Below are positions 1 to 64,000 of a stretch of 64,000 nucleotides of DNA, one piece after another. The position numbers and the translations under genes are program-made. Origin of the DNA: Escherichia coli (GTDB taxonomy: Bacteria > Pseudomonadota > Gammaproteobacteria > Enterobacterales > Enterobacteriaceae). The stretch's first letter is position 1. The number at the start of each line of letters is the position of its first letter. The DNA is taken from the NCBI RefSeq assembly GCF_041248615.1, contig NZ_CP158426.1. One strand, written 5' to 3'. The notes under the pieces are model-generated. The model had not been told where the DNA came from. It was given only the letters and a program-made list of their open reading frames with translations, and did not search any database.

Positions 1-46
1 CAGGCCGGACTATGATGCCGGATGCCGACAATTAACGGCTCGCTCA
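1..46 (-). CDS. yehM: 5' end (partial) of downstream operon gene, likely yehM; a minus-strand ATG at 44-46 with upstream GAGGA reads MSEPLIVGIRHHSPA... and runs off the window
   Basis: In-frame start 11 nt after the yehL stop, with a Shine-Dalgarno-like GAGGA; K-12 order is yehL-yehM. Only 15 codons are visible. Confidence 0.4.
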
Positions 47-57
47 TGCATCTTTCC

Positions 58-1146
58 TCACGGCAGGCGGTGGCGAGCTTGATAATAAGCCTGCCAGTGA
101 GCTTCTTTATGTGTGGCGACGCGCTGTTCGAAGTAACGGCGCAGACGCGCGCGATCTTCTTCGTTATCTTTAACGATGGTTCCGGCAATACAGTCCACCA
201 GGTCGGCAGGCTCCCCCGCGCGATTCGCTAAAAACCAGGCGCGGACGCCCACTGCGTGGGCCACGTTCACGGCTTCAGCGGTGGACATAATTGCCGTCAG
301 GGTATCCATTGACGTTTTCTTTTCGCCGTTGGCACGCAGATCGCGGAAGGTGCGGACCAGTAACTCCAGTACCGCGTCAGGCACTTTATGCGGAATACCG
401 CTATGGGCCAGCAAACGCGCCGAAGCACTGGCGACCAGTTCCAGCTCCTGGGCGAAATCCATAATCGGAAAGACGGTTTCAAAATCGAAGCGACGCTTTA
501 GCGCGGCACTCATCTCATTGACGCCGCGATCGCGGGTATTGGCAGTGGCAATAATATTAAAGCCTTCCCGCGCATAGAGCTGACTGGCTTCACCGGTGAG
601 TTCCGGCACCGTCATCACCCTGTCAGAAAGCATACCTAACAGACAGTCTTGTACTTCCAGCGGTGTACGTGTTATCTCTTCAAAACGGACGATTTTGCCG
701 TCGCGCATTCCCTGGTAAAGCGGGGCAGGGACCAGTGCTTCCGTTGACGGACCATGGTTGATAAGCAGGGCGTAGTTCCAGCCGTACTTGATTTGATCTT
801 CAGTAGTAGATGCGCCGCCCTGGATGGTTAACCCGGCATCGCCGCTAATAGCGGTTGCCAGTAATTCAGACAGGAGAGATTTTGCGGTGCCAGGTTCCCC
901 CACCAACATCAAACCGCGCCCGGTGGCAAGAGTGACTAACATACGTTCGACAGCGGAGGGACTAATCACCACTTTACGGCTAATATTTTGCGCTCTATCG
1001 CCAAGGATAAAAGCACGGGCCGCAGGCAAACTTAACTGCCAACCGGGCGGGCAAGGTGCGTTATCATTTTGTTTTAATTTTGCCAGTTCATCGGCGTATA
1101 ACACAGCAGCAGGCGGACGCTGCAGATGATTATTCTGCGGTGACAT
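58..1146 (-). CDS. yehL: MoxR-type AAA+ ATPase YehL (362 aa from internal Met 'MSPQNNHLQ'; the provided ORF extends to 1212)
   Basis: Walker A 'LVGEPGTAKS' in the ORF translation; K-12 synteny (yehI-yehK-yehL). The start was chosen to match the 362-aa K-12 length. Confidence 0.8.
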   Translation of the reverse strand: MSPQNNHLQRPPAAVLYADELAKLKQNDNAPCPPGWQLSLPAARAFILGDRAQNISRKVVISPSAVERMLVTLATGRGLMLVGEPGTAKSLLSELLATAISGDAGLTIQGGASTTEDQIKYGWNYALLINHGPSTEALVPAPLYQGMRDGKIVRFEEITRTPLEVQDCLLGMLSDRVMTVPELTGEASQLYAREGFNIIATANTRDRGVNEMSAALKRRFDFETVFPIMDFAQELELVASASARLLAHSGIPHKVPDAVLELLVRTFRDLRANGEKKTSMDTLTAIMSTAEAVNVAHAVGVRAWFLANRAGEPADLVDCIAGTIVKDNEEDRARLRRYFEQRVATHKEAHWQAYYQARHRLP

Positions 1147-1259
1147 ATATTCATCCCTGAAATGTATTAATGAAATAAACGATATTTTACGCGCAATAAA
1201 TGTTTGGCGCATTAGTTGTTTGAGCGAAAAATATCTGGAAAGCAGATCACAGTAAATAA

Positions 1260-1292
1260 AAAAACCTGCTGGTGAGGCAGGTTCTTTTATTT
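1260..1292. terminator. Bidirectional rho-independent terminator-like hairpin (CCTGCtggtgagGCAGG, flanked by A-run and T-run)
   Basis: The sequence aaaaaCCTGCtggtgagGCAGGttcttttattt is seen directly in the window. Confidence 0.5.
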
Positions 1293-1576
1293 ACTACAGT
1301 GACGCTAACTTGCTGATTGTGCAACATTTCGTACCAACGAATAAATTATAACCATATCCACACTCCATTGCAATTCAGTGAATGAGATTTATAATCCTGC
1401 CCGTTGGGAGGTTGTGCCGGATCGGACCAATTTTAAGTCCTGGCTGCTGGACGGGTGGTGCCGCAGGCGGTGCCCTGATCCGGAGAGCAACGTTTCGTAC
1501 CAACATACGTAAACCAGTATCGACAGGCAGTGTAAGGGTAAGGTGCTGGTGTTGCGCTCCTTAATAAGGAGAGCGG

Positions 1577-1666
1577 ATGGACACGCTGACACAAAAGTTA
1601 ACCGTGCTCATTGCTGTACTGGAGCTATTAGTGGCTCTGTTACGGTTGATTGATTTGTTGAAGTAA
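1577..1666 (+). CDS. Candidate 29-aa hydrophobic small protein (MDTLTQKLTVLIAVLELLVALLRLIDLLK), too short for the provided ORF track
   Basis: A consensus Shine-Dalgarno TAAGGAG lies 7 nt upstream of the ATG. A hairpin terminator GGGGGAAtaccgtTTCCCCC plus T-rich tail follows at 1691-1716. The product is a single predicted transmembrane helix. Confidence 0.35.
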   Translation: MDTLTQKLTVLIAVLELLVALLRLIDLLK

Positions 1667-1719
1667 CGGGCAAATTGAAACGCATCTAAGGGGGAATACC
1701 GTTTCCCCCTTTAATAAAG

Positions 1720-2025
1720 CTATTTTTCTATTTGTTGGTTGAATATATTTTGTAGTTCGCGATTAAAAATTGCTATTACAGTTTCAGGTGATTCACCTCG
1801 TAATTTTCGCTCATCAATAAACTCATCTCTTATATAAATCAACGCATCATTTATTAGCGGGTCAGCATCATTAAATGTTGGACGTAGCCGGAATCGTTCC
1901 AGTCGATAGACGGAACCTGTAAATAATTCAGAGCGTTTATGGATCTCAAGCCTGAAGGAAAACGGCTCTTCAGGTACAGGGGCCTCATAATCGTAAATAG
2001 TGATCAGCTCTTTTTGCACGATCAT
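1720..2025 (-). CDS. yehK: Small conserved protein YehK-like (101 aa)
   Basis: Position between yehI and yehL as in K-12; ORF from the provided track. Confidence 0.6.
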   Translation of the reverse strand: MIVQKELITIYDYEAPVPEEPFSFRLEIHKRSELFTGSVYRLERFRLRPTFNDADPLINDALIYIRDEFIDERKLRGESPETVIAIFNRELQNIFNQQIEK

Positions 2026-2085
2026 CGCTTTTCCCGGTGGCAGGTCGTGTTAATAACGAGCAGTCGCATCACTGCCCGCTGTGTT

Positions 2086-5000
2086 TTAATGGAAAATGAC
2101 GTCGGGTGCGCTTAACGCCTCACTCAAATCAAACACATCAAGTTCGGCAAAAGTGACGGATTTATTCTCACGGTATACATGAAGAGAACGGAAGCTCATT
2201 AGCGCTTTGCTATCAACATTGTAGTGGTTAAAACCGGATGAAAACTTAAGGACCAGCCGGTACTCGCCCAAGTCATAGACAAATGCGTTCTCATAGCCTG
2301 ACTCCCAGCCTTTGTATCGCAATCCCATAAGTTGCCCAACGGTAGCAGATTTACCTTCCCAGCGATTCAAACTATTACTGGCTGACTCGTCAGGCGTGAG
2401 CAGCACCGTGCGGCGCGACAATTGGCGAAAAGGCGACATAATTTCGTAATCGGCAAAAAGCTGTGCAAATTCACTGCGCATTTCTGCTGTCATTTCTAAC
2501 GGGTGGGCAATGCCAATCAGAGCATCGGCAGGCAGGTCAATTGGCTCATCTTGCTCATTGCAGAACTCCCCCTCAGCGGCCACACGAAAGGCGTTGAGTA
2601 AACAACGCGGTTCATTTGCCGGATAAACACCCCATATCAATCGCTGAGTAACCAGGCGGGTAAAGGGATGATTAATAAACAGAGAATGAAAATCTGCCAG
2701 CGACCAGCGTCGGGTGGTGCGCAGGGCAGTTTCAAGACGCGGGAGCAGGTTTTTGCTCACCTGAGTAGCATCTTTTTTTAGCCCTTTTAGTCGGGCCAGT
2801 GCCTCGGGTGCTTTCAGTTGATCGTCATCGGCGCGCAACCGGGGAACGCTTTTCTGGCGAACGTTTTGCTGATCAAAGATAACCGGGTTGAGGTTTTCAT
2901 CGAAGCGAACGGTAAATTGCCGTGGACCAAAATCAAAAATCAACGCCTGCGGATCATCAAGACCCAGTGTTGGGACTAATCTGTCCGCTAACTGTTCCTG
3001 GCTTAGCCCGCGATTTTCTGCGACCACCTGAAGAAATTCCGCCGCGTTATCACGTAAGGGGCGGGATTTCGCCCGTTGCGATATATGATGCAGCTGCATC
3101 AGCGCCATATCATTATTCATCAGGGTAAGGATGTTCAGGCCACTGACAGCACGGGCAGATTTGCCTTCTTGTGGCCAGGCGAGGATCTGTGTCGTTAGAT
3201 CCCGTGTCGTGCTTTCGTCACCAAAGAGACTTAACGCCAGAAATGCCCAGTTGTCTTTTGCGGGGGCACCAGCTTGTTGCCACGCAGTGAAGAGATCCCA
3301 GGCAAAAGCTGCCAGCGTTTGTGGCTGGCAGAACGTTTTCAGTTGTTCCAGCCCGCTATAAAAACGTCCGCCTTGGGTAAAGCGCAGCATTTCGCCGATA
3401 ATTTCCAGAGCGTCATCGGTAACAGGCTGATTATTTGTGATAAGGCGCGGCCTGGACCGCATTTGCGGCTGCCAGAAATCAGGGGCTTTTGGAATGCGTG
3501 TCGGGTAAATCTCTATTGGACTCTGTTTAAGTAATTGCTCCAGGGCAGGCCATACATCTGTACGCTGCCAGCGGTTTGCCACGGTTTGCAGTAACTCGCC
3601 ATGTCCCTGTTCGTAAAGTAAACGCAGGGCAAGTAATGCAGCTTCGCTATTATCGCTGGATTTGGTGAAGACAAGAGGGATAAGTGCAGTAGCTGTATGT
3701 TCCGGCCAATGTAAAATCCACTGGCGAGCCAGATCACGCTGCGCCGCGAAACGTCGCCAGACGCGGGCAACGGGCAGGGCCAGTTCTGTTGCGCCAAAAT
3801 TTAAAATTAACGGAAATGTTTCTTTTGGACGATGTGAAAAAGCCAACAGCAGACCTGGTAGAGCATCCAATCCGAAGATACTGAGAAAATAGTCCTCACC
3901 CGCAGACAGATGCTTTTTCTCATTGATACGTAGCCAGAAAGTCAAAGCCATCTCACGCGGCAACTGCGCCAATAAATACAGGTTCCAGATACTCTTTTCC
4001 CGACGATAGCGTGAGTAGCTGTCATTTTCCCATATGTTAATGAACACTTCTACGTGACCGTTGCGAAGCGCCTGTTCTGCTAATTGAGCTTCCGGGGAGC
4101 TCCAGCCATTCATGATCTCTTCAACCCGCCCTGGGTAGTAATGCCACTGAACAATGAGTGAATTGCGTGCAGCATCCAGTTTTCCGGGGAGTATATAATT
4201 CAAAAACAGCCATACATCATCTCCAAAACCCAGCTCCTGTAATACAACTCGTCCACTTTTTTGTTCCATGCGTTCCGCAAGAGATTCCGTGCTGAAATAA
4301 CGGGCAGACTCAGTGGCGGCAAGCCTCTCTTGTTCGCCTGGTTGCCAGTAAACTTGCGGGGTTAATTCGAGCGGTGCCAAATCAAGACGTGGAGCTGTCA
4401 TTTTTTTCTTACTACGCCACGGTGGTGAAACGAGGATTTCAGGCAGATTGCTGTTATCGGTGCCATCAATAACCGGTTTGGGCGGTGCCGATAAATAACT
4501 ATTCAGCACTGCCCGGGCTTGAGTACTTAACCACGGCATCACTTCTGCTGCCAGTTGTGGCTGCGATGCCATCAGCGTTTGTAACAGCGTACGCCAGTAT
4601 TCATCACGTGCTTTTTGCTGTGCAGGCAGCTTTTTGTCTTCGATGATTGGATAACCAGGGCGCGTAGGTGGTTCTTTTAGCGCCAGCAGTTCTGCCAGTG
4701 CGGCAAGCGTCGCATGGGGGAAATTTTTACTGTATTTAGCTACACGTTGCAGGCTGGGTTTGTTTTTATCAGCAACTAACAGCAGGGTGCGGATGACCTG
4801 CGGATGGTTAATTTGTACCAGCAGACTGCCGCAATCTTCTTTATGGGCATACATTGCCAGGCGTGGAACGGCTGCCAGTCCTTGTTCGCGCAAAAGGGCA
4901 GCGCAGGCCGCGTAGCCGAAGTGGTTTTCATGCGACATGTAGCTGGCTTCCCGATCGCTAAATATATCCTGGCTCCAGTAGCGTTCGAGTTTTCTCACCG

Positions 5001-5718
5001 CTCTGGGGTCAATAGCAACAACTTTTAACCACTCCTTAGAATGAAAATGAGTCCACGGGCATTCAAGGCTTACCAACTCATTGGCGATTTCTGGTTTTTC
5101 CGGGAGGATCAGAGCAATAAAAGGGCGGCGAACTTTGGTTATTCCTGGCAGTGCGGCAATGAGTTTGTCGGCGCAACGCTGCCAGCTGCTTTCCTCTGCC
5201 AGAGAGAGATGCTTACGCAGTCGGAGATCGAATTCGTTATAGGTTTCTGATCGATAACCATAGCCATAATCCTCGTTCTGATACTGCAATGTCACTAGCA
5301 GAGGATCACTTTCATAACATCGTGTAATAAACTGGCGTGCAATCACCACCTCAGTCGCATATTCCAGTCCCTCTTGTTGGACGATTTCGTCGAGCAACTG
5401 TTGGCTATCATTTTGCGCGATACAGGCTAGCGCCGCCATTGTCCGGGCCGGAACTGAGGGTTTGTGTTCGCCAATCAAGTTGATGGCCTGCGTAATGGCC
5501 GACTGCCACTCCAGTGAAAAATTATCATAACGCCAGACAATGTTTTTTTTCTTCTCAGCTTTTTGTAGCAATTCATCACCCAGTGTCTGGATGAGGCTTT
5601 CAGTGATAACAGGCACCGGTTCGCCCGGCCAACTGCGATGGCTGAGCGGCGTTTTGCCTTTTTTATATTTCAGTTCCACTTGGGCGTTATCCGCCAGCCA
5701 CGGTAATTCCTTGTCCAT
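2086..5718 (-). CDS. yehI: YehI, 1210-aa DUF4132-family protein, paralogous to MolR
   Basis: The length matches K-12 YehI (1210 aa). The C-terminal half is visibly similar to the neighbouring 1249-aa ORF (shared 'RRWS...F...HPL...RL.WGVY', 'FAWDLFTAWQ.AGAP.K..WAF.AL', 'LRFRPT'). Confidence 0.85.
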   Translation of the reverse strand: MDKELPWLADNAQVELKYKKGKTPLSHRSWPGEPVPVITESLIQTLGDELLQKAEKKKNIVWRYDNFSLEWQSAITQAINLIGEHKPSVPARTMAALACIAQNDSQQLLDEIVQQEGLEYATEVVIARQFITRCYESDPLLVTLQYQNEDYGYGYRSETYNEFDLRLRKHLSLAEESSWQRCADKLIAALPGITKVRRPFIALILPEKPEIANELVSLECPWTHFHSKEWLKVVAIDPRAVRKLERYWSQDIFSDREASYMSHENHFGYAACAALLREQGLAAVPRLAMYAHKEDCGSLLVQINHPQVIRTLLLVADKNKPSLQRVAKYSKNFPHATLAALAELLALKEPPTRPGYPIIEDKKLPAQQKARDEYWRTLLQTLMASQPQLAAEVMPWLSTQARAVLNSYLSAPPKPVIDGTDNSNLPEILVSPPWRSKKKMTAPRLDLAPLELTPQVYWQPGEQERLAATESARYFSTESLAERMEQKSGRVVLQELGFGDDVWLFLNYILPGKLDAARNSLIVQWHYYPGRVEEIMNGWSSPEAQLAEQALRNGHVEVFINIWENDSYSRYRREKSIWNLYLLAQLPREMALTFWLRINEKKHLSAGEDYFLSIFGLDALPGLLLAFSHRPKETFPLILNFGATELALPVARVWRRFAAQRDLARQWILHWPEHTATALIPLVFTKSSDNSEAALLALRLLYEQGHGELLQTVANRWQRTDVWPALEQLLKQSPIEIYPTRIPKAPDFWQPQMRSRPRLITNNQPVTDDALEIIGEMLRFTQGGRFYSGLEQLKTFCQPQTLAAFAWDLFTAWQQAGAPAKDNWAFLALSLFGDESTTRDLTTQILAWPQEGKSARAVSGLNILTLMNNDMALMQLHHISQRAKSRPLRDNAAEFLQVVAENRGLSQEQLADRLVPTLGLDDPQALIFDFGPRQFTVRFDENLNPVIFDQQNVRQKSVPRLRADDDQLKAPEALARLKGLKKDATQVSKNLLPRLETALRTTRRWSLADFHSLFINHPFTRLVTQRLIWGVYPANEPRCLLNAFRVAAEGEFCNEQDEPIDLPADALIGIAHPLEMTAEMRSEFAQLFADYEIMSPFRQLSRRTVLLTPDESASNSLNRWEGKSATVGQLMGLRYKGWESGYENAFVYDLGEYRLVLKFSSGFNHYNVDSKALMSFRSLHVYRENKSVTFAELDVFDLSEALSAPDVIFH

Positions 5719-5727
5719 GCTCTTTCC

Positions 5728-8700
5728 TTATTCAAACAGGGCTTCAATATCGTTAATGAGTTCGCTGGCGGTGATGTCGTCGAGCACGGAGAACTGCGCT
5801 TCCTGAGTTGAATTACTCCCCCAGCCATAGCTTTCCGCTTTGCCTTCCCATAGCCACAGCTTGCTTAAGACCTGCTCAGCGCTAAGATCGGCTGGTGACA
5901 TACCCACCGCAAAACCTTCGTCGATTTCCATGATTAACGACCAGCGACCGAGAGGTTTGATCATCCATCCGATCCAGCCTCCATCCTGTGGTTCGCCCTT
6001 TATCCAGCCTTTATTTGCCAGCCCCATGACCCGGCCGCTCGGGCATTTTCTGCCTGCCCAGCGGGTCAGTTCGCTGGCGTTGCGCTCGGCTTCTGTCAGG
6101 GCGTAACTGTTACGTTCAAGCTGACGGAACGGTGGTAGCAGTTCGTAGTCGGCAAAAAGCTGACCAAAGGCGACAGCATCCGTCGGTGATATTTCCAGAA
6201 CGTGAGGAATGCCGATAGAGATATCGCCTTCCTGCAAGGTGAAAAGATCATCGTCAGCGGTGCTGTAGCTGTTATCTTCCGCCACCCTAAAGCACGCCTG
6301 TAGCTGGTTTTCGGCGCTATAAACGCCCCAAATCAGACGGCGGGTTAAGTGACGAACCAGCGGATGCTCAACCAGGAAGAGCTGAAAGTTTTCCGGCGAC
6401 CAGCGGCGGCGCAGGCACATGGCGGATTCCAGCCTTGCTACCTGCTGGGCGGCGACGGTACGCGCATCTTTTTTCAGCAATTTGTAGCGGTTAACAGCAT
6501 CGTTTGCCTGTGATTCATCATCGCTTTTATTGGGTTTAGGTAAGTCTTTCAGGCGGCTGCCGGAAACATCGCGCACAAACGGTTTTAAGGTTTCATCAAA
6601 GCTGACGGTGAACTGCCGTGGGCCAAAATCCAGCAGCAGCGAACCGTTATCATCCAGACCGAGATCCGGTGCTAACCGGTCTTCAAGCTCCGGCACCGTG
6701 AGTTCGCGGCTCTCGGCAATGTCGGCAATTTTCTCTTTCGCCCGCTCCTGTAAGGCTTTGAATTTCAGTTTCTGGGCGATGCCGTTAAGCTGCATCAGGG
6801 CGATATCGCTGCCGATAGCGGCGAGAATATCCAACCCAACGGTGGCACGTTTATGCTGAGATTCGCCAGGCCAGGCGCGGATTAATGGCGTCAGTTTGCG
6901 GGCGGTGTCATCGTTACCGAGAACGCCTAACGCAGTGAACGCCCAACTTTCTTTCGACGGCGCGCCAGCGGTCTGCCAGGCGGTAAACAGATCCCAGGCA
7001 AATTCAGCCAGTGAGTCGGCGGTACAGGCATCTTTCACCTGCAATAATCCCGGATACAGCGCCTCCTCCTGATGGAAGCGGAGCATTTCACCGAGGTGGA
7101 GGAGGGCGCTATCTGGCAGTGATTGGGCATTTGCTTTTAATACCGGGCGGGTCCAGATCGATGGCTGATAAAAGGCCGGAAGAGTGGGGATTTTTGTCGG
7201 GTGATTATCTAAGGGATCGAGCGCAAGCATAGCGTTCACCGCATCTGTTACTTCCGGCTGGTTATAACGCCGGGCGATTTCTTGCAGTAATGGCTGATGA
7301 TCGTTTTCGATAAGCATACGCAAGGCAGCGCGGGCGTTATCCTGGGCTTCACCGGCTTTGCCGAGCGCCGCAGGCAGTAGGCCGGTAATGGCGTGTTCCG
7401 GGTATTTCAGCAGCCAGGTGCGGGCGTCTTGTCGTAGGGTTTTGAGTTTGTTGAAGGCGCGGGCGATCAGTGGCGCTAATTCGATAGCCGCAAAATATTG
7501 TGCTACAGGCAGAGCTTCTTGTGGATAGCGTGAAAAGGAGTGAATAAAACCCTGTAACCCAGCGAGTTGCAGGTGCGTCATGACAAACTCGACACCGACG
7601 TGTGGCTCTTTACTGAGGACATTCCACGCCTGCGCTGTTTTTTCGATAGGCAGGGCGGCTAACATGTAAAGCTGCCATTCCCGTTGATAGGAGTGCCAGA
7701 AGGTTTTAAATTCGCTGATTAGCGCAGAATAATCTCCCCTCTGCCAGAGTTCTACAACAGCATCAGACGCTTTCATATACTGGCCATTATTCCAGCGATT
7801 GAAACCCAGACGTGTCAGGTAGTTCTGAATATCCTCTTTTTGGCCGATGTCTATTTGATGTGCGTGCCAGCGATGCCTTGCATGAATCTCTTTTTCTGCC
7901 GTCTCGGTCAATGTGCAGCATGACTCCAGCGGTAATGGCGTTAAATCCAATACCGGCATTACAGATTTTTTCTTTTTCGAAAGCCAGGGCGGTGAGACTA
8001 ATACGGCAGGCAGCATATCGGCGCTGGCATGGTTTGAGGGCTGTGTCAGTTGTTGCTGGCATGATTTCAGCACTGCAACTGCGGGTGTTGAGAGCCAGGG
8101 AGTGACCTGTTCTGCTAGTGCCGGTTGCGAGATAAGCATCGTCATCAGCATAATGCGCCAACTATTCTCTTCTTTTTGCGCAAGAAGTTCCGCCAGTGCA
8201 GCCAGTGCTGCGTGTGGGAACGCAGCGCAAGCCTTAGTCATTCGTTCATGGCAGCGTTTAGTTTTGCCAGACACACGTATAAGTAGCATTAATGCTTGTG
8301 GGTGATTGATCTCTTCGAGAATACTTCCACAAAGATCAGCATAAGCATAGGGGGCGAAGCGAGCGATTCCGGCAATCCCTTGCTCCTGCAAAACGGTGAC
8401 ATTCCAGATGCAACCATGGTAATAGTCATTAAAAAGGTCGTACGCGCAATAAGATTCCAGCGCTTTGAGTAAGAAAGATTCTTGAACAACAAGTTTCAGC
8501 CATTCAACAGTTTGGACATTTTTCTGCTTCAGTAACCGTCGTGCGACTTCTTCTGCAATCTCCGGGCGTTCCGGTAGCATTAGCGCTACCATCGGTTGTT
8601 GAACGGGAGGAATATCAGGTAAAGCTGTAATGAATTTATCTACACAGCGTTGCCACAAAGTTTCTTCTGCAAGAGCCAAATGCTTACGCAGTCGAACGTC

Positions 8701-9477
8701 AAAGGGGGTAACACAATGTGCATGGTTTAATAATGGCTGAAAAGTAATGTGTATGCTTGTTCTGTGATAAGTGCAATCGAACGAGATATATTGCATGGCA
8801 ATAAACATATCCACGGCAAATTCTAGTCCGTAGACATAGACAATTTCATCCATGAGTTCAGGGCATTCGCCCCAGAATTTACGTGAAACCAGAACAACCT
8901 GTACAGCCAACGCAGCAGGAGAAAGTGGACCATTAGCGAGAGCTTCATTGATATTCTGCTGCCAGTTAGCAGAACATGCACTGAAATCGTATGTTGTTAT
9001 TTTTCCTGATAGATTATGAATATCCTGACCTAAATTCATAAGGAGGCTGTCTTGTGGTTCGCTTACAGCATCCCCAGGAAAACGTCGGGAAGGTAAGGCC
9101 TCCTGAGACTTTTTCTCCGATAGATGGATAGGGGAATCATCTGTCAGCCACGGGCATGGTGTCTCAGCAGGTTCAACAACCATACTTTGGTCAAATACGA
9201 CTGTGGTTTCTGCCACGCCAGTTGTATCTACTTCGATCGTTTCTATTTTGATTGCGGGTTGGGATGGCGAAGATAATTCTTCCACATACCCCTTCTTCAC
9301 CTTCTCCGCAATCAGCTTCAGTTCCGCTTTTTCCGCCGCCGCAGCATCTGCAAAGCTTTTTACCTGACTTTGCCCGTTAGTGCCGACTTTACCCCAGTTA
9401 ATATGCAGCTCGTTTCCCTGCTGCTCCACCGCCCAGAATTTATGTGATTTTTCGTCCTGATAGATAAAGTGTTTCAT
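5728..9477 (-). CDS. molR: MolR/YehH, 1249 aa, N-terminal WGR domain plus DUF4132; intact here
   Basis: N-terminus 'MKHFIYQDEKSHKFWAVEQQGNELHINWGKVGTNGQ' is a WGR domain. Paralogy with yehI; position next to metG. Confidence 0.85.
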   Translation of the reverse strand: MKHFIYQDEKSHKFWAVEQQGNELHINWGKVGTNGQSQVKSFADAAAAEKAELKLIAEKVKKGYVEELSSPSQPAIKIETIEVDTTGVAETTVVFDQSMVVEPAETPCPWLTDDSPIHLSEKKSQEALPSRRFPGDAVSEPQDSLLMNLGQDIHNLSGKITTYDFSACSANWQQNINEALANGPLSPAALAVQVVLVSRKFWGECPELMDEIVYVYGLEFAVDMFIAMQYISFDCTYHRTSIHITFQPLLNHAHCVTPFDVRLRKHLALAEETLWQRCVDKFITALPDIPPVQQPMVALMLPERPEIAEEVARRLLKQKNVQTVEWLKLVVQESFLLKALESYCAYDLFNDYYHGCIWNVTVLQEQGIAGIARFAPYAYADLCGSILEEINHPQALMLLIRVSGKTKRCHERMTKACAAFPHAALAALAELLAQKEENSWRIMLMTMLISQPALAEQVTPWLSTPAVAVLKSCQQQLTQPSNHASADMLPAVLVSPPWLSKKKKSVMPVLDLTPLPLESCCTLTETAEKEIHARHRWHAHQIDIGQKEDIQNYLTRLGFNRWNNGQYMKASDAVVELWQRGDYSALISEFKTFWHSYQREWQLYMLAALPIEKTAQAWNVLSKEPHVGVEFVMTHLQLAGLQGFIHSFSRYPQEALPVAQYFAAIELAPLIARAFNKLKTLRQDARTWLLKYPEHAITGLLPAALGKAGEAQDNARAALRMLIENDHQPLLQEIARRYNQPEVTDAVNAMLALDPLDNHPTKIPTLPAFYQPSIWTRPVLKANAQSLPDSALLHLGEMLRFHQEEALYPGLLQVKDACTADSLAEFAWDLFTAWQTAGAPSKESWAFTALGVLGNDDTARKLTPLIRAWPGESQHKRATVGLDILAAIGSDIALMQLNGIAQKLKFKALQERAKEKIADIAESRELTVPELEDRLAPDLGLDDNGSLLLDFGPRQFTVSFDETLKPFVRDVSGSRLKDLPKPNKSDDESQANDAVNRYKLLKKDARTVAAQQVARLESAMCLRRRWSPENFQLFLVEHPLVRHLTRRLIWGVYSAENQLQACFRVAEDNSYSTADDDLFTLQEGDISIGIPHVLEISPTDAVAFGQLFADYELLPPFRQLERNSYALTEAERNASELTRWAGRKCPSGRVMGLANKGWIKGEPQDGGWIGWMIKPLGRWSLIMEIDEGFAVGMSPADLSAEQVLSKLWLWEGKAESYGWGSNSTQEAQFSVLDDITASELINDIEALFE

Positions 9478-9577
9478 TCTGCATCCCTGTAATTTTATCC
9501 AGTTGAATGCTGATGCTACCAGTATTTATGCGGGTTAGAGAGAGACAAAATCGCAAGAAAACAAATTTAGGAATTTA

Positions 9578-9608
9578 TAAAGAAAAGGCGCTGTCGATGC
9601 AGCGCCTT
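9578..9608 (-). terminator. Rho-independent terminator downstream of metG (AAGGCGCTGcatcgaCAGCGCCTT plus T-run on the minus strand)
   Basis: Hairpin and T-run seen directly. Confidence 0.6.
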
Positions 9609-9617
9609 GAAGGGGGA

Positions 9618-11651
9618 TTATTTCACCTGATGACCCGGTTTAGCACCGGCATCCGGGCTTAGCAGGAAAATATCTTTCCCGCCAGGACCGGCAGCCATCA
9701 CCATGCCTTCAGAGATACCGAAGCGCATTTTACGTGGTGCCAGGTTAGCCACCATAATGGTGTGACGACCAATCAGTGCCTGCGGATCCGGGTAGGCAGA
9801 ACGAATGCCGGAGAAGACATTGCGTTTTTCACCGCCGAGATCCAGCGTCAGGCGCAGCAGTTTGTCAGAACCTTCAACAAACTCTGCGTTTTCGATCAAC
9901 GCCACGCGCAGGTCAACTTTGGCGAAGTCGTCAAAGGTGATGGTTTCCTGAATCGGATCATCTGCCAGTGGGCCAGTTACTGGCGCGGCAGTGGCTTTCA
10001 CTTCTTCTTTAGAGGCTTCCACCAGTGCTTCAACCTGCTTCATGTCGATGCGGTTATACAGCGCTTTGAACGGATTCACTTTATGGCCCAACAGCGGTTG
10101 TTGGATACCATCCCAGGTCAGTTCCGTATTAAGGAATGCTTCTGCACGCTCGGTCAGTTTCGGCAGTACCGGCTTCAGGTAAGTCATCAGCACGCGGAAC
10201 AGGTTTATGCCCATCGAGCAAATTGCCTGCAGGTCGGCATCGCGGCCTTCCTGTTTTGCGACTACCCACGGAGCCTGTTCATCGACATAACGGTTAGCAA
10301 GATCAGCCAGCGCCATGATTTCGCGGATCGCTTTACCAAATTCGCGGCTTTCCCACGCTTCACCAATCACTTCAGCGGCATCAGTGAAGGTTTTGTACAG
10401 TTGCGGGTCAGCCAGTTCGCTTGCCAGCACACCGTCAAAACGCTTGTTGATAAAGCCCGCGTTACGGGAGGCCAGGTTAACCACTTTATTCACGATATCG
10501 GCATTCACACGCTGAACGAAATCTTCCAGGTTGAGATCGATATCATCAATGCGCGAAGAGAGTTTCGCAGTGTAGTAGTAACGCAGGCTGTCGGCGTCAA
10601 AATGATTCAGCCAGGTGCTGGCCTTAATAAAGGTACCGCGAGACTTAGACATCTTCGCGCCGTTCACCGTCACATAGCCATGAACAAACAGGTTAGTCGG
10701 CTTGCGGAAGTTGCTGCCTTCCAGCATTGCTGGCCAGAACAGGCTGTGGAAGTAAACAATATCTTTGCCGATGAAGTGATACAGCTCGGCGGTGGAATCT
10801 TTCTTCCAGTATTCATCGAAGCTGGTGGTGTCGCCGCGTTTGTCGCACAGATTCTTGAAGGAACCCATGTAGCCAATCGGCGCATCCAGCCAGACGTAGA
10901 AATATTTGCCCGGTGCGTTCGGAATTTCAAAACCGAAGTATGGCGCATCGCGGGAGATATCCCACTGTTGCAGGCCAGATTCAAACCACTCCTGCATTTT
11001 GTTTGCCACTTGCTCCTGCAACGCGCCGCTGCGGGTCCATGCCTGCAACATTTCGCTGAAAGAGGGCAGATCAAAGAAGAAGTGTTCAGAATCACGCATT
11101 ACCGGCGTAGCACCAGAAACCACCGATTTAGGCTCGATCAGCTCAGTCGGGCTGTAGGTCGCGCCACAAACTTCACAGTTATCGCCGTATTGATCCGGGG
11201 ATTTACATTTCGGGCAGGTGCCTTTTACAAAACGGTCCGGCAGGAACATGCCTTTTTCCGGATCGTACAGCTGAGAGATAGTGCGGTTTTTAATAAAACC
11301 GTTCTCTTTCAGGCGAGAATAAATAAGTTCTGAGAACTGGCGGTTCTCTTCGCTGTGCGTCGAGTGATAGTTGTCATAGCTGATGTTAAAGCCTGCGAAA
11401 TCAGTCTGATGCTCCTGACTCATTTCGCCAATCATCTGCTCCGGGGTGATACCAAGCTGCTGAGCTTTCAGCATGATCGGTGTGCCGTGGGCATCGTCGG
11501 CGCAAATGAAGTTGACCTCGTGGCCGCGCATTCGCTGGTAACGGACCCAGACATCAGCCTGGATGTGCTCCAGCATATGGCCGAGGTGGATTGAGCCGTT
11601 AGCGTACGGCAGTGCGCACGTCACCAGAATTTTCTTCGCGACTTGAGTCAT
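9618..11651 (-). CDS. metG: Methionyl-tRNA synthetase (677 aa from '[25 protein letters not shown]')
   Basis: HIGH motif '[11 protein letters not shown]' and KMSKS 'KMSKS' are present in the translation; length and N-terminus match K-12 MetG. Confidence 0.95.
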
Positions 11652-11782
11652 AGTAGGCATTACTTCTTAATAGTGAAAAGGGGTTAGATAGTACCAAATG
11701 GGAAAATGTTAAGTAAGTACTTCTCTATATTCTTCAGGTAAACTATCAGCTGATGGTTTATCTATACAAAAAAGGAGTCGGG

Positions 11783-12892
11783 ATGAACGAACAATCCCAG
11801 GCCAAATCACCAGAAGCCTTGCGCGCAATGGTCGCCGGGACACTGGCCAATTTTCAGCACCCAACCCTGAAGCATAACCTCACCACGCTGAAAGCGTTGC
11901 ACCATGTCGCCTGGATGGACGACACGTTGCATGTGGAACTGGTTATGCCATTCGTCTGGCATAGCGCGTTCGAAGAGTTAAAAGAGCAATGTAGCGCCGA
12001 ACTGCTGCGCATCACCGGGGCGAAAGCTATCGACTGGAAACTGTCGCACAATATCGCCACCTTAAAACGCGTGAAGAATCAGCCGGGAATTAACGGCGTG
12101 AAGAACATCATTGCGGTCAGCTCCGGTAAAGGCGGCGTGGGTAAATCTTCCACGGCGGTAAACCTGGCGTTGGCACTCGCGGCGGAAGGGGCGAAAGTCG
12201 GCATTCTGGACGCCGATATCTACGGCCCATCAATCCCCACCATGCTGGGCGCAGAAAATCAGCGTCCAACTTCGCCGGACGGTACCCATATGGCACCGAT
12301 TATGTCTCATGGACTGGCAACCAATTCAATTGGTTATCTGGTCACTGACGACAATGCGATGGTGTGGCGTGGTCCGATGGCGAGCAAGGCGTTAATGCAG
12401 ATGTTGCAGGAAACCTTGTGGCCGGATCTCGACTATCTGGTGCTTGATATGCCGCCAGGCACCGGTGACATTCAATTGACACTGGCACAAAACATTCCAG
12501 TAACTGGCGCGGTAGTGGTCACCACCCCGCAGGACATTGCGTTGATCGATGCGAAAAAAGGCATTGTGATGTTCGAGAAAGTCGAGGTTCCGGTGCTCGG
12601 TATTGTCGAGAACATGAGTGTGCATATTTGCAGTAACTGTGGTCACCATGAACCGATTTTCGGTACCGGTGGTGCTGAGAAACTGGCTGAAAAATACCAC
12701 ACACAGCTGCTGGGGCAGATGCCGTTACACATCTCCTTACGTGAGGATCTCGATAAAGGCACGCCAACGGTTATCAGCCGTCCGGAGAGCGAATTTACCG
12801 CTATCTACCGCCAGCTGGCTGACCGCGTTGCAGCTCAGCTCTACTGGCAGGGTGAAGTCATTCCAGGCGAGATTTCCTTCCGCGCGGTCTAA
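11783..12892 (+). CDS. mrp: Fe-S cluster carrier ATPase Mrp/ApbC (369 aa from 'MNEQSQAKSPEAL')
   Basis: Shine-Dalgarno AAGGAG 6 nt upstream; P-loop 'GKGGVGKSS'; divergent to metG as in K-12. Confidence 0.9.
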   Translation: MNEQSQAKSPEALRAMVAGTLANFQHPTLKHNLTTLKALHHVAWMDDTLHVELVMPFVWHSAFEELKEQCSAELLRITGAKAIDWKLSHNIATLKRVKNQPGINGVKNIIAVSSGKGGVGKSSTAVNLALALAAEGAKVGILDADIYGPSIPTMLGAENQRPTSPDGTHMAPIMSHGLATNSIGYLVTDDNAMVWRGPMASKALMQMLQETLWPDLDYLVLDMPPGTGDIQLTLAQNIPVTGAVVVTTPQDIALIDAKKGIVMFEKVEVPVLGIVENMSVHICSNCGHHEPIFGTGGAEKLAEKYHTQLLGQMPLHISLREDLDKGTPTVISRPESEFTAIYRQLADRVAAQLYWQGEVIPGEISFRAV

Positions 12893-12922
12893 CGCCTATT
12901 AACCATTCTGGTTATTCTTCAT

Positions 12923-12963
12923 ACACCGCAGAGATGTTACATTGATGCGGTGTATTTGTTTTT
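12923..12963 (+). terminator. Rho-independent terminator after mrp (ACACCGCAgagatgttacattgaTGCGGTGT plus T-run)
   Basis: Hairpin and T-tract seen directly. Confidence 0.65.
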
Positions 12964-13154
12964 GCCGCATTAATGAACACTTATTTAATACTGCGAATAT
13001 TCTGCGGACCTTCGTCCGAAACTCTACAAAGTCGATTGATCGTACAGGCAATGCTTCATTATCATCCTTCGTGGCTGTGTAGTGGATGTACAGCTATAGT
13101 TTGTTATGCACTCATTCTATCCAGGCATAACCTTTACTACAGGGATAACGTTCA

Positions 13155-13436
13155 ATGAATAAGTATTGGCTGTCAGGAATTATTTTTCTTGCCTATGGAT
13201 TGGCTTCTCCCGCATTCTCTTCAGAGACTGCCACATTAGCGATTAATGGCAGGATCAGTCCCCCAACATGCAGTATGGCTATGGTTAATGGTCAACCTCA
13301 ACAGCATTGTGGTCAGTTAACGTATGATGTTGATACCCGTCATCAGGTTTCTTCGCCAGTCAAAGGTGTAACGACAGAAGTGGTTGTTGCAGGTAGCGAT
13401 AGCAAACGTCGAATCGTGTTAAATCGCTACGATTAA
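13155..13436 (+). CDS. yehE: YehE, small secreted protein (93 aa, signal peptide)
   Basis: N-terminal signal-peptide-like 'MNKYWLSGIIFLAYGLASPAFS'; position before the yeh fimbrial operon. Confidence 0.65.
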   Translation: MNKYWLSGIIFLAYGLASPAFSSETATLAINGRISPPTCSMAMVNGQPQQHCGQLTYDVDTRHQVSSPVKGVTTEVVVAGSDSKRRIVLNRYD

Positions 13437-13468
13437 TTTGCCACCCTGGTTTTTTAATCGAATTTAGA

Positions 13469-13508
13469 AAGCTGAAATCATCCGTGTGAATGATTTCAGC
13501 TTTTTTAT
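13469..13508 (+). terminator. Terminator after yehE (GCTGAAATCAtccgtgtgaaTGATTTCAGC plus TTTTTT)
   Basis: Perfect 10-bp stem followed by a T6 run. Confidence 0.7.
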
Positions 13509-13730
13509 TGATATCAATAATACCATTTACAAAAATCTGCATTAATTAATAGATGTGATAAATATTTAATATGCTTAAGTATTTGTTGTATTTATATTGC
13601 AATAGTTAATTTGTTTTAAATCAATAAAACAATATGTTTACATTGCTGCAACTTTTTTGATGTGAGAAATTTGTTTCCAAGAGATACAGACTCTTAACAA
13701 CCAAAAATAAATTTTATTAAGGAACATATT

Positions 13731-14273
13731 ATGAAACGTTCAATTATTGCTGCCGCTGTCTTTTCTTCTTTTTTTATGAGCGCTGGGGTATTTGCCGCAG
13801 ACGTTGATACCGGAACATTAACCATTAAAGGGAATATTGCAGAATCTCCGTGTAAATTCGAAGCGGGTGGCGATTCAGTAAGTATTAATATGCCAACTGT
13901 ACCAACCACTGTCTTTGAAGGTAAAGCTAAATACTCGACCTATGATGATGCAGTCGGTGTAACCAGCAGCATGTTAAAAATTAGCTGTCCGAAAGAAGTT
14001 GCTGGTGTAAAACTCTCGTTGATTACCAACGATAAAATAACCGGAAACGATAAGGCGATAGCCAGTAGCAACGATACCGTGGGGTACTATCTCTATTTAG
14101 GTGATAACAGCGATGTCCTGGATGTTTCTGCACCTTTTAACATTGAGAGTTATAAGACAGCGGAAGGTCAATATGCTATTCCGTTTAAAGCAAAATACCT
14201 GAAGCTGACAGATAATTCAGTGCAATCAGGTGATGTGTTATCTTCTCTGGTTATGCGTGTGGCGCAGGATTAA
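13731..14273 (+). CDS. yehD: Fimbrial major subunit (chaperone-usher), YehD
   Basis: Signal peptide and fimbrial subunit size (180 aa); followed by chaperone and usher genes. Confidence 0.8.
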   Translation: MKRSIIAAAVFSSFFMSAGVFAADVDTGTLTIKGNIAESPCKFEAGGDSVSINMPTVPTTVFEGKAKYSTYDDAVGVTSSMLKISCPKEVAGVKLSLITNDKITGNDKAIASSNDTVGYYLYLGDNSDVLDVSAPFNIESYKTAEGQYAIPFKAKYLKLTDNSVQSGDVLSSLVMRVAQD

Positions 14274-14353
14274 TAAATAAAATTTCAAGTTTCTCCAGGT
14301 AATAAACATGGCCGCTATCCCCATGGCGGCCTTTTAATTTAAGAGGCATTAAG

Positions 14354-15028
14354 ATGAAAGGATTATTTGCTTTACTCATTTCTTCTATGGTCCTTCCTGC
14401 ACATGCCGGTATTGTTATCTACGGGACGCGCATTATTTACCCGGCAGAAAATAAAGAAGTGATGGTGCAGTTGATGAATCAGGGAAACCGTTCTTCGCTG
14501 CTGCAGGCGTGGATTGATGATGGCGATACGTCGTTACCACCAGAAAAAATTCAGGTTCCTTTCATGTTAACGCCACCAGTGGCAAAAATAGGGGCAAATT
14601 CCGGGCAGCAAGTAAAAATCAAAATTATGCCGAATAAACTGCCCACTAATAAAGAGAGCATTTTTTATCTGAATGTTCTGGATATTCCACCAAATAGTCC
14701 AGAGCAAGAGGGCAAGAATGCACTGAAATTTGCAATGCAAAACAGAATCAAATTGTTTTACCGGCCTGCGGGTATTGCACCGGTAAATAAAGCGACATTT
14801 AAAAAGTTACTGGTAAATCGCAGTGGCAATGGATTGGTGATAAAAAATGACTCAGCAAATTGGGTGACGATTTCGGATGTCAAAGCTAATAATGTCAAAG
14901 TCAATTATGAAACTATTATGATTGCCCCCTTAGAAAGTCAGAGTATTAATGTCAAAAGTAATAATGCGAATAACTGGCATCTGACCATTATCGATGACCA
15001 TGGCAACTATATTAGTGACAAAATTTAA
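14354..15028 (+). CDS. yehC: Periplasmic fimbrial chaperone (PapD-like), YehC
   Basis: 224 aa with signal peptide; its position immediately before the usher. Confidence 0.85.
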   Translation: MKGLFALLISSMVLPAHAGIVIYGTRIIYPAENKEVMVQLMNQGNRSSLLQAWIDDGDTSLPPEKIQVPFMLTPPVAKIGANSGQQVKIKIMPNKLPTNKESIFYLNVLDIPPNSPEQEGKNALKFAMQNRIKLFYRPAGIAPVNKATFKKLLVNRSGNGLVIKNDSANWVTISDVKANNVKVNYETIMIAPLESQSINVKSNNANNWHLTIIDDHGNYISDKI

Positions 15029-15043
15029 TTGCAGGAGCTGCCT

Positions 15044-17524
15044 ATGTTGAGAATGACCCCACTTGCATCAGCAATCGTAGCGTTATTGCTCGGCATTGAA
15101 GCTTATGCAGCTGAAGAAACCTTTGATACCCATTTTATGATAGGTGGAATGAAAGACCAGCAGGTTGCAAATATTCGTCTTGATGATAATCAACCCTTGC
15201 CGGGGCAGTATGACATCGATATTTATGTCAATAAGCAATGGCGCGGGAAATATGAGATTATTGTTAAAGAAAACCCGCAAGAAACATGTTTATCAAGGGA
15301 AATTATCAAGCGGTTAGGCATTAATACCGATAACTTTTCCAGCGGTAAGCAATGTTTAACATTTAAGCAACTTATTCAGGGCGGGAGCTATACCTGGGAT
15401 ATCGGAGTTTTTCGTCTCGATTTCAGTGTCCCGCAAGCCTGGGTGGAAGAACTGGAAAGTGGCTATGTACCACCTGAAAACTGGGAGCGGGGTATTAATG
15501 CGTTTTATACCTCTTATTATATGAGTCAGTATTACAGCGATTATAAAGCGTCCGGTAATAGCAAGAGTACATATGTACGTTTTAACAGCGGGTTAAACTT
15601 ACTGGGGTGGCAACTGCATTCTGATGCCAGTTTCAGTAAAACAAATAACAATCCAGGGGTGTGGAAAAGCAATACCCTGTATCTGGAACGTGGATTTGCC
15701 CAACTTCTCGGCACGCTTCGCGTGGGTGATATGTACACATCAAGCGATATTTTTGATTCTGTTCGCTTCAGCGGTGTGCGGTTGTTTCGTGATATGCAGA
15801 TGTTGCCTAACTCGAAACAGAATTTTACTCCACGGGTGCAGGGGATTGCTCAGAGTAACGCGCTGGTAACTATTGAACAGAACGGCTTTGTGGTTTATCA
15901 GAAAGAGGTTCCTCCTGGCCCGTTTGCGATTACAGATTTGCAGTTGGCCGGTGGTGGAGCAGATCTTGATGTCAGCGTGAAAGAGGCGGACGGTTCGGTA
16001 ACCACCTATCTGGTGCCTTATGCAGCGGTGCCGAATATGCTGCAACCTGGCGTGTCGAAATATGATTTTGCGGCGGGTCGTAGCCATATTGAAGGGGCGA
16101 GCAAACAAAGTGATTTTGTCCAGGCGGGTTATCAGTATGGTTTTAATAACTTATTGACGCTGTATGGCGGATCGATGGTCGCGAATAATTATTACGCGTT
16201 CACTTTGGGGACTAGCTGGAATACACGCATTGGTGCCATTTCCGTCGATGCCACGAAGTCGCATAGTAAACAAGACAACGGCGATGTGTTTGACGGGCAA
16301 AGTTATCAAATTGCCTACAACAAATTTGTGAGCCAAACGTCGACGCGTTTTGGTCTGGCGGCCTGGCGTTATTCGTCGCGTGATTACCGGACATTTAACG
16401 ATCACGTTTGGGCAAACAATAAAGATAATTATCGCCGTGATGAAAACGATATCTATGACATTGCCGATTATTACCAGAACGATTTTGGCCGTAAAAATAG
16501 CTTTTCTGCCAATATGAGCCAGTCATTGCCAGAAGGCTGGGGTTCTGTGTCCTTAAGTACGTTATGGCGAGATTACTGGGGGCGTAGCGGCAGCAGTAAG
16601 GATTATCAGTTGAGTTATTCCAACAACCTGCGACGGATAAGCTATACCCTCGCGGCAAGCCAGGCTTATGACGAGAATCATCATGAAGAGAAACGTTTTA
16701 ATATTTTTATATCGATTCCCTTTGATTGGGGTGATGACGTTACGACGCCTCGTCGGCAAATATATATGTCTAACTCAACGACGTTTGATGATCAGGGTTT
16801 TGCCTCAAATAATACGGGATTATCGGGAACCGTTGGAAACCGGGATCAATTTAACTATGGGGTCAACCTGAGTCATCAGCATCAGGGAAATGAAACAACA
16901 GCTGGAGCGAATTTAACCTGGAACGCGCCGGTGGCAACGGTGAATGGCAGTTATAGTCAGTCGAGTACTTATCGACAGGCTGGAGCCAGTGTTTCAGGGG
17001 GCATTGTCGCCTGGTCGGGTGGCGTTAATCTGGCGAACCGTCTTTCCGAAACGTTTGCAGTGATGAATGCGCCAGGAATTAAAGATGCTTATGTCAATGG
17101 GCAAAAATATCGCACAACAAACCGTAATGGAGTGGTGGTATACGACGGAATGACACCTTATCGGGAAAATCACCTGATGCTGGATGTGTCGCAAAGCGAT
17201 AGCGAAGCAGAATTGCGCGGTAACCGGAAAATTGCCGCACCTTATCGCGGCGCGGTTGTACTGGTTAATTTTGATACCGATCAGCGCAAGCCCTGGTTTA
17301 TAAAAGCGTTAAGAACGGATGGGCAACCATTAACGTTTGGTTATGAAGTCAATGATATCCATGGTCATAATATTGGCGTTGTCGGCCAGGGAAGCCAGTT
17401 ATTTATTCGCACCAATGAAGTTCCGCCATCGGTTAATGTAGCAATTGATAAGCAACAAGGACTTTCATGCACAATCACCTTCGGTAAAGAGATTGATGAA
17501 AGTAGAAATTATATTTGCCAGTAA
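15044..17524 (+). CDS. yehB: Outer-membrane fimbrial usher, YehB (826 aa from 'MLRMTPLASA')
   Basis: Large beta-barrel usher-like protein; AGGAG 8 nt upstream of the chosen ATG (the provided ORF starts 5 codons earlier). Confidence 0.85.
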   Translation: MLRMTPLASAIVALLLGIEAYAAEETFDTHFMIGGMKDQQVANIRLDDNQPLPGQYDIDIYVNKQWRGKYEIIVKENPQETCLSREIIKRLGINTDNFSSGKQCLTFKQLIQGGSYTWDIGVFRLDFSVPQAWVEELESGYVPPENWERGINAFYTSYYMSQYYSDYKASGNSKSTYVRFNSGLNLLGWQLHSDASFSKTNNNPGVWKSNTLYLERGFAQLLGTLRVGDMYTSSDIFDSVRFSGVRLFRDMQMLPNSKQNFTPRVQGIAQSNALVTIEQNGFVVYQKEVPPGPFAITDLQLAGGGADLDVSVKEADGSVTTYLVPYAAVPNMLQPGVSKYDFAAGRSHIEGASKQSDFVQAGYQYGFNNLLTLYGGSMVANNYYAFTLGTSWNTRIGAISVDATKSHSKQDNGDVFDGQSYQIAYNKFVSQTSTRFGLAAWRYSSRDYRTFNDHVWANNKDNYRRDENDIYDIADYYQNDFGRKNSFSANMSQSLPEGWGSVSLSTLWRDYWGRSGSSKDYQLSYSNNLRRISYTLAASQAYDENHHEEKRFNIFISIPFDWGDDVTTPRRQIYMSNSTTFDDQGFASNNTGLSGTVGNRDQFNYGVNLSHQHQGNETTAGANLTWNAPVATVNGSYSQSSTYRQAGASVSGGIVAWSGGVNLANRLSETFAVMNAPGIKDAYVNGQKYRTTNRNGVVVYDGMTPYRENHLMLDVSQSDSEAELRGNRKIAAPYRGAVVLVNFDTDQRKPWFIKALRTDGQPLTFGYEVNDIHGHNIGVVGQGSQLFIRTNEVPPSVNVAIDKQQGLSCTITFGKEIDESRNYICQ

Positions 17525-17539
17525 TAGTCAGGTGGTTCT

Positions 17540-18574
17540 ATGAAAATTCGCATAATGCTATTTATATTAATGATGATGGTTATGCCAGTGAGCTATGCAG
17601 CATGTTATAGTGAGTTATCTGTTCAGCACAATTTGGTTGTTCAGGGGGATTTTGCACTTATTCAAACACAAATAGCGACATATGAGCATAATTTTAATGA
17701 TTCGTCATGCGTGAGTACAAATACTATCACCCCTATGAGCCCGTCGGATATTATTGTTGGACTTTATAACGATACCATTAAATTAAATTTACATTTTGAA
17801 TGGACCAATAAAAACAACATCACGTTGTCAAATAATCAGACCAGTTTCACCAGTGGTTATTCGGTAACGGTGACACCTGCGGCCAGTAATGCAAAAGTGA
17901 ATGTTTCTGCGGGGGGCGGCGGTTCAGTAATGATTAATGGTGTTGCAACATTATCCAGTGCTTCATCATCGACACGCGGGAGTGCTGCAGTACAATTTTT
18001 ACTGTGTTTATTCGGTGGCAAGTCATGGGATGCATGTGTAAATAGCTACAGAAATGCATTGGCACAAAATGCAGGTGTCTATTCCTTTAATCTGACATTG
18101 TCATACAACCCGATAACCACAACCTGCAAACCGGACGATTTATTAATTACTTTAGAGAGTATTCCCGTTTCACAATTACCAGCCAAAGGTAACAAAGCAA
18201 CAATAAATAGTAACAAAGGGGATATTGTTCTGCGTTGTAAAAACTTATTAGGTCAACAAAATCAAACATCACGGAAAATGCAGGTGTATTTATCAAGTTC
18301 TGACTTGTGGGGCAGTAGTAACACGATCCTGAAAGGTGCGGAAGATAATGGCGTAGGATTTATTCTTGAAAGTAATGGTTCGCCAGTCACACTTTTAAAT
18401 ATCACTAACAGCAGTAAAGGATATACAAATTTAAAGGAAGTTGCTGCGAAGTCAAAACTTACAGATACAACGGTTTCAATTCCGATAACTGCCAGTTACT
18501 ACGTCTACGATACAAACAAAGTTAAATCTGGCGCACTGGAGGCAACCGCATTAATCAACGTGAAATACGACTAA
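17540..18574 (+). CDS. yehA: Fimbrial adhesin-like subunit YehA (344 aa)
   Basis: Signal peptide; last gene of the operon; Ser/Thr/Asn-rich protein. Confidence 0.75.
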   Translation: MKIRIMLFILMMMVMPVSYAACYSELSVQHNLVVQGDFALIQTQIATYEHNFNDSSCVSTNTITPMSPSDIIVGLYNDTIKLNLHFEWTNKNNITLSNNQTSFTSGYSVTVTPAASNAKVNVSAGGGGSVMINGVATLSSASSSTRGSAAVQFLLCLFGGKSWDACVNSYRNALAQNAGVYSFNLTLSYNPITTTCKPDDLLITLESIPVSQLPAKGNKATINSNKGDIVLRCKNLLGQQNQTSRKMQVYLSSSDLWGSSNTILKGAEDNGVGFILESNGSPVTLLNITNSSKGYTNLKEVAAKSKLTDTTVSIPITASYYVYDTNKVKSGALEATALINVKYD

Positions 18575-18629
18575 TAACAAGCAAGACGAGCAAGTGGCTA
18601 ATAATAAAAATAATAAGGTGTCTGCATTT

Positions 18630-18657
18630 CCCCCTCTCTTCGAGGGGGCTTTTTTTC
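18630..18657 (+). terminator. Terminator after yehA (CCCCCTCtcttcGAGGGGG plus T7), overlapping the rcnB stop on the other strand
   Basis: Seen directly in the window. Confidence 0.75.
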
Positions 18658-18994
18658 AGCGATGATAAAAAATCTCACCGTCGTAGGCTTTAATGATTTT
18701 ACCGTCGGTGTCGTTGATCAACACGTACGCGCCACCCATATAGGTCCAGTGTGTCCCGGCATCAGGCGCGGGCAGGTTACGTAACTGCCACTGCTTAATG
18801 TTGTACTCATCGGTGCGGTACATCTCTGGGACGGTATCGCCTGGTTTGAAATGCTTAAAGTCAGCAATGAAACTGCTTAACTCATACTTAGAAATTCCCG
18901 AGGTATTGGTCGAACCCGCGGTGGCTGGTGCGGCCCAGGCGGCACTGGTAACCAGCAAAAGCACACCCAGCAACATCTTATTTTTAATGGTCAT
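18656..18994 (-). CDS. rcnB: Periplasmic Ni/Co homeostasis protein RcnB/YohN (112 aa from internal Met 'MTIKNKMLLGVLLL')
   Basis: Signal peptide; position downstream of rcnA; the start was chosen to match the K-12 length. Confidence 0.75.
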   Translation of the reverse strand: MTIKNKMLLGVLLLVTSAAWAAPATAGSTNTSGISKYELSSFIADFKHFKPGDTVPEMYRTDEYNIKQWQLRNLPAPDAGTHWTYMGGAYVLINDTDGKIIKAYDGEIFYHR

Positions 18995-19212
18995 AAACTC
19001 TCCACTTTGGGGATCTGTAATATCAGTCGCATATCTTTCCTGCCATACAATATAACTGACAAGCGATATTTTGTTAGTGATCCCATGATTTCGTAAAAAG
19101 TGTAAATGAAAGGATGCCCTAAAAGCATCCTTAGCGAGCAGAGAGTCAGCGGAAATAGCTGATTTAAGAATCATCCTGGGCTGAAGATAACATGCAAGCC
19201 TAAAGGATTGAG

Positions 19213-20037
19213 TTATCGCATTATGCCCATGAAGCCATGTACGCCCATATACACACCAACTAAGCCAATCAACAGACTGGAAAAATAGGGGGCGCGTTTA
19301 GCGAGAGTGTTAAATCCGCTCCAGCGTTTTGCGACCTGCTGAACGCTGATTGCTGCGCCAACGCCTACGGTGACCAGCGTTAACGCCAGGCCAATGCTGA
19401 AACTGACGACCAGTGTTGCGCCCAGTGTCAGGGCTTTCAACTGAATGCAAATCAACAGCACGGTAATTGCTGCCGGGCAGGGGATAAGGCCACCGGTTAA
19501 GCCAAATAACAAAATTTGCCAGTTGGTGACCTCTCTACCATCAAAGCGTCGTTTAATGTCATTGGCATGGGCTCGTGCATGGGCATCCTGATACTCGCCA
19601 TGTTCGTGATGGTGATGATGTCCATGGTCGTGGTGATCTTCGTGATCGTGGTGATGATGCTCATGATCATGCTCGTGCATATTCTCCAGCCAGTTTCGTT
19701 CGCCGCGCCAGGTACGCCAGAACATCCAGAACGCGGTGCCAATAATGATCACTGCGGAAATCAACTGGAGCCACGGTTCTGCTGATTGAGCAGTAAAGCG
19801 CTTGCTGATCACCATCCCGCCAAAGGCAATCAACCAGACCACTGCGGTATGCGAAATGGTTGCTGCCAGTCCGAGCATCACCGCCTGTTTAATGGTGCCT
19901 TTGATGGCGATGATAAACGCCGCCATCATCGTTTTTGAGTGCCCTGGTTCCAGGCCATGAAGCGCACCAAGTAAGATGGCGCTGGGGATGAAGAACCAGG
20001 CGTTTCCTTGCTGAAGAAGAGTTGTAAATTCGGTCAT
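19213..20037 (-). CDS. rcnA: Nickel/cobalt efflux pump RcnA (274 aa) with His-rich cytoplasmic loop
   Basis: His-rich loop 'HEHDHEHHHHDHEDHHDHGHHHHHEHGEYQDAHARAHA'; flanking transmembrane segments. Confidence 0.9.
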   Translation of the reverse strand: MTEFTTLLQQGNAWFFIPSAILLGALHGLEPGHSKTMMAAFIIAIKGTIKQAVMLGLAATISHTAVVWLIAFGGMVISKRFTAQSAEPWLQLISAVIIIGTAFWMFWRTWRGERNWLENMHEHDHEHHHHDHEDHHDHGHHHHHEHGEYQDAHARAHANDIKRRFDGREVTNWQILLFGLTGGLIPCPAAITVLLICIQLKALTLGATLVVSFSIGLALTLVTVGVGAAISVQQVAKRWSGFNTLAKRAPYFSSLLIGLVGVYMGVHGFMGIMR

Positions 20038-20073
20038 GATAATAATTCTTAGTATTAATTCGGCAATCTGATT

Positions 20074-20108
20074 CTACTCCCCCCCAGTACCTGATACTAC
20101 CCCCCAGT
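20074..20108. promoter_or_regulatory. Two RcnR operator sites of TACT-G6-N-AGTA type (TACTCCCCCCCAGTA and TACTACCCCCCAGTA) in the rcnA-rcnR intergenic region
   Basis: Motifs seen at 20074-20088 and 20094-20108. They match the published RcnR recognition motif as I recall it. Confidence 0.7.
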
Positions 20109-20157
20109 AGATTAATAGTGCTATGATTTTTCATATTCTTATTAACCAGGTGTTGCC

Positions 20158-20430
20158 ATGTCTCATACCATCCGTGATAAACAGAAACTGAAAGCGCGTG
20201 CCAGTAAGATTCAGGGCCAGGTCGTGGCGCTCAAGAAAATGCTCGACGAGCCGCACGAATGCGCTGCAGTTTTACAACAGATTGCTGCTATCCGTGGCGC
20301 GGTAAACGGTCTGATGCGGGAAGTGATTAAAGGTCATCTGACGGAACACATCGTTCACCAGGGGGATGAGCTAAAACGTGAAGAAGATCTGGATGTCGTT
20401 CTGAAGGTGCTGGATTCTTATATCAAATAA
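20158..20430 (+). CDS. rcnR: Ni/Co-responsive repressor RcnR (90 aa, CsoR/RcnR family)
   Basis: Size, position and divergent orientation relative to rcnA. Confidence 0.9.
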
Positions 20431-20520
20431 TTTATTAACGCTATTGTAAAACTGCCGTTTTTCCTCGTTTACAACGCGTGCGCTGGACATTACCATCCTC
20501 CTCTGCGATTTATCATCGCA

Positions 20521-20599
20521 ACCAAACGACTCGGGGTGCCCTTCTGCGTGAAGGCTGAGAAATACCCGTATCACCTGATCTGGATAATGCCAGCGTAGG
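20521..20599 (+). repeat. attL: 79-bp direct repeat identical to 33186..33264, a copy of the thiM TPP-riboswitch aptamer sequence (without the 3' strand of P1) joined to the thiM promoter side
   Basis: Exact 79/79 identity: ACCAAACGACTCGGGGTGCCCTTCTGCGTGAAGGCTGAGAAATACCCGTATCACCTGATCTGGATAATGCCAGCGTAGG. The sequence is the conserved thi-box/TPP aptamer. Confidence 0.85.
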
Positions 20600-20684
20600 T
20601 TGCCAACATTCTGATTAGTATTCATGTGGTTACATTTCTTTTTGTCCGTGTGTAATGCACCTAATGTACAAAAAGAGCGTAAAC

Positions 20685-21986
20685 ATGAGGTACAAAACTC
20701 TTCCATACACGTTTCAAAGAAACGGTAATTACTATCTACAGATTCGGCTTTCGAATGGTCGGATGTATAAAAAATCACTTCTCACTGACAGCTATCGTGA
20801 AGTCTCTGCTTTGATGATTGGTGTTGCTCCGTACATTCCTTTTGTTAAATCATTAGCCATCACAATCCCGATGTTTGATGCCTTTGTTTCAAACCTGATT
20901 ATGTCAAAACTTAGGGCTGTAAAAGTTCCGCTGCTATCACATCAGTCGGTAATTACCCCTGCTACATTCGAGGAACCAGCGACACAAGCCGAACCGCAAA
21001 ACATGCTAACTCTTTCTGATGCGTGGGCTATGTATAAAGCGGAAAAGGGTAAAACATGGACAAAGTCGATCTCAAGGGCGAATGAGCGTTACATGGAAGT
21101 CTTGATGGTTGTCTTGGGAGAGACAACTGACGTAGTTGCGATTTCTAAGCAGGACATCAAGCAGGTGATGGAAGTTGTTGAGAATTTGCCTAAGCGTGTT
21201 GTCCAACCGTATCGCTCAATGAACATCCAGCAACTGATTGAATGTGATGATGTATCACCGAATGAGTTAGTAGGAGTGGAAGCCATTCATAAGCATCTCA
21301 AAATCTACAAATCGCTTTTCAAGACTTTTCTAACAGAAAACAAAGATATTTTGATTAAATCCCCAACTGATGGGGTAGTAGCAGCACCATCTAAAGCAAG
21401 GTTTGGAGCATACAGTTCGGCGGAGATGAAGAAGTTTGTAGAGTGGGCACTTAAGCAGCCAGATGGCTGGCAGAAGTGGATAACATTGTTGTTGGCATAC
21501 ACAGGAGCCAGAAGGGGAGAAATTGCCAAACTGGAAAAATCACAAATAAAATATGATGAGGATAGCCATCGGTATTATTTCCTGATTGCAGAAGGAGGGC
21601 AGGGGAAAACCGAAAATGCTACCCGACAAGTAGTGATACACCCTAAGTTGATCGAATGGGGTTTCATGGAATACGTTGATCGCCAGTGGAAAGAACGGAT
21701 TTTTTCAGAAGTGGCTGGTACAAACATGACGAAGATCGGTAAAGAATTTGCTGATGTGCGTGACCAGCTTGACATTCCGTACTTAGACGATTTTGGACAG
21801 CGGAGGCTTTTGCATAGCATTCGTCATTCTGTTTGCTCTACTGCGATGGCTGGATGGGTAAAGAACATCTTGCATCTGCAACAAACAGTAGGCCATGAGA
21901 AAAGTGGAGGGATCACTAAACGCTACTTACATACGTTCCCACTATCATCAATTTGTTATGTTATTGATGGGATTAGTTGGGTCTGA
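20685..21986 (+). CDS. int: Tyrosine integrase of the island (433 aa from 'MRYKTLPYTF'; the provided ORF starts at 20655)
   Basis: C-terminal catalytic signature 'LHSIRHSV' (H-x-x-R) and '...KRYLHT' (Tyr); directly adjacent to the attL repeat. Confidence 0.8.
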   Translation: MRYKTLPYTFQRNGNYYLQIRLSNGRMYKKSLLTDSYREVSALMIGVAPYIPFVKSLAITIPMFDAFVSNLIMSKLRAVKVPLLSHQSVITPATFEEPATQAEPQNMLTLSDAWAMYKAEKGKTWTKSISRANERYMEVLMVVLGETTDVVAISKQDIKQVMEVVENLPKRVVQPYRSMNIQQLIECDDVSPNELVGVEAIHKHLKIYKSLFKTFLTENKDILIKSPTDGVVAAPSKARFGAYSSAEMKKFVEWALKQPDGWQKWITLLLAYTGARRGEIAKLEKSQIKYDEDSHRYYFLIAEGGQGKTENATRQVVIHPKLIEWGFMEYVDRQWKERIFSEVAGTNMTKIGKEFADVRDQLDIPYLDDFGQRRLLHSIRHSVCSTAMAGWVKNILHLQQTVGHEKSGGITKRYLHTFPLSSICYVIDGISWV

Positions 21987-22129
21987 AACTGCTAAGAATG
22001 ATAGGAAAAGCTACTTAATGATCCTTAGTTTTGGATGAAATTGAAGATTACAAAGATCTTGAGCGAATAAGAGCGTTTTTTAATCAAAAAAGCCATAAAA
22101 ACTTTTCTTGACTGTATATTAACACAGTG

Positions 22130-22146
22130 CTTCTACTATGTAGAAG
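22130..22146. promoter_or_regulatory. Perfect palindrome CTTCTACtatGTAGAAG overlapping a TTGACT (-35-like) element upstream of the nuclease/helicase operon; candidate operator
   Basis: Seen directly. The hexamer TTGACT is at 22110-22115. Confidence 0.3.
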
Positions 22147-22203
22147 AAATCGACATGAAAAATTTGATATGGTAAATTTTATCCATGATAACAAAAAGGT
22201 ATT

Positions 22204-23106
22204 GTGGATATGTTACTACCAATACGAGTTCATAAACGATTTCTAACTTTATTTAAGACTTTGCAAATTGACGATTGCCCACCGCAATCAACTTTAAATA
22301 TTCATGTACTTAATATCGAAAGCAATGAATTTATATACTGTAAATTAGTTGAAGAATTACGTGACATAATAATTACTTATGTACATTCGAATAGAAGGCT
22401 TGAGGAGTTTAAGGAAAGTTATCCTTCGTATAGCCCTAAACCTTTTTTCGAAGCAATACAAAAATTTCGCAATTATACGTCAAACGAAGGTGAGTTAGGT
22501 GAACTGCTTTTATACGCTTTTCTTGAAACAGGACTAAATGCTCCGAAATTACTTTCCAAAATGCAATTGAAAACAGATTCTAATGATTACATTAAGGGTT
22601 CTGATGGTGTACATCTGTTAGAATTAGATGATGGTTATCAATTAATATTTGGAGAATCAAAGCTCTATGCCGATCTTTTAGAAGGTGCTCGAGAAGCGTT
22701 TGATTCTATTTTAGATTTTAAAAGTAATGGAATGGCATTTGAAAGAGGGCTGATAGATACACACGTTATAAATGAAATGGTTTCAGAAGAAGGTTATGAG
22801 AAAATAAAATCAATTCTTCTTCCTTCTTCTGGCGATGATGGGCCAGATCTTGATTTATCCTTTGGTATATTTCTTGGTTTTGAATTGAAAATAGATAGCT
22901 CACAGTTATCATTGAAAAACAAAGAGTTTAGAGATTGGGTTAATGAGTCCGTGAAACAACATGCTACTCGCGTGGTCAGTACGATACGAAGGAAAATTAT
23001 TAATCATAAATTATATGGTCACGAATTCCACATATATATAGTTCCTTTTACCGATATTGATGTTACACGAAAAAAATTAATTCATGAAATGCTAACAATT
23101 AAGTGA
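22204..23106 (+). CDS. PD-(D/E)xK nuclease-like protein, candidate HamA (DUF1837-like) of a Hachiman-type defence system
   Basis: Motif 'HLLELDDGYQLIFGESKLY' (D...E-x-K). Its stop overlaps the start of the downstream helicase gene (ATGA-type coupling). AT-rich island cargo. Confidence 0.5.
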   Translation: MDMLLPIRVHKRFLTLFKTLQIDDCPPQSTLNIHVLNIESNEFIYCKLVEELRDIIITYVHSNRRLEEFKESYPSYSPKPFFEAIQKFRNYTSNEGELGELLLYAFLETGLNAPKLLSKMQLKTDSNDYIKGSDGVHLLELDDGYQLIFGESKLYADLLEGAREAFDSILDFKSNGMAFERGLIDTHVINEMVSEEGYEKIKSILLPSSGDDGPDLDLSFGIFLGFELKIDSSQLSLKNKEFRDWVNESVKQHATRVVSTIRRKIINHKLYGHEFHIYIVPFTDIDVTRKKLIHEMLTIK

Positions 23107-25691
23107 ACACTATGAATGAATTAAATTCAAGTAAAAACATTCATTTGGCAGCTCGTCTTGCAGATGATGCTTTTGAAAGTGCTTATTTTAAAGAAATCAA
23201 TAAGTTTATAAGTGGTTTATACAATTACAGTTTATTTAACTGCGATTCAGATGTTAGTCTCTCCGAGAGTGATAACAATAAAATAGCACACGCTTTGCGT
23301 TTTGCAGATATATTTTCACATTCTTCAAAAGAAAATCATAGATCATGTGCATTTGAAATTATAAGTAGAATAGCCTTATTAAAAAAACATGATCCTTATT
23401 TTAAATTTATAGGTACTGCTGTTATTAATCGGCTTGGGGTTTATGCAGCAGAAAAACTCATATCAAAAGGGGTAAAATTACCCTTAGATAGAGAAGTTGA
23501 TTCTATTATTAAAAAATCAGTTCAGAAAACAGATGAAGATGGAGTATATTTCACTGATAAACAACATGAGTTATACAAACTTTTAAAAAGTAGCAAAACA
23601 ATTAGTTTTGCTGGTCCCACTTCGATGGGAAAGTCATTTGTTATTAATGCATACATTAAGGAAATAACTCTTAAAAAAGAGCTTAAAAATATAGCTTTAA
23701 TTGTTCCTACACGGGCTTTAATAAGCCAAAATGCACTTAAGTTAAAAATTGATATTGCATTGTATAAGAATGAAAGCCCTTATAAAGTTGTTACGACATC
23801 CTACATTATTAATGGTGATGAAAGTAAAAATAAAGGCTATATTTTTATTCTCACCCCAGAAAGGCTGGTTAGTCTCATAAGCACTATTCCTGGACTAATG
23901 ATTGATTATGTTTTTGTAGATGAAGCTCAAAAGTTAACAACAAAAAATGATTCGAGGAGTCTTGTTACTTATTCAGCTATAGAGCAAACAATTAGTAAAA
24001 ATCCTGAGGCAAGATTATTCTTCTCTTCACCTAATTTATCTAATCCTGAAATATTTAATATTTTGTTTGATAGAAAAGACGCTTCGGTATATAGAAATAC
24101 AGAAGGTGCAACTACTCAGAATATGTATTTTATTGATCTTTTAAATAGCAGCTTTAGCTATGTTAATACCGAGAAAAGGACGCTTGAAAAAATAGATGAG
24201 ATCTCTAATACTTACACGAATACAAATGATGTTATCTATAAATTAAATAATGGTAAAAGTAAAATAATTTATTGTGGGGGGATAGAAAGCACGCTTGAGA
24301 GAACACGTAGCTTTATCAATTATCTCAAAATTAATAAGAAAAAAAGAAAGCATTTAAATTTAGAAATATCTTCTGAGATAAGAAACTTTGTTCATGATAA
24401 CTATGAACTTGCAGAAGCCATCAACTATGGTGTTGCTTTCCACTTTGGAAACTTGCCTCAATCGATTCGAGATTTAATTGAGCATCATTTCAAAATAGGA
24501 AATATTGACTATCTATTCTGTACATCAACCCTACTTGAGGGAGTCAATTTACCTGCAAGATCCGTATTTATTCTTACGCATAAAAAAGGCCCCAGTCCAT
24601 TAGAGTCGGTTGATTTTTGGAATCTGGCTGGGAGAGCTGGGCGATTATCTATGGAATTGTCAGGGGATATTTTTTGTATTAGGGATGATAATAAGCTTTG
24701 GAATAAAAAAGCTGTTGATAATATCCTTCTGTCTGACAAAAATAACATTTCATTAAAGCCAAGCTTCTATATTGAAGACGAAAAAAGATTGAACGATTTA
24801 CACCATATAATTACGACTGGTAAAACAGGGAATATTAAAAATGCTGAGTTCCTTAGAACTTTAGGAGATATGATAAGAATAGACACTCTGAGGGATTCTA
24901 AAGAACTTCCTCTTATTAGTTATTTCCAAAGCAGTGGAAAATCAGAAATTTTGTTAAGTGCAGAAAAAAGCACTGAAAATATTACCATGCCAATGAATAT
25001 CCTTTTGGCAAATAGTCATATTGCGATTGATTCGCAGTATCATGCTTTTAAAAAAATAAAAAGCCTTACAGTTAAGGAACTGAAATTATCATGGCAGCCT
25101 ACATACGAAGAAATTAAAGAAAAATTGAATTTGATATTCGATATTTACCAAGTTGAAAAGTTTGCAACAGGTAGAGAACGTCTTTATTTAAATTCAATTC
25201 CATATTATGCAGTATTACTGTTTCAATGGATTCGTGGAAATAGTCTACAGGAAATTATCTCGGGGGCAATTGCTTATAGAAAGAACAAAAGTATATATAT
25301 TAAAAATACACCTGTTCTTTTTGACAGCGAAAACCCAGCTCATTTAACTGCATTAGTTAATGAAACTATAAAAGACATTGAGTTGCGTGTAGGTTACCAG
25401 TTACAAAATTATTTTTCACATTACTGTCAGCTTCTGAATTATGTGTTACAAGGAAATCCAGGGGCAAACTGGTCTCAGTTCATTGAGTTTGGCTCTAATG
25501 AGCCAATAGTATGGCACCTACAAATGATGGGCTTTTCAAGGGATAGTGCAGTTTTTCTCAAGAAGAATTTTTCAAAACATCTTAAACTTGATAATGAAAT
25601 GAATAAACTCATCATAATGGATAAGGAACTGATCAAGCGTTCTTTCAAAAAAGATGGACTACATTACTTAGAAATCCAATCGTTATTATAA
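23103..25691 (+). CDS. SF2 helicase (862 aa), candidate HamB of a Hachiman-type defence system
   Basis: Walker A 'AGPTSMGKSF', motif II 'VFVDEAQKL', motif III-like 'FSSPN', 'TSTLLEGVNLPA' and motif VI 'LAGRAGR'. Translationally coupled to the upstream nuclease-like gene. Confidence 0.55.
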   Translation: MNTMNELNSSKNIHLAARLADDAFESAYFKEINKFISGLYNYSLFNCDSDVSLSESDNNKIAHALRFADIFSHSSKENHRSCAFEIISRIALLKKHDPYFKFIGTAVINRLGVYAAEKLISKGVKLPLDREVDSIIKKSVQKTDEDGVYFTDKQHELYKLLKSSKTISFAGPTSMGKSFVINAYIKEITLKKELKNIALIVPTRALISQNALKLKIDIALYKNESPYKVVTTSYIINGDESKNKGYIFILTPERLVSLISTIPGLMIDYVFVDEAQKLTTKNDSRSLVTYSAIEQTISKNPEARLFFSSPNLSNPEIFNILFDRKDASVYRNTEGATTQNMYFIDLLNSSFSYVNTEKRTLEKIDEISNTYTNTNDVIYKLNNGKSKIIYCGGIESTLERTRSFINYLKINKKKRKHLNLEISSEIRNFVHDNYELAEAINYGVAFHFGNLPQSIRDLIEHHFKIGNIDYLFCTSTLLEGVNLPARSVFILTHKKGPSPLESVDFWNLAGRAGRLSMELSGDIFCIRDDNKLWNKKAVDNILLSDKNNISLKPSFYIEDEKRLNDLHHIITTGKTGNIKNAEFLRTLGDMIRIDTLRDSKELPLISYFQSSGKSEILLSAEKSTENITMPMNILLANSHIAIDSQYHAFKKIKSLTVKELKLSWQPTYEEIKEKLNLIFDIYQVEKFATGRERLYLNSIPYYAVLLFQWIRGNSLQEIISGAIAYRKNKSIYIKNTPVLFDSENPAHLTALVNETIKDIELRVGYQLQNYFSHYCQLLNYVLQGNPGANWSQFIEFGSNEPIVWHLQMMGFSRDSAVFLKKNFSKHLKLDNEMNKLIIMDKELIKRSFKKDGLHYLEIQSLL

Positions 25692-25771
25692 AACTGCCGA
25701 ATCAGAGTCTTTTATTGATTCTGATTCGCACTTATATAGTTAAATCAAAAGGAGCATTAAAATTTTTCAGT

Positions 25772-25795
25772 AGCGATTTAGTATGCTAAATCGCT
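25772..25795. other. 10-bp perfect inverted repeat AGCGATTTAGtatgCTAAATCGCT between the helicase gene and the resolvase gene (hairpin; possible terminator or site)
   Basis: Seen directly. Confidence 0.35.
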
Positions 25796-25999
25796 GCATA
25801 ACGAATCTGCTTCTAAATCTTGATTAAGTGTTTCGAACTGCCTTGATTGTTTATTGCTACACTTTATAATTAATCGCAACACACAAAACAATACAATGTA
25901 GGCAGTTGCACAGAATTAATTACAGGCACATTATGGATATCGAGAGGATTCGAACAGTTTTAAACTGCAAGCCCTTTGACTTTATCCCCTCCTACTATA

Positions 26000-26575
26000 T
26001 CAGCGTTTGATGCCGCTAATACTGGCAAGCATTTCTTTCTTCACACGAAAAACTGTAGCCCTGCCGCAATCACATAACTTTGCTATCTCGTCTGGTGTAT
26101 TCTTCCCGGCCTGTAACATATCGATAATCTTGTTATGTAGCTCTTTGTTCTTTTGCTTGCCCTTGTACTTCTTAGCCTCTTTAGCAAGAGCAATCCCCTC
26201 ATTGCGACGAGATGCGATCATACCCCGCTCAAATTCTGCAGCGGCTCCCATCATGGTTAGGATAAGGCGTGATTGTGGGGAATTATCAAAACTCATAGAG
26301 TTTGCAAGGAATTGAACAGTGATTCCACGAGCCACGAGGTTATCAATCATTTCCAGCAAATCGCGGGTATTACGTGCAAGGCGATCAATCGAGTGAGTAA
26401 CGAGCGTGTCACCTTCGCGGAGGTGTGAAAGCAGGTTCAACAATTCAGGTCTTTCGCTGGTGGACTTACCTGATTCTTTCTCTGCCACAATTTTGTCACA
26501 AACAGGTTCCAGCACTGCCAACTGACGCTCAAGATTTTGATCCTTTGTTGAGACTCTCGCGTAACCAAAAATCAT
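26000..26575 (-). CDS. Serine recombinase (resolvase/invertase family, 191 aa)
   Basis: N-terminus 'MIFGYARVSTKDQNLERQ' carries the catalytic Ser motif of resolvase/Hin-family enzymes; C-terminal helix-turn-helix region. Confidence 0.9.
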   Translation of the reverse strand: MIFGYARVSTKDQNLERQLAVLEPVCDKIVAEKESGKSTSERPELLNLLSHLREGDTLVTHSIDRLARNTRDLLEMIDNLVARGITVQFLANSMSFDNSPQSRLILTMMGAAAEFERGMIASRRNEGIALAKEAKKYKGKQKNKELHNKIIDMLQAGKNTPDEIAKLCDCGRATVFRVKKEMLASISGIKR

Positions 26576-26599
26576 TTTCCTGCCCTCACTTACGTGAAA

Positions 26600-26663
26600 A
26601 GTATCATTTGAATTTACTTAATGATACAGTATCATTTAAATGCATTCAACATCTAAATGATAC
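26600..26663. promoter_or_regulatory. res-like recombination site array upstream of the resolvase gene: GTATCAtttgaatttacttaaTGATAC and AGTATCATTTAAATG...CATCTAAATGATACT inverted repeats
   Basis: Repeated TGATAC/GTATCA half-sites seen directly; typical location 5' of the resolvase gene. Confidence 0.45.
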
Positions 26664-27125
26664 TAAACGAGACGAGAAAAGCGAGTATCGTTAGGGAGTA
26701 CCCAAAAGAGATTTTTGATCGTGCGTTTTTTAGTCAATGTAGGGTTAGTGAAAAGTTCAGTACCGAGATCTGAGTTCACGGCATTTTGTCGACGGGGTTG
26801 AACCTGATTAGGCGAACGAGATTTTAAATCAGGCGGAATAAAACAAGTTGTACTTTTATCTGAGTAAAAGATCCCTTTAACTTTTTAGTCAGAAATCGTG
26901 ATACTAGGGGTTTGGTTATTTTGTGTCCTTAAGGCCAGTACTTTTAGCGAGGACGAAAAAACGGCCTACATGAGAACGCTTACAGTAACTTAAGTATATT
27001 ATCCAAAAAGTCACTTAACTTAAATCAATTTGGATGCAAAATCGCCACACTTTGCAAGTGAACACATACCGGGCAACAAGCAAATAAAAAAGGCCACTTT
27101 CGCGACCTTGTACCAGTACAAACAC

Positions 27126-27485
27126 TCATTCAGAACGATCAAGTACCATATATGCTGGCTGACACATGCTGCCCCGCTCCTGTAGCCAGTAGTAATCAAG
27201 ATCGGCAACACGCACGTCCAATCCAGAATCTACACGGTTGATCTGTAACCGTAGCCCTACAGTATCCTTGTACGATAAACCAGATTTAACATTGTATTTG
27301 TACTTAACACCGTTTTCCTGTTCAAACTGTTTAAGGAAAGGCGTCATTTGTTTCTGAATTTCTTTCAAACAAATAACCTCATTATCAATAGCAAAGGGGG
27401 GTTCTGTTTTTCCATCAGGTACAGCAGCCTGTAAATGAAAGGAAGTACTCAACAATAACAGCATTGCAACAGAAGTCTTTTTCAT
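27126..27485 (-). CDS. Small secreted protein (119 aa, signal peptide 'MKKTSVAMLLLLSTSFHLQA'), unknown function
   Basis: Signal peptide followed by a two-Cys mature domain; 43 nt downstream of the membrane protein gene on the same strand. Confidence 0.6.
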   Translation of the reverse strand: MKKTSVAMLLLLSTSFHLQAAVPDGKTEPPFAIDNEVICLKEIQKQMTPFLKQFEQENGVKYKYNVKSGLSYKDTVGLRLQINRVDSGLDVRVADLDYYWLQERGSMCQPAYMVLDRSE

Positions 27486-27528
27486 TTTAATTCCTTATTA
27501 AAGAACAGTACATTATATTTCAATGGAC

Positions 27529-28569
27529 TTAATAACAATATTTTATATTTCCTTCGGGTTTTCTCATGCATTTAATTCCTTCAGGAATATAATCAGTTAC
27601 GGGAGCAGGTCTGGCATCAGGTCTTGAAAGACGATTGGATATAGAAGACAACAGACTGAAAACACACTCATTAAATGATTTTTGATATTTATTTTTTTCA
27701 TAAAAGTACTGCATGGTGATTTTATCTCTTTCGTATTGCAATTCTTTGCCAAGCTGAATCCTATCCATATCAATTCCATTTCTCATAGCATTAAATCTTT
27801 CGTTCAATAAATTAAATTGAGATTTATTCCATTCATTTAAAGGAAATAAAGAATTGTTAAGCCTTTGCCTACAATTAGATTGCTCGATAGCTGACATGTA
27901 TTCTTTCATACTAACGCCAATATCTAAGTATGTGAGTTGTCCAGCAGTTCTATCAACTGAGTTATTAGGGTAAGATTTAATTTCAGTAAGTATTGACTCT
28001 GTTAATACTGCATTTTCTTCTAAATCTTTGCTAATAGTTATTTGAGCTTGTTCTCTTTTATCCTTATCAAATATTGAAATGTATTTCTTTACTATATCCT
28101 GATTAGCTTTCTCGGCTGCTACTAACGCATCTTGAACCTTCTTTTCCGCCGCTTTAACTCGTTGTTCTTCTACAAATTTCGCGTAGTCATCAGTATTTGT
28201 AATGTGATTTTCACGAGCGATAGAAAACTCTTTACTATCTTTAAAACCAAGTTTTTGTGCTCTGGCTCCATCGCTTGAAGATCGGGCAGAACTTGCCACG
28301 AAAGCGAGCACAATGATCAGTACAGGAACCGTATAATTATTAACGAGTTTATAGGGTAAGAACTTCGCTTTAAGCGTACCATAACCCAAAACAGCCCAGC
28401 CTATCGCGGCAGTACTTGCCAGTAGCTGGCACAATCCAGCGACGGAAAGCATGATTACCGACCAGAAGCCTGTACCGACTGCGAAAAGATCACCAAATTT
28501 CTCCATTGACGCAAGGAATAAAAACACTCCCCAAATGCCATAAAATCCTATTTTCAAATATTTACTCAC
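27529..28569 (-). CDS. Membrane protein (346 aa): three N-terminal transmembrane helices plus a long charged/coiled-coil domain, unknown function
   Basis: Hydrophobic stretches at residues ~7-28, 37-62 and 74-95, followed by a Lys/Glu/Gln-rich region; AT-rich codon usage. Confidence 0.6.
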   Translation of the reverse strand: MSKYLKIGFYGIWGVFLFLASMEKFGDLFAVGTGFWSVIMLSVAGLCQLLASTAAIGWAVLGYGTLKAKFLPYKLVNNYTVPVLIIVLAFVASSARSSSDGARAQKLGFKDSKEFSIARENHITNTDDYAKFVEEQRVKAAEKKVQDALVAAEKANQDIVKKYISIFDKDKREQAQITISKDLEENAVLTESILTEIKSYPNNSVDRTAGQLTYLDIGVSMKEYMSAIEQSNCRQRLNNSLFPLNEWNKSQFNLLNERFNAMRNGIDMDRIQLGKELQYERDKITMQYFYEKNKYQKSFNECVFSLLSSISNRLSRPDARPAPVTDYIPEGIKCMRKPEGNIKYCY

Positions 28570-29552
28570 CGCAATTATCCTTTAATAATTTTCCAAATCG
28601 ATGGTTCGTTCTATTTGTATTATCGACAATAATTCGTTTGCCTTTAGGTAGATCCCTTAAAAAGGAATCCCCCCAAAATTTATAGATTAGCAGTTGTACC
28701 ACTCTCACTGTTTTGTCACTCCCATTATCTTCTCTCAGGTCAAAAGTACGGACTTAAAGCCGTCCGTGTTCAGGTGCTCAAGAGTAGCACGCATATCAAT
28801 AAATGATCGATAAAAACGATCAATTAATGGCTTATTGATCGCTATAACCTATCAATGACTATTAATTCAATACAAATCAATAGGTAAAATCGATCAAGAG
28901 GATTCGTCATCCATGAAAGGGGTTATGTATCTGATTTCAATACAGGGAGTATTAGCGATACCATCACGCAAACGCTCTTAAAGCGTAGCTACGGCGTTTT
29001 GTAGGGTTTTTGGTCATTCATGTGTGTCAGTAATGAACATCGCATTCAGGGGCTTCCTGTGCGTTTTGTCCGAAACACCATCATGAAGGGGGACAGATCG
29101 GATCGGGGTCGCTTCGCTCTGGTCAGTACTGGATAGTTCTTTTCCAGTAACTGAAACCGCAGATACCCCACTAAGTACACAAAGGAATTATTTGTAGAAT
29201 AAGTAATGAAATAACAGTCAGTTATGTACTTACTGACAGAACTAAAAACGCGATTAGGTTCGCTCTGTCAGTGACCGAAGGGAACGCAACAGTAGAATCT
29301 AATCCAGCGAACAGTACACGCAAGCGGGTGCTGTTTAATTGTTTTATCTATGTAAACAATGGGATAGCTATCAAGTACTCACTGCGTGAGCACTCTCACT
29401 AACTACCCGAAACAGTTCGCTTGCTTCGCCGCTCCTACTTTCAGGTAGTTAATTCGCTTTCGCTCGTTGTGATGTCCGAAATTTATTACCTATAGTATTA
29501 TAAGGTATTATTTTCCGGACATTTATGTATTTTTATGATGGTGTTCTGGACA
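28570..29552. other. ~1-kb non-coding region with a GATC/ATCAAT-rich AT-rich cluster (28795-28900) and at least six TTCGCT iteron-like repeats in both orientations (29107-29471); candidate origin or regulatory region
   Basis: No ORF of 60 aa or more. Repeats 'ggtCGCTTCGCTCtggtcag', 'ggTTCGCTCtgtcagtg', 'cagTTCGCTtgcTTCGCcgc', 'aaTTCGCTTTCGCTCg' and 'cAGCGAAcagtac'. Four GATC sites lie within 100 bp. Confidence 0.4.
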
Positions 29553-31028
29553 TCATTTTTTGCTTTTTTGTACTTCCTTTTCGTATTTGTTCCACATAGC
29601 CTTTTGCTCTTCGGGACTGAGTGCTGTATTACCACTGGCAAGAAACACCTTGAACGCTTCTAACTCAAGCCCTGGGTTGCGGCTTTTCCAGCGGCGAAAA
29701 CGCTTAGCGTGATTATCATCAAGAGTGAAACGCTTTTGCTTATTCTTTGAACCTTGCGGCCTGCCTCTCGACCTCTGCTCATCATCAATACCGATATCTA
29801 TATACTCAATATTATCTGTAAGAGATCTGGCTTGCCATTCATCAAAAACATAAACAGTCTGTGTTTCAGTACTGTCAAAATCCCTTGAAATTCCTCGTAG
29901 TACGAACTGGTGTAAACTTTCGTACTCCCTCGCAACATGTATCGCCTCGCCGTCAATCTCAAAGAACAATTCGCACTGTTTAGCCTCTGTTTCAGAGGGA
30001 CGCATACAAGCGAGCCAGACGCACGTGAGCAAGTGTTGGTACTGGTTAAACCCTCTGGCATCCGGGCTTATCTCTGTGCCGTTTTTGAGGCTCTGAGAAT
30101 CGCTTTTGTTCTTCGTCCAGTAGAAATCCTGTCCCTCAAGTTTTTTATCAATAAATGAGTATATTTTTTGTACTTTATCAGGGTTATTAGTCTTCCATGT
30201 CTTCGATAGTTTTTGATTTTTTGAGAAGTAATAAACCTTTAATCTGTCTTTGAGAGCTGTTTTTCGTGTCAGTAATCCTCCAAGTTCAGTACTTTCAAAG
30301 AGTTCTTTATTGCCTTTATAGATCAATGAATTTTCGAAATTAGCTCCGAGAAAGGTGATTGATACGTCTTTGTACTTACTGAGATCTTTCCATGCGGTAA
30401 TATTAAGCTGTTCCTTTTTCGCATCGGTAAAGTACTCATTATTCATGATGAACATATCATTTTCGTTAATTGCTGGTAGCTGGTTCAAAATATTCTTCAG
30501 TACTTCCCCTTGTATTTCTGGTTTTCTTTCTGCCGCAATATACATATTTTTATCATCTAATGTCAGTACATTGTGTATTAATGAATTAAGAATTGTATTT
30601 TTTATATTAGTATCACCCTCATTAATATTCTGAAAAGAGTGAAAATTAGTAACGTCGTCAATATAAATATTACAGTCAGATAACAATTCAGGAGGAATTT
30701 TGAAAAACGTTTTATCTGTTATGAGTAATGTTTTATTACTTCCAGATGAAAGAAAGTTAATAACTGAATTAATAACACTTTCATCTTTTGGTACTGTATC
30801 TGTAATTATATACTCGCAATTATTGATTTGCTTTGCTGTCTGCTTAATAAGTTCTTGAGTGTTCTGTACTAAAATATATTTTTCAGTACTGTTATTGATT
30901 ATATTGCATATAGCAGTAGTTTTACCTGAACCACAAGGGGCGGAGACATACTTAAATTTATTATAAATAGGTGTGGGATTAATCATTTGTACACGCTCCA
31001 TATTGATTAATGTAGAAAGGTCAGCCAT
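29553..31028 (-). CDS. P-loop NTPase (491 aa) with C-terminal AT-hook-like motif; candidate Rep/helicase-like replication or mobilisation protein
   Basis: Walker A 'SAPCGSGKTTAI' near the N-terminus; Walker B-like 'IYIDDV'; C-terminal 'SRGRPQGSKNKQKR' (AT-hook GRP core). Confidence 0.6.
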   Translation of the reverse strand: MADLSTLINMERVQMINPTPIYNKFKYVSAPCGSGKTTAICNIINNSTEKYILVQNTQELIKQTAKQINNCEYIITDTVPKDESVINSVINFLSSGSNKTLLITDKTFFKIPPELLSDCNIYIDDVTNFHSFQNINEGDTNIKNTILNSLIHNVLTLDDKNMYIAAERKPEIQGEVLKNILNQLPAINENDMFIMNNEYFTDAKKEQLNITAWKDLSKYKDVSITFLGANFENSLIYKGNKELFESTELGGLLTRKTALKDRLKVYYFSKNQKLSKTWKTNNPDKVQKIYSFIDKKLEGQDFYWTKNKSDSQSLKNGTEISPDARGFNQYQHLLTCVWLACMRPSETEAKQCELFFEIDGEAIHVAREYESLHQFVLRGISRDFDSTETQTVYVFDEWQARSLTDNIEYIDIGIDDEQRSRGRPQGSKNKQKRFTLDDNHAKRFRRWKSRNPGLELEAFKVFLASGNTALSPEEQKAMWNKYEKEVQKSKK

Positions 31029-31370
31029 TCCAGTGTCTGGCCTTTCGTTGTTTTAGTTATTAGTCTTTTTGAGTTGCGACAACTGCAAGAGAATGTTTAT
31101 AAACAAGTGAAATAAGCAGTTTTACCGCCTCAAAAGCTACAGTCAGTTTCGTAATTATTTTCGAAAGCATCGTAAATTTCACTTCGCTATCTTCTATGCA
31201 AAAATTAGCAGCCTGAGGTATTTAATGATTGAGATGTGGCCTGTTGATAAGAGGGTTTGTATTGCTTGTTCTGCTCTTTGTTAATTTGTGACTTATTCCT
31301 TTCACAATGATCGGCTATGTTTGATAACTCTGTTAGGAAATCACCTATGGCTACCATATTGGATTTGCCC

Positions 31371-32276
31371 CTATATTTCCAGACACCTGTTATCACTTAA
31401 CCCATTACTGGCCTGCTGCCGCAGATATTCCCGTGGCGAGCGATAACCCAGTGCACTATGCGGATGCCATTCGTTATAATGCTCGAACGCCTCTGCAAGG
31501 TTCTTTGCTGCCGTTAACCCGTCTGGTTTAGGCATGATACTGATGTAGTCACGCTTTATCGTTTTCACGAAGCTCTCTGCTATGCCGTTACTCTCCGGAC
31601 TCCGCACCGCCGTGTTCTTCGGTTCAAGCCCCAATATCCGGGCAAACTGCCGTGTTTCATTAGCCCGGTAGCATGAACCATTATCCGTCAGCCACTCTAC
31701 TGGAGACGCCGGAAGCTCGTTGCCGAAGCGGCGTTCCACCGCTCCCAGCATGACGTCCTGTACTGTTTCACTGTCGAAGCCGCCCGTAGTGACTGCCCAG
31801 TGCAGTGCCTCACGGTCACAGCAGTCCAGCGCGAACGTGACTCGCAGTTTTTCTCCGTTATCACAGCGGAACTCGAACCCGTCAGAGCACCATCGTTGAT
31901 TGCTTTCTTTCACGGCCACTTTGCCAGTATGTGCCCGTTTCGATGGCGGTACAGCGGTTTTTCGCTCAAGCAACAGCGCATTCTGGCGCATGATCCGGTA
32001 AACACGTTTGGCATTGATCGCAGGCGTACCATCAAGTTCGGCCTGTCTGCGAAGCAGCGCCCATACCCGACGATAACCATACGTGGGCAGCTCTCCGATA
32101 ACATGGTGTATACGGAGAAGCACATCCGTATCATCTGAGTGACGGCTGCGGCGACCATCTTTCCAGTCATCGGTTCGTCTGAGAATTACGTGCAACTGCG
32201 CACGCGACACCCGGAGACAACGGCTGACTAAGCTTACTCCCCATCCCCGGGCAATAAGGGCGCGTGCGCTATCCAC
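31371..32276 (-). CDS. insD: IS2 transposase OrfB (InsD, 301 aa)
   Basis: Translation '[30 protein letters not shown]...' and DDE transposase region. Confidence 0.9.
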
Positions 32277-32599
32277 TTTTTTGCACGCCCGTATTCAACG
32301 GCTTCTTTAAGGAGTTCATTTTCCATCGTTTTTTTGCCGAGCAGGCGCTGGAGTTCTTTAATCTGCTTCATGGCAGCAGCAAGTTCAGAGGCAGGAACGA
32401 CCTGCTCTCCTGCGGCCACAGCAGTAAGACTTCCCTCCTGGTATTGCTTGCGCCAGAGAAATAACTGGCTGGCTGCCACACCGTGTTGCCGGGCAACAAG
32501 GGAGACCTTCATTCCCGGTTCAAAACTCTGCTGAACAATAGCGATCTTTTCCTGTGTAGTACGCCGTCTGCGTTTCTCCGGTCCTAAGACATCAATCAT
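32234..32599 (-). CDS. insC: IS2 OrfA (InsC, 121 aa from '[18 protein letters not shown]')
   Basis: Helix-turn-helix protein overlapping insD in the -1 frame, as in IS3-family elements. Confidence 0.9.
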
Positions 32600-33073
32600 C
32601 TGCTCTCCAATGACTAGTCTAAAAACTAGTATTAAGACTATCACTTATTTAAGTGATATTGGTTGTCTGGAGATTCATGGGGCCAGTCTACATATAATCA
32701 TGTTCATCTTCTAATTCTTTAAATTTTAATAGAGAAATCTCTTCATAATATTCTTTCATTTTCATATAAATCACCTTTTATTTTTTTGTTGTTAACACAG
32801 GTTTTTTTCTGCACTACACATTATAGCACATAGAATTAATTCGTTTCATTTTCTGTCAATGAAATAGAGTAAAGATAAATGCTTTTATAAAGCACTTATC
32901 ACATCCGTTGCCTTGCTATATATAAAAAGTTCTCCAAACTATACTGGTGTATATTTTCCCCATCAGATACAGTTGTTTTTAAACATTACAATGTTGGATT
33001 CTTGGTTCCAAATAAATCGAGCAACTATTAGTGTTTCAAAATGAAGTTGGGAGCTATTCCTTAATTCGTATGA

Positions 33074-33102
33074 GGTACAAAATGGGGTACTCGGTGGGGT
33101 AC
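33074..33102 (+). promoter_or_regulatory. Three direct repeats of GGTAC at 12-bp spacing (aGGTACaaaatgGGGTACtcggtgGGGTACag), ~85-110 bp from the att core; candidate integrase/Xis arm-type sites. A 13-mer ATGAGGTACAAAA (33069-33081) recurs at the int start codon (20685-20697)
   Basis: Seen directly. Confidence 0.35.
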
Positions 33103-33185
33103 AGCGTGTATAAGTGACGTCACCACGGGTAAACTTGCATCGGCGAGCAACTTAACCTAAGCTGACAAAAATTAAGAGAAATGTA

Positions 33186-33317
33186 ACCAAACGACTCGGG
33201 GTGCCCTTCTGCGTGAAGGCTGAGAAATACCCGTATCACCTGATCTGGATAATGCCAGCGTAGGGAAGTCACGGACCACCAGGTCATTGCTTCTTCACGT
33301 TATGGCAGGAGCAAACT
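33186..33317 (+). ncRNA. thiM TPP riboswitch (aptamer plus expression platform) preceding thiM; its first 79 nt (33186-33264) form the attR direct repeat
   Basis: Conserved thi-box sequence CUGAGA...ACCUGAUCUGGAUAAUGCCAGCG; its 3' continuation 'GAAGTCACGGACCACCAGGTCATTGCTTCTTCACGTTATGGCAGGAGCAAACTATG' carries the anti-Shine-Dalgarno/Shine-Dalgarno platform. Confidence 0.85.
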
Positions 33318-34106
33318 ATGCAAGTCGACCTGCTGAGTTCCGCGCAATCTGCGCACGCGTTACACCTTTTTCACCAACATTCCCCTCTTGTGCACTGCAT
33401 GACCAACGATGTGGTGCAAACCTTTACTGCCAATACCTTGCTGGCGCTCGGTGCATCGCCAGCGATGGTTATCGAAACCGAAGAGGCCAGTCAGTTTGCG
33501 GCTATCGCCAGTGCGTTGCTGATTAACGTTGGCACGCTGACGCAGCCACGCGCACAGGCGATGCGTGCCGCCGTTGAACAGGCAAAACGCTCTCAAACAC
33601 CCTGGATGCTTGATCCAGTAGCGGTGGGTGCACTCGATTATCGCCGCCGTTTTTGTCTGGAACTTCTGTCTCATAAGCCAACCGCCATACGTGGTAATGC
33701 TTCGGAAATCATGGCATTAGCTGGCGTTGCTAATGGTGGACGGGGAGTGGATACCACTGACGCCGCAGCTAACGCGATACCCGCTGCACAAACACTGGCA
33801 CGGGAAACTGGCGCAATCGTCGTGGTCACTGGCGAGATGGATTATGTTACCGATGGACATCGTATCATTGGTATTCACGGTGGCGATCCGTTAATGACCA
33901 AAGTGGTAGGAACTGGCTGTGCATTATCGGCGGTTGTCGCTGCCTGTTGTGCGTTACCAGGCGATACGCTGGAAAATGTCGCATCTGCCTGTCACTGGAT
34001 GAAACAAGCCGGAGAACGCGCAGTCGCCAGTAGCGAGGGGCCAGGCAGTTTTGTTCCACATTTCCTTGATGCGCTCTGGCAATTGACGCCGGAGGTGCAG
34101 GCATGA
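33318..34106 (+). CDS. thiM: Hydroxyethylthiazole kinase ThiM (262 aa)
   Basis: Length, position after the TPP riboswitch, 4-nt overlap with thiD. Confidence 0.95.
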
Positions 34107-34903
34107 AACGAATTAACGCTCTGACGATTGCCGGTACTGATCCGAGTGGTGGTGCGGGGATTCAGGCCGATCTTAAAACCTTCTCGGCACTTGGCGCTTA
34201 TGGTTGCTCAGTGATTACTGCACTGGTGGCGCAAAATACCCGTGGCGTACAGTCGGTGTATCGCATTGAGCCTGATTTTGTCGCCGCCCAGCTCGATTCG
34301 GTGTTCAGCGATGTGCGAATCGATACCACTAAAATCGGTATGTTGGCGGAAACCGATATTGTTGAAGCGGTGGCAGAACGGTTGCAACGTTATCAGATCC
34401 AAAACGTGGTACTCGACACCGTTATGCTGGCAAAAAGCGGCGACCCGCTGCTTTCACCTTCGGCGGTTGCTACGCTGCGCAGTCGATTATTGCCACAGGT
34501 TTCATTAATAACGCCAAACTTGCCCGAAGCTGCTGCCTTGCTCGACGCGCCACACGCGCGCACCGAACAGGAAATGCTGGAACAAGGGCGATCGCTGTTG
34601 GCGATGGGCTGTGGCGCAGTGCTAATGAAAGGTGGTCATCTGGATGATGAGCAAAGCCCGGACTGGCTGTTTACTCGCGAGGGAGAACAACGGTTTACCG
34701 CACCGCGCATTATGACCAAAAACACCCACGGCACTGGTTGTACGCTCTCTGCGGCGTTGGCTGCACTACGCCCGCGCCATACAAACTGGGCTGACACCGT
34801 ACAGGAGGCAAAAAGCTGGCTTTCATCGGCGTTAGCCCAGGCCGACACGCTGGAAGTTGGTCACGGTATTGGTCCGGTTCACCACTTCCACGCCTGGTGG
34901 TGA
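34103..34903 (+). CDS. thiD: Hydroxymethylpyrimidine/phosphomethylpyrimidine kinase ThiD (266 aa)
   Basis: Length, translational coupling with thiM, PfkB-like fold motif 'GTGCTLSAA'. Confidence 0.95.
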
Positions 34904-34958
34904 GCACCGTACTATAGCTGCTTTGGTTATTGTCAGCCTTTGGCACTGACATTCAGGG

Positions 34959-35786
34959 ATGAAACCAATGCAGCTAAGAATCACCAGTCGAAAAAAACTC
35001 ACCGCTTTATTATGCGCTCTTGGGCTAATTTCCATCGTTGCGATTCATCCGCGTCAGACGGTGAATTTTTTCTATTCGACAGCAATTCAGATTAAAGACT
35101 ACATCCACTTCTACGGTTATCGCCCGGTTAAATCTTTCGCTATTCGCATTCCTGCCAGTTACACCATTCACGGAATAGATGTTTCGCGCTGGCAGGAGCG
35201 AATCGACTGGCAGCGGGTGGCAAAAATGCGCGATAACGGTATTCGCTTGCAATTTGCCTTTATCAAGGCGACGGAAGGCGAAAAGCTGGTGGACCCCTAT
35301 TTTTCGCGTAACTGGCAACTAAGCCGCGAAAATGGCCTGCTGCGCGGGGCGTATCATTATTTTTCCCCGTCGGTATCCGCTTCAGTTCAGGCGAGATTAT
35401 TTCTGCAAACGGTGGATTTCTCACAAGGCGATTTCCCTGCCGTGCTGGACGTAGAAGAACGGGGAAAATTATCGGCAAAAGAATTACGCAAGCGGGTAAG
35501 TCAGTGGCTAAAAATGGTCGAAAAAAGTACGGGGAAAAAGCCGATTATTTACTCAGGAGCCGTTTTTTATCACACGAATCTGGCGGGCTATTTCAATGAA
35601 TATCCGTGGTGGGTGGCTCATTACTATCAACGTCGTCCGGACAATGACGGCATGGCCTGGCGCTTCTGGCAGCATTCCGACCGTGGACAGGTAGATGGCA
35701 TTAATGGTCCGGTGGATTTTAATGTGTTTAATGGCACGGTGGAGGAGTTGCAGGTATTCGTTGATGGGATTAAAGAAACGCCTTAA
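34959..35786 (+). CDS. yegX: GH25-family lysozyme-like glycoside hydrolase YegX (275 aa)
   Basis: Synteny (thiD-yegX-yegW); signal/transmembrane N-terminus. Confidence 0.7.
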   Translation: MKPMQLRITSRKKLTALLCALGLISIVAIHPRQTVNFFYSTAIQIKDYIHFYGYRPVKSFAIRIPASYTIHGIDVSRWQERIDWQRVAKMRDNGIRLQFAFIKATEGEKLVDPYFSRNWQLSRENGLLRGAYHYFSPSVSASVQARLFLQTVDFSQGDFPAVLDVEERGKLSAKELRKRVSQWLKMVEKSTGKKPIIYSGAVFYHTNLAGYFNEYPWWVAHYYQRRPDNDGMAWRFWQHSDRGQVDGINGPVDFNVFNGTVEELQVFVDGIKETP

Positions 35787-35837
35787 ATAAGAAGCAGTGA
35801 TATACTCCCACCAGACTCCCTGGCAGGAAAAAGACAA

Positions 35838-36584
35838 ATGGAACAAGCGCATACCCAGCTGATTGCCCAACTGAACGAACGTATTTTAGCGGCGGATAAC
35901 ACGCCGCTTTATATTAAGTTTGCCGAAACGGTAAAAAATGCCGTGCGCAGCGGGGTGCTGGAGCATGGCAATATTTTGCCCGGTGAGCGTGATTTAAGTC
36001 AGTTAACCGGCGTTTCGCGCATTACGGTGCGCAAGGCGATGCAGGCGCTGGAAGAAGAGGGCGTGGTGACGCGTTCGCGTGGTTACGGTACGCAGATCAA
36101 CAACATCTTCGAATACTCGTTGAAAGAAGCGCGAGGTTTTTCTCAGCAGGTGGTATTGCGCGGGAAAAAGCCCGATACACTATGGGTTAACAAGCGTGTC
36201 GTGAAATGTCCCGAAGAAGTCGCGCAGCAGCTAGCGGTCGAAGCAGGAAGTAATGTCTTTTTGCTTAAGCGTATTCGCTATGTCGATGAAGAAGCGGTAT
36301 CAATTGAGGAATCGTGGGTTCCGGCGCATTTAATTCATGATGTTGATGCCATCGGAATTTCTCTTTATGACTACTTCCGCAGCCAGCACATTTACCCACA
36401 ACGTACGCGTTCCCGCGTTAGCGCCCGGATGCCGGATGCCGAGTTTCAGTCACATATTCAGTTAGATAGCAAAATACCGGTGCTGGTGATCAAGCAAGTG
36501 GCGCTTGACCAACAGCAACGGCCTATTGAGTACAGCATTAGCCACTGTCGCAGCGATCTATACGTTTTTGTGTGCGAGGAGTAG
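35838..36584 (+). CDS. yegW: GntR-family transcriptional regulator YegW (248 aa)
   Basis: N-terminal winged helix-turn-helix 'LPGERDLSQLTGVSRITVRKAMQALEEEGVV' plus UTRA-like C-terminus. Confidence 0.8.
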   Translation: MEQAHTQLIAQLNERILAADNTPLYIKFAETVKNAVRSGVLEHGNILPGERDLSQLTGVSRITVRKAMQALEEEGVVTRSRGYGTQINNIFEYSLKEARGFSQQVVLRGKKPDTLWVNKRVVKCPEEVAQQLAVEAGSNVFLLKRIRYVDEEAVSIEESWVPAHLIHDVDAIGISLYDYFRSQHIYPQRTRSRVSARMPDAEFQSHIQLDSKIPVLVIKQVALDQQQRPIEYSISHCRSDLYVFVCEE

Positions 36585-37523
36585 TTCCTCGCGCGTTGGC
36601 GCACAATCACCGCCCCGATGCCCGACAACCCATGACGCCACTGCATTGCCCAGTAATACAGCATCCGCCAGTGGCAGACCAGAGGCCAGCCCGGCAAGTA
36701 CGCCGCCGGCATGACTGTCGCCCGCCCCAATGGTGTCTACAACTTGAGTTGGAAATGCCGGAATGCAGCCAGAAGCGTCGTTGCTGAAATACCATGCGCC
36801 CTCTTTATCGAGACGAATGATCAACGGCGCGGCAAATTTCTCCTGCCATTGCTTGCCAAGTGTTGTTATCTCTGCGGATAAAGCAAAACGTTCGGCGGCA
36901 ATCTCAGCCTCCTGACGATTGAGTGACACTAAAGGTCGACAGGCCATGATCCGCGCCAGTAATGCATCCGGGATATCGCCAATACGTGGGCCAAAATCGA
37001 TAAACGGCGTCACGTCTTGCAGCTTTTCCAGCCATTCCACTAATAATTCGCCGCAGGGCGAGGCCAGTTGATAACCGGAAAAATAGAGCAGGCTGCCAGG
37101 CGCAACGGTTAATCGCGCCAGCCACTGGCGATTCCACTGATTTTCCACACCGCTGAATGACATAAAAGTGCGTTCGCCATCCGGCTCAACCAGCGCCAGA
37201 CACCAGCCGTTATCGCCTTCGGCGTTATCGATCAGGCTGATTAACCCCTCTTTCGCCATCCGGTTGCGAATAATCTCCGCCCACACGCCCTGACCGAGCG
37301 GCAAGGCATTACCCGCTTCGATGCCGAGGCGCTTTAACGCCACGGCAATATTCAGTGCGCAGCCGCCAACGTTAACGCTCTGCTGTTTCAGTTCGATATC
37401 GCACCCACGCCAGGGGAGGGCATAAGCGTCGGCGATCACATCAATGACCGCCGCGCCGACGACCATCACCGGCTGACGCGTGGCTAATTCAGGCAGCAGC
37501 GTGTGTAATCGAGCGCCGCTCAT
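36558..37523 (-). CDS. yegV: PfkB-family sugar/nucleoside kinase YegV (321 aa)
   Basis: Ribokinase-like 'DTIGAGDSHAGG' motif; synteny. Confidence 0.8.
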   Translation of the reverse strand: MSGARLHTLLPELATRQPVMVVGAAVIDVIADAYALPWRGCDIELKQQSVNVGGCALNIAVALKRLGIEAGNALPLGQGVWAEIIRNRMAKEGLISLIDNAEGDNGWCLALVEPDGERTFMSFSGVENQWNRQWLARLTVAPGSLLYFSGYQLASPCGELLVEWLEKLQDVTPFIDFGPRIGDIPDALLARIMACRPLVSLNRQEAEIAAERFALSAEITTLGKQWQEKFAAPLIIRLDKEGAWYFSNDASGCIPAFPTQVVDTIGAGDSHAGGVLAGLASGLPLADAVLLGNAVASWVVGHRGGDCAPTREELLLAHKNV

Positions 37524-38524
37524 ATCGCCTCCCGTTGTTGGCGATACTTCGCCAGCGCCGTGGCATAGCGGTTGAAATCAAGCTGATTTACCGCATCCAG
37601 TTCCGTCTTTAACGCAGGATCGATTGCGTTAACGCCATGCAACGCGCCACAAATTGCCGTCGCCATAGCACCGATGGTGTCTGTGTCGCCGCCAAGGTTA
37701 GCGCACAGGACGGCGCAACGGTTCGGGTCGGTTTGTGCCAGTTCAACCAGCGCAATGGCGCACGGAACGGACTCAATAGTGCTGGTACCTGCGCCAACGA
37801 CCTGGTAAAGCTGTTCGCTGGCGGATTCGGTGCCGTCGGCATTGCGCACAATTTTCAGCGCAATCTCCAGACGTGCTGCCAGTGAGGCGCTGAAGGTAGT
37901 GATGCGTTTTTGTTGAGCATGTCGCGCAATTGAAGGCAGTGAATCAACAATTGCTGACCAGCTTTCTCCGTCAATGGCACGAGAAATCGCCCATGCGATG
38001 ACTACCGCCCCCGCAACCGCCAGATCGGATTTATGTGTCGGGCTGGAGGCCAGCGCCACATCATCAATAAAGGAATCAACATCACGCGCCGGAAGCAAAC
38101 AACCTAATGGCGAGACGCGCATCGCTGCGCCGTTGGTCACGCCGTTATTTTCCAGTTCAGCAACGGGTTTACCGTCGCGAATGGCGTTAAGCGCAATCTT
38201 CGAGGTCGGACCTAGTACGTTTTTGTTAAAGGCGTCGAAACGCAGCGCCCAGTCGAGAATATTACGCCCAATCAGATCTGGATCGATCTTGCCTTCACGT
38301 TCCAGTAACGCATCCGCCAGACACAGCGCCATCGAGGTATCGTCGGTGAATTCGGCGCGGTTAAAATAACAGGCTGCGTTATTCTCCTTTGGTCCAGGCA
38401 GAAAACGATCAATCCAGCCAAAGTGTGCTTTAACGCGGCTGCGTGGCCAAAGCTCGGAGGGCATCCCCATCGCATCCCCTAACGCCTGCCCATAAAGAGC
38501 ACCGAGAATACGTTCTGTTTTCAT
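37520..38524 (-). CDS. yegU: ADP-ribosylglycohydrolase-family protein YegU (334 aa)
   Basis: Synteny; 4-nt overlaps with yegV and yegT. Confidence 0.75.
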   Translation of the reverse strand: MKTERILGALYGQALGDAMGMPSELWPRSRVKAHFGWIDRFLPGPKENNAACYFNRAEFTDDTSMALCLADALLEREGKIDPDLIGRNILDWALRFDAFNKNVLGPTSKIALNAIRDGKPVAELENNGVTNGAAMRVSPLGCLLPARDVDSFIDDVALASSPTHKSDLAVAGAVVIAWAISRAIDGESWSAIVDSLPSIARHAQQKRITTFSASLAARLEIALKIVRNADGTESASEQLYQVVGAGTSTIESVPCAIALVELAQTDPNRCAVLCANLGGDTDTIGAMATAICGALHGVNAIDPALKTELDAVNQLDFNRYATALAKYRQQREAI

Positions 38525-39798
38525 TTAACTTCCCCTTGTGTCAACGCAATATCGCGATCATCGACCTTGATAGCCGTAATTTCGTTGTCGGATTCGCGGA
38601 AAAAAATCATGAACAGCACGGCGATAATGGCAATCATCACCGCGCCAAAAGTCCACATCCCGGACCAGTTGAAAGTCAGTCCGTTTACCGGTTCCTGATA
38701 AGCGAACATCTTTTCCATCATCACACCGCCAAGACGATAGCCGAGCAAACTGCCGAAGCCCTGGCAGCAGAGCGTGATCAGCCCCTGCGCAGCGGTACGC
38801 ATATGCACGGGGGCTTTTTTATCGACATAGATGTAAGCGGTAACGTAGTAAAAATCGTAACTTACTCCATGCAGCAAAATGCCGAGGAACAGTAACGCGT
38901 AGGTGAAATATTCATCCGCACTACCGTAAATAAAGAAGCCATAGCGGATCGCAGCGGTGACCAGACCAAGTAATAATACCTTTTTGATACCAAAGCGTTT
39001 GGTGAAAAACGGCAATGCCAGCATAAAGAAGATTTCAGAGAACTGGCCGAGCGTCATCCAGCCAGTGGCGTTTTTCATACCGACTTCGGTCAGATAACCG
39101 TTGGCAAAGATGTAATAGAACGCCAGTGGCATCGCAAACAGGAATGAACAGAAGAAAAAGACGAGGAAGTTTTTATCGCGCAGCAGGATCAGCGCATCCA
39201 GGCCGAGCATGACTTTAATGTCCATTTTGCCGGTGCTTTTTGGCGGCGTGTCGGGCAGGAAAAACGCAAACACACCGAGCAGAGCAGAACTTCCGGCGGT
39301 AATCAGCAGCGGGATGTTAGTCGGAGAGATATCGGCATAACCCAGCATTTGCGGCAAAAATCCACATGCCAGACCAGAGGCAATCCAGCCGATAGTGCCC
39401 ATCACACGAATGCGTGGGAAATCACGCTCCACATCCGGCACGTTGGCAAAAGCGATACTGTTAGTCAGCGCAATGGTCGGCATATAGGTTAGCGAGTAGG
39501 CCAGCAGTAACGGGAAGAACCCGGCAAAAGTGGTCTGTTGCGCAGCGAAATACATCAGCGCCGCACCAGCGAACATCAATACCGCCAGCACTTTCTGCGC
39601 CGAGAAAAAGCGGTCAGTGATGGAGCCAACCAGAATTGGCGACAGGATCGCCGCAATGGCGGTACAGGCATACGACCAGCCAATTTCTCCGGCACTAAAA
39701 CCGCTTTTACTTAACCACAACCACAATGGCACAAACCACGCGCCCCAGATAAACCATTCAACAAACATCATGAACGACAGCTTTGCTGTTGTTTTCAT
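38521..39798 (-). CDS. yegT: MFS nucleoside transporter YegT (425 aa)
   Basis: 12 predicted transmembrane segments; synteny. Confidence 0.8.
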   Translation of the reverse strand: MKTTAKLSFMMFVEWFIWGAWFVPLWLWLSKSGFSAGEIGWSYACTAIAAILSPILVGSITDRFFSAQKVLAVLMFAGAALMYFAAQQTTFAGFFPLLLAYSLTYMPTIALTNSIAFANVPDVERDFPRIRVMGTIGWIASGLACGFLPQMLGYADISPTNIPLLITAGSSALLGVFAFFLPDTPPKSTGKMDIKVMLGLDALILLRDKNFLVFFFCSFLFAMPLAFYYIFANGYLTEVGMKNATGWMTLGQFSEIFFMLALPFFTKRFGIKKVLLLGLVTAAIRYGFFIYGSADEYFTYALLFLGILLHGVSYDFYYVTAYIYVDKKAPVHMRTAAQGLITLCCQGFGSLLGYRLGGVMMEKMFAYQEPVNGLTFNWSGMWTFGAVMIAIIAVLFMIFFRESDNEITAIKVDDRDIALTQGEVK

Positions 39799-40054
39799 CT
39801 TTTAATTCCTTCATGACAGGTAATGTAAGGTACGCGATGACAACACCATTTAATAATACCTTTTAAATACCTTTGCGGTGAAAACTTGACCGCGGTAACA
39901 TTTTTTCTGATGAATCGAGCCAACAGAAAACGCTGAAAAAACATCCAAAAGATGGAAAAACTCGCCTGTAACGACCAGGATTATGATTGCCCGCAAAAGG
40001 CGGGCCAGGACAATCCATAGCCGATATCCAATCGGAATTTACGGGAGCATAGTA

Positions 40055-41107
40055 ATGACAGATATTGCGCAGTTGCTTGGCAAAGACGCCGACAACCTTT
40101 TACAGCACCGTTGTATGACTATTCCTTCTGACCAGCTTTATCTCCCCGGACATGACTACGTAGACCGCGTGATGATTGACAATAATCGCCCGCCAGCGGT
40201 GTTACGTAATATGCAGACGTTGTACAACACTGGGCGTCTGGCTGGCACAGGATATCTTTCTATTCTGCCCGTTGACCAGGGCGTTGAGCACTCTGCCGGA
40301 GCTTCATTTGCCGCTAACCCGCTCTACTTTGACCCGAAAAACATTGTTGAACTGGCGATCGAAGCGGGCTGTAACTGTGTGGCGTCAACTTACGGCGTGC
40401 TGGCGTCGGTATCGCGGCGTTACGCGCATCGCATTCCATTCCTCGTCAAACTTAATCACAACGAGACGCTAAGTTACCCGAATACCTACGATCAAACGCT
40501 GTATGCCAGCGTGGAGCAGGCGTTCAACATGGGCGCGGTGGCGGTTGGTGCGACTATCTATTTTGGCTCGGAAGAGTCACGTCGCCAGATTGAAGAAATT
40601 TCTGCGGCTTTTGAACGTGCGCACGAGCTGGGCATGGTGACTGTGCTGTGGGCCTATTTGCGTAACTCCGCCTTTAAGAAAGATGGCGTTGATTACCATG
40701 TTTCCGCCGACCTGACTGGTCAGGCGAACCATCTTGCGGCAACCATAGGTGCAGATATCGTCAAACAAAAAATGGCGGAAAATAACGGCGGCTATAAAGC
40801 AATTAATTACGGTTATACCGACGATCGCGTGTACAGCAAGTTAACCAGCGAAAACCCGATTGATCTGGTGCGTTATCAGTTAGCTAACTGCTATATGGGC
40901 CGGGCTGGGTTGATAAACTCCGGCGGTGCTGCAGGCGGTGAAACTGACCTCAGCGATGCAGTGCGTACTGCGGTTATCAACAAACGCGCTGGCGGAATGG
41001 GGCTGATTCTTGGACGTAAGGCGTTCAAGAAATCGATGGCTGACGGCGTGAAACTGATTAACGCCGTGCAGGACGTTTATCTCGATAGCAAAATTACTAT
41101 CGCCTGA
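40055..41107 (+). CDS. fbaB: Class I fructose-bisphosphate aldolase FbaB (350 aa from '[13 protein letters not shown]')
   Basis: GGGAG Shine-Dalgarno upstream of the internal ATG; length matches K-12. Confidence 0.9.
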
Positions 41108-41192
41108 TACGCCTTATACGAACAGCACTACCCCGTATGACGGAAAAGGCGTTTACGTCGCATCCGGCATAAAAACACGCGCACTTTGCTAC

Positions 41193-41221
41193 GGCTTCCC
41201 TATCGGGAGGCCGTTTTTTTG
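41193..41221 (+). terminator. Terminator after fbaB (GGCTTCCCtatcGGGAGGCC plus T7), preceded by a REP-like palindrome
   Basis: Seen directly. Confidence 0.65.
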
Positions 41222-41280
41222 CCTGTCATTCTGATTAATTTTCGAATTGTCGTTTTTGTGATCGTTATCTCGAGATTTAA

Positions 41281-43480
<2,200 letters not shown>

Positions 43481-43489
43481 GGACGGTAT

Positions 43490-43942
43490 ATGACTAACCT
43501 GTTTGTTCGTAGCGGAATTTCTTTTGTCGATCGTAGCGAAGTTTTAACCCATATCGGTACTGAGATGCTCGCGAAAGGTGTGGTTCATGATACCTGGCCA
43601 CAGGCATTAATTGCCAGAGAAGCAGAATTCCCTACCGGGATAATGCTTGAGCAGCACGCCATTGCAATACCGCATTGTGAGGCGATTCATGCTAAGTCGT
43701 CAGCCATTTATCTGTTAAGGCCAGCAAATAAAGTTCATTTTCAGCAAGCGGATGATGATAATGACGTGGCGGTATCGTTGGTTATTGCGTTGATTGTGGA
43801 AAATCCGCAGCAGCAATTGAAACTTTTACGCTGTTTATTTGGCAAGTTACAACAGCCCGATATCGTCGAGACACTAATCACTCTTCATGAAACCCAGTTA
43901 AAGGAATACTTCACAAAGTATGTTTTAGATTCAGACGAATAA
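43490..43942 (+). CDS. gatA: Galactitol PTS EIIA (150 aa)
   Basis: Operon position and length. Confidence 0.9.
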   Translation: MTNLFVRSGISFVDRSEVLTHIGTEMLAKGVVHDTWPQALIAREAEFPTGIMLEQHAIAIPHCEAIHAKSSAIYLLRPANKVHFQQADDDNDVAVSLVIALIVENPQQQLKLLRCLFGKLQQPDIVETLITLHETQLKEYFTKYVLDSDE

Positions 43943-43972
43943 ATCCCTCTGTAACAATAAAAAGGACTATTT

Positions 43973-44257
43973 ATGAAACGCAAGATTATTGTCGCTTGCG
44001 GAGGCGCGGTTGCGACCTCTACGATGGCGGCGGAAGAAATTAAAGAGTTGTGTCAGAGTCATAATATTCCTGTTGAATTAATCCAGTGTCGGGTTAATGA
44101 AATAGAGACCTATATGGATGGTGTGCATTTGATATGTACTACCGCCAAAGTTGACCGTAGTTTTGGCGATATTCCGTTAGTTCACGGCATGCCTTTTGTT
44201 TCTGGTGTCGGTATCGAAGCATTACAAAATAAAATTCTGACTATCTTACAGGGGTGA
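43973..44257 (+). CDS. gatB: Galactitol PTS EIIB (94 aa)
   Basis: '[12 protein letters not shown]' cysteine phosphorylation motif; operon position. Confidence 0.9.
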
Positions 44258-44260
44258 CCT

Positions 44261-45616
44261 ATGTTTTCAGAAGTCATGCGTTATATTCTCGACCTCGGCC
44301 CTACGGTGATGCTGCCGATTGTCATCATTATTTTTTCTAAAATATTAGGCATGAAGGCAGGCGATTGCTTTAAAGCGGGTCTGCATATCGGGATTGGCTT
44401 TGTTGGCATTGGCCTTGTGATTGGCTTAATGCTGGATTCCATTGGTCCGGCGGCGAAAGCGATGGCGGAAAATTTCGACCTGAATCTGCATGTGGTCGAT
44501 GTCGGCTGGCCGGGCTCTTCACCAATGACCTGGGCGTCGCAAATTGCGCTGGTGGCGATTCCGATTGCGATTCTGGTTAACGTGGCGATGCTACTGACCC
44601 GTATGACGCGGGTGGTAAATGTTGATATCTGGAATATCTGGCATATGACCTTCACCGGCGCATTGCTGCATCTGGCAACCGGTTCATGGATGATAGGGAT
44701 GGCGGGTGTGGTAATTCACGCGGCGTTTGTTTATAAGCTCGGCGACTGGTTTGCCCGCGATACCCGAAATTTCTTTGAGCTGGAAGGCATTGCTATTCCG
44801 CACGGTACGTCGGCGTATCTGGGGCCAATTGCGGTGCTGGTGGATGCTATCATCGAGAAAATCCCAGGCGTTAACCGTATTAAATTTAGCGCCGACGATA
44901 TTCAGCGCAAATTTGGTCCGTTTGGCGAGCCTGTCACCGTGGGTTTTGTGATGGGGCTGATTATCGGCATCCTCGCGGGTTACGATGTCAAAGGTGTATT
45001 GCAGCTGGCGGTAAAAACGGCGGCAGTTATGCTGTTGATGCCACGGGTGATTAAACCCATCATGGATGGTTTAACGCCTATCGCTAAGCAGGCCCGTAGT
45101 CGTTTACAGGCGAAGTTCGGCGGTCAGGAGTTCCTGATTGGCCTTGATCCGGCGTTGCTGCTGGGGCATACGGCGGTGGTATCGGCAAGCCTGATTTTTA
45201 TCCCGCTCACCATTTTAATTGCTGTTTGTGTTCCGGGTAATCAGGTACTGCCGTTTGGCGACCTTGCCACCATCGGTTTCTTTGTGGCGATGGCGGTCGC
45301 CGTGCATCGTGGAAATCTGTTCCGCACCTTAATCTCGGGTGTCATCATTATGAGCATCACCCTGTGGATCGCGACGCAAACTATTGGTTTGCACACCCAA
45401 CTGGCGGCTAACGCTGGGGCGTTAAAAGCCGGAGGCATGGTGGCATCAATGGATCAGGGCGGTTCTCCCATTACCTGGTTACTGATTCAGGTTTTCTCCC
45501 CGCAAAATATTCCCGGTTTCATTATTATCGGTGCCATTTATCTTACCGGTATTTTCATGACCTGGCGTAGAGCGCGCGGCTTTATTAAACAAGAGAAAGC
45601 CGTTCTCGCAGAATAA
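44261..45616 (+). CDS. gatC: Galactitol PTS EIIC permease (451 aa)
   Basis: Polytopic membrane protein; operon position. Confidence 0.95.
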   Translation: MFSEVMRYILDLGPTVMLPIVIIIFSKILGMKAGDCFKAGLHIGIGFVGIGLVIGLMLDSIGPAAKAMAENFDLNLHVVDVGWPGSSPMTWASQIALVAIPIAILVNVAMLLTRMTRVVNVDIWNIWHMTFTGALLHLATGSWMIGMAGVVIHAAFVYKLGDWFARDTRNFFELEGIAIPHGTSAYLGPIAVLVDAIIEKIPGVNRIKFSADDIQRKFGPFGEPVTVGFVMGLIIGILAGYDVKGVLQLAVKTAAVMLLMPRVIKPIMDGLTPIAKQARSRLQAKFGGQEFLIGLDPALLLGHTAVVSASLIFIPLTILIAVCVPGNQVLPFGDLATIGFFVAMAVAVHRGNLFRTLISGVIIMSITLWIATQTIGLHTQLAANAGALKAGGMVASMDQGGSPITWLLIQVFSPQNIPGFIIIGAIYLTGIFMTWRRARGFIKQEKAVLAE

Positions 45617-45663
45617 TTTTTACCTGAGGGGGAGTTTATCCCCCTTAATAATCAGGAGTTTTT

Positions 45664-46704
45664 ATGAAATCAGTGGTGAATGATACTGATGGTATCGTGC
45701 GCGTTGCCCAACGAGTCATTCCTGAAATTAAACATCAGGATGAGGTGCGGGTAAAAATTGCCAGCTCGGGATTATGTGGTTCCGATTTACCCAGAATATT
45801 TAAAAATGGTGCACATTATTATCCAATAACGTTAGGTCATGAATTTAGCGGCTATATTGATGCGGTGGGATCCGGTGTTGATGATTTACATCCTGGCGAT
45901 GCGGTTGCCTGTGTGCCGTTATTACCCTGTTTTACTTGTCCAGAGTGTTTGAAAGGGTTTTATTCCCAGTGCGCAAAATATGATTTTATTGGCTCGCGGC
46001 GTGATGGTGGATTTGCTGAGTATATTGTCGTTAACCGAAAAAATGTCTTTGCTCTACCCACGGATATGCCTATTGAGGATGGGGCTTTTATTGAACCGAT
46101 TACCGTTGGCCTGCATGCTTTCCATTTAGCGCAAGGTTGTGAGAATAAAAACGTTATTATTATTGGTGCCGGAACCATTGGCCTGCTGGCAATTCAGTGC
46201 GCTGTCGCGCTGGGAGCAAAGAGTGTGACGGCTATCGACATTAGCTCAGAAAAACTGGCACTGGCAAAATCTTTCGGTGCGATGCAAACATTTAACAGCC
46301 TTGAAATGAGCGCGCCGCAAATGCAGGGCGTTTTACGCGAGCTGCGCTTTAATCAGCTTATCCTCGAGACGGCTGGCGTCCCGCAAACCGTCGAACTGGC
46401 GGTAGAGATTGCCGGGCCTCATGCCCAGCTGGCGCTGGTGGGTACGTTGCATCAAGATTTGCATTTAACATCGGCAACGTTTGGCAAAATATTACGTAAA
46501 GAGCTGACGGTTATCGGCAGTTGGATGAACTACTCCAGCCCTTGGCCGGGGCAGGAGTGGGAAACGGCGAGCCGGTTGCTGACAGAACGTAAGTTAAGCC
46601 TGGAGCCATTAATCGCTCACCGTGGAAGCTTTGAAAGCTTCGCCCAGGCGGTGCGTGACATCGCTCGTAATGCTATGCCGGGCAAAGTGTTGCTTATTCC
46701 CTGA
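45664..46704 (+). CDS. gatD: Galactitol-1-phosphate 5-dehydrogenase GatD (346 aa, Zn-ADH family)
   Basis: 'GHEFSG' zinc-ADH motif and 'GAGTIGL' NAD-binding motif. Confidence 0.95.
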   Translation: MKSVVNDTDGIVRVAQRVIPEIKHQDEVRVKIASSGLCGSDLPRIFKNGAHYYPITLGHEFSGYIDAVGSGVDDLHPGDAVACVPLLPCFTCPECLKGFYSQCAKYDFIGSRRDGGFAEYIVVNRKNVFALPTDMPIEDGAFIEPITVGLHAFHLAQGCENKNVIIIGAGTIGLLAIQCAVALGAKSVTAIDISSEKLALAKSFGAMQTFNSLEMSAPQMQGVLRELRFNQLILETAGVPQTVELAVEIAGPHAQLALVGTLHQDLHLTSATFGKILRKELTVIGSWMNYSSPWPGQEWETASRLLTERKLSLEPLIAHRGSFESFAQAVRDIARNAMPGKVLLIP

Positions 46705-46803
46705 AACCGCGGGCCAGCGTGATGCTGGCCCGGTATTGTGCAAAACAGATCATTCACCAATGGTCCCCCTTCGTTTACACTAGCCACAATTGAATATGGG
46801 TAA

Positions 46804-47583
46804 ATGACGATGAATTCATTCGAGCGAAGGAATAAGATCATCCAATTAGTGAATGAACAGGGAACCGTGCTTGTTCAGGATCTGGCGGGAGTATTTGCTG
46901 CCTCGGAAGCGACAATCCGTGCCGATTTGCGCTTTCTCGAACAAAAAGGCGTGGTTACGCGCTTTCATGGCGGTGCGGCGAAAATAATGTCCGGTAATAG
47001 TGAAACCGAGACCCAGGAAGTTGGGTTTAAAGAGCGATTTCAGCTCGCCAGCGCGCCAAAAAACAGAATAGCGCAGGCGGCAGTCAAAATGATCCACGAA
47101 GGGATGACCGTTATTCTCGACAGCGGAAGTACGACAATGCTTATCGCCGAAGGATTAATGACCGCCAAAAATATCACGGTGATTACCAACAGTCTCCCGG
47201 CAGCATTTGCCCTTTCCGAAAATAAAGACATTACTCTGGTCGTCTGTGGTGGGACCGTCCGCCATAAAACACGCTCGATGCATGGTTCCATTGCCGAGCG
47301 TTCATTGCAGGATATTAATGCCGATTTAATGTTTGTCGGTGCTGATGGTATTGATGCGGTTAATGGTATTACGACCTTTAATGAAGGTTATTCGATTAGC
47401 GGGGCGATGGTTACAGCCGCAAATAAAGTGATTGCCGTTCTCGATTCATCGAAATTTAATCGTCGCGGTTTTAATCAGGTACTGCCAATCGAAAAAATTG
47501 ACATTATTATTACCGATGATGCCGTGTCAGAGGTGGATAAACTGGCATTGCAGAAGACACGGGTGAAATTAATTACGGTGTAG
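46804..47583 (+). CDS. gatR: DeoR-family repressor GatR, intact (259 aa)
   Basis: N-terminal helix-turn-helix 'RRNKIIQLVNEQGTVLVQDLAGVFAASEATIRADLRFLEQKG'; uninterrupted frame. Confidence 0.85.
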   Translation: MTMNSFERRNKIIQLVNEQGTVLVQDLAGVFAASEATIRADLRFLEQKGVVTRFHGGAAKIMSGNSETETQEVGFKERFQLASAPKNRIAQAAVKMIHEGMTVILDSGSTTMLIAEGLMTAKNITVITNSLPAAFALSENKDITLVVCGGTVRHKTRSMHGSIAERSLQDINADLMFVGADGIDAVNGITTFNEGYSISGAMVTAANKVIAVLDSSKFNRRGFNQVLPIEKIDIIITDDAVSEVDKLALQKTRVKLITV

Positions 47584-47595
47584 TATTGCTCTGTA

Positions 47596-47637
47596 TGCCG
47601 GATAAAGTTTTTACACCGCATCCGGCATTACGGATTC
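47596..47637. repeat. REP (repetitive extragenic palindromic) element: GCCGGATaaagtttttacaccgcATCCGGCA
   Basis: Typical E. coli REP consensus GCCGGATG...CATCCGGC. Confidence 0.6.
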
Positions 47638-47664
47638 TCCCTGGTTCAAGAGAGAATAGTGTGA

Positions 47665-48564
47665 TTAACGCAACAATGGGCAATCTGGTGGTAATCGACA
47701 ACGCAACGCCGCCGGAAGTATTTCAATATGAAAGTTTTGTCCGCTCAACGGTTCGCCATCAAGATTAAAAGTGATTTCGTGTGGGGCTTGTATATCAAAC
47801 CACGACGAAGCGCCTTCGATAATATTCGGGTTATCTTCGTCAGATTTTAATGTTGATACGAGAGCCGGAAGAATTTCATCGCCGGTAAAAATGCGCAGTT
47901 GCAGCAAGCCATCGTTAATTAACGCGTTCGGGCACAATTGCTGACCGCCACCGGCCTGACGCCCGTTACCAATACCAATGACCAGGGCGTCACCTTGCCA
48001 GTGAAAGTTTTCACCGCGGATCTCACAACGGTCCGGTTGCAGAGTATCCATGCGCATTAAGCCATGAATGATGTAAGAGACGCCACCCAGCGCGGCTTTT
48101 AATTTTTCCGGCGTTTCTGTGGTAATACGCGTCCCAAATCCGCCTGTCGCCATATTAATAAAACAGGTTTGTTTGTTGACCTGCGCCATATCTATCGCAA
48201 TGGCGTCACCGGCAATTGCCAGTTTCAGCGCCTTATCCAGTGCCTCAGGAATCCTTACACTGGTGGCAAAATCATTGGCGGTTCCTAATGGCAAAATTCC
48301 TAGCGCGGGTATGTCATCCCCCTCACACTGAATCAACGCCGTAGAAACTTCATTAATGGTGCCATCGCCACCACCGGCAATCACCGTTGCGACGCCCAAC
48401 TTCCGGGCCTCCTCTACATATCGTGCGGCATCGCCTTTCTCCCAGGTGACCCGCACATGGATCGTCATTCCTTCCTCACGCAACAGCATAATTGCTTCGC
48501 GCAAGGGTAGATTGTCAGTGCTTTTGCCATTAAGAATCAGTAAGCTGGCGGGAATTTCTGCCAT
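47665..48564 (-). CDS. yegS: Lipid kinase YegS (299 aa, DAGK_cat family)
   Basis: '[13 protein letters not shown]' motif; synteny. Confidence 0.9.
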
Positions 48565-48978
48565 GATCGTATGTGCCTTTATGATTGGTCTGTAGATAGT
48601 GTAGAGCAGAAAAGAAAAGGTGGAGTCAGAACAGGATGAAAGTCGGAGGATAAAAAGTCAGTTCAAGTATGGGGGATTCAGTGGTTACCACCAGGAGCTT
48701 GCAATGGGGACAGCGAATACTAACGGCAGCCACCGATAAATTTCAAAAAAGAGCATATACCTAATATTCAACTAAACAGTGGCATCTTCAATATACTATT
48801 AAAAATATATTAACCCCCCCATGGGGTTACCCGGAAGGGCATCCGTGTATGTAATTCCTACTTATGTAGGAAATGTTGTACAGAACATTTATTATAATCC
48901 TATTCAATTATAATAATCATGCCATTATTATATTTAAACACCAGAGCGTGTCGTTGGTATTTAATGGGGGAAGGTGAG

Positions 48979-49296
48979 ATGAAAAAGATAGCTGCTATAT
49001 CATTAATTAGTATTTTTCTTATGTCTGGTTGTGCTGTGCATAATGATGAGACAAGTATCGGTAAATTTGGTCTTGCATATAAAAGTAATATTCAGCGTAA
49101 ACTCGATAACCAATACTACACCGAAGCCGAAGCTTCTTTAGCCAGGGGCAGAATATCTGGTGCAGAAAATATAGTAAAAAATGATGCAGCTCATTTCTGT
49201 GTTACTCAGGGCAAAAAAATGCAGATAGTTGACCTGAAGACAGAAGGTGCAGGATTACATGGCGTCGCTCGTCTGACATTCAAATGTGGAGAGTGA
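48979..49296 (+). CDS. yegR: Small lipoprotein YegR (105 aa from 'MKKIAAISLISIFLMSGC')
   Basis: Lipobox 'LMSGC'; GGGGGAAGG Shine-Dalgarno upstream. Confidence 0.75.
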   Translation: MKKIAAISLISIFLMSGCAVHNDETSIGKFGLAYKSNIQRKLDNQYYTEAEASLARGRISGAENIVKNDAAHFCVTQGKKMQIVDLKTEGAGLHGVARLTFKCGE

Positions 49297-49451
49297 GAAT
49301 ATTTTTGGTAAGCGTCAAACATGCGCGTTCTGGTTGTGCTTAGCCGGAACCTGTGCGAGCACGATGCCGTTACGTGAAAGGCATCGTGCTATGAAGAGAG
49401 ATTCTATCGATGTGGTCAATGGAAGACGGTGACCAGGGATAGGGCTTATGC

Positions 49452-49538
49452 ATAAAAAATAAGCCCGTGTAAGGGAGATTACACAGGCTAAGGAGGTGGT
49501 TCCTGGTACAGCTAGCATTTTATGGGTTATGTTTTTCA
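49452..49538 (-). ncRNA. cyaR: CyaR (RyeE) Hfq-dependent sRNA
   Basis: The minus-strand sequence reads GCUGAAAAACAUAACCCAUAAAAUGCUAGCUGUACCAGGAACCACCUCCUUAGCCUGUGUAAUCUCCCUUACACGGGCUUAUUUUUU. This matches CyaR as I recall it, including the terminator hairpin and U-tail. Confidence 0.85.
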
Positions 49539-49624
49539 GCGAAACGGATGATAACCTTAATAAATGCAGCTGTATGTGATCGGTTTCTAAGAATTTTCCA
49601 TCCGGGAAAAATAATCGAAATTAA

Positions 49625-50986
49625 TCACTTACCGTGGGGGTTACGCGTGGTTTCCCCGGAGAAATTACGCATCAGCAGCGCGTAATTTAGCTCAAGATCC
49701 TGCGGCACCGGGATCCACACAGTATAACCATCGCCCGGTGCGACCGGCATTGCTTCGCCTTTGGCGTTTTCCATGTGCTCAAGGGTAAAGTTAATGTTCC
49801 CTTGCGGCGTCATCAGCTCAAGGCTGTCGCCAACGGAGAATTTATTTTTCACCGCTACCGCCGCGAGGTCGCCCTTGCGCTCACTGGTAAACTCACCAAC
49901 AAACTGCTGGCGGTCAGAAACTGAATAACCGTATTCGTAGTTCTGATAATCGTCGTGAGTATGACGACGCAGGAAACCTTCGGTATAGCCACGATGCGCC
50001 AGACCTTCCAGGGTTTCCAGCAGGCTGGTATCGAATGGTTTTCCCGCAGCTGCGTCATCGATAGCTTTACGGTAAACCTGCGCGGTGCGTGCGCAATAGT
50101 AGAAAGATTTGGTACGGCCTTCGATTTTCAGCGAATGCACGCCCATTTTGGTCAGGCGTTCAACATGGGCGATGGCGCGCAGATCTTTCGAGTTCATGAT
50201 GTAAGTGCCGTGCTCATCTTCAAACGCGGTCATATACTCGCCCGGACGCTGGGCTTCTTCGATCATAAACACTTTGTCGGTTGGTGCGCCGATCCCCAGC
50301 GTCGGTTCAACGTTTTGCACCGGAATCGGTTCGTACTTGTGTACGATGTTGCCGACGTCATCTTCTTTCCCTTCCTGGACGTTATACTCCCAGCGGCAGG
50401 CGTTGGTGCAGGTGCCCTGGTTCGGGTCGCGCTTGTTGATATAGCCAGAGAGCAGGCAGCGACCGGAGTAGGCCATGCACAGCGCGCCGTGAACGAAGAT
50501 TTCGATCTCCATATCTGGCACCTGATTGCGGATCTCTTCAATCTCTTCCAGTGACAGTTCGCGAGAGAGGATCACGCGGGTCAGACCCATTTGCTGCCAG
50601 AATTTCACCGTCGCCCAGTTCACGGCGTTAGCCTGTACTGAGAGATGGATCGGCATTTCAGGGAAGTGCTCGCGCACCAGCATAATCAGCCCTGGATCAG
50701 ACATAATCAGCGCATCCGGCCCCATTTCCACCACCGGTTTCAGGTCACGGATAAAGGTTTTCAGCTTGGCGTTGTGCGGTGCAATGTTGACCACGACATA
50801 AAACTTTTTCCCCAGCGCGTGGGCTTCATTGATGCCGAGCTGAAGATTTTCGTGGTTAAATTCGTTGTTGCGCACACGCAGGGAGTAACGCGGCTGGCCC
50901 GCATAAACAGCATCTGCGCCATAAGCGAAAGCGTAACGCATATTTTTCAGCGTTCCCGCCGGGGAAAGGAGTTCCGGTTTAAACAT
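49625..50986 (-). CDS. yegQ: U32-family peptidase YegQ (453 aa)
   Basis: Length; synteny next to cyaR. Confidence 0.9.
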   Translation of the reverse strand: MFKPELLSPAGTLKNMRYAFAYGADAVYAGQPRYSLRVRNNEFNHENLQLGINEAHALGKKFYVVVNIAPHNAKLKTFIRDLKPVVEMGPDALIMSDPGLIMLVREHFPEMPIHLSVQANAVNWATVKFWQQMGLTRVILSRELSLEEIEEIRNQVPDMEIEIFVHGALCMAYSGRCLLSGYINKRDPNQGTCTNACRWEYNVQEGKEDDVGNIVHKYEPIPVQNVEPTLGIGAPTDKVFMIEEAQRPGEYMTAFEDEHGTYIMNSKDLRAIAHVERLTKMGVHSLKIEGRTKSFYYCARTAQVYRKAIDDAAAGKPFDTSLLETLEGLAHRGYTEGFLRRHTHDDYQNYEYGYSVSDRQQFVGEFTSERKGDLAAVAVKNKFSVGDSLELMTPQGNINFTLEHMENAKGEAMPVAPGDGYTVWIPVPQDLELNYALLMRNFSGETTRNPHGK

Positions 50987-51133
50987 AATTCTCTCGTTCT
51001 GATGACAGGTCAGATCCGCTTCACCTGATGAAGCGGCCAGGGGAGTGCCCCCACTTTAAGGGCGGGCATTGTAGCGCTGTAGGGGGGAGCTGGTAAAGCG
51101 CCGGACGCCAACAACCCACGCCCGGCATCGTAA

Positions 51134-51466
51134 TTACGTATTGTCTTTCACCGTCTGGCTTGTGCCATTGGCTTTAACGGAGGCAATTCCGGTTTCACGA
51201 GATTGCGCGGTGGCGTACATCTGGCTGGAGCCGATAATTTGATGATTAGCGGCTTTCAGATTGAAATAGAATTTGCCGTTGCTTGCCGTTTTTTTCTCAT
51301 AGCGTTCTTCTTGCGGGCTGTTGCTACGCACCGACGCGATGCCCTTTTCCGCAGAGGCTTTTGAGGTATACAGCTCGCTGGTAAGGATAGTCTCACCATT
51401 GCCCGCTTTTAGCACAAACCGAAATTGATTATCACTGCTTTTACTGAGTTCAAACCAACCAGCCAT
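51134..51466 (-). CDS. yegP: YegP, DUF1508 tandem-domain protein (110 aa from 'MAGWFELSKS')
   Basis: Two internal repeats (GKFYFNLKAANHQ / QFRFVLKAGNGE); synteny. Confidence 0.8.
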   Translation of the reverse strand: MAGWFELSKSSDNQFRFVLKAGNGETILTSELYTSKASAEKGIASVRSNSPQEERYEKKTASNGKFYFNLKAANHQIIGSSQMYATAQSRETGIASVKANGTSQTVKDNT

Positions 51467-51645
51467 AATGACTCCTTGATTGAAATTGCGTATCGAAAAC
51501 AGCATCTAAAAGGACTGTTTACCGATTAAAGTATGAGCGATTTTCTGGTGCCTGCCAGGGCGGAGAGATAATGTCAGTTTGCTGACCATGCGTGGGATTA
51601 TGTTGCCGGATGCGGCGTGAATGCCTTCTCCGGCAGGTAAAAATG

Positions 51646-52368
51646 TTAAACGATGCGGCAGGCGTCGGCTTCCCAGCGGTAACCGACGCCGTAAACGGCA
51701 CGGATAAAGGACTGTTCGGCGTCGAGAGATTCCAGCTTGCGACGCAGGTTTTTAATGTGGCTGTCGATGGTGCGGTCGGTTACTACGCGGTAGTCGTCAT
51801 AAAGATGATTGAGCAATTGCTCGCGGGAGAACACTTTTCCTGGTTCATGAGAGAGCGTTTTCAGCAGACGAAATTCCGCAGGCGTCAGGTCAAGCATTTT
51901 ACCGCGCCATGAAGCCTGAAAACGACCTTCGTCGATAATCAACGGGCTTTCAGCATCCTGTTGCTGCAACTCACGCTGCGGTTTGCAACGGCGCAAAATG
52001 GTTTTGACGCGCGCTACCACTTCCCGTGGGCTGTACGGCTTGCAGATGTAGTCATCTGCACCAATCTCCAGCCCCAGCAGGCGGTCGATCTCTTCGATTT
52101 TTGCTGTCACCATCACGATCGGAATGTCAGAAAAACGACGAATTTCCCGGCACAGCGTCAGGCCATCGGTGCCAGGAAGCATAAGATCCAGCAGGATCAG
52201 ATCCGGTGGTGTCTGGCGCACATACGGCAGTACCTGATCGCCGTGGCTGATAAGCGTCGGCGCATAGCTCGCAGCACGCAGATAATCAATGAGCAACTGC
52301 CCCAGCTTCGGTTCATCTTCCACGATCAAAATACGCGGTGTGTTTTCGTCGATTGGTAACTCGGTCAT
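51646..52368 (-). CDS. baeR: Response regulator BaeR (240 aa, OmpR family)
   Basis: Receiver domain '[14 protein letters not shown]...[10 protein letters not shown]' and winged-helix C-terminus. Confidence 0.95.
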
Positions 52369-53768
52369 ACTTCTCTCTGTAAATCCCGTTCCAGCGGTAA
52401 CTCTACTGTAATGCTTACCCCGCCAAAAGGCGAATGGGCGGCAATAATGCGGCCATTATGTGCTTCAACAATGTTCAGGCAAATCGCCAGCCCCAGCCCG
52501 GAACCGCCGCTGGCTCGGTTGCGGGAACCTTCGGTGCGATAAAAACGTTCAAACAATTTTTGTAGCTGATCGTCACTGACGCCCGGCGCGCTGTCGGCAA
52601 AGGTCAGTCGCACCGTTTTGTCGTGCTGCTCGGCAGAGATTTTCAGGCTACCGCCGCTGTCAGTGTAGCGCAGGCTGTTTTCCAGTAAGTTATTGAATAA
52701 CTGCATTAAACGGTCGCGATCGCCAAATACGGTAATACTGTCTGGCAGGGAAAATTGCAGTTTCAGGCCACGGCTGGCGAATCTTTCGCGAAATGCGCCG
52801 CCCGCCACTTCCAGCAGTGGGATCAAATCTACCGGTGCTTTTTGATAGGCGAGAGCGCCTTCATCAGACATCGACAACTGATGGAGATCGTCAACCAGTT
52901 TGGTCAGTGTACCGACCTCCGCCTGTAAAGACGCCACCGTCTCCGGCGTGAATTTACGCACGCCATCCTGAATGGCTTCCAGTTCACCGCGCAGCACCGC
53001 TAATGGCGTACGCAGTTCGTGAGAAATATCGGCCATAAAATCGCGCCGCATTTGCTGGTTTTTCTCCAGCGTGCTGGCAAGCTGGTTGAAGTCTTGCGCC
53101 AGTTTGCCCAGTTCATCTTCACTGGTGGGTGTCACGCGGGTAGTGAAATCGCCCGCCGCCAGTTTGTGCGTGCCGTCCACCAGCCGTTTGACCGGGGCCA
53201 ACAGACCACGCGCCAGCAGAAAGGTGGCGAGTGCCGCGAGTAACGTAGCCAGGGCGACAATCAGCCAGCTGGTTTGCCGCTGTTGTTTATCGAAATTGAT
53301 ATCAGTATTGCGGGTCAGTCGCTCAATAGGGGAGGCAATCACCGCACCCACTTCCGCACCGTTGACCAGAATGGGTCGCCGTGTACCGTCAGGTGGAATC
53401 GGCGCTCGCGGACCAACCAGCACTTTGTTGTTTTGATCGACCACCCAGAACTGAGTACGCCAGCCGTGCGGCGGCATACCCGGGCCGGGTTTATCTTCCG
53501 AATTATCGTGTTCAAATGAACGCAGGATCTGAAAGACAAAGCGATCGTTGTTGCGCAGGAAGCGCCAGTTACCATGCTGCGCATACTGCTCGCCAAGCGC
53601 ATCACTTAACAGCTGTAATCGCTGTTCATTGCCGTGTTTGATGTAATCAATAAAGCCACGCTCAAAACTGATACGCACCGCCCAGTGCATACTGATCAGC
53701 AAGACAATGCAGGTGGCGAAAATCGCCAGAAACAGTTTGCCGGTAATACCGGGTCGCCAGAACTTCAT
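52365..53768 (-). CDS. baeS: Sensor histidine kinase BaeS (467 aa)
   Basis: H-box '[11 protein letters not shown]'; HAMP; ATPase G-boxes. Confidence 0.95.
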
Positions 53769-55180
53769 TGCGCGCTCCTTTTTCGCCGCGAAATAGCTAC
53801 ATTTTGATGCGTATCGTTCGGCACTCTGGCAAAGATGAACGCCGGAAGGGCGATGATAAACGCCATGCTAAGCCAGGTGTACATAAAGACGGTTTGTGTG
53901 GTGCCGCTGTCGATGCTGACATGCTGCGAACCAAAAAGCCCCAGCAACAGCCCGGCGATGGTGACGCCGATACTCATCGACAATTGCATAATCATCGACA
54001 GCAGACTGTTGCCGCTGCTCGCCAGATTGTCCGGGAGATCTTTCAGCGTCAGGGTGTTCATGGAGGAGAAACGGGTCGAGTTGACCATCCCTTGTAAAAA
54101 CAGGACGAACGGCAAAACGTAGTACCAGCCCAGCAGAGCGGTAGTCATAAACAATAGGGTGACCAGCGACAGACCCAGCGTGGTCGCCACCAGCACCCGA
54201 CGGTAGCCAAAGCGATTCACTACCTGTACCACAATTCGCTTCATTCCCATGCTGCCGAGTACCATCGGGATCATCATCAGTCCGGCATGAAACGGCGAGA
54301 AACCGAGGCCAATTTGCAGGAAAACCGGTGTCATAAAGGGCAACATGCCACTGCCAATACGTCCGGCAAAGCTCCCCGCCAGGCCCAGCGAAAAGGTACG
54401 AGTGCGGAACAGTTTCAGACTGAACAGGGCGCGGTTGTTATTTCTGGCGTGCAGCAGATAAAGCACCAGTGCCACCACGCCAACTGCGACCAGGCCAGCA
54501 ATCGCCAGCGGCGATAAACCTGTACCTTTACTGCCGTCCAGCGCCAGGGTTAATACCGCCATGCCAATCGCCAGCAATAAAAAGCCGGAGAGATCGAAGC
54601 GCCGCGTCTGCATGGTGTAGTTCGGCATTAACATCAGTGTGGCGATCGCGCCGATAATTCCCACCGGAATGTTGATCAAAAAGATCCAGTGCCACGACGC
54701 GTACTCCACCAGCAGGCCGCCGAGCGCCGGACCGAGCAGCGGCCCGACCTGACCGGGTAACGTGACAAAGGTCATCGCCGCCATATATTGCTCGCGCGGT
54801 ACGATTTTCATCACCGTCAACCTGCCGACCGGCACCATCATCGCACCGCCAACGCCCTGTAACGCGCGTGCCAGCAACAGTTCGTTCAGCGTGCCGGAAA
54901 GCGCGCAAAACAGTGAACCGAGAGTAAACAGCACGATGGCGGTAAAGAAAATATTGCGCACGCCGACTTTGTCCGCCAGCCAGCCGCTGGCGGGCAGCAT
55001 CACCGCCACGGTCAGTACATAAGAGACAATGACCATGTGCATATGCAACGGACTTTCCCCGAGGCTTTGCGCCATTGAGGGAAGCGCGGTGTTGACGATG
55101 GTGGTGTCCAGCGACTGCATAAAGAAGCCGAAAGCCACAATCCACAATTGCCAGCGGGTGCTGTCGGGAAGATCTGTCAT
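53765..55180 (-). CDS. mdtD: MFS transporter MdtD (471 aa)
   Basis: 14-transmembrane MFS; operon position. Confidence 0.9.
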
Positions 55181-58100
55181 TTACTCGGTTACCGTTTGTT
55201 TAGGTTTACGCGAAAAACGCAGCCGCAGACGGTCGAAAAAGAGATACACCACCGGCGTGGTATACAGCGTCAGAAGCTGGCTCATTACCAGACCGCCGAC
55301 AATGGTGATCCCCAGGGGTTGGCGCAGCTCCGAGCCGTCACCGCCCGACAACACCAGCGGCAGCGCGCCAAACAGCGCCGCCAGGGTAGTCATCATAATC
55401 GGGCGAAAACGCAGCAGACAGGCCTGGAAAATAGCTTCCTGCGGCGTCAGGTTACCGTGCCGTTGGGCTTCAAGCGCAAAATCGACCATCATGATGGCGT
55501 TTTTCTTTACGATGCCGATTAATAGCATGATCCCTATCAGGGCGATTAGGCTGAACGGGGCATTGAACAGCTCCAGCGCCAGCAGCGCTCCAACGCCCGC
55601 CGAGGGCAGAGTGGAGAGAATCGTCAGCGGATGTACGTAACTCTCGTAAAGGATACCCAGCACGATATACACCGTGGCGATGGCGGCGATAATCAGGATC
55701 ACCTGCGAGTTCATCGTCTCCTGGAACACCTGCGCCGTGCCGGCAAAACTACCGCGCACCGTCGAAGGCACACCAAGCTGGGTCATTGCGCGATCGATCG
55801 CCGCACTGGCGTCCGAGAGCGATTTCCCGGTCGGCAGGTTGAACGAGATGGTCGAGGCTGCCGATAATCCCTGATGATTCACCGATAGTGGGGCATTCGC
55901 CGGTTGCCATTTAGCGAAATACGACAGCGGGATCGCTTTTCCTTCGTTATTGATAACGAACATTTTTTCCAGCGCGCTGATGTCCTGGGTATAACGCGGA
56001 TCCACTTCCATCACCACTTTGTACTGGTTCATTGGCTGATAAATGGTCGAGATTTGCCGCTGACCGAAGGCGTTATTTAACAGGCTGTTGGCGGCCTGTA
56101 CGTCGATTCCCAGCCGTGCCATGGTGTCGCGATCGTAAACCAGATTCATCTCCGCGCCGTTATCCTGCTGATCGGAGTTCACGTCCGCCAGTTCCGGCAA
56201 CGTCGCCAGTTTTTTGCGGATTTTCGGCTCCCATTCGCGCAGTGCCGCCAGGTCGTCGGATAACAACGTGTACTGGTAGCTGGCGTTCGACTGACGCCCA
56301 CCAACGCGAATATCCTGTACCGCCATCAGGAACAGATTCGCCCCCGGTTCTTTCGCCAGTTTTACGCGCAGACGGTCGATAATTTGCTGCGCCGTTTCGC
56401 TGCGTTCGTCGCGTGGCTTGAGGGTGATAAACATCATCCCACTGTTCACCCGCGAACCGCCGGTAAAGCCGGTGACATTATCCACCGCCGGATCGTCACG
56501 GATAATTTTCATAAAATCCTGCAACTTACCGCGCATCGCCTGAAACGAAATACTCTGATCCGCCTGTATCCCGCCCATCAACACGCCGGTGTCCTGCTCC
56601 GGGAAGAAGGTTTTCGGGATCGAGATATATAGCCAGATATTCAGCGCAATGGTGCCAAGCAGCACCACGCCCACCAGACGGGTATGATTGAGCACCCATT
56701 TCAGCGACTTGCCATAGCCTTGTTGCAGGGCTACCAACATGCGACCAAAACCACGCAGTCGCTTTTGCTCGCGCGGCTTGCTGGCTTTCAGCATCCAGCC
56801 ACACATCATCGGCGTTAGCGTCAGGGAAACCAGCAACGAAATACCAATGGCGACAGAAAGCGTCACGGCAAACTCGCGTAACAGTCGGCCCGGCAATCCG
56901 CCCATCAACAGCAGCGGCAGGAACACCGCCACCAGTGACAGACTCATCGACAGCACCGTAAAACCGACTTCGCGAGTACCTTGCAGTGCGGCTTGCAACG
57001 GTTTCATTCCCGCTTCCAGATGACGTGCAATGTTTTCCAGCACCACGATGGCGTCATCCACCACGAAACCAGTAGCAATGGTGAGCGCCATTAACGAAAG
57101 ATTATTGAGACTGAAACCGCACAGGTACATCGCCGCAAACGTACCAATCAGCGAAACCGGCACCGCAACGGCGGGAATAATAGTGGCGCGACCCGAGCGC
57201 AGGAATAAAAAGACCACCAGAATGACCAGCGCCACCGAGATAATCAGCGTTTGCTCGACTTCCTCCAGCGAGGCGCGAATAGTGGGGGAGCGATCCTGGG
57301 CAATTTGCAGATCAATCGCCGCCGGAATGGTCTCCTGCAACTCCGGTAATTTTGCCCGGATGCTGTCAACCGTCTGGATTATATTGGCTTCCGGCAGCTT
57401 GCGGATCATCAGCAAAATAGCCGGTTTGGCGTTGGTCATCCCGGCGTTACGTACATCTTGTACAGAGTCGGTCACCGTCGCCACATCGCCCAGACGAACC
57501 GCGCCGCCGTTGTTGTAATGAATAATCAACGGCTGATATTCAGCGGCGGTTTTCAGTTCATCGTTAGTCTGGATCTGCCAGCGGTGAGTATCATCTTCCA
57601 GCGCCCCCTGCGGTTTACGCACGTTGGCATTGCTGATGGCGGTGCGCACATCGTCCAGCGACACGCCCTGATTAAACAGCGCCTGCGGATTCAGCCCGAC
57701 GCGTACGGCGGGCAGTGAGCTGCCGCCGACATCGACATCACCAACACCGTCGATTTGCGAAATCGTCGGAGCCAGCTGCGTCGAGGCGAAATCGTACAGT
57801 TCACCCTGCGAATAAGTATCGGATGTCAGCGTGAGGATCATTATTGGCGCATCCGACGGGTTCGCTTTGCGATAGGTCGGACGGCTTGGCATCCCGCTGG
57901 GCAGCAAACTTTGCGCGGCGTTGATCGCCGCTTGCACATCGCGCGCTGCGCCGTTGATATCGCGGTCAAAATCAAACTGCAAAATAATGCGCGTGCTGCC
58001 GAGCGAACTGCTGGAGGTCATTTCACTGACCCCGGCAATGCGCCCAAGTGAGCGCTCCAGCGGCGTGGCAACGGAAGACGCCATTGTTTCTGGTGACGCA

Positions 58101-58258
58101 CCGGGCAGCGAGGCGCTGACCATAATCACCGGAAAATCGACCTGCGGCAGCGGGGCGACCGGCAGCATACGGAAGCCCAGTATGCCGCACAGGGTAATGG
58201 CGACCGACAGTAAAATCGTCGCCACCGGGCGGTAAATGAAGAGGGCAAAAAACTTCAT
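55181..58258 (-). CDS. mdtC: RND efflux pump subunit MdtC (1025 aa)
   Basis: Length; RND family; operon position. Confidence 0.95.
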
Positions 58259-61200
58259 TTACGCCTCCTCTTCATGACGGGCAAAGCGGCTTTTGGTCCA
58301 CAATGCCAGGCGGTCGAATAGCAGATAAATCACTGGCGTGGTAAACAGCGTCAGCACCTGGCTGACAATCAGACCGCCGACCATGCCGATACCTAACGGA
58401 CGACGCAGTTCCGCGCCGACCCCGGTACTCAACATCAGCGGCAGCGCGCCAAGCAGAGCCGCCAGAGTGGTCATCAGGATCGGACGAAAACGCAACAGAC
58501 AAGCCTGGTAGATGGCATCGCGCGGCGACATGCCTTGCTCGCGCTCAGCAGCCAGCGCGAAGTCGATCATCATGATGGCGTTCTTCTTCACGATACCGAT
58601 CAGCAAAATAATGCCGATAATGGCAATCACATCCAGTTCGCTACCGGCAATCATTAACGCCAGCAGTGCGCCGACCCCTGCGGTGGGTAGCGTCGAGAGA
58701 ATGGTGATCGGGTGAATAAAGCTCTCGTACAGAATGCCGAGCACGATATACATCGCCACCACCGCCGCGACAATCAGCCAGACAGTGCTGCCCAACGCCG
58801 ACTGGAAGGCGAGGGTGCTGCCCTGGAACTGCGTGGTGATATCCACCGGCAGATTCAGCGTCTTTTCGGTGTCCATAATCGCCTGCACCGCATCGCCCAG
58901 CGAATAGTTATCCGGCACGTTAAAGGAGATGGTCGTTACCGGGAACTGATCCAGATGGTTGATGGAAAGCGGCGCAAAACGCTGCTCAATTTTGGCAATT
59001 GAGCTTAACGGCACCACTCCACCGTCGCTGCTGGTCAGGCGAATGGTATCCAGCGCCGCGAGGCCTGGGGTATTTTCGGTGTTGTGTTCCAGCACCACGC
59101 GATACTGGTTAGCCTGAGTATAAATAGTGGAAATCAGCCGCTGACCAAACGCGTTGTACAGGGCGTTATCGACATCCGCCATGCTGATCCCCAGACGGCT
59201 GGCGCTGTCGCGATCAACATTGACATACGCCACCAGCCCTTTGTCCTGCCAGTCGCTGGAGACATCAGATAGCTGTGGCAGCTGCTGGAGTTTTTCCATC
59301 AACTGTGGCACCCAGGTACTGAGCGCATCCAGTGACGTGGCCTGCAAGGTAAACTGGTACTGGGTGCGGCTGACCTGAGTATCGATGGTCAGGTCCTGCG
59401 TTGGTTGCAGGAAGAGATCGACGCCCGGCACTTTATCCACCGCCGTTTGCAGACGGGCGATGACTTTTTGCACCCGATCATCACGTTCATCCAACGGTTT
59501 GAGGTTGATCTGCAAACGCGCACTGTTCAGCGACGGGTTAGTGCCATCAACGCCAACAAACGAGGTCAGGCTTTGCACTGCCGGATCCTGCAAAATCACA
59601 TCCGCGACCTGGCGTTGCCGCTGGGCCATATTGGCAAAGGAGCTGGATTGCGGTGCCTGCAAAGTGCCCTGAATAATGCCGTTGTCCTGTACCGGGAAGA
59701 AACCTTTCGGAATGAACACCCACAACAGCACGCTAAGCAGCAGCGTGCTGAGCGCCACGCTTAAGGTCAGCCACGGATGATTCAGCACTTTCGCCAGTCC
59801 ACGACCATAGGCGGTGATTATCCTGTCGAACATTTTCTCCAAGGCTCGGGAGAAGCGGTTCTGTTTACGCAGCGACTCCTGGCTGAGCATCCGCGCGCAC
59901 ATCATCGGTGTCAGGGTCAGCGACACCACTGCTGAGATCAAAATCGCGACGGCCAGAGTAATAGCAAATTCGCGGAACAGTCGCCCGACGATATCGCCCA
60001 TAAACAGCAGTGGGATCAACACCGCAATCAGTGAGAAGGTCAGCGAGATAATGGTAAAGCCGATTTCACCTGCGCCTTTGAGCGCCGCCGCCAGCGGTTT
60101 TTCGCCTTTTTCGATATAGCGCGAAATGTTCTCGATCACCACGATGGCGTCATCGACCACGAATCCGGTGGCGATAGTTAACGCCATCAGCGTCAGGTTA
60201 TTGATCGAAAAATCGAGAAACACCATAACCGCGAAAGTGCCGATTAACGACAGCGGTACAGCAACACCGGGAATGATGGTCGCCGGAATATTGCGCAAAA
60301 ACAGGTAGATAATCATGACTACCAGCGCGATAGCCATCATCAATTCAAACTGGGTATCGTTGACCGATGCGCGGATGTTGGTGGTGCGGTCAGAAAGCAC
60401 TGTCACCTTCACCGATTTCGGCAAACTCTCGGTGAGCTGTGGCAGCATCTGCCGGATGCTGTCGGCGGTGGAGATAATGTTAGCACCGGGCTGGCGCTGA
60501 ACATTCATCACAATGGCCTGTTCTTTGTTCGCCCACGCGCCGAGCCAGCTGTTTTCTGCTCCTTGCTCTACGGTTGCGACATCGCCCAGACGAATCGGCG
60601 CGCCGTTCTGGTAGGCAATAATTAGCTGGCGATACTCTTCGGCGGATTGCATCTGGTCGTTCGCGGAAAGGGTGACCGCGCGGGAAGGGCCGTCGAGGCT
60701 ACCTTTTGCCGAGTTAACGTTAGCGCCGGTAATAGCGGTGCGCACGGTTTCGCTGGTCAGGCCGAGGGCGGCAATCGCCTGAGCGTTAAGTTTGACACGA
60801 ACAGCCGGACGCTGGCCGCTGGAAAGCGTCACCAGGCCGACACCGGAAATCTGCGAGATTTTCTGCGCGACGCGGGTTTCCACCATATCTTCCACTTGCG
60901 TCATTGGCATGGCGGTTGAGGTGACGGCGAGCGTCATGATTGGTGGATCTGCCGGGTTCACTTTGCTGTAAACCGGCGGGTTAGGCAGATCGCTCGGCAA
61001 CAAGTTGGTCGCAGCGTTAATCGCGGCCTGCACTTCCTGCTCGGCGACATCCAGCGGTAATGTTAGCTGGAACTGCAAAGTGATAACTGACGCACCGCCG
61101 GAACTTTGCGACGACATCTGTTTCAGGCCAGACATCTGCCCAAACTGGCGTTCAAGCGGCGCGGTAACGGCAGAGGTCATGACATCCGGGCTCGCACCTG

Positions 61201-61381
61201 GGTAGAGCGTGACTACCTGAATGGTCGGATAGTCCACTTCCGGCAGCGCCGAAACGGGCAGGGCTCGATAACCGATAATCCCGGCGAGTAAGATCGCCAC
61301 CATCAGCAGCGTGGTGGCGACAGGACGCATAATAAACAGGCGCGACGGGCCGCCTGTGCTGCTCGGGGGTAACACCTGCAT
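58259..61381 (-). CDS. mdtB: RND efflux pump subunit MdtB (1040 aa)
   Basis: Length; RND family. Confidence 0.95.
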
Positions 61382-62628
61382 CAGGAGCGTGCTCCTTTTT
61401 TCGCGTATTCGCGGCTGGTGGCTTTCTCTTCCGGAGTGGTGGCGCTCTGGGCTTCCACTACTTCCACTTTCGCCCCTTCGGTCAGGCGATCAATGCCGTC
61501 TGTCACTACGCGGTCGCCCGCAGAAATACCTGCGCGGATCACCACTTTCTGACTGTCCTGAATGCCCGGCGTCACCAGATGTTTGCTGACCTTGTTTTCG
61601 CTATTCAGCACCCAGACAAAATGGCCTTCGTTGCCCATTTGCAGAGCGGCGGTGGGGATCACTACGGCGTTTTGTTCGGTGTCGACTAACATACGCGCGT
61701 TAACAAACTGATTGGGAAACAGCGCATCATCCTGATTATTAAAGCGTGCTTTCACTTTAATCGTACCGGTAGTGGCATCGATTTGGTTATCGAGACTTAA
61801 CAGCGTGCCTTCACTTAATTTCTTCGAGTTGGTGCGATCCCAGGCTTCAACAACCAGCGGTTTTCCGGCTTTTTGCGCCTGTACTACGGTAGCGATATCG
61901 CTTTCCGGCAGGGTAAAGAGCAAATCGATAGGATGCGTCTGGGTGATCACCACAATCCCGGTGGTATCACCACTGGAGATTTGGTTACCAACATCAACCT
62001 GCTTGAGACCAACGCGACCATCGATTGGTGCGGTGATGCGGCTCCAGTCGAGCTGCAGCTGCGCGCTGGCGACGCTTGCTTCATCAGCCTTAATGGTGCC
62101 TTCGGTTTCACTGACCAGCGCCTGTTGGGCATCCAGCTCCTGGCGGGAGACAAGATTGGTTTTTGCCAGTTGTTGATAACGCGCCAGGTCACGGCGGGCG
62201 TTGGCAAGCGTGGCTTTATCTTTTGCCAGTTGGCCCTGGGCTTGTGCTAATGCAACTTTGAACTGGCTTGGGTCAATTTCTGCCAGTAAATCGCCTGCTT
62301 TGACCTGCTGGCCTTCCTGGAAATGTAACGCCATCAGTTGACCGTCCACGCGGCTGCGCACCGTAACGGTATTAGCGGCGGTAATGGTGCCAAGCCCGGT
62401 GAGATAACGTGGCACAGCTTGTTCTACGGCAGTCGCCGCCTGAACCGGGGCTAATGGGCCGGCACGCATACCACGGCGACCACCCGCTGGCGATTGCTGC
62501 GCTTGTTTCGTCGCCCCTGGGGCTGCACTCTGGGAGTCATTGCGGCCTTGCCAGAACCAGAATGCGGCGATGGCGGCGATAACCAACACGATTACGATTA
62601 CCCAACGGGATTTATAACTGCCTTTCAT
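61381..62628 (-). CDS. mdtA: Membrane fusion protein MdtA (415 aa from '[14 protein letters not shown]')
   Basis: Start chosen at the internal Met that gives the K-12 length; HlyD-family coiled coil. Confidence 0.9.
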
Positions 62629-62681
62629 CGTTAAGAGTTTCTCTTCCTGAAACGTTTCACGGAATGATACTAGTGTAGCCA

Positions 62682-62699
62682 GCCAATAAGGGAGAAAAA
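62682..62699 (-). promoter_or_regulatory. BaeR box upstream of mdtA (minus strand reads TTTTTCTCCCTTATTGGC)
   Basis: Matches the BaeR consensus TTTTTCTCCATDATTGGC as I recall it. Confidence 0.55.
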
Positions 62700-62856
62700 T
62701 GGAGGAATTATGAAACACTGTCGGGAATCGTCTGAATGACGGGCACATTTGCGAGCACGCATCCAGTAATAACACATGAAACTATTTTATCTGCAAGTTA
62801 GCGATAGACTGCTTGCATGGCGAAAGGAGGTAAGCCGCCGTTTTCAGCGGGACGCT

Positions 62857-63000
62857 GAAACGGGAAAGCCCCTCCCGAGGAAGGGGCCTTAAATAAGGAA
62901 AGGGTCATGATGAAGCTACTCATCATCGTGGTGCTCTTAGTGATTAGCTACCCAGCATACTAAGACTACCAGGGCGGGGGAAACCCCGCTCTACCCTCAC
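62857..63000 (-). ncRNA. sib: Sib-type antisense sRNA antitoxin, copy 1 (coordinates approximate)
   Basis: Sib RNAs are ~140 nt and encoded fully antisense to ibs. A minus-strand terminator hairpin is at 62868-62888. The 5' end is inferred, not seen. Confidence 0.4.
62907..62963 (+). CDS. ibs: Ibs-family type I toxin, 18 aa (MMKLLIIVVLLVISYPAY)
   Basis: AGG Shine-Dalgarno upstream; MMK...hydrophobic...Y pattern characteristic of Ibs peptides. Confidence 0.75.
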   Translation: MMKLLIIVVLLVISYPAY

Positions 63001-63184
63001 TCCTGAAAGTATGCCTTCACGATAAGATTGTCAATCTGCAGGCTTTGCAGTCTGCGATCCTGCCAGCAAATATTCTTTGCGAGACGTTACGCAATAATCA
63101 CACTGGAAACTATTTTATCCGCAAGTCAGCGATAGACTGCATACAGGGCGAAAGGAGGTAAGCCGACGATTTCAGCGGGACGCT

Positions 63185-63328
63185 GAAACGGGAAAGCCCC
63201 TCCCGAGGAAGGGGCCTTAAATAAGGAAAGGGTCATGATGAAGATACTCATCATCGTGGTGCTCTTAGTGATTAGCTACCCAGCATACTAAGACTACCAG
63301 GGCGGGGGAAACCCCGCTCTACCCTCAC
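63185..63328 (-). ncRNA. sib: Sib-type antisense sRNA, copy 2 (approximate)
   Basis: By homology with unit 1. Confidence 0.4.
63235..63291 (+). CDS. ibs: Ibs-family type I toxin, 18 aa (MMKILIIVVLLVISYPAY)
   Basis: Second repeat unit; same arrangement. Confidence 0.75.
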   Translation: MMKILIIVVLLVISYPAY

Positions 63329-63512
63329 TCCTGAAAGTATGCCTTCACGATAAGATTGTCAATCCGCAGGCTTTGCAGTCTGCGATCCTGCCAGCAAATA
63401 TTCTTTGCGAGTCGTTACGCAATAATCACAGAGGAAACTATTTTGGTCACGCGTTAGCGATAGACTGCATTCAGGGCGAAAGGAGGTAAGCCGACGATTT
63501 CAGCGGGACGCT

Positions 63513-63660
63513 GAAACGGGAAACCCTCTCCCGGAGAAGAGGGCTTTTAATAAGGAAAGGGTTATGATGAAGCACGTCATCATACTGGAGATACTCTTAG
63601 TGATTAGCTTCCAGGCTTACTAAGAACACCAGGGGGAGGGAGAAACCTCTCCCTAACCCT
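63513..63660 (-). ncRNA. sib: Sib-type antisense sRNA, copy 3 (approximate)
   Basis: By homology with unit 1. Confidence 0.35.
63564..63623 (+). CDS. ibs: Ibs-family type I toxin variant, 19 aa (MMKHVIILEILLVISFQAY), IbsA-like, with Glu in the hydrophobic core
   Basis: Third, diverged repeat unit. Confidence 0.65.
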   Translation: MMKHVIILEILLVISFQAY

Positions 63661-63842
63661 CACTCCTGAAATTATGTCACTCCGCCCTTAGTGTCAATCG
63701 ACGGCTCTCCGTTCTTGCGAGGCGAATAGCAAAATTTTCTGCGCCGCCGGGCCTAATTCTGAAAGTTTCTTCGTTTGCTCTTATTTCATTATTGCAATCG
63801 GTATGATACCGGGCCTCAATAATTCTCTAAGAAAGGATTTCT

Positions 63843-64000
63843 TATGAGCGAACAAATCACGTTTGCCACCAGCGATTTTGCCAGTAACCCGGAACCACGT
63901 TGCCCCTGCATTTTGCTGCTGGATGTTTCTGGTTCTATGAACGGTAGACCTATTAATGAACTTAACGCCGGATTGGTTACCTTTCGCGATGAGCTGCTTG
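63843..64000 (+). CDS. yegL: 5' end of yegL (vWA-domain protein), partial; reads [52 protein letters not shown]...
   Basis: vWA MIDAS motif 'DVSGSM'; runs off the window end. Confidence 0.8.

Follow-up and report, generated by a model that had tools for sequence, protein, structure and literature searches.

The region from 20460 to 20700 of the analysed window (the whole 64-kb stretch of DNA) is probably the left junction (attL) of an integrative defence island of 12.6 kb that carries a Hachiman system. A preliminary description of the same DNA had placed an island in the leader of thiM, and this is borne out by an exact 80-nt direct repeat and by the broken P1 helix of the left aptamer copy. 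It is likely that the chromosomal attachment site of an integrase family found across the Enterobacterales is the TPP riboswitch aptamer of the thiM type. Our account as a whole, i.e. attL of a riboswitch-targeting island, a restored thiM riboswitch, and an integrase gene (int) controlled by a leader hairpin and arm-type sites, is put forward with reasonable confidence. The thiamine-controlled integrase that had also been proposed is not supported by the sequence.

Features are listed in Table 1. The whole window is 100% identical to E. coli NRZ14408.

Table 1. Positions of the features in the window
Feature	Position	Strand	Basis
Candidate native thiM promoter TTTACA-17-TACCAT, sigma-70-like	20468-20496	+	9/12 matches; upstream of the repeat
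attL copy of the 80-nt repeat, lacking the P1 3' strand	20520-20599	+	Repeat identity, Rfam 58 bits, broken P1 pairs
Putative strand-exchange region CGTAGG	20594-20600	.	Right-hand limit of the identity with the empty site, which does not vary
int leader, P' arm of the attachment site	20600-20684	+	Length of 86-89 nt kept in 26/28 loci; leader alignment
Conserved predicted hairpin	20622-20688	+	Pairs the int Shine-Dalgarno region and AUG with the upstream leader
Arm-type-like repeat AATGTACAAAAAG	20664-20676	+	Kept as RRGGTACAAAAAG in the leader alignment
Arm-type-like repeat ATGAGGTACAAAA, overlapping the int start codon	20685-20697	+	Repeat search, RGGTAC count, leader alignment
Tyrosine integrase int, 433 aa	20685-21986	+	Pfam Phage_integrase, PHROG 1, PGAP
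Hachiman defence system: HamA 22204-23106, HamB 23103-25691	22204-25691	+	Pfam, PADLOC
Serine recombinase, resolvase family, island backbone	26000-26575	-	Also in related islands
Two backbone proteins of unknown function	27126-27485, 27529-28569	-	ORF translation, PGAP, Pfam
ResIII/DEAD helicase-like backbone protein	29553-31028	-	ORF translation, PGAP, Pfam
IS3-family insertion sequence, particular to this strain's island copy	31360-32687	-	Comparison with the IS-free island L002; PGAP IS3 family transposase
P-arm repeats: ATGAGGTACAAAA, then GGGGTAC and GGGGTACA	33070-33108	+	Repeat search, RGGTAC count
Island-borne candidate promoter TTGCAT-17-TAAGCT, now before the thiM riboswitch	33135-33163	+	Conserved TTGCnn-17-TAnnCT
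attR copy of the 80-nt repeat, forming the 5' portion of the functional riboswitch	33185-33264	+	Repeat identity
Intact thiM TPP aptamer	33187-33283	+	Rfam 71.2 bits, P1 formed
thiM 33318-34106 and thiD 34103-34903, both intact	33318-34903	+	ORFs, PGAP

Direct repeat and aptamer copies

The two copies of the repeat are identical at 80 of 80 positions and are spaced by 12,665 nt. Each takes in the 5' part of the thiM TPP aptamer, beginning with the P1 5' strand and ending with the P4 3' strand. The preliminary description had recognised this part of the aptamer correctly, giving its length as 79 nt instead of 80 nt. The attL copy matches the Rfam TPP family (RF00059, gathering score 54.3 bits) at 20522-20617 with 58.0 bits and with its P1 pairs flagged as non-canonical, and is also annotated as a TPP riboswitch by PGAP; in the higher-scoring attR match P1 is intact.

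The P2/P3 and P4/P5 arms and the conserved junction nucleotides are present at attL. The closing P1 helix is missing: the left copy ends with ...GCGTAGG followed by TTGCCAAC, where the native sequence reads GAAGTCAC, and the 3' strand GAAGUC is replaced by UUGCCA. The attL copy is also without an expression platform of its own, the native platform being located at attR. According to folding predictions, this orphan half-aptamer may still bind TPP; the energy penalty for forcing the aptamer arms is 8.0 kcal/mol at attL and 6.3 kcal/mol in the native context. A replacement closing helix, GCAACC (20518-20523) with GGUUGC (20598-20603), was considered and attributed to chance, as it occurs in this island type only (it is absent from L002, L036 and L037) and is unused in the predicted folds.

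In the E. coli islands both aptamer copies are identical to the native thiM sequence, and consequently the island-derived copy is not identifiable from sequence.

Integrase family and target site

Homologous int genes occur in 221 of 5426 complete E. coli genomes (approximately 4%), on the chromosome in every case, and the thiM site is empty in approximately 95% of E. coli genomes. Using blastn, the thiM aptamer segment was found at 5719 places in 5424 genomes, about 295 beyond one each; the median is one copy per genome, and K-12 has a single copy. The thiC and thiB aptamers of K-12 carry CGAAGGGA at the junction and differ from thiM in P5, which means that in K-12 the attachment site is carried by thiM only. 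The possibility that all three E. coli TPP riboswitches serve as targets was rejected on the basis of these differences and because blastn with the thiM aptamer returned thiM-type copies only.

In other genera of the Enterobacterales, where the int homologues are 55-93% identical, an aptamer ending in ...GCCAGCGTAG was located with a loose sequence pattern in 28 of 32 loci. The other four loci consist of three int fragments and one copy missing the first 19 residues. int starts 86-89 nt beyond the aptamer end in 26 of the 28 aptamer-bearing loci, and the same succession of aptamer, about 87 nt and int is found in every E. coli island examined. What had been described as an unusual regulatory capture is therefore a family-wide layout, in which the placement of int follows from the architecture of the attachment site and not from a one-off event.

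All 28 loci and five E. coli island types have their junction at ...GCCAGCGTAG(G)(G), the identity with the aptamer having a constant right edge and a variable left edge. We infer that strand exchange takes place at ...GCCAGCGTAG(G), a point that separates the 3' strands of P4 and P1. A second subfamily has a textbook dyad, TGGATAATGCCAG-CGTAGTC-CTGGCGATTATCCA, around the core. At the junction of most relatives there is also a GC-rich palindrome, GGCCGAAATTCGGCC, which is absent from this window. A role of this palindrome as a terminator was rejected: its U-tract is poor, it is absent here, and its halves covary (G...C to A...T), which a DNA dyad fits at least as well.

Fragments of another int upstream in L004, L011 and L032 indicate tandem arrays, and these putative arrays are a sign of repeated past integration. 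In the homolog search no int homologue was found in phages, and plasmids gave partial matches only, with 38-42% identity over 72-75% of the protein. One IMG/VR contig was matched in the same search. A pattern for the attP junction had no match in metagenome contigs.

Island content

With direct repeats at both ends and int adjoining one of them, the island fits the site-specific integrative type; the segment between the repeats is low in GC. The integrase matches Pfam PF00589 at 3.2e-7 (above its cut-off) and PHROG 1 at 2e-25, and the catalytic residues are seen in the translation within ARRGE (Arg), HSIRH (His-x-x-Arg) and KRYLH (Tyr). The Hachiman assignment follows from a HamA (DUF1837) gene adjacent to a HamB (helicase) gene, HamA being found by Pfam at 1.2e-62 and by PADLOC at 2.4e-120 and HamB by PADLOC at 8.3e-296. 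Related islands at the same thiM site carry other cargo next to int: TIR plus NACHT, SIR2 and GmrSD. Compared with L002, the IS3-family element breaks a small ORF at the right end, so the island may be immobile in this strain.

Promoters, leader hairpin and arm-type repeats

The thiM promoter and the aptamer lacking the P1 3' strand GAAGTC were said to face int, and the candidate promoter, the aptamer and int are indeed collinear. A start of int at 20685 is in agreement with PGAP and lies 86 nt past the repeat end, where about 85 nt had been given. The absence of a terminator between 20600 and 20685, on which the proposed read-through depended, was also confirmed, as no terminator-like site was found on the + strand from 20300 to 22300. 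An in-frame ATG at 20655 is an unlikely start, since it lacks a Shine-Dalgarno sequence, does not occur in L007, L009 and L037 and is not the one used by PGAP.

A promoter of the TTTACA-17 type is also found upstream of the aptamer in L012, L018, L026 and L028. The native candidate lies 31 nt before the aptamer, and the island-borne block at attR is placed at the same distance. This block, TTGCnn-17-TAnnCT, lies 27-29 nt before GACTC at five of five E. coli attR ends and at 11 other loci (17 nt in L031). As a putative promoter it is weak compared with the sigma-70 consensus (6-7/12; 6/12 here) and was missed by a standard promoter scan. In the 86-nt int leader there is no sigma-70 site with at least 9/12 matches, the best candidate having 7/12. 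Many relatives have TTGACT-17-TAATGC inside the leader, a weaker GTTACA-16-TGTAAT is present here at 20629-20656, and no internal promoter is apparent by eye in the leaders of the second subfamily.

The predicted leader hairpin is formed by the pairings TCATG/CATGA and CTTTTTGTC/GTACAAAAAG, and the second subfamily has an analogous hairpin of different sequence over the int start region. Its pairs are mostly invariant: two-sided changes keep 5 of 23 pairs in the first alignment and 2 in the second subfamily, and only three of these seven covarying pairs are in stems covering the Shine-Dalgarno sequence or the AUG. Because most pairs are invariant, a DNA-level inverted repeat would account for the conservation equally well. 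Fold z-scores of the relatives' leaders range from 0 to -3.6 and are below -2 in 8 of 12 leaders; in this window the hairpin is modestly better than shuffles (z = -1.7). The predicted mean unpaired probability of the int start region is 0.12 for a read-through transcript versus 0.57 for a short transcript starting 25 nt before the AUG. Forcing the aptamer arms to form makes no difference to the predicted hairpin.

The 13-mer ATGAGGTACAAAA has exactly two copies in the window, and its recurrence near attR, which had been put at 33069, begins at 33070. An exact 13-mer repeat somewhere in 13 kb is unremarkable alone, but the position at both island ends is remarkable. RGGTAC occurs four times in the 266 nt beside the two island ends, where about 0.07 are expected from the window-wide count (Poisson p approximately 3e-7), and in the P arm it recurs in a 12-nt phase (33073, 33085 and 33097). 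Both arms contain the motif and the core has none, and equivalent repeats are found in L036, L037 and L038. The RGGTACA repeats of the leader are probably arm sites for the integrase. The earlier proposal of an arm site at the int start holds in so far as the motif is repeated at both island ends, fits arm-type sites and has one copy over the start codon.

Proposed mechanism

The island's own attachment site would have to include a duplicate of the aptamer's first 72-80 nt, with the conserved promoter-like block before it and int 86 nt after it. Integration would then rebuild an intact riboswitch before thiMD at attR, fed from the right end of the island, and the thiMD riboswitch would be part island and part host. 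At attL, the host thiM promoter and the P1-less half-aptamer would be left before int, the latter as a by-product of target restoration rather than a sensor recruited for int. The integrase would probably bind, through its arm-binding domain, the RGGTACA repeats of the P' arm, which are matched by the three phased copies in the other arm, and the hairpin would pair the ribosome-binding site and AUG of int. Most likely, transcripts from the thiM promoter enter int and are poorly translated. Integrase output would be set by the hairpin and by integrase at its own arm sites, not by thiamine.

Alternative explanations

A duplication by chance or by local rearrangement, with no site-specific recombination, is extremely improbable given 80/80 identity on both sides of a low-GC segment bearing int, a site that is empty in most E. 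coli genomes, and the same junction in 28 loci of other genera. Very unlikely, too, is an int gene driven by the thiM promoter and tuned by TPP binding to the truncated aptamer, with integration and excision responding to thiamine status. The collinearity of promoter, arms P2-P5 and int with no terminator-like site between them would allow it, as would the similar folding penalty of the arms at attL and in the native context; the layout is conserved family-wide, and the P1 helix of the TPP riboswitch makes no direct ligand contact (PMC10578472). However, the P1 3' strand, linker and expression platform, through which TPP binding is transmitted in thiM, thiC and thiB (PMC10578472), are all at attR, which leaves no visible route for the thiamine modulation of int that had been suggested. 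The hairpin overlaps no pairing that competes with the aptamer and is present in both folds, no stretch of the aptamer was found to be complementary to the int start region across the leader subtypes, and a possible replacement closing helix is confined to this island type. A search for aptamer-leader duplexes gave long unspecific pairings; the second subfamily's core dyad alone stood out clearly, and it is uninformative about a switch. Inheritance of the attachment site and int as one unit already explains the conserved layout.

Two further explanations concern the promoter of int. In one, which is possible but doubtful, int has no promoter and is fed across the attachment site, from the right-end promoter in a circle or tandem and from the thiM promoter once integrated, and the exchange of promoters senses the integration state with no part for thiamine. 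This is consistent with the lack of a good sigma-70 site in the leader here and, by eye, of any promoter in the second-subfamily leaders, with a promoter-like block always about 110 nt upstream of the junction whatever the form of the element, and with orientation and spacing conserved in 28 of 28 aptamer-bearing loci; against it, long transcripts specifically are predicted to have their int start buried in the conserved hairpin, and the TTGACT-17-TAATGC of many relatives and its weaker counterpart here make an internal promoter possible. The other, to be taken as tentative in the same degree, lets a weak promoter in the P' arm drive int, while an IS10-like fold-back hairpin silences transcripts from outside and integrase bound to the repeats at the transcript start and start codon regulates its own synthesis. 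The 5' arm of the hairpin does lie upstream of the candidate -10 element and the 3' arm over the Shine-Dalgarno sequence and AUG, the short transcript is predicted to be the more accessible one, and the repeats would coincide with the approximate +1 of this transcript and with the AUG. Yet this internal promoter is a weak one that not all subtypes share (L007, L009, L037 and the second subfamily are without it), and with so little covariation in the hairpin a protein-binding DNA dyad is an equal alternative. A combined version is unlikely: int would be fed by the right-end promoter when the island is free or in tandem and, once integrated, by the host thiM promoter through a possibly TPP-binding orphan aptamer; integrase output would report both integration state and thiamine status, and thiMD would be under a riboswitch with an island-supplied 5' half.

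Implications

If a family does target the thiM aptamer as we propose, riboswitch aptamers can be added to tRNA, tmRNA and small-RNA genes in the list of conserved RNA-coding integration targets, and the element must bring a functional promoter as well as the 5' half of the sensor, which binds the ligand. In that case, thiMD expression in approximately 4-5% of complete E. coli genomes would depend on a riboswitch composed partly of mobile-element and partly of host sequence; thiD is needed for thiamine synthesis. Targeting of thiM would also explain the rcnR-thiM defence-island site, which is listed with no mobile-element assignment in an E. coli pan-genome survey. The system would be a natural one for asking how much replacement in its 5' half a TPP aptamer can bear, and by what means integrases are insulated from outside promoters or linked to them. 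Thiamine control of an integrase would in itself be a notable finding, but it has no support in the sequence.

Comparison with known systems

We found no literature report of a riboswitch as an integration target. In IS10, translation of the transposase from outside transcripts is reportedly subject to fold-back inhibition, a finding ascribed to Davis, Simons and Kleckner in 1985. Similarly, the inverted repeat here would pair the start region only in transcripts begun upstream of the element's own start site, a likeness that comes from predictions only and with an internal promoter that is uncertain. Autoregulation through arm-type sites overlapping the int promoter is said to have been found for KplE1 IntS by Panis and colleagues in 2010 and for P4 Int by Piazzolla and colleagues in 2006. 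As in these systems, int adjoins attL and repeated arm-type-like sites lie over its start region; in contrast, one putative site here overlaps the start codon and not a mapped promoter.

Integrases specific for dusA, which Farrugia and colleagues are said to have described in 2015, reportedly integrate in the 5' end of that gene, which receives a new one from the element. In both cases the target is a 5' end, and the element brings replacement 5' sequence and upstream signals. The restored part of dusA is protein-coding, whereas that of thiM would be an RNA ligand sensor that folds with the 3' half of the host.

Prophages are known in the small-RNA genes rybB (hotspot 29, PMC10121019) and ffs (PMC12540744), where a short non-coding RNA locus is likewise the bacterial attachment site. 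Those RNAs are trans-acting or structural, whereas the thiM target is a riboswitch.

In P4-like genomic islands and satellites, tRNA or tmRNA genes are the targets of the tyrosine integrases (Williams 2002, cited in PMC10121019). The thiM islands resemble them in a conserved, structured RNA-coding target, of which the element carries a partial copy and which is restored, in a long flanking direct repeat with int at one end and arm-type repeats, and in tandem arrays and defence-gene cargo. The target differs in being a cis-regulatory mRNA leader, a riboswitch aptamer, and not a stable RNA gene. Moreover, the thiM island would replace the 5' part of its target together with the promoter and not the 3' end, so that the displaced thiM fragment would keep a live promoter pointing into int.

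Structure of the insertion site

The annotated gene order is rcnA (minus strand), rcnR (plus strand), a TPP riboswitch, the integrase gene int, about 12 kb of accessory genes, a second TPP riboswitch, thiM and thiD. In sequence, the window is identical to the chromosome of E. coli NRZ14408. Both copies of an exact 80-nt direct repeat were matched by the Rfam TPP model, the right copy with 71.2 bits and P1 formed, the left copy with 58.0 bits and non-standard P1 pairs flagged. Following ...GCGUAGG, the left copy continues with UUGCCAAC, the native counterpart being GAAGUCAC. The int start assigned by PGAP is located 86 nt past the left repeat, and a scan of the plus strand from the native sigma-70-like site to int found no terminator-like site. 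Thus, the geometry put forward in a preliminary description, i.e. the thiM promoter and an aptamer with a broken P1 followed by int without an intervening terminator-like site, was borne out.

Positions of features, in window coordinates unless another locus (L number) is named
Feature	Position	Strand	Remark
Sigma-70-like site TTTACA-17-TACCAT	20468-20496		native; remains left of the island
Direct repeat, left copy	20520-20599
Direct repeat, right copy	33185-33264
Close RGGTAC variant TGTACAAAAAG	20666
int start	20685	+
13-mer ATGAGGTACAAAA	20685-20697; 33070-33082
RGGTAC in 12-nt phase	33073; 33085; 33097
Resolvase to helicase-like backbone	26000-31028
IS3-family element	31360-32687		9-bp target duplication
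Intact 74-aa right-end ORF	L002 11418-11642	-	strain PapRG-06-3
HTH_73 (PF24718) gene	L036 24642-24881	-
HTH_73 (PF24718) gene	L037 21959-22165	-
HTH_73 (PF24718) gene	L038 22336-22581	-
Palindrome GCTTGC-N4-GCAAGC	L036 ~25019-25034		also L037, L038, L011, L022, L032
Three tandem Sib antitoxin RNAs	62892-63697	-	full-length Rfam match
CyaR	49457-49542	-	full-length Rfam match
OrzO-P antitoxin RNA	1258-1331	-	full-length Rfam match

Integrase family and crossover site

Scanning bacterial genomes, one per species, yielded 32 int homologs with 55-93% identity, from Enterobacter, Leclercia, Buttiauxella, Pantoea, Erwinia, Citrobacter, Klebsiella, Serratia and other genera. A TPP aptamer ending ...GCCAGCGTAG was found immediately upstream of int and in the same orientation in 28 of these loci, with int starting 86-89 nt past the aptamer end in 26 of the 28. 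The four loci having no aptamer are three int fragments and one int without its first 19 residues. The arrangement is a property of the integrase family and not the unusual capture that had been proposed.

The leaders form two subfamilies, the second belonging to integrases with 60-67% identity to that of the window. Its junction, TGGATAATGCCAG-CGTAGTC-CTGGCGATTATCCA, has the layout of classic inverted core sites with a 7-bp spacer. Among all loci and the five E. coli island types, the point at which identity to the empty site ends on the right shifts by no more than 2 nt, and the left edge is variable (AACCAAAC..., CAACC... or GACTC...). From these two edges we infer that strand exchange would take place at CGTAG(G), between the 3' strands of P4 and P1. 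The thiC and thiB aptamers of K-12 have CGAAGGGA at the junction position and differ in P5 as well, and the site is therefore specific for thiM in E. coli.

Right end of the island

As the repeats are perfect on both sides, the attachment site of the island itself must hold a 72-80 nt aptamer segment. At every E. coli attR end, i.e. the junction in front of thiM, a block TTGCnn-17-TAnnCT ends 28-29 nt before GACTC; the native sigma-70-like site ends 31 nt ahead of it. The block also occurs in eleven other loci at 27-29 nt, and in L031 at 17 nt. Hexamers and the 17-nt spacing are kept and the spacer sequence varies. This promoter candidate is a weak match to the consensus (6-7 of 12 positions) and was not called by a standard scan. 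The right-end genes of the E. coli islands are found on the minus strand, so transcription of thiMD must begin inside the island, within a few hundred bases of its right edge, and thiM and thiD are intact in every carrier examined. On the simplest interpretation, the island brings a promoter and a 5' half of the aptamer as replacements, which keep the thiMD riboswitch working; the fragment displaced to attL, the left junction, would then be the host promoter with an orphan aptamer half.

In several island types a palindrome overlaps the -35 element of this candidate, and may serve as operator for a regulator of the island or the host.

Pieces of another int are present farther upstream in L004, L011 and L032, and in L035 a window-type right end is followed by a decayed aptamer copy and a second-subfamily int; the block-bearing contexts in other loci therefore represent right ends of islands arranged in tandem. 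Islands of both subfamilies are arrayed at the same riboswitch in L008/L019, L035, L004, L011 and L032. L008 and L019 are 13.5 kb apart on one Enterobacter nematophilus contig. Some apparent array members are very small, as in L032 with about 2.3 kb from the upstream int end to the next aptamer and one or two ORFs. One second-subfamily homolog (L039) is carried by a 21.9-kb contig classed as viral (IMG/VR, IMGVR_UViG_2531839180_000003), which may be a provirus call with host flanks.

Control of the integrase gene

The 13-mer occurs exactly twice in the 64 kb; its recurrence near attR had been noted correctly, with the second position one base off. RGGTAC is found four times in the 266 nt adjoining the two island ends, compared to 0.07 expected (p ~3e-7), three copies being in phase and one overlying the int start codon. 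The pattern is shared by the other E. coli island types. Such repeats are the standard signature of arm-type integrase sites, and the putative arm sites suggested earlier hold up, with repeats at both ends and one over the start codon. Autoregulation of int through them is a reasonable proposal, with known precedents among other integrases.

An inverted repeat (outer TCATG...CATGA, inner CTTTTTGTC...GTACAAAAAG) is conserved in the leader, and as RNA it is predicted to pair the Shine-Dalgarno region and AUG of int. The second subfamily has a hairpin of other sequence (CCGTTTTGT...ACGAAATGG) at the equivalent place, with two covarying pairs. Fold z-scores for the leaders of twelve relatives range from 0 to -3.6 and are below -2 in eight; that of the window is -1.7. 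For the start region (-13 to +3), folding predicts a mean unpaired probability of 0.12 in a transcript from the thiM promoter and 0.57 in one beginning 25 nt before the AUG, and the same trend is seen in six other loci.

Modulation of int by thiamine had also been proposed. In thiM, thiC and thiB, ligand binding is relayed by P1, the linker and the sequestering stem, and P1 makes no contact with TPP (PMC10578472). attL lacks the P1 3' strand and all that follows it in the native leader. Forcing the two ligand-binding arms to form carries a penalty of 8.0 kcal/mol at attL versus 6.3 kcal/mol in the native context, and by this modelling the orphan half may still bind TPP. The predicted int hairpin is identical with or without the arm constraint, and comparison of leader subtypes found no shared pairing between aptamer and int start. 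A single candidate for a replacement closing helix was limited to the island type of the window. Neither P1/platform content, constrained folds nor cross-subtype pairing gave a route from TPP to int, and the proposed modulation was not supported.

Content and distribution of the island

The segment between the repeats has a GC content of 29-43% for most of its length, compared to about 50% in the flanks. It encodes the tyrosine integrase, HamA and HamB (the Hachiman defence system), a resolvase-family recombinase, two proteins of unknown function, a ResIII/DEAD helicase-like protein and an IS3-family element. In other E. coli strains this site is taken by related islands that have TIR plus NACHT, SIR2 or GmrSD beside int. 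Of 5426 complete E. coli genomes, 221 have a homologous int, which is chromosomal in every case. Using blastn, the thiM aptamer segment was found at 5719 places in 5424 genomes, i.e. about 295 extra copies, and once in K-12. The element is an integrative island of sporadic occurrence whose empty site is well defined.

The IS3-family element lies inside a 74-aa right-end ORF, which is uninterrupted in the PapRG-06-3 island, near-identical in all other respects; if this ORF is an excision factor, the copy in the window may be immobile. Other thiM island types have at this place, about 200 nt from attR, an unrelated small HTH_73 gene, a candidate excisionase or regulator. In L003 (strain 16F5M1D1), a decayed version of the island, an IS3 element truncates int and the Hachiman genes have been lost; both aptamer copies are still present. 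Copies of the backbone (resolvase, the two unknown proteins and the helicase-like protein) with 85-97% identity are found elsewhere on the chromosomes of many E. coli strains, next to other defence-type genes (STAND ATPase, AAA ATPase, type III restriction Res), and it may form a mobile or shuffling module of its own. The Sib, CyaR and OrzO-P RNAs are ordinary E. coli features without bearing on the island.

Comparison with known elements

Taken as a whole, the preliminary interpretation stands for the geometry and the putative arm sites, and finds no support for a one-off capture or thiamine modulation. The more interesting outcome is at the family level: these integrases appear to land in the thiM aptamer and to restore it with a 5' half and candidate promoter supplied by the element. 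Full-text literature searches found no report of a riboswitch as attachment site. In a survey of E. coli defence islands, rcnR-thiM islands appear solely in a supplementary table, where the site is classed as a non-hotspot and the mobile-element type is given as 'None'. The mechanism is the same as for islands targeting tRNA and tmRNA genes and for elements which integrate into a gene at its 5' end and reconstitute it. The difference is in the target class. The promoter and orphan half at attL parallel the displaced 3' tRNA fragment of tRNA-gene islands.

Follow-up and report, generated by a model that had tools for sequence, protein, structure and literature searches.

A Hachiman-carrying genomic island lies inside the thiM TPP riboswitch aptamer of Escherichia coli and supplies the 5′ portion of the present thiM aptamer

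The window analysed here is a stretch of 64,000 nucleotides of Escherichia coli contig NZ_CP158426.1, in which positions 20600-33184 are a small integrative genomic island of 12.6 kb located between rcnR and thiM. The left chromosomal flank carries rcnR (20158-20430, + strand; Pfam PF02583, Trns_repr_metal, E 3.5e-21), annotated at all related loci compared, and the right flank carries thiM (33318-34106) and thiD (34103-34903), which together span 33318-34903 on the + strand and are annotated in related loci. The first-pass annotation of this DNA had described the island as AT-rich and, indeed, its GC content is 0.378 (0.361 without the insertion sequence described below) against 0.456 and 0.519 in the flanks.

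A repeat search of the window showed that an 80-nt direct repeat without any mismatch bounds the island (20520-20599 and 33185-33264; spacing 12665), an exact identity far beyond chance expectation. The perfect repeat had been recognised in the first-pass annotation as one of 79 bp; its length is corrected here by one extra base on the left side. Both copies match the Rfam TPP family RF00059 above its gathering score of 54.3 bits, in line with the earlier identification of the repeat as the core of the thiM TPP aptamer. The right copy, attR (33185-33264, + strand), is defined by the repeat search, RF00059 and the allele comparison described below, and is part of a complete TPP aptamer 5′ of thiM (33187-33283, + strand; 71.2 bits). 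The left copy, attL (20520-20599, + strand), scores 58.0 bits over positions 20522-20617, where the 3′ strand of P1 is swapped for island DNA and the P1 pairs are broken: attL is the promoter-side host aptamer cut off past P4, without the P1 3′ strand and without an expression platform. Upstream of attL, a consensus scan returned a candidate native thiM promoter, TTTACA-N17-TACCAT (20468-20496, + strand), a pattern match only, with 9/12 positions. This region is host DNA common to empty sites, as expected from the earlier statement that the left copy is joined to the promoter side of thiM, and the candidate promoter now aims through attL into the integrase gene, int.

In MG1655, rcnR and thiM are contiguous with one repeat copy, as the first-pass annotation had stated for K-12, and they are contiguous in about 4,700 genomes, i.e. 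most E. coli (5426 genomes). When positions 20600-33264 were deleted in silico and the product was compared with an empty-site genome, 936 of 936 positions aligned with 0 gaps. Empty-site strains, which the first-pass annotation had proposed to look for, thus exist, and removal of the island restores the E. coli empty site without a gap.

The first island gene, int (20685-21986, + strand), encodes a tyrosine integrase of 433 aa (Pfam PF00589, 30.7 bits; phrog_1, 1e-25), the common length among 454 homologue clusters. Residues R276, K308, H377, R380, H404 and Y414 are invariant; no Pfam arm-binding-domain match and no solved relative were found. An alternative start of this reading frame is present at 20655. 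Next are hamA (22204-23106, + strand; Pfam HamA 1.2e-62, PADLOC HamA1 2.4e-120) and the helicase gene hamB (23103-25691, + strand; PADLOC HamB1 8.3e-296, DEAD/Helicase_C), which form a complete Hachiman anti-phage system. With this cargo, the element is functionally a mobile defence island. All island genes further to the right are on the − strand. A serine recombinase of the resolvase/invertase type (26000-26575; Pfam Resolvase 2.5e-36, phrog_125 DNA invertase) recurs in sister islands, being annotated as “recombinase family protein” in L001-L003 and L037. Two genes at 27126-28569, encoding a 119-aa secreted-like and a 346-aa membrane-like protein, have zero matches in Pfam, PADLOC, PHROGs and NCBIfam. 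A P-loop helicase-like protein (29553-31028; weak N-terminal ResIII/DEAD match, phrog_2467, 1e-38) could possibly function in replication or mobilisation. Finally, a 74-aa gene, for which the family search gave no match, is split into a 3′ part (31205-31359) and a 5′ part (32691-32766), with the insertion point mapped; it is unbroken in sister island L040 (26548-26772, − strand). The interrupting DNA is an IS2-like element of the IS3 family (31360-32690, 1331 bp; Pfam rve and HTH_Tnp_1), flanked by a 5-bp target duplication, CATAT (31355-31359 and 32691-32695), and missing from L038-L041; it is a secondary insertion. Hence, of the “two recombinases/IS elements” initially listed, both are present, but one is a later IS2 insertion missing from sister copies.

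The full island was found in 8 of 5426 genomes, and these 8 independent complete genomes share its structure. Its copies are 99.84-99.93% identical, compared with 96.3-97.7% for the flanks, in at least three E. coli backgrounds; these computed identities point to horizontal spread. Integrase genes of E. coli with 75-100% nucleotide identity are all located at rcnR/thiM between two TPP annotations, with cargo that differs (AAA ATPase, TIR protein, ImmA/IrrE, HNH endonuclease, or a capsid-bearing element). Islands of other strains at this site, which the first-pass annotation had also proposed to look for, have been found, with different cargo. Relatives of the integrase at 55-86% amino acid identity come from 31 loci, which represent at least 15 genera of enterobacteria. 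Essentially all full-length relatives have a TPP aptamer 40-130 bp 5′ of int on the same strand; at cross-genus loci the junction follows GCCAGCGTAG, at the same nucleotide, and in Enterobacter, Mangrovibacter and Pantoea thiM is 3′ of the intact aptamer copy. Conservation among islands at the DNA level is confined to int and a right arm of ~115 bp, and islands of different clades form tandem arrays with one common junction. The element belongs to an island family widespread in Enterobacterales. An excised circle or attP-form contig was sought with attP-only patterns in two metagenome scans and one viral scan, with 0 matches; present-day excision is presumed. The window island yielded no recognisable excisionase gene; it also lacks the HTH_73 gene adjoining attR in sister islands, and its small attR-side gene is split by IS2, so that this particular copy may be immobile.

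Which part of the aptamer is of island origin was read from allele differences. In sister islands, thiM-side copies have island-specific P1, P3-loop and J3-2 variants, while rcnR-side copies are of host type. In L038, the rcnR side has a TT allele, which is that of the host lineage, as confirmed in the empty-site strain LF82, and the thiM side has the GC of the island. Thus, the 5′ and core part of the attR aptamer, which now controls thiM, is island-derived as far as the crossover. Chimeric thiM-side aptamers score 73.1-73.6 bits with RF00059, compared with 71.2 for the native one, i.e. they are scored as intact. These alleles and the 71.2-bit right copy agree with the first-pass proposal that the element brings its own aptamer copy and leaves the thiM riboswitch intact. 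Differences between attL and attR of other islands fall at repeat positions 1-10, 27-28, 52 and 53, with none at 54-80. The crossover is therefore limited to the last ~27 bp of the repeat, a bound drawn from few sister islands and assuming host alleles that are confirmed only for the L038 lineage. Since the two window copies are 100% identical, the crossover cannot be placed from the window sequence alone; in attL, the corresponding region is 20573-20599 (repeat positions 54-80), containing the P4-P5 hairpin dyad CCTGATCTGG-ATAATG-CCAGCGTAGG, and the exact position would lie somewhere within these 27 bp. In all loci compared, the junction falls after GCCAGCGTAG(G). Gene conversion between repeats might blur allele patterns. 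Contrary to the view of the whole repeat as an identity segment, the repeat outside its last ~27 bp serves aptamer rebuilding, not recombination.

The island ends adjoining the repeats have the appearance of attP arms. The P′ arm (20600-20700, + strand) includes an inverted-repeat arm (20622-20642) and GTACAAAAAG/GGTACAAAA repeats at 20666-20675 and 20685-20697, of which the second overlaps the start codon of int. The P arm (33065-33184, + strand), conserved among islands, includes three ~12-bp GGTAC(A/T) repeats (33070-33103), an inverted-repeat arm (33174-33194) and a promoter-like TTGCAT (33135-33140)-N17-TAAGCT (33158-33163). Judging from these motifs, both arms may act as arm-type sites, with protein binding at P′ predicted. 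The promoter-like motif matches the sigma-70 consensus at 6-7/12 positions only, and the consensus scan did not call it. An island scar has taken the place of the native thiM promoter in 340 genomes, O157:H7 among them; in these, the island arm with TTGCAT-N17-TAAGCT is the sole DNA 5′ of the aptamer; the scar retained precisely arm and aptamer before thiM. Conservation and the O157 scar suggest that the P arm carries a thiM promoter and, because the island rebuilds the 5′ side of the aptamer, it would also have to provide transcription of thiMD.

Together, these results make it highly probable that the island entered the thiM TPP aptamer by integrase-mediated insertion, with an attP bearing a replacement 5′ aptamer, and with exchangeable cargo. 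This reading builds on the computed repeat, aptamers, empty site, horizontal spread, integrase-aptamer coupling, island origin of the 5′ aptamer and 27-bp bound; the precise empty sites, sporadic distribution, coupling and alleles likewise favour the original idea that the aptamer acts as att identity segment. In this mechanism, the island's own tyrosine integrase would recombine the element attP with attB inside the aptamer, catalysis being predicted, with strand exchange in the last ~27 bp of the repeat. This segment encodes the P4-P5 hairpin and hence an imperfect 10-bp dyad around a 6-bp loop, a geometry that would be that used by integrases at tRNA anticodon or T-loops. Insertion cuts the thiM expression platform off from its promoter and from the aptamer's 5′ two-thirds, which accounts for attP carrying its own copy of the P1 5′ strand, P2, P3 and J3-2, preceded by the conserved arm. 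Once integrated, thiM would be under a chimeric, structurally intact aptamer, presumably transcribed from the island arm, and the displaced host promoter and truncated aptamer now face int. Between int and the right arm, cargo is exchangeable, and the window copy later gained IS2, which splits the small attR-side gene.

Islands and satellites in tRNA/tmRNA genes (Williams 2002 sublocation model; Islander/TIGER) share with this one a tyrosine integrase adjoining one att, an attB in conserved structured-RNA sequence whose hairpin supplies dyad symmetry, an attP target fragment that rebuilds a functional recombinant target, and variable cargo, tandem arrays and sporadic distribution. The principle of an element-borne target fragment restoring a functional target has been stated (PMC7192596). 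A tRNA/tmRNA search at the island found none and, in contrast to the stable RNA genes hit by those islands, the target here is the cis-regulatory leader of an mRNA, namely a riboswitch aptamer. Moreover, it is the 5′ and not the 3′ part that is rebuilt, so that the int-distal copy is the intact one and transcription, too, would have to come from the element. Other structured RNAs serve as att sites: rybB for Felsduovirus (hotspot #29; PMC10121019), ffs 4.5S RNA (PMC12540744), and 6S RNA and sRNA names among TIGER-listed sites (PMC7192596). In each, as in thiM, a conserved small structured RNA locus is attB; these targets are, however, trans-acting or stable RNAs, whereas thiM has a leader that senses a ligand and on whose integrity control of the downstream operon depends. 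The dusA-specific integrases target the 5′ end of a protein gene, the element bringing a new 5′ end for that gene, presumably together with a promoter; their target is coding sequence, unlike the thiM aptamer.

The thiM-aptamer island is a twist on a known strategy, and it had been catalogued without comment. The first-pass annotation knew of no description of riboswitch targeting, which does not hold for catalogue entries (TIGER, a PICI table and a defence-island list) but does hold for their texts, from which the riboswitch is absent. Firstly, “Eco824.15.TPP_RNA” and “Kox2.11.TPP_RNA” appear as island names in the supplementary lists of TIGER (Mageeney et al. 2020, PMC7192596), a paper whose main text has 0 occurrences of riboswitches. 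In these E. coli and Klebsiella oxytoca islands, the attB direct repeat overlaps Rfam TPP, as in the window island, and they very probably belong to the window island family or are EcCI224-type PICIs; the entries are names in tree and list files, without anatomy or a statement of restoration. Secondly, an rcnR-thiM defence island is tabulated with MGE type “None” and RM type IV (Hochhauser et al. 2023, PMC10121019, supplementary file 4). It occupies the same interval and carries a defence system, like the window island, and is probably an L037-type island (7.8-8 kb, HNH endonuclease); it is recorded as a non-hotspot of unclassified mobility, the record containing no integrase, att site or riboswitch. 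Thirdly, the E. coli PICI EcCI224 has attC “AGAAATACCCGTAT” and location “frmR-thiM” (Fillol-Salom et al. 2018, PMC6092414, Table S1). The 14-mer AGAAATACCCGTAT equals repeat positions 39-52, inside the thiM aptamer; interval and aptamer are those of the window island, although the site was published as intergenic. Its 406-aa integrase is unrelated to that of the window (BLASTP E 0.25), its crossover is ~15-40 bp upstream, and it splits the aptamer without restoring it, whereas the window family rebuilds it; with 35 bits, the thiM-side PICI remnant stays under the gathering score, and PGAP annotates no riboswitch there.

We considered whether the island's aptamer copy is simply extended recombination identity or a leftover from a former host, thiMD being silent, constitutive or irrelevant, and judge this unlikely. 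The consensus scan calls no promoter at the island right end, thiM encodes a salvage enzyme that cells in rich environments can probably do without, and natural strains retain a PICI that leaves the aptamer split and unrepaired, which indicates that loss of regulation is tolerated. However, the 5′ ~53 nt, being 5′ of the crossover, are unneeded for recombination, and the unrelated PICI integrase manages with 14 bp of identity here, so that 80 bp are not required. Moreover, these ~53 nt are near-invariant across islands of many genera while the adjoining arms are ~50-60% identical, P3 changes preserve pairing (CCCTTC/GAAGG versus CCCCATC/GATGGG), island P1 5′ strands pair no worse than the E. 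coli native one (chimeras, 73 bits), and the O157-type scar keeps arm plus aptamer ahead of thiM in 340 genomes.

Equally improbable is a regulatory rewiring, in which int expression, and hence excision/re-integration, would be tied to thiamine status or integration state, either through int lying behind the host promoter and aptamer (attL) or through an aptamer closed by an island helix in the excised attP. For the first route, int, encoded on the strand of the truncated aptamer, starts 85 nt 3′ of it and no promoter of its own was called, but the attL aptamer lacks the P1 3′ strand and any expression platform. For the second, an inverted repeat brackets the aptamer in 7 of 7 reconstructed attP sites, its sequences varying while the arms stay complementary; such a closing helix of 13-19 bp would nevertheless be stable with or without ligand, and the clade B arms both fit the IHF consensus WATCAANNNNTTR, a simple DNA-level explanation. 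The overlap of the GGTACAAAA arm repeat with the int start codon would also suit a rewiring.

It is very unlikely that RecA-dependent homologous recombination between the aptamer of a circular element and the chromosomal one, rather than the integrase, inserted the island. A perfect 80 bp would suffice for inefficient homologous recombination, and integrase activity is itself predicted from sequence; against this, the junction nucleotide is identical at more than 30 loci of diverged sequence, int always adjoins the site in constant orientation, allele switches are all 5′ of the fixed 27-bp block rather than scattered, and both arms have conserved repeat arrays typical of arm-type sites. Readings of the island as core DNA that was inherited vertically and lost in other genomes, or of the duplicated aptamer as an assembly artefact, have a negligible probability and found no support: core inheritance is ruled out by the 8/5426 distribution, unrelated backgrounds, island identity far above flank identity and a GC of 0.36-0.38 against about 0.5, and an artefact by the same structure in 8 independent complete genomes and analogous ones in dozens more and in other genera.

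The direct repeat that bounds the island between rcnR and thiM is perfect over 80 nt (20520-20599 = 33185-33264, spacing 12,665 nt by repeat search), one base longer than the 79 bp given in the first-pass annotation, which was otherwise right in calling it a perfect direct repeat. Both copies match the Rfam TPP riboswitch family (RF00059) above gathering score. The right copy (33187-33283; 71.2 bits, model positions 1-105) has all helices P1-P5; the thiM expression platform comes next, then thiM itself, whose start at 33318 lies 35 nt past the match; by score, by helices and by the thiamine gene downstream, it is a TPP riboswitch. The left copy reaches 58.0 bits: directly after ...GCCAGCGTAGG, the 3’ strand of P1 is replaced by unrelated DNA, three of the five P1 pairs are non-canonical, and island DNA and then the integrase gene (int) follow on its 3’ side in place of a closing P1 and an expression platform. 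The left copy is thus a truncated relic. ARAGORN detected no tRNA or tmRNA in the region 15000-38000 of the window, and the repeat being a TPP aptamer, the island falls outside the class that targets tRNA or tmRNA genes; the proposal that a riboswitch aptamer serves as the attachment segment is supported. With rcnR on the left of the island and thiM and thiD on its right, the intervening 12.6 kb has a GC content of 0.378 (0.361 without the IS element) compared with 0.456 and 0.519 in the flanks, in agreement with the AT-rich character first noted. A separate dip in GC (0.38-0.42) is seen at 17000-18500, in the yehA/rcnB region left of the island.

In the great majority of E. coli genomes, MG1655 included, rcnR and thiM are contiguous with a single aptamer between them, while the island itself is present in 8 of 5426 complete genomes. 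Deleting 20600-33264 in silico yields a product that aligns to an empty-site genome at 936 of 936 positions with no gap. The insertion is thus confirmed, and its interpretation as an att-site event is supported: the element has a tyrosine recombinase, att repeats corresponding to a single attB, a sporadic distribution and an atypical GC content, as integrative genomic islands do. The window is 100% identical to NZ_LT599825.1. When four other carriers were compared with the window, island identity was 99.84-99.93% against 96.3-97.7% for the flanks, and since this excess holds across at least three backgrounds, the island was recently transferred horizontally into the same site. Its rarity and this identity profile rule out both vertically inherited core sequence and an assembly artefact. 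Excision is predicted, with an attP junction that would run right arm, aptamer, GCGTAGG, TTGCCAAC; attP-only patterns gave no match among the contigs of two metagenome scans and one viral scan.

The first gene of the island, int (20685-21986), encodes a tyrosine integrase of 433 amino acids (PF00589, 30.7 bits for a cutoff of 27.1), the second ATG being suggested as its start because homologues are mostly 433 residues long. Residues R276, K308, H377, R380, H404 and Y414, the catalytic R-K-H-R-H/W-Y set, are invariant in 10 family members. Downstream lie HamA (DUF1837; PADLOC HamA1, 2.4e-120) and, overlapping it by 4 nt, the helicase HamB (HamB1, 8.3e-296), which together form a complete Hachiman system by PADLOC, predicted to act against phage. 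They are followed by a serine recombinase of the resolvase/invertase type, two genes without assigned function and a P-loop helicase-like protein. A weak match to CRISPR-DR61 inside hamB (25393-25430, E 0.88) was dismissed as chance. The annotation of the sister island in E. coli A37 divides hamB into two ORFs of 1245 and 1239 bp (L038:18455-21033), which suggests a frameshift inactivating the Hachiman helicase in that strain.

Near the right end sits an IS2-like element of the IS3 family (31360-32690, 1331 bp, with HTH_Tnp_1 and rve domains of an orfA/orfB transposase), with ends TGGATTTGCCCC and TAGACTGGCCCC and a 5-bp target duplication, CATAT (31355-32695 including the duplications). Comparison with the four IS-free sister copies (L038-L041), which are 11.3 kb long, places the insertion inside a 74-aa gene that adjoins the right end and whose place is taken in relatives by an HTH_73 gene. 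The split gene is possibly a directionality factor, and IS2 may have disabled it. None of the small ORFs in the window island could be recognised as an excisionase, and the island lacks the HTH_73 gene of its sisters. Searches of its genes against Pfam, PHROGs and NCBIfam returned no satellite hallmark (alpA-type regulator, pri-rep, terS, capsid module) and no P4 hallmark (P4 alpha, sid, psu, delta, cos); judged on gene content, we would not class it as a PICI, a cf-PICI or a P4-like satellite.

The association of this integrase with the thiM aptamer extends well beyond the window. A nucleotide search with int retrieved 19 E. coli genomes at 75-100% identity, and in every case inspected the gene lies between rcnR and thiM, flanked by two “TPP riboswitch” features annotated by PGAP. 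The cargo differs from one E. coli island to the next (an AAA ATPase pair, a TIR protein, an ImmA/IrrE set, an HNH endonuclease, or a 13-kb element with capsid-like, tape-measure-like and replication genes), and at the DNA level the islands share only int and a right-end stretch of ~115 bp. Relatives with 55-84% amino acid identity were found in 31 loci from at least 15 genera among one-genome-per-species contigs, including Leclercia, Enterobacter, Buttiauxella, Lelliottia, Atlantibacter, Erwinia, Pantoea, Klebsiella, Citrobacter, Franconibacter, Trabulsiella and Mangrovibacter. All full-length cases have a TPP aptamer just upstream of int on the same strand, 17 of them above the Rfam gathering score and the others recognised by core motif, and in every locus the junction between host and island falls directly after GCCAGCGTAG. 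Where the second copy is within reach (two Enterobacter loci, Mangrovibacter and Pantoea), it is a full-scoring aptamer followed by thiM. At 90% identity the protein family falls into at least 454 clusters, none with a name more specific than “tyrosine-type recombinase/integrase”; no INPHARED phage encodes an integrase of the window type, and no solved structure is a meaningful sequence relative.

As the two copies in the window are identical, the crossover was mapped from sister islands. In three other E. coli islands of the family (L002, L003 and L004), the rcnR-side copy is of the E. coli type throughout. Their thiM-side copy differs in the 5’ strand of P1 (ATCTACATGA against AACCAAACGA) and in the P3 loop (TTAAAT, TACG and TTTG against TGCG), and thiM-side changes reach repeat positions 53 and 52 in L004 and in a fourth such island, L001. 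The clearest example is L038, where the window’s island resides in a lineage with the native P3-loop allele TT: its rcnR-side copy has TT and its thiM-side copy the island’s GC, the host allele being verified in the empty-site strain LF82, which has the same ThiM protein accession. On these sequences, everything 5’ of the crossover is element-derived on the thiM side and host-derived on the rcnR side. The crossover itself falls within repeat positions 54-80 (20573-20599 / 33238-33264), a bound drawn from a handful of islands with the host allele explicitly verified in one. Positions 54-80 encode P4-P5, CCTGATCTGG-ATAATG-CCAGCGTAGG, an imperfect 10-bp dyad with a 6-nt loop, and the 80-nt identity stops exactly where this dyad stops. 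By analogy with att sites in tRNA anticodon and T-loops, we infer that the stems may act as core-type sites and the loop as the overlap region.

With the crossover confined to positions 54-80, the upstream ~53 nt are therefore not needed for recombination, and an unrelated integrase acting at the thiM aptamer manages with 14 bp of identity. These ~53 nt are nevertheless nearly invariant among islands, set against adjacent arms that are only ~50-60% identical; the P3 differences between islands are compensatory, and the chimeric aptamers of sister islands score 73.1-77.7 bits compared with 71.2 for the native E. coli aptamer. This pattern of conservation argues that the aptamer copy is maintained in order to rebuild a working aptamer. 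The earlier suggestion that the element carries its own copy and so leaves thiM with a structurally complete riboswitch is upheld: the thiM-side aptamer is complete in the window (71.2 bits) as in the sister islands, where its 5’ part is island-derived.

The arms of the predicted attP contain two kinds of repeat. Three ~12-bp repeats of rGGTACAAnnTG occupy the right arm (33070-33103) and two more the left arm (20666-20697), one of which overlaps the int start codon; ATGAGGTACAAAA is present at both 20685 and 33070, and where the motif shows an A/G difference, the two arms of an island agree. The number and layout of these five rGGTACAAA-type copies are reminiscent of lambda arm-type sites, and the copy at the int start codon could allow autoregulation. 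Across the whole window GGTACA is not significantly enriched (26 observed, 17.9 expected, with 3 of 100 shuffles reaching 26); what is suggestive is only that the copies cluster locally in the arms and are conserved from island to island. In addition, an inverted repeat brackets the aptamer in all seven reconstructed attP sites, at 33174-33188 / 20627-20641 in the window (arms 33174-33194 and 20622-20642) and at equivalent sites in L001-L004 and two related loci, L021 and L032. Its sequence varies between islands with the two arms remaining complementary, a property that would also suit an RNA helix closing the aptamer in the int leader of the excised form; in clade B, one of the integrase groups, both arms fit the IHF consensus. 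We read the arm repeats and the inverted repeat as putative protein-binding sites of an intasome, the RNA helix being a conceivable alternative for the inverted repeat.

Because the element rebuilds the 5’ side of its target, thiMD needs a new promoter. The candidate native thiM promoter (20468-20496) is now directed at int, with the truncated aptamer in between. Islands of another integrase group, clade A, have in several genera a conserved right-arm motif, TTGCAx-N17-TAAxCT, whose spacer varies in sequence; the instance in the window (33135-33163) and the native candidate are about equally far from the aptamer. The window version, TTGCAT-N17-TAAGCT, matches 6-7 of 12 consensus positions and was not called by a consensus promoter scan; motif conservation and a scar of the O157 type point to it as a putative island promoter. 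This scar, a 2.3-kb island remnant between rcnR and a single aptamer, occurs in 340 of 5426 genomes (6.3%), those of the O157:H7 lineage among them; its coordinates are L047:1236-3640 in E. coli O157 FDAARGOS_293 and, in a further locus, L001:17595-19960. Its genes, all on the minus strand, encode an OMP-like protein, a hypothetical protein and HTH_73. In scar genomes the native promoter region is deleted and an island arm with the motif precedes the aptamer; since the native region is absent, thiMD in these lineages can only be transcribed from island-derived DNA.

The 80-nt repeat has 5671 matches in 5424 genomes, which puts the number of genomes with an extra or split aptamer copy at roughly 247 (~4.5%). 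A 675-nt virtual empty site is contiguous in 4727 genomes and missing from 697, and the 340 scar genomes explain most of the difference between what the repeat matches and the empty-site matches indicate, all of these figures being rough. Taken together, the ~247 and the 340 account for ~590 of the 697, and the remaining ~100 could be other insertions or divergent alleles.

A second, unrelated integrase uses the same aptamer. In E. coli 90-9280 (NZ_CP024240.1), a ~15-kb satellite resembling capsid-forming PICIs lies between rcnR and thiM (L044:5740-5985 and L045:9480-9860). It encodes an integrase of 406 amino acids unrelated to that of the window, a primase, SSB, capsid, protease, portal, connector, HNH, TerS and TerL, and no tail genes. 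Its direct repeat is the 14-mer AGAAATACCCGTAT, corresponding to repeat positions 39-52 in mid-aptamer (20558-20571 / 33223-33236 in the window). As the remainder of the aptamer is missing from the satellite, the riboswitch is split: PGAP annotates none at the two ends, the remnant next to thiM scores 35 bits, and its counterpart escapes detection. The same att core has been tabulated as “frmR-thiM” for PICI EcCI224, with the riboswitch unmentioned (Fillol-Salom et al. 2018, PMC6092414). An IMG/VR contig (L042) considered as an attP with 41-bp identity was rejected, since it spans the junction between a PICI-type satellite (14-bp core) and a clade-B island in tandem. Tandem arrays at the thiM aptamer, namely this one, the scar plus island of L001 and the clade-B plus clade-A islands of L019 and L008, evidently reflect repeated reuse of the site.

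A full-text literature search found no paper discussing a riboswitch as an attachment site. The supplementary lists of TIGER name islands by their target, among them “Eco824.15.TPP_RNA” and “Kox2.11.TPP_RNA”, and also hold a c-di-GMP-I_RNA|ktrA entry (PMC7192596); an “rcnR-thiM” defence island of unclassified mobility has been listed as well (Hochhauser et al., PMC10121019). The view that riboswitch-targeting integrases are undescribed thus survives as regards a descriptive account and fails as regards the TIGER names and the tabulated “frmR-thiM” site: riboswitch integration has been captured by pipelines and never described. The principle is established, the mechanism being a variant of known target-restoring integration into structured-RNA genes. 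Elements that target tRNA, tmRNA and sRNA genes share the strategy of integrating in a conserved structured RNA and rebuilding it; here the target is an mRNA leader, and the thiM family is their mirror image in that it rebuilds the 5’ part and must therefore bring transcription. What is new is the ligand-sensing leader as target, restoration on the 5’ side with an implied promoter replacement, an integrase clade with a delimited core site, the replacement of the native thiM promoter by a fixed scar in O157:H7, and two unrelated integrases acting on one aptamer with opposite outcomes for the riboswitch.

A broader reading, which we consider improbable, would make the thiM TPP aptamer a contested “landing pad” where mobile elements change how both they and the host are regulated. 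It would entail a promoter swap, with the host thiM promoter and decapitated aptamer driving int and the island promoter and chimeric aptamer driving thiMD; in the excised form, an element-specific helix would close the aptamer and int expression would sense the integration state, possibly also thiamine; and the satellite integrase would break the riboswitch deliberately, in the manner of “regulated gene integrity”. Were all this true, att sites in riboswitch aptamers would form a general class that has been overlooked and that has regulatory consequences.

The compact attB, of at most 27 bp inside an 80-nt element, could serve as an integration tool for Enterobacteriaceae, and the integrase clade shuttles anti-phage systems (Hachiman, TIR, AAA-ATPase, HNH). 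Its insertions explain duplicated “TPP riboswitch” annotations in genome records. Control of thiMD is non-native in some lineages, through an island scar (O157:H7 and others) or a split riboswitch (PICI carriers), which matters for work that treats E. coli thiM as the model TPP riboswitch in different strains. Large and sharply delimited, the family lends itself to experiments and may have regulatory consequences.

Some loci hold further features. The 13-kb element of E. coli TC24 (L004:19606-32906), whose clade-B integrase is 65% identical in amino acids to that of the window, has capsid-like (phrog_29), tape-measure-like, replication-initiator and Sie-like genes, and is a satellite or miniature prophage, not a defence island. 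The tandem clade-B and clade-A islands (L019 and L008) lie 13.5 kb apart on the same contig of Enterobacter nematophilus. Matches to the OrzO-P antitoxin RNA (85-100 bits) at L002:818-893, L004:131-204 and L045:29053-29736 are near yehK/yehL, ~19 kb upstream of the thiM site, and are unrelated to the insertions at thiM.

What the first reader, a model, noticed from the sequence alone, without database searches (positions are those of the whole stretch)
22204..25691. Two-gene nuclease plus SF2-helicase operon: candidate Hachiman-like (HamA/HamB) anti-phage system as island cargo
A 300-aa protein with a PD-(D/E)xK-like motif (…LELDDGYQLIFGESKLY…) is translationally coupled (4-nt overlap) to an 862-aa SF2 helicase (Walker A AGPTSMGKS, DEAQ box, motif VI LAGRAGR with a ~150-aa N-terminal extension). 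This architecture (~250-300-aa DUF1837-type nuclease plus ~800-aa helicase, overlapping genes) is that of Hachiman defence systems. Its location in an AT-rich integrative island next to an integrase is typical of defence islands. Sequence divergence cannot be assessed here, so it may represent a divergent or undescribed subtype.
Basis: partly seen in the sequence, partly recalled or inferred. Interest (0 to 1): 0.7.

Follow-up and report, generated by a model that had tools for sequence, protein, structure and literature searches.

The report
Ordinary Hachiman anti-phage system, E. coli island
The two genes are a standard, already catalogued Hachiman (HamA nuclease plus HamB helicase) anti-phage defence system on a small mobile island in E. 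coli; the only new detail is a conserved SOS (LexA) repressor site in its promoter.

Summary
ORF 22204-23106 matches Pfam HamA/DUF1837 (212 bits) and a PADLOC HamA1 model end to end (E 2e-120). ORF 23103/23112-25691 matches a PADLOC HamB1 model end to end (E 8e-296) and a solved HamB (9wh1_B, E 3e-120). An AlphaFold model of HamA (pLDDT 91.5) hits the solved HamA structures first, then FokI-type nucleases. D...ExK is invariant in 51 homologues, so this is a type I (I-A) Hachiman with an active stand-alone nuclease. There is no HamC, trypsin, Cap4 or MBL part. RefSeq already names the gene. The window is E. coli NRZ14408, and 8 of 5,426 complete E. coli genomes carry the locus. It lies on a 12.7-kb AT-rich island bounded by a perfect 80-nt repeat inside the thiM TPP riboswitch. 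Sister islands at the same site carry other cargo. One detail is new as far as I could find: a LexA-box-like palindrome (22110-22129) overlaps the -35 of the hamAB promoter. It is the best such site in the window and is conserved on at least three island backbones, which suggests SOS-inducible expression. Low interest; already known.

The parts
20520..20599 (.). Left copy of the 80-nt perfect direct repeat (attL core) that bounds the island
   Evidence: 100% identical to 33185-33264, spacing 12,665 nt.
20522..20617 (+). Degraded copy of the thiM TPP riboswitch aptamer; the 3' strand of stem P1 is replaced by island DNA
   Evidence: RF00059 at 58.0 bits with three non-standard pairs in P1. Also annotated as a riboswitch in RefSeq.
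20655..21986 (+). Tyrosine integrase of the island (RefSeq start at 20685)
   Evidence: Pfam Phage_integrase E 3.4e-07; RefSeq annotation. Integrases 75-84% identical sit at the same site in other E. coli genomes.
22108..22137 (+). Putative hamAB promoter: -35 TTGACT (22108-22113), 18-nt spacer, -10 TCTACT (22132-22137; TATACT or TATAAT in homologues)
   Evidence: Read from the sequence and by comparison with homologous loci. Similarity between different island backbones begins exactly at the -35 hexamer. The generic promoter scan was not above chance, so this part is inferred.
22110..22129 (.). LexA (SOS) box-like palindrome GACTGTATATTAACACAGTG (CTGT-N8-ACAG) lying between the -35 and -10 hexamers
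   Evidence: 19.6 bits, the best site in the 64-kb window. 2 of 20,000 shuffles of the intergenic region reach that score. Conserved upstream of hamA in five sequence variants.
22204..23106 (+). hamA: DUF1837 / PD-(D/E)xK effector nuclease (298-300 aa), with E97, E100, D134, H137, E151 and K153 in GTG-22204 numbering
23112..25691 (+). hamB: Ski2/Hel308-like SF2 helicase (859 aa from ATG 23112; 862 aa from GTG 23103). It has an N-terminal helical region, then RecA1 (Walker A 171-178, DEAQ 273-276), RecA2 (motif VI 508-514) and a C-terminal helical part
26000..26575 (-). Small serine recombinase (resolvase/invertase type), part of the island backbone
   Evidence: Pfam Resolvase E 2.5e-36. A counterpart sits in the same position in the sister islands.
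27126..31028 (-). Island backbone module, not part of Hachiman: a 119-aa secreted protein, a 346-aa membrane protein, about 1 kb with no ORF, and a 491-aa P-loop protein
   Evidence: No PADLOC hits and only weak ResIII/DEAD/CyRepA1 hits. The module occurs in other islands in 84 E. coli genomes.
31371..32644 (-). IS3-family transposase (two frames, programmed frameshift)
   Evidence: RefSeq annotation; ORFs.
33185..33283 (+). Right copy of the 80-nt repeat (33185-33264) within the intact TPP riboswitch (33187-33283) upstream of thiM
   Evidence: 71.2 bits.

Best explanation
This is a type I Hachiman anti-phage defence system. In the scheme of PMC11914072 it is sub-type I-A: a stand-alone HamA with an intact nuclease site, plus HamB. 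It is cargo on a 12.7-kb integrative island inserted in the thiM TPP riboswitch of E. coli NRZ14408.

The mechanism is inferred from characterised homologues and was not shown here. HamA and HamB form a heterodimer through the N-terminal helical region of HamB. HamB holds the HamA nuclease in check while the complex surveys intact dsDNA. When a 3' ssDNA end or damaged DNA, as produced during phage replication, enters the helicase core, ATP hydrolysis and ratcheting of HamB release or activate HamA. HamA then degrades phage and host DNA indiscriminately, which is abortive infection.

One addition comes from this work and is also inferred. Transcription of hamAB in this clade is probably repressed by LexA, through an operator between the -35 and -10 hexamers. 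If so, SOS induction (RecA* formed on ssDNA) would raise HamAB levels.
For: Identity:
- PADLOC HamA1 E 2.4e-120 and HamB1 E 8.3e-296, both full length.
- Pfam HamA 212 bits; DEAD, Helicase_C and ResIII domains in HamB; Hel308-like by NCBIfam.
- HamB aligns at residues 20-860 with residues 9-851 of solved HamB 9wh1_B, E 3e-120.
- The HamA AF2 model has pLDDT 91.5 and pTM 0.92. Its top Foldseek hits in the PDB are the HamA chains 8zue_A, 8vx9_A and 8vxy_A, followed by FokI.

Active nuclease:
- E95, E98, D132, H135, E149 and K151 (ATG-22210 numbering) are invariant in 51 homologues that go down to 39% identity.
- D132 and E149-x-K151 lie on adjacent beta-strands of the model, 133-138 and 142-152.
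- In the inactive trypsin-HamA 9wh1_A the same columns read H and S-A-A.

Operon and context:
- hamA and hamB are adjacent, with -4 to +5 nt between them, in all nine loci examined, from Enterobacterales to a Methanococcoides archaeon.
- RefSeq already names the genes.
- Island context. Sister islands at the same att site carry an AAA ATPase pair or a TIR protein in the same slot.

Mechanism of the family comes from PMC12278908, PMC11914072 and PMC13064477.

LexA operator:
- The site at 22110-22129 is the best of the whole window at 19.6 bits. My recalled set of genuine operators spans 13.2-26.3 bits.
- The second-best site, at 9485-9504, sits 8 nt upstream of the gene for molR, which is listed as a known SOS-box gene. 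It was not in the training set.
- 2 of 20,000 shuffles reach the score.
- The arms ACTGT/ACAGT are invariant while the spacer varies, in five variants on at least three backbones whose upstream DNA is unrelated.
Against: - No experiment was done on this locus, so phage protection, complex formation and nuclease activity all rest on homology.
- The best-characterised HamAB (ECOR31, 8vx9) is only distantly related. ECOR31 HamA is not detectable by sequence or profile, and ECOR31 HamB matches only in RecA2 at E 2.4e-5. Details such as the trigger and HamA release may therefore differ.
- The closest solved HamB (9wh1_B) belongs to a system that uses a different effector, trypsin plus MBL.
- The LexA PWM was built from operator sequences recalled from memory.
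- The whole stretch from the -35 to the start codon is conserved, so conservation of the box alone does not prove it is an operator.
- The generic promoter scan found no more sites than expected by chance.
- A preprint reports that defence-system expression in E. coli tends to correlate negatively with recA expression.
Confidence: 0.92

Rival explanations
1. A Hachiman-derived sensor that uses a different effector, as in Hachiman-MBL or AbpAB. In those systems HamA is only an adaptor and the killing is done by a trypsin-activated MBL DNase or a fused Cap4 nuclease.
For: The closest solved HamB, and the only HamA found in the PDB by sequence, are the trypsin-HamAB chains of the Klebsiella Hachiman-MBL system (9wh1).
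Against: HamA here is 298-300 aa with no N-terminal extension. Its D...ExK residues are intact and invariant, whereas 9wh1_A has lost them. No MBL, trypsin or Cap4 gene lies in the island. The gene after hamB is a convergent serine recombinase.
Confidence: 0.02
2. A restriction endonuclease with a helicase partner, that is a type I/III-like or other restriction system, with a methylase elsewhere.
For: HamA has a PD-(D/E)xK fold, and FokI and other restriction enzymes appear as weak fold matches. HamB has a weak ResIII hit.
Against: The specific HamA and HamB models fit end to end at E 1e-120 and 1e-296. No methyltransferase is present in the 12.7-kb island. The restriction-enzyme fold hits are far weaker than the HamA hits (E 9e-3 against 1.7e-6; TM 0.25 against 0.5-0.57).
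Confidence: 0.01
3. A helicase-nuclease pair that serves the island itself or host DNA repair, for example SOS-induced processing of damaged DNA or island replication and maintenance, rather than phage defence.
For: HamB is Hel308/Ski2-like. The putative LexA operator would place the operon in the DNA-damage regulon.
Against: Every tested member of the family is an anti-phage system (PMC12278908, PMC11914072, PMC13064477, bioRxiv 10.1101/2025.09.03.673762). The cassette moves between unrelated island backbones as a unit and shares the slot with other defence-type cargo such as a TIR protein or an AAA ATPase. Neighbours in other hosts include AbiGi, RES and DUF499 genes.
Confidence: 0.04
4. The palindrome upstream of hamA is not a LexA operator. 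It would be a chance palindrome, or the site of another regulator, and hamAB would be constitutively expressed at a low level.
For: CTGT-N8-ACAG is expected 0.65 times per window by chance and occurs twice. The whole 5' region is conserved, not only the box. The PWM rests on recalled sequences.
Against: The site is the top PWM score in 64 kb, and only 2 of 20,000 shuffles of the intergenic region reach it. In each of seven independent enterobacterial loci it is the single outstanding site, at 17.9-23.3 bits against 11 or less for the next. The arms are invariant while the spacer varies. It sits between the -35 and -10, the classic repressor position. The same PWM recovers the molR site, which was not in its training set.
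Confidence: 0.4

Closest known systems
Type I-A Hachiman (stand-alone active DUF1837 HamA + HamB), e.g. E. coli DEC14B HamAB (PMC11914072) and E. coli ECOR31 HamAB (PMC12278908; PDB 8vx9, 8vxa, 8vxc, 8vxy)
   Same: Two-gene hamA-hamB operon. HamA is about 250-300 aa with a PD-(D/E)xK fold and an intact ExK; the tested mutants are E150A/K152A in DEC14B and E138A/K140A in ECOR31, and the residues here are E149/K151 in ATG numbering. HamB is a Ski2/Hel308-like SF2 helicase with an N-terminal helical domain. Both are carried on integrative islands.
   Different: ECOR31 HamB is 1,174 aa against 859-862 aa here, and matches only in RecA2 (E 2.4e-5). ECOR31 HamA is undetectable by sequence and is recognised only by fold (TM 0.51-0.57, 15% identity). 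Motif II is DEAQ here and DEGH in ECOR31. Walker A is GKS at about residue 177 here and GKT at 272-274 in DEC14B. I could not establish whether this exact ortholog, or the ECOR04 or ECOR28 systems, has been tested.
Klebsiella pneumoniae Hachiman-MBL (trypsin-HamA + HamB + MBL; PDB 9wh1, 9whk, 9whu; bioRxiv 10.1101/2025.09.03.673762)
   Same: Closest solved structures by sequence. HamB is 853 aa and aligns end to end (E 3e-120). The HamA C-terminal domain aligns over 281 residues (E 9e-10; E 3.9e-30 with the profile).
   Different: That HamA carries an N-terminal trypsin domain, has lost the nuclease residues, and needs a third gene (MBL DNase). Here HamA stands alone with intact residues and there is no third gene.
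AbpAB / type I-B Hachiman of E. coli K-12 (PDB 8zue; PMC11914072, PMC10732053)
   Same: HamA-type domain plus a Ski2-like helicase, activated by DNA damage. 8zue_A is the top fold hit for HamA.
   Different: AbpA has an N-terminal Cap4-type nuclease fused to an inactive DUF1837 domain. AbpB is 729 aa and matches only over residues 145-528 (E 3.7e-23). Activation of AbpAB by mitomycin C did not need recA or lexA.
E. coli LexA (SOS) regulon operators, consensus TACTG(TA)5CAGTA (PMC6590174)
   Same: The site 22110-22129 has both CTGT/ACAG arms, an A/T-rich 8-nt spacer and 15 of 20 matches to the consensus. It overlaps the promoter, as in recA, sulA and umuDC.
   Different: No binding or induction data exist. 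No paper in the library links a Hachiman promoter to LexA.

Membership tests
Hachiman type I (HamA + HamB) | HamA protein with a DUF1837 / PF08878 domain | tested here: met
   Pfam PF08878 at 212.2 bits (cut-off 25), profile positions 2-230 of 230. PADLOC HamA1 PDLC00156 at E 2.4e-120, positions 1-297 of 298.
Hachiman type I (HamA + HamB) | HamB: SF2 Ski2/Hel308-like helicase with intact ATPase motifs | tested here: met
   PADLOC HamB1 PDLC00176 at E 8.3e-296, positions 2-845 of 845. DEAD, Helicase_C and ResIII domains. Hel308 is the best NCBIfam hit. Walker A GPTSMGKS, DEAQ and LAGRAGR are present. Full-length match to solved HamB 9wh1_B.
Hachiman type I (HamA + HamB) | hamA immediately upstream of hamB on the same strand (an operon) | tested here: met
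   The hamA stop is at 23106 and the hamB start at 23103 or 23112. The same order and spacing of -4 to +5 nt hold in nine loci, including an archaeon.
Hachiman type I (HamA + HamB) | HamA adopts the PD-(D/E)xK fold seen in solved HamA structures | tested here: met
   AF2 model with pLDDT 91.5 and pTM 0.92. The Foldseek top three are 8zue_A, 8vx9_A and 8vxy_A at probability 1.00 and TM 0.48-0.57, followed by FokI.
Hachiman type I (HamA + HamB) | HamA-HamB heterodimer formed through the N-terminal helical domain of HamB | not testable with these tools
   The N-terminal approximately 150 aa of HamB aligns with the corresponding region of 9wh1_B. Of three interface residues named for 9wh1_B, R52 aligns with R66 here, while R48 and N59 are not conserved (my reading of the alignment). 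No complex was modelled.
Hachiman type I (HamA + HamB) | Protection against phage that depends on the HamA nuclease and HamB ATPase residues | not testable with these tools
   Needs plaque assays. Shown for other members in PMC12278908 and PMC11914072.
Hachiman sub-type I-A (catalytically active stand-alone HamA; PMC11914072) | Intact (D/E)xK catalytic residues in DUF1837 and no fused effector domain | tested here: met
   D132, E149 and K151, plus E95, E98 and H135, are invariant in 51 homologues. The protein is 298-300 aa and the domain covers nearly all of it. Residue-by-residue equivalence to ECOR31 E138/K140 could not be aligned by sequence.
Hachiman type II (HamA + HamB + HamC) | A third gene, hamC (DUF3223) | tested here: not met
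   None of the other five island proteins tested hits DUF3223 or any PADLOC model. The gene after hamB is a convergent serine recombinase.
Hachiman-MBL (trypsin-HamA + HamB + MBL) | N-terminal trypsin domain on an inactive HamA, with an adjacent MBL-fold DNase | tested here: not met
   HamA has no N-terminal extension and keeps its catalytic residues. No MBL gene is present.
AbpAB / Hachiman type I-B | Cap4-like nuclease domain fused N-terminally to an inactive DUF1837 | tested here: not met
   HamA is 298-300 aa and contains only the HamA domain. The solved AbpA chain 8zue_A is 531 residues long.
LexA (SOS) regulon | Operator matching CTGT-N8-ACAG / TACTG(TA)5CAGTA at a promoter | tested here: met
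   22110-22129 scores 19.6 bits, the best site in the window and within the range of recalled genuine operators. 2 of 20,000 shuffles reach it. It is conserved in seven homologous loci. The PWM was built from sequences recalled from memory.
LexA (SOS) regulon | LexA binding and DNA-damage-inducible, recA/lexA-dependent transcription | not testable with these tools
   Needs a gel shift or footprint and reporter or RNA assays. No report was found in the library.

The most novel reading that the evidence does not exclude
This enterobacterial Hachiman clade is a LexA-repressed SOS gene. That would wire a DNA-damage-sensing abortive-infection nuclease transcriptionally to the host DNA-damage response: ssDNA and RecA* generated by phage replication would first raise HamAB levels and then supply the 3' ssDNA ends that trigger it. 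The operator travels with the hamAB cassette between unrelated islands. It would be the first defined transcriptional control of a Hachiman system, and an example of a mobile defence cassette that borrows a host global regulator to limit its own toxicity.
Probability: 0.55. Interest if true: 0.45.

Novelty: already known. Interest (0 to 1): 0.2.

Why it matters
As a Hachiman locus it adds little. Standard tools (PADLOC, Pfam, NCBI's annotation pipeline) already call it, and the family's mechanism has been worked out structurally. It is a rare E. coli variant, present in 8 of 5,426 complete genomes, of a clade for which I found no published test.

Two side observations could be useful.

1. The conserved LexA-type operator gives a cheap, testable hypothesis for how a self-toxic, DNA-damage-triggered nuclease is kept low until needed.
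2. The island family integrates into the thiM TPP riboswitch and swaps defence cargo in a fixed slot between its integrase and a serine recombinase. That is a compact natural 'defence cassette carrier' in which uncharacterised cargo could be sought.

Tried and rejected
- Alignment to ECOR31 HamA. I wanted a residue-level alignment to the best-studied HamA (8vx9_A), to equate E149/K151 with E138/K140. Neither phmmer (E up to 10) nor a 51-sequence profile finds it, and only the fold search does. The equivalence therefore rests on motif and strand geometry.
- ECOR04 and ECOR28. I tried to find out whether the systems tested in PMC12278908 are this ortholog. The held supplements carry no sequences and those draft genomes are not in the searchable collections, so this is unresolved.
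- Generic promoter and terminator scan. It found 19 promoter-like sites against 22.9 expected, and no convincing terminator after hamB. It is uninformative, and the promoter assignment rests on comparison between loci instead.
- Other island genes as a second defence system. The 119-aa, 346-aa and 491-aa proteins, the integrase and the recombinase have no PADLOC hits and only weak P-loop/ResIII/CyRepA1 similarity. The module turns out to be a backbone shared by many islands, so I rejected it as part of Hachiman.
- Literature search for a described thiM/rcnR defence hotspot returned nothing relevant.
- A small upstream ORF in the hamA leader (ATGAAAAATTTGATATGGTAA, 22156-22176) is not conserved as an ORF in L012 or L013, so I rejected it.
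- The second CTGT-N8-ACAG, inside hamB at 25312, scores only 8.1 bits and is treated as chance.
- The restriction-modification reading is rejected because there is no methylase and the HamA-specific models fit far better.


Full report
**1. The observation.** The quoted motifs are present. In the small protein these are GESK at 150-153 and LELDD at 139-143. In the large one they are GPTSMGKS at 171-178, DEAQ at 273-276 and LAGRAGR at 508-514. The segment has 29-33% G+C against about 50-57% in the flanks, and it follows a tyrosine integrase gene.

Two details need correction. The 4-nt overlap exists only if hamB starts at GTG 23103. RefSeq starts it at ATG 23112, and in the homologous loci it is this ATG, 5 nt past the hamA stop, that is conserved; in Serratia the stop is TAA and no overlapping start exists. 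Tight spacing of -4 to +5 nt is nevertheless conserved everywhere. For hamA, both GTG 22204 and ATG 22210 are conserved.

**2. What it is.**
- Pfam HamA (PF08878, formerly DUF1837) matches the small protein at 212 bits against a cut-off of 25.
- The PADLOC sub-family model HamA1 PDLC00156 matches positions 1-297 of 298 at E 2.4e-120. HamB1 PDLC00176 matches positions 2-845 of 845 at E 8.3e-296.
- HamB carries DEAD, Helicase_C and ResIII domains. Its nearest NCBIfam models are Hel308 helicases.
- Against the PDB, HamB residues 20-860 align with 9-851 of the HamB chain 9wh1_B (E 3e-120). HamA aligns with the C-terminal domain of 9wh1_A (E 9e-10; E 3.9e-30 with a 51-sequence profile).
- An AlphaFold2 model of HamA, built on 51 homologues, has mean pLDDT 91.5 and pTM 0.92. 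Its three best Foldseek matches in the PDB are the solved HamA chains 8zue_A, 8vx9_A and 8vxy_A (probability 1.00, TM 0.48-0.57), followed by FokI and other PD-(D/E)xK nucleases.

Among 51 homologues reaching down to 39% identity, E95, E98, D132, H135, E149 and K151 are invariant (numbering from ATG 22210; add 2 for GTG 22204). In the model, D132 opens strand 133-138 and E149-x-K151 closes the neighbouring strand 142-152, with E95 and E98 on helix 95-109. This is the classic PD-(D/E)xK arrangement. The catalytic aspartate is therefore the one in 'SDGVH', not one of those in 'LELDD'.

No third gene is present. The other island proteins have no DUF3223, MBL, trypsin or Cap4 similarity and no PADLOC hit. 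The locus is thus a type I Hachiman, and in the scheme of PMC11914072 it is type I-A: a stand-alone, catalytically competent HamA.

**3. Source and rarity.** The window is 100% identical to E. coli NRZ14408 (NZ_LT599825.1). There RefSeq already names the genes 'HamA C-terminal domain-containing protein' and 'DEAD/DEAH box helicase'. Only 8 of 5,426 complete E. coli genomes carry the locus, all at 99.8% identity or more. HamA relatives at 95-98% occur in Cronobacter and Pectobacterium and at 74-83% in Serratia and other Enterobacterales. There is then a gap to about 47% in very diverse bacteria and in a Methanococcoides archaeon, and all of them carry PF08878. The gene pair, with HamB of 843-862 aa, is conserved in all loci fetched.

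**4. How it most likely works (inferred from the family, not shown here).** In ECOR31 HamAB (PMC12278908), HamA binds the N-terminal helical bundle of HamB. The complex scans intact dsDNA with the nuclease restrained. Entry of a 3' ssDNA end into the helicase core triggers ATP hydrolysis and ratcheting, HamA is activated or released, and both phage and host DNA are degraded. This is abortive infection. DNA-damaging agents can trigger it without phage.

In DEC14B type I-A HamAB, the mutations E150A/K152A in HamA and a Walker A mutant of HamB abolish defence and DNA degradation (PMC11914072). A Streptococcus HamAB likewise needs the heterodimer for nuclease activity (PMC13064477).

The present proteins keep all the residues needed for this scheme. 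They are, however, distant from ECOR31. ECOR31 HamB is 1,174 aa and matches only in RecA2 at E 2.4e-5. ECOR31 HamA is detectable only by fold. The nearest solved HamB comes from the Klebsiella Hachiman-MBL system, whose HamA is an inactive adaptor fused to a trypsin domain. In that protein the columns of D132 and E149-x-K151 read H and S-A-A. Here they are intact, so the effector is HamA itself.

**5. A new detail: a LexA-type operator.** Aligning the hamA upstream region with that of Pectobacterium drew attention to the sequence cTTGACTGTATATTAACACAGTG.
- It contains a -35-like TTGACT (22108-22113) that overlaps a CTGT-N8-ACAG palindrome (22110-22129). After an 18-nt spacer comes TCTACT.
- The E. 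coli SOS-box consensus is TACTG(TA)5CAGTA (PMC6590174), and the site matches it at 15 of 20 positions.
- I built a symmetric weight matrix from 24 E. coli operators. These were recalled from memory (Lewis 1994; Fernandez de Henestrosa 2000), which is a caveat.
- The site scores 19.6 bits, the best in the whole 64-kb window. The training set spans 13.2-26.3 bits with a median of 20.7.
- The second-best site (17.7 bits, 9485-9504) was not in the training set. It lies 8 nt upstream of the gene next to metG, a DUF4132-family gene in the sister loci. That position corresponds to molR, which is listed among the genes with a known SOS box, so it serves as a positive control.
- The third-best site scores only 10.7 bits.
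- Only 2 of 20,000 shuffles of the 217-nt intergenic region reach 19.6 bits.

The site recurs at -92 to -98 from the hamA start in Pectobacterium (L004, L005), two metagenomic contigs (L012, L013), Serratia sp. 2723 (L008), three further contigs (L009-L011) and Erwinia typographi (L016). The arms ACTGT/ACAGT are invariant, while the spacers differ (ATATTAAC, ACATTAAT, ATATTAAT, GTTTTTAT). The -10 improves to TATACT or TATAAT in these loci. In each locus it is the single outstanding site, at 17.9-23.3 bits against 11 or less for the next best.

These loci sit on at least three different backbones: the thiM island with a tyrosine integrase, an arsC-adjacent island with a large serine recombinase, and others. 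Their DNA 5' of the -35 is unrelated. Sister thiM islands with other cargo have no such site, so the operator belongs to the hamAB cassette. It is absent from the loci at 47% identity (L014 and the archaeal L006), as expected for a motif specific to Gammaproteobacteria.

The library holds only two papers that mention both Hachiman and LexA, and neither describes an operator. One of them shows that mitomycin C activation of AbpAB does not need recA or lexA, which concerns activation of the protein, not transcription.

I rate LexA repression of this operon at about 0.55-0.6. The whole leader is conserved, so conservation of the box is supportive rather than decisive, and there are no binding data.

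**6. The island.** A perfect 80-nt direct repeat (20520-20599 and 33185-33264) bounds a 12,665-bp element between rcnR and thiM. The repeat is the 5' four-fifths of the thiM TPP riboswitch. Rfam finds an intact aptamer at 33187-33283 (71.2 bits) in front of thiM. It finds a second copy at 20522-20617 (58 bits) in front of the integrase gene, and there the 3' strand of P1 has been replaced by island DNA. No tRNA gene is involved.

The element carries, in order:
- the integrase;
- hamAB;
- a convergent small serine recombinase;
- a backbone module (a 119-aa secreted protein, a 346-aa membrane protein, about 1 kb without ORFs, and a 491-aa P-loop protein) that also occurs in other islands in 84 E. 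coli genomes;
- an IS3 element.

Integrases 75-84% identical occupy the same site in about ten other E. coli genomes. Two were inspected, and both have the same layout with a different cargo between integrase and recombinase: an AAA ATPase plus a hypothetical protein in TB06052, and a hypothetical protein plus a TIR-domain protein in ETEC1732. In Pectobacterium carotovorum the 95%-identical hamAB lies directly upstream of the TPP riboswitch and thiM-thiD, with only a remnant of the integrase 3' end.

**7. Verdict.** The system is an ordinary, already catalogued type I-A Hachiman, not a divergent subtype. Novelty: already known. Interest is low at 0.2. It is kept off the floor only by the conserved LexA-type operator, which makes a cheap and specific hypothesis about Hachiman regulation, and by the riboswitch-targeting, cargo-swapping island family.

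Noticed in passing
window 20520-20617 and 33185-33283: The island's attachment site is the thiM TPP riboswitch, not a tRNA gene. An 80-nt perfect repeat duplicates most of the aptamer. The left copy has lost the 3' strand of P1 and now precedes the integrase gene, while the intact riboswitch with thiMD lies 12.7 kb away from its native promoter region and is fed from island DNA downstream of an IS3. Whether thiMD regulation or integrase expression is affected is unknown.
   Followed up: partly
L002 15901-25139 (E. coli TB06052); L003 15901-26966 (E. coli ETEC1732): Sister islands at the same thiM-riboswitch site have a 79-84% identical integrase and the same small serine recombinase, but different cargo in the slot that hamAB occupies here. 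One has an AAA ATPase plus a hypothetical protein; the other has a hypothetical protein plus an 871-aa TIR-domain protein. This looks like a cargo-swapping defence-island family. I did not run the cargo through PADLOC.
   Followed up: partly
L004 6772-12775 (Pectobacterium carotovorum): A hamAB pair with a 95%-identical HamA lies directly upstream of the TPP riboswitch and thiM-thiD in Pectobacterium. Only the 3' end of the integrase gene is recognisable and there is no backbone module. This suggests the same att site is used across Enterobacterales and that the island decays to a fixed cassette.
   Followed up: partly
window 9485-9504: CCCTGTAATTTTATCCAGTT is the second-best LexA-box match in the window (17.7 bits). 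It lies 8 nt upstream of the minus-strand gene next to metG, a DUF4132-family gene in the sister loci, whose position corresponds to molR. It matches what I recall as the published molR SOS box, and I used it as a positive control.
   Followed up: partly
window 27126-31028 (minus strand): The right-hand island module holds a 119-aa protein with a signal peptide, a 346-aa protein with N-terminal membrane helices, and a 491-aa P-loop protein. The last is annotated either as a DEAD/DEAH helicase or as a type III restriction R subunit, and has only weak ResIII and CyRepA1 replication-protein similarity. No PADLOC hits. The module recurs at other chromosomal sites in 84 E. coli genomes, sometimes with HNH and DUF6998 genes. 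Its function is unknown; it may serve island replication or mobilisation.
   Followed up: partly
window 28570-29552: About 1 kb between the 346-aa and 491-aa genes has no ORF of 60 aa or more on either strand and no Rfam family at gathering threshold. It is conserved together with the flanking module in other E. coli islands. I did not examine it further.
   Followed up: no
window 26000-26575; L008 10680-11300; L009 11828-12448; L011 9111-9698: A small resolvase/invertase-type serine recombinase (about 190-210 aa) lies a few kb or less downstream of hamAB on several otherwise different island backbones. It is also present in the sister thiM islands that lack hamAB. It may have a role in cassette exchange; this was not tested.
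   Followed up: no
L008 9578-10375; L014 3935-4220; L006 9842-12897: Defence-type neighbours of homologous hamAB pairs in other hosts: an AbiGi-domain gene (Serratia), a RES-domain toxin gene (a metagenomic contig), and DUF4357 and DUF499 genes plus an integrase (Methanococcoides vulcani). This is consistent with defence-island context across domains of life.
   Followed up: no
window 25312-25327: A second exact CTGT-N8-ACAG (CTGTTCTTTTTGACAG) lies inside hamB and is also present in Pectobacterium. Its PWM score is poor (8.1 bits), so it is probably a chance match within coding sequence.
   Followed up: yes

Follow-up and report, generated by a model that had tools for sequence, protein, structure and literature searches.

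A helicase gene of the SF2 class and the palindrome-rich noncoding DNA directly 3' of it (block A) are best explained as an initiator helicase and its cognate origin, carried by integrative islands with varied defence systems, a reading that sequence comparison places at a probability of about 0.55. The pair lies on an island within the window (the 64,000-nt stretch of Escherichia coli DNA that was analysed), and the features of the module are listed in Table 1. Fold class, synteny, conservation, palindromic architecture, motif arrangement and modularity form the observed basis of this reading. In the mechanism proposed: (i) the integrase would excise the island to form a circle, (ii) the SF2 helicase would bind TGTCCRAA...CACC motifs of block A via its AT-hook and C-terminal helical domain, (iii) ATP-driven unwinding would allow the palindromes to extrude as hairpins, (iv) the GCGAAAGC and GCGAAGC mini-hairpins, all on one strand, would act as priming signals for the host primase, and (v) the host replisome would copy the circle, with the small serine recombinase resolving multimers. 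Reliance on the host for priming would suit this element, in which neither a primase nor a polymerase is encoded. Binding, unwinding, priming and replication are, like the inducibility of the island module, predicted activities.

Table 1. Features of the helicase-block A module and neighbouring backbone genes (window positions).
Feature	Position	Strand	Description
Secreted protein, 119 aa	27126..27485	minus	also given as 118 aa in the backbone
Small serine recombinase	26000..26575	minus	resolvase/invertase type; Pfam Resolvase E 2.5e-36
Membrane protein, 346 aa	27529..28569	minus	element backbone gene
Hairpin ACGGAC-GGCTTTAA-GTCCGT then ACTTTT	28742..28767	minus	terminator-like
Block B	28793..28900	none	AT-rich; four GATC, repeated TTGATCG/ATCAAT half-sites
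GC hairpin then T-rich run	29047..29059	plus	reads from block B side towards block A
Block A	29067..29552	none	palindrome-rich noncoding segment, 482 nt; directly 3' of helicase gene
Helicase-distal inverted arm	29067..29087	none	TTCATGATGGTGTTTCGGACA on minus strand
Mini-hairpin motifs GCGAAGC	29423-29429, 29111-29117	minus	helicase-sense strand
Mini-hairpin motif GCGAAAGC	29456-29463	minus	helicase-sense strand
Hairpin-capable palindrome, 51 nt	29472..29522		inverted repeat I5
Helicase-proximal inverted arm	29532..29552	none	TGTCCAGAACACCATCATAAA on minus strand; abuts stop codon
SF2 helicase-like ATPase gene	29553..31028	minus	longest ORF 491 aa

The helicase

The 491-aa ORF, the Walker A motif and the C-terminal AT-hook described in an earlier, sequence-only reading of this DNA are all present, with Walker A (SAPCGSGKTTAI) at residues 29-40. 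RefSeq and most homologues place the start 14 codons further in, such that the protein is probably 477 aa (29553-30986) and starts at 30986. Walker B is DD (residues 124-125) and motif VI is HQFxLRGxSR. The RSRGRPQGSKNKQKR stretch (residues 420-434) includes an RGRP AT-hook (residues 422-425), which has a GRP core that is unchanged across 14 homologues and lies within the sole internal disordered stretch of the AF2 model. In this model, the AT-hook and three helices follow the helicase core, the latter forming a C-terminal domain (residues 438-490).

The fold is SF2 and XPD/DinG-like, instead of the SF3/SF4/Rep or Zot type for which the sequence-only reading had advised a search. The XPD/DinG family is defined by an SF2 core in which 4-Cys Fe-S and Arch domains are inserted in the first RecA domain. 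Pfam finds ResIII/DEAD only, at the N-terminus only, and no PDB entry was matched by sequence. SF2 helicases are unusual as bacterial initiators, which counts against a replicative role.

The RefSeq product name of the helicase is type III restriction endonuclease subunit R. Type III Res proteins are large, join a helicase to a C-terminal endonuclease domain and are encoded beside a Mod methyltransferase gene. This identity is rejected, as the protein here is 477-491 aa, is without a nuclease domain and has no Mod gene nearby. A non-replicative defence family, named beforehand as the assignment that would speak against replication, did not emerge either: no PADLOC model matched the helicase, the 346-aa membrane protein or the 119-aa protein, and the nearby HamA and HamB are strong PADLOC matches.

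The island and its family

The island bears an integrase and defence cargo, as described earlier. The island is 12.7 kb here and roughly 11 kb otherwise, the added length being due to an IS2 insertion. Comparison among loci defines the backbone of one island family across Enterobacterales, which is composed of the helicase, block A, a CI/Cro-type switch or block B, two envelope proteins, namely the membrane protein and the 118-119-aa protein, and the resolvase. Nearly all related islands have the small serine recombinase at their far end, and it is a candidate for a multimer-resolution function. A LexA-like CI(S24)/HTH_35 switch is found in related islands, which suits an inducible element and is in favour of replication.

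Several searches count against a replicon. A tblastn search for the helicase among 72,556 plasmids returned two weak matches only, and in phages the family is represented only distantly, by six records. Of 5426 complete E. coli genomes, 84 contain block A, which is chromosomal in every case; with the helicase near-absent from plasmids, the plasmid-like lifestyle once suggested for the element is disfavoured. No circular or end-overlapping contigs were detected among six element-sized assemblies, in which the 6.5-kb contigs have no sign of circularity. The literature search found no paper naming the RefSeq accessions or describing the backbone.

The noncoding gap is composed of two units

The gap between the membrane-protein and helicase genes (28570-29552) is 983 nt and has no ORF >59 aa; single-base indels among relatives likewise argue against coding. 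While the roughly 1 kb 3' of the helicase gene is ORF-free as first described, it is not one module but two separable units, block A and block B.

The repeats of the gap are far above chance. TTCGCT occurs five times on the plus strand (29113, 29259, 29416, 29453 and 29459) and AGCGAA once (29306), or 6 observed vs 0.33 expected (P about 1e-6). Within 28795-28900, recomputed statistics reproduce the four GATC sites (28805, 28818, 28837 and 28892; expected 0.39) and five ATCAAT/ATTGAT motifs (expected 0.12) reported earlier for the AT-rich block. The six TTCGCT cores are confirmed in number, but their depiction as repeats in both orientations is mostly not, as five of the six share one orientation. 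They are also not classical iterons, as proposed, since the spacing is irregular (6, 37, 110, 47 and 146 nt) and TRF detects no tandem array in the window.

Block B includes the repeat family D1 as well as inverted repeats I1/I4, and it probably serves the downstream membrane-protein operon as operator/promoter region, judging from its position among relatives. It is upstream of the membrane-protein gene in L015, L140 and L138 and, in L015 and L140, stays with the operon though kilobases from, or inverted relative to, the helicase (the operon of L140 being the inverted one). In L141, a CI(S24)/HTH_35 switch replaces block B, and in L139, L013 and L014 a 204-206-aa minus-strand ORF occupies its position. 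The 204/206-aa ORF of L013/L014, at the same position as the CI-like repressor of L141, converges on block A and ends within ~110 nt of it, on the side of the 29047-29059 hairpin. The AT-rich GATC block was first taken to be an unwinding element, but it is not linked to the helicase and travels with the membrane-protein operon. The terminator-like hairpin at 28742-28767 has a compensatory variant in L005 and is below the terminator-scan threshold. The membrane protein has a conserved N-terminal transmembrane part (74% identity to the L005 homologue over residues 3-148), a variable C-terminus and no family match, and the 119-aa secreted protein is 72% identical to its homologue in Pectobacterium L141.

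Architecture of block A

Block A, a candidate origin or cognate cis site, has MFE z-scores of -7.9 and -6.4 for the two strands as RNA and -6.0 as DNA. Its borders are inverted arms of 21 nt each that are 86% complementary (inverted repeat I3), and the distal arm with the adjacent CCCGATCC motif is the part best conserved in distant elements. The TGTCCRAA...CACC motif is present in four copies at the borders (two direct, two inverted), and, besides those of the arms, two TGTCCGRAA-type motifs in inverted orientation are in the 51-nt palindrome. In L015, three of four copies of the motif read TGTCACAA(A/T), found in both hairpin halves and the distal arm, and the counterpart of the TGTCCGAAA motif is TGTCACAAA. 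Four of the six TTCGCT cores overlap the GCGAAAGC or GCGAAGC mini-hairpin motifs, the alignment columns of which are invariant or nearly so. The interior has stretches of 70-75% AT. No DnaA boxes, IHF consensus sites or 13-mers were found, a result that counts against an origin.

Conservation and linkage to the helicase gene

Noncoding DNA of 0.45-1.0 kb follows the helicase gene in every relative examined. The linkage holds across tyrosine and large serine integrases, integration sites and cargoes, the latter including Hachiman, a retron, a methyltransferase and a Cap4-nuclease system. Block A is 475-484 nt in most loci and 423-460 nt in L139, L141/L142 and L015. Nucleotide identity among relatives is 79-95% for block A where it is 65-94% for the helicase gene (e.g., 85% vs 65% in L013, with the protein at about 55%, and 79% vs 66% in L014). 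By these alignments, block A is constrained more strongly than the gene that it follows.

Pairing is also retained. Seven pairs are altered on both sides compared to 2.7 +/- 1.3 in shuffles, a covariation that is modest within the close family because the sequences are on average 85% identical. The arms of L111 and L015 differ in sequence yet still pair, and L015 has a wholly different stem around the same GCGAAG-containing loop. An nhmmer profile of block A detects its ends in L138, L146 and L015 as well, and L011 has a second, partial copy. Of the loci from a metagenome scan, L093, L096, L104, L111 and L133 are real and most others are chance matches, the 16-mer used being too short.

Losses follow the same unit. 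About 30 E. coli islands without the helicase keep only the distal end of block A; such degenerate islands have lost the helicase and most of block A together, in favour of a replication module. Joint conservation of the two is supported across the loci compared, and is what a replication protein and the site on which it acts in cis would be expected to show. The rep gene with a cis site that was originally postulated survives in part: the helicase and the first ~480 nt form one conserved unit, to which the AT/GATC block does not belong.

The distant homologues of the helicase are from other islands and two prophages. Three of these (P0150, P0274 and P0275) are only about 25-28% identical, yet adjoin hairpin-rich noncoding DNA (z of -5.0, -4.5 and -9.2, respectively). 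The DNA beside distant homologues has GCGAAGC motifs, TGTCCAAA-type inverted arms and an CCCGATCC...CATNATGGTG end motif. A Prim-Pol domain is fused to the N-terminus of another distant homologue (P0178), and in L138 (Providencia) direct repeats of 199 bp and 96 bp are downstream of the helicase gene. L145 is an integrated T7-like prophage in which the helicase adjoins the integrase and no gp4/gp5 homologue is at the canonical position. In the L146 prophage, the helicase is between the integrase and terminase, with no other recognisable replication gene. These settings of the distant homologues speak for a replicative role. A broader proposal, possible yet clearly more tentative than the initiator-origin assignment itself, is that an XPD-like SF2 helicase with an AT-hook and a ~480-bp hairpin-extruding origin with G4-type priming signals are a previously unrecognised pair, which may be the core on which the 'integrase-only' defence islands of Enterobacterales all depend for mobility. 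Some temperate phages may use the pair as well, among them a T7-like prophage without its own primase-helicase and polymerase.

Alternative explanations

Block A may instead be a cis site for another DNA transaction (a helper-phage packaging signal or relaxase oriT); the helicase would be the motor by which this site is exposed, and the island a hitch-hiker that is not required to replicate itself. An island without transfer or packaging genes of its own would need a helper, oriT and pac regions are likewise rich in inverted repeats, and relatives carry phage-like CI/Cro switches. This explanation, the least improbable of the alternatives, is nonetheless unlikely: blastn of the 983-nt gap against 50,697 phage and 72,556 plasmid records reveals no similarity, an invariant block A 20-mer has zero matches in IMG/VR, no relaxase or terminase is associated with block A, and the helicase and site are also found inside prophages that have their own terminase (L146).

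The very strong folding z-scores, the GNRA-like GCGAAAGC hairpins, some compensatory pairs and the conservation of block A above that of the neighbouring gene could also reflect a structured noncoding RNA of about 480 nt, made with or after the helicase mRNA and acting as a regulator or helicase partner. Block A has no strand preference, however. The consensus fold is -75.3 sense vs -78.7 antisense, G-U and A-C cells are equal in strand-symmetric helices (14 vs 10) and, of 17 sequences, only 6 have the better fold on the sense strand; the RNA reading is down-weighted on account of this strand-neutrality and is considered quite unlikely. Rfam 15 has nothing at the gathering score in the window, and chance-level matches only at E up to 5 in the gap. 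No conserved promoter/terminator pair brackets block A, and one 8-9-mer repeated four times is more like a protein-binding site.

That the helicase, as part of the island backbone, itself acts in defence or anti-defence, with block A possibly a decoy or sensor, has a lower probability still. The islands do carry defence systems, SF2 helicases are common in such systems (HamB is 4 kb away) and the RefSeq name is that of a type III restriction subunit. By contrast, the helicase has no PADLOC match, nuclease domain or adjacent Mod gene, is constant where the cargo varies, adjoins the integrase in islands and prophages alike, and has a distant homologue with a Prim-Pol fusion.

An invertible switch or res site of the small serine recombinase is very improbable. 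In its favour, inverted repeats of 21 bp flank ~480 bp (444 bp between the arms), the backbone includes a gene for a Hin/resolvase-type recombinase, TGTCCGAAA presumably resembles resolvase half-sites and one contig from Morganella has inverted repeats of 30 nt at its ends. Against it, the orientation is single and collinear in 50 of 50 E. coli genomes that have most of the module, and the same in about 20 loci of other genera, and the arms lack the internal palindromes of hix/gix sites. The arms are rejected as resolvase sites because a different motif (GTATCATT/AATGATAC) is repeated upstream of the recombinase gene.

Implications

In a pan-genome survey of E. coli, how integrase-bearing defence islands move is an open problem (PMC10121019). 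Should the helicase and block A prove to be initiator and origin, these islands would be inducible replicons and likely satellites or hitch-hikers, which would make the spread of Hachiman, retrons and other systems experimentally tractable and may help explain that of "integrase-only" islands. The few initiator types of bacterial replication would likewise gain an SF2 helicase. As a practical by-product, the name "type III restriction endonuclease subunit R", which is widespread in databases, can be corrected.

Comparison to known systems

Iteron origins have direct repeats of 17-22 bp in a tandem array with regular spacing, in most cases accompanied by DnaA boxes. An origin of this plasmid type is rejected here based on the absence of a TRF array, the irregular AGCGAA spacing and the lack of DnaA/IHF consensus sites; it is further disfavoured in that block A DNA is not on plasmids, where the helicase is essentially absent.

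The Rep proteins of PICIs are described as primase/helicase initiators. Similarly to the pri-rep-ori modules of SaPIs/PICIs, the module studied here has a helicase gene followed by what would be a cis-acting origin on a small, integrase-bearing and putatively inducible island, with repeated motifs around AT-richer stretches. The features that would correspond to a PICI origin are the conserved cis block 3' of the gene, the four TGTCCRAA motifs and the 70-75% AT stretches. Membership in the PICI/SaPI group, as originally suggested, does not hold, as the Rep type is different (an SF2 XPD-like protein), the site has dense palindromes and not two iteron sets, and no packaging, capsid-redirection or remodelling (terS, rpp, cpm) or AlpA/Stl genes were found between the att sites.

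The alpha protein of P4 is a primase fused to an SF3 helicase. The P4 alpha/ori/crr system is without sequence or fold relationship to the helicase, and the island has no cos site or P4-like genes. Likeness is noted in the helicase with a C-terminal origin-binding part (predicted here), the octamer-like motifs in both orientations and, with respect to crr, the second partial site of L011 and long direct repeats of L138. The herpesvirus UL9/oriS pair is an analogy, with an SF2 helicase, a C-terminal DNA-binding part, a palindromic origin and boxes that include GTTCGC. UL9-type proteins are among the weak structural matches of the helicase (ranks 33-50, TM about 0.3), and identity as a UL9-like origin-binding protein is rejected as the similarity is that of a generic SF2 core.

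The Synechocystis plasmid pSYSA has been shown experimentally to require CyRepA1 (Slr7037), a Rep that has both a primase and a helicase domain (PMC9978351). The N-terminal motif region of the helicase has a weak NCBIfam CyRepA1 match (20 bits vs a cut-off of 200), so membership is rejected; the low score also counts against the initiator reading. The likeness is in the Prim-Pol fusion of the distant homologue; CyRepA1 differs in its length of 958 aa, its primase domain and its location on a plasmid.

Among E. coli defence islands, those termed 'integrase-only' by Hochhauser et al. (2023, PMC10121019) are integrase-bearing, with Hachiman among the systems illustrated and a mode of mobilisation that is unknown. 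A helicase, a resolvase and a cis element all go unnamed in that study, as does the backbone (PMC10121019).

In phage G4, the complementary-strand origin has the motif GCGAAAGC at its primase start site, and a related motif is present in ssiA of RSF1010 (PMC13037366). RSF1010 differs in its RepC iterons, SF4 helicase RepA and own primase; the island is without a primase and has all three mini-hairpin motifs on one strand, where they may act in priming. Likeness to the ssiA/ssiB sites of RSF1010/IncQ and the G4 origin would be in hairpin-forming single-strand initiation signals with GNA-type mini-hairpins, which in RSF1010 are exposed after the plasmid helicase opens the origin.

Genomic Setting of the Island

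The window is E. coli chromosome, in which the thiM TPP riboswitch occurs twice, with a low-GC island between its copies. The copies share an 80-bp exact direct repeat, which is the att core of the island and spans nearly the entire riboswitch aptamer. The integrase gene begins shortly downstream of the left copy; thus, the integrase may stand behind a functional riboswitch. The same island is found without IS2 in strain KE55 (L001).

Two side features touch the island genes. Repeats of GTATCAT/ATGATAC, in both orientations upstream of the resolvase gene, differ from the arm motif of block A and could serve the serine recombinase as a res or operator site. Across the membrane protein and its homologues (L002, L005, L141) the N-terminal transmembrane part is conserved, at 74% identity over 146 aa; the C-terminal parts are unrelated, with protein lengths of 195-346 aa, which suggests cassette-like exchange.

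Features of the island and its flanks, in window coordinates
Feature	Position	Strand	Placement
80-bp att repeat, left copy	~20520-20600		left riboswitch copy
Tyrosine integrase	20655-21986		first in island order
Hachiman HamA/HamB	22204-25691		after integrase
Small serine recombinase	26000-26575		after HamA/HamB
GTATCAT/ATGATAC repeats	26600-26680	minus	upstream of resolvase gene
119-aa secreted protein and 346-aa membrane protein	27126-28569		after serine recombinase
Membrane protein alone	27529-28569
983-nt gap	28570-29552		between membrane-protein and helicase-like genes
Block B	28793-28900		within gap
Block A	29067-29552		directly 3' of helicase-like gene
Block A inverted arms (21 nt)	29067-29087; 29532-29552		ends of block A
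Helicase-like gene	29553-31028	minus	beyond gap
Small ORF			upstream of helicase-like gene, before IS2
IS2	31371-32644		between small ORF and attR
80-bp att repeat, right copy	~33190-33270		right riboswitch copy
thiM, thiD, yegX	33318-35786

Two Units in the Non-Coding DNA

The sequence-only reading had proposed a replication module composed of a Rep-type NTPase, iterons and an AT-rich unwinding element. Its raw observations are borne out: the 491-aa ORF has a Walker A motif and an RGRP AT-hook (the start codon likely lies 14 codons downstream of the longest-ORF start), the gap has no ORF longer than 59 aa, and it holds six TTCGCT/AGCGAA cores, with four GATC and five ATCAAT/ATTGAT motifs in the AT-rich block. 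All three counts exceed the rate for the whole window 10- to 40-fold and are matched in only 2 of 6364, 11 of 6390 and 2 of 6390 equal-size windows elsewhere in the 64 kb, respectively. The cores are real but do not form classical iterons, as five of the six share one orientation, the spacing is irregular and TRF detects no array; four overlap GCGAAAGC or GCGAAGC motifs.

Alignment of the DNA 3' of the helicase gene across many loci separates it into two units. Block A, the first ~480 nt, occurs in every relative examined, is near-constant in size (475-484 nt in most loci) and is bounded by inverted arms. Its nucleotide identity exceeds that of the helicase gene (85% vs 65% in locus L013; 79% vs 66% in L014), and it folds far more stably than shuffled sequence (z -7.9 and -6.4 for the two strands; -6.0 with DNA parameters). 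A TGTCCGAAA-like 8-9-mer occurs four times at the borders, two direct and two inverted; the L015 equivalent, TGTCACAA(A/T), occupies each half of the hairpin and the distal arm, and the proximal arm copy is less exact in both the window and L015. A double compensatory change is found in L111, in the arms alone, and L015 has a stem of very different sequence around the same GCGAAG-containing loop. The border 8-9-mers and the L015 loop and stem point to probable protein recognition and single-strand hairpins. Three GCGAAAGC and GCGAAGC "mini-hairpin" motifs, all on the helicase-sense strand, are invariant or nearly so; in phage G4, GCGAAAGC lies where primase starts on the complementary-strand origin, and RSF1010 ssiA has a related motif (PMC13037366).

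In Raoultella ornithinolytica (L011 9780-9873), and likewise in L133, part of block A (profile positions 99-207, E 1e-11) is present a second time, ~130-220 bp upstream of the helicase start; by analogy, this extra copy recalls a second cis replication region.

A strand-specific RNA was weighed as an alternative. In the RNAalifold consensus of block A, both partners have changed in seven pairs, where shuffles give 2.7 +/- 1.3, a modest support for pairing limited by the 85% mean identity. The two strands do not differ: the consensus energies are -75.3 (sense) and -78.7 (antisense), G-U and A-C cells are balanced (14 vs 10) in the helices predicted on both strands, and only 6 of 17 sequences fold more stably on the sense strand. 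Rfam is negative. Thus, the structure potential is that of DNA palindromes rather than of a strand-specific RNA.

Block B is missing from L141, where a CI(S24)/HTH_35 switch stands, and from L139, L013 and L014, where the switch is placed by position. In L015, L140 and L138 it directly precedes the membrane-protein gene, also where that gene lies 4 kb away from the helicase or is inverted with respect to it. Since block B travels with the membrane-protein gene and not with the helicase, it is most simply read as a putative control region of the downstream operon. The outcome that the sequence-only reading had named as refuting it, a gap that serves as promoter/5'UTR of the membrane-protein gene, applies to block B alone; the helicase gene and block A stay together as a conserved pair.

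The 5932-bp Morganella contig (L140) has a 30-nt inverted repeat and block-B-like sequence at both ends, with a resolvase gene inside; the entire helicase-to-membrane-protein segment may be invertible in this element.

The Helicase and Its Relatives

In Pfam, the first helicase motif alone is recognised (ResIII, E 4e-5). PADLOC has no match for the protein, residues 21-449 (nearly full length) fall in phrog_2467 (function unknown), and the NCBIfam match, to the CyRepA1 plasmid Rep, is below threshold. In a confident AlphaFold model (pLDDT 85.7), for which 35 homologues were used, two RecA-like domains are followed by a disordered AT-hook linker (418-434) and then by three C-terminal helices. 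Its best matches in a viral structure library are uncharacterised phage helicases (TM 0.55-0.68), with herpesvirus origin-binding proteins matching at the generic SF2 level only. These matches identify an SF2 enzyme, not the SF3/SF4/Rep or Zot fold that had been anticipated. RefSeq calls the protein "type III restriction endonuclease subunit R", a name left unjustified by the lack of a nuclease domain and of a Mod gene; WP_001590329 and relatives are annotated variously by this name, as 'DEAD/DEAH box helicase family protein' or as 'hypothetical protein'.

The family extends widely through Enterobacterales, with 230 proteins at E <= 1e-5 and 382 representatives of 50% identity clusters at E <= 1e-3; it is essentially absent from plasmids and has only distant matches in phages (six records, four of jumbo phages). 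Homologues ~25-28% identical also adjoin hairpin-rich non-coding DNA, downstream of the gene for P0275 (L146, z -9.2) and upstream for P0150 (L143, z -5.0) and P0274 (L145, z -4.5). This DNA includes GCGAAGC motifs, a CCCGATCC...CATNATGGTG end motif and, in L145, TGTCCAAA-type inverted arms; a block A profile detects the ends in L146 (E 4e-5) and L015 (E 2e-3). A further defence island, L143, has CI/HTH_35 and two resolvases; L146 places the helicase between serine integrase and terminase/portal genes. L145 (4900-19359) is an integrated T7-like prophage. Besides a large serine recombinase it has RNAP, endonuclease I, lysozyme and gp6.5/6.7/7/8-like genes; where gp4/gp5 would canonically lie, between the lysozyme and head-tail connector genes, neither has a homologue. 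A fusion to Prim-Pol is seen in one distant homologue of the helicase. In Providencia (L138 9667-10141), direct repeats downstream of the helicase gene (199 bp x 2.0; 96 bp x 1.9) occupy the place of central block A.

Such conservation and contexts fit a predicted replication initiator with its cognate site. A role as a defence cargo gene is hard to fit, as the cargo varies whereas the module is constant and, in the circular form, beside the integrase. A classical plasmid origin is rejected: tandem iterons, DnaA boxes and IHF sites are lacking, with 0 plasmid occurrences in 5426 E. coli genomes. As to an oriT or pac mimic, the gap DNA has no similarity to any plasmid or phage record searched. 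An inversion switch is dismissed, the block A module being collinear and in one piece in 50 of 50 E. coli genomes holding most of it, and collinear in ~20 loci from other genera.

Islands integrated at ffs in ~30 E. coli genomes retain the membrane/118-aa/cargo/resolvase part and have lost the helicase, with block A reduced to its last ~73-100 nt (distal arm). These islands persist, so the module is, judged by genome content, not needed for staying in the chromosome, which is what one would expect of a mobility function. An example is L148 7001-7073 (E. coli Res13-Lact-ER07-18); the deletion end-point recurs near CCCGATCC. No evidence of free circles was found in six element-sized assemblies.

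Proposed Mechanism and Comparison with Known Systems

From the observed anatomy and conservation, a series of putative biochemical steps is proposed as the reading with the most support, at a confidence of roughly 0.55. After excision, the SF2 helicase would bind the border motifs and open block A; hairpins, including SSB-resistant mini-hairpins, would form and permit host priming; the host replisome would copy the circle, and the resolvase would resolve multimers.

Integrase-only defence islands whose mobility is unknown are described in a pan-genome survey of E. coli (PMC10121019), which does not mention a helicase or resolvase backbone; no description of the helicase and block A module was found in the searchable literature. 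The module would work like the rep-ori modules of SaPI/PICI and P4, but the suggested PICI/SaPI membership fails, as does that in P4, since the Rep type is different, packaging genes were not found and tandem iterons are lacking. The module may also borrow the logic of the G4 and RSF1010 priming signals, again without being a member of that group.
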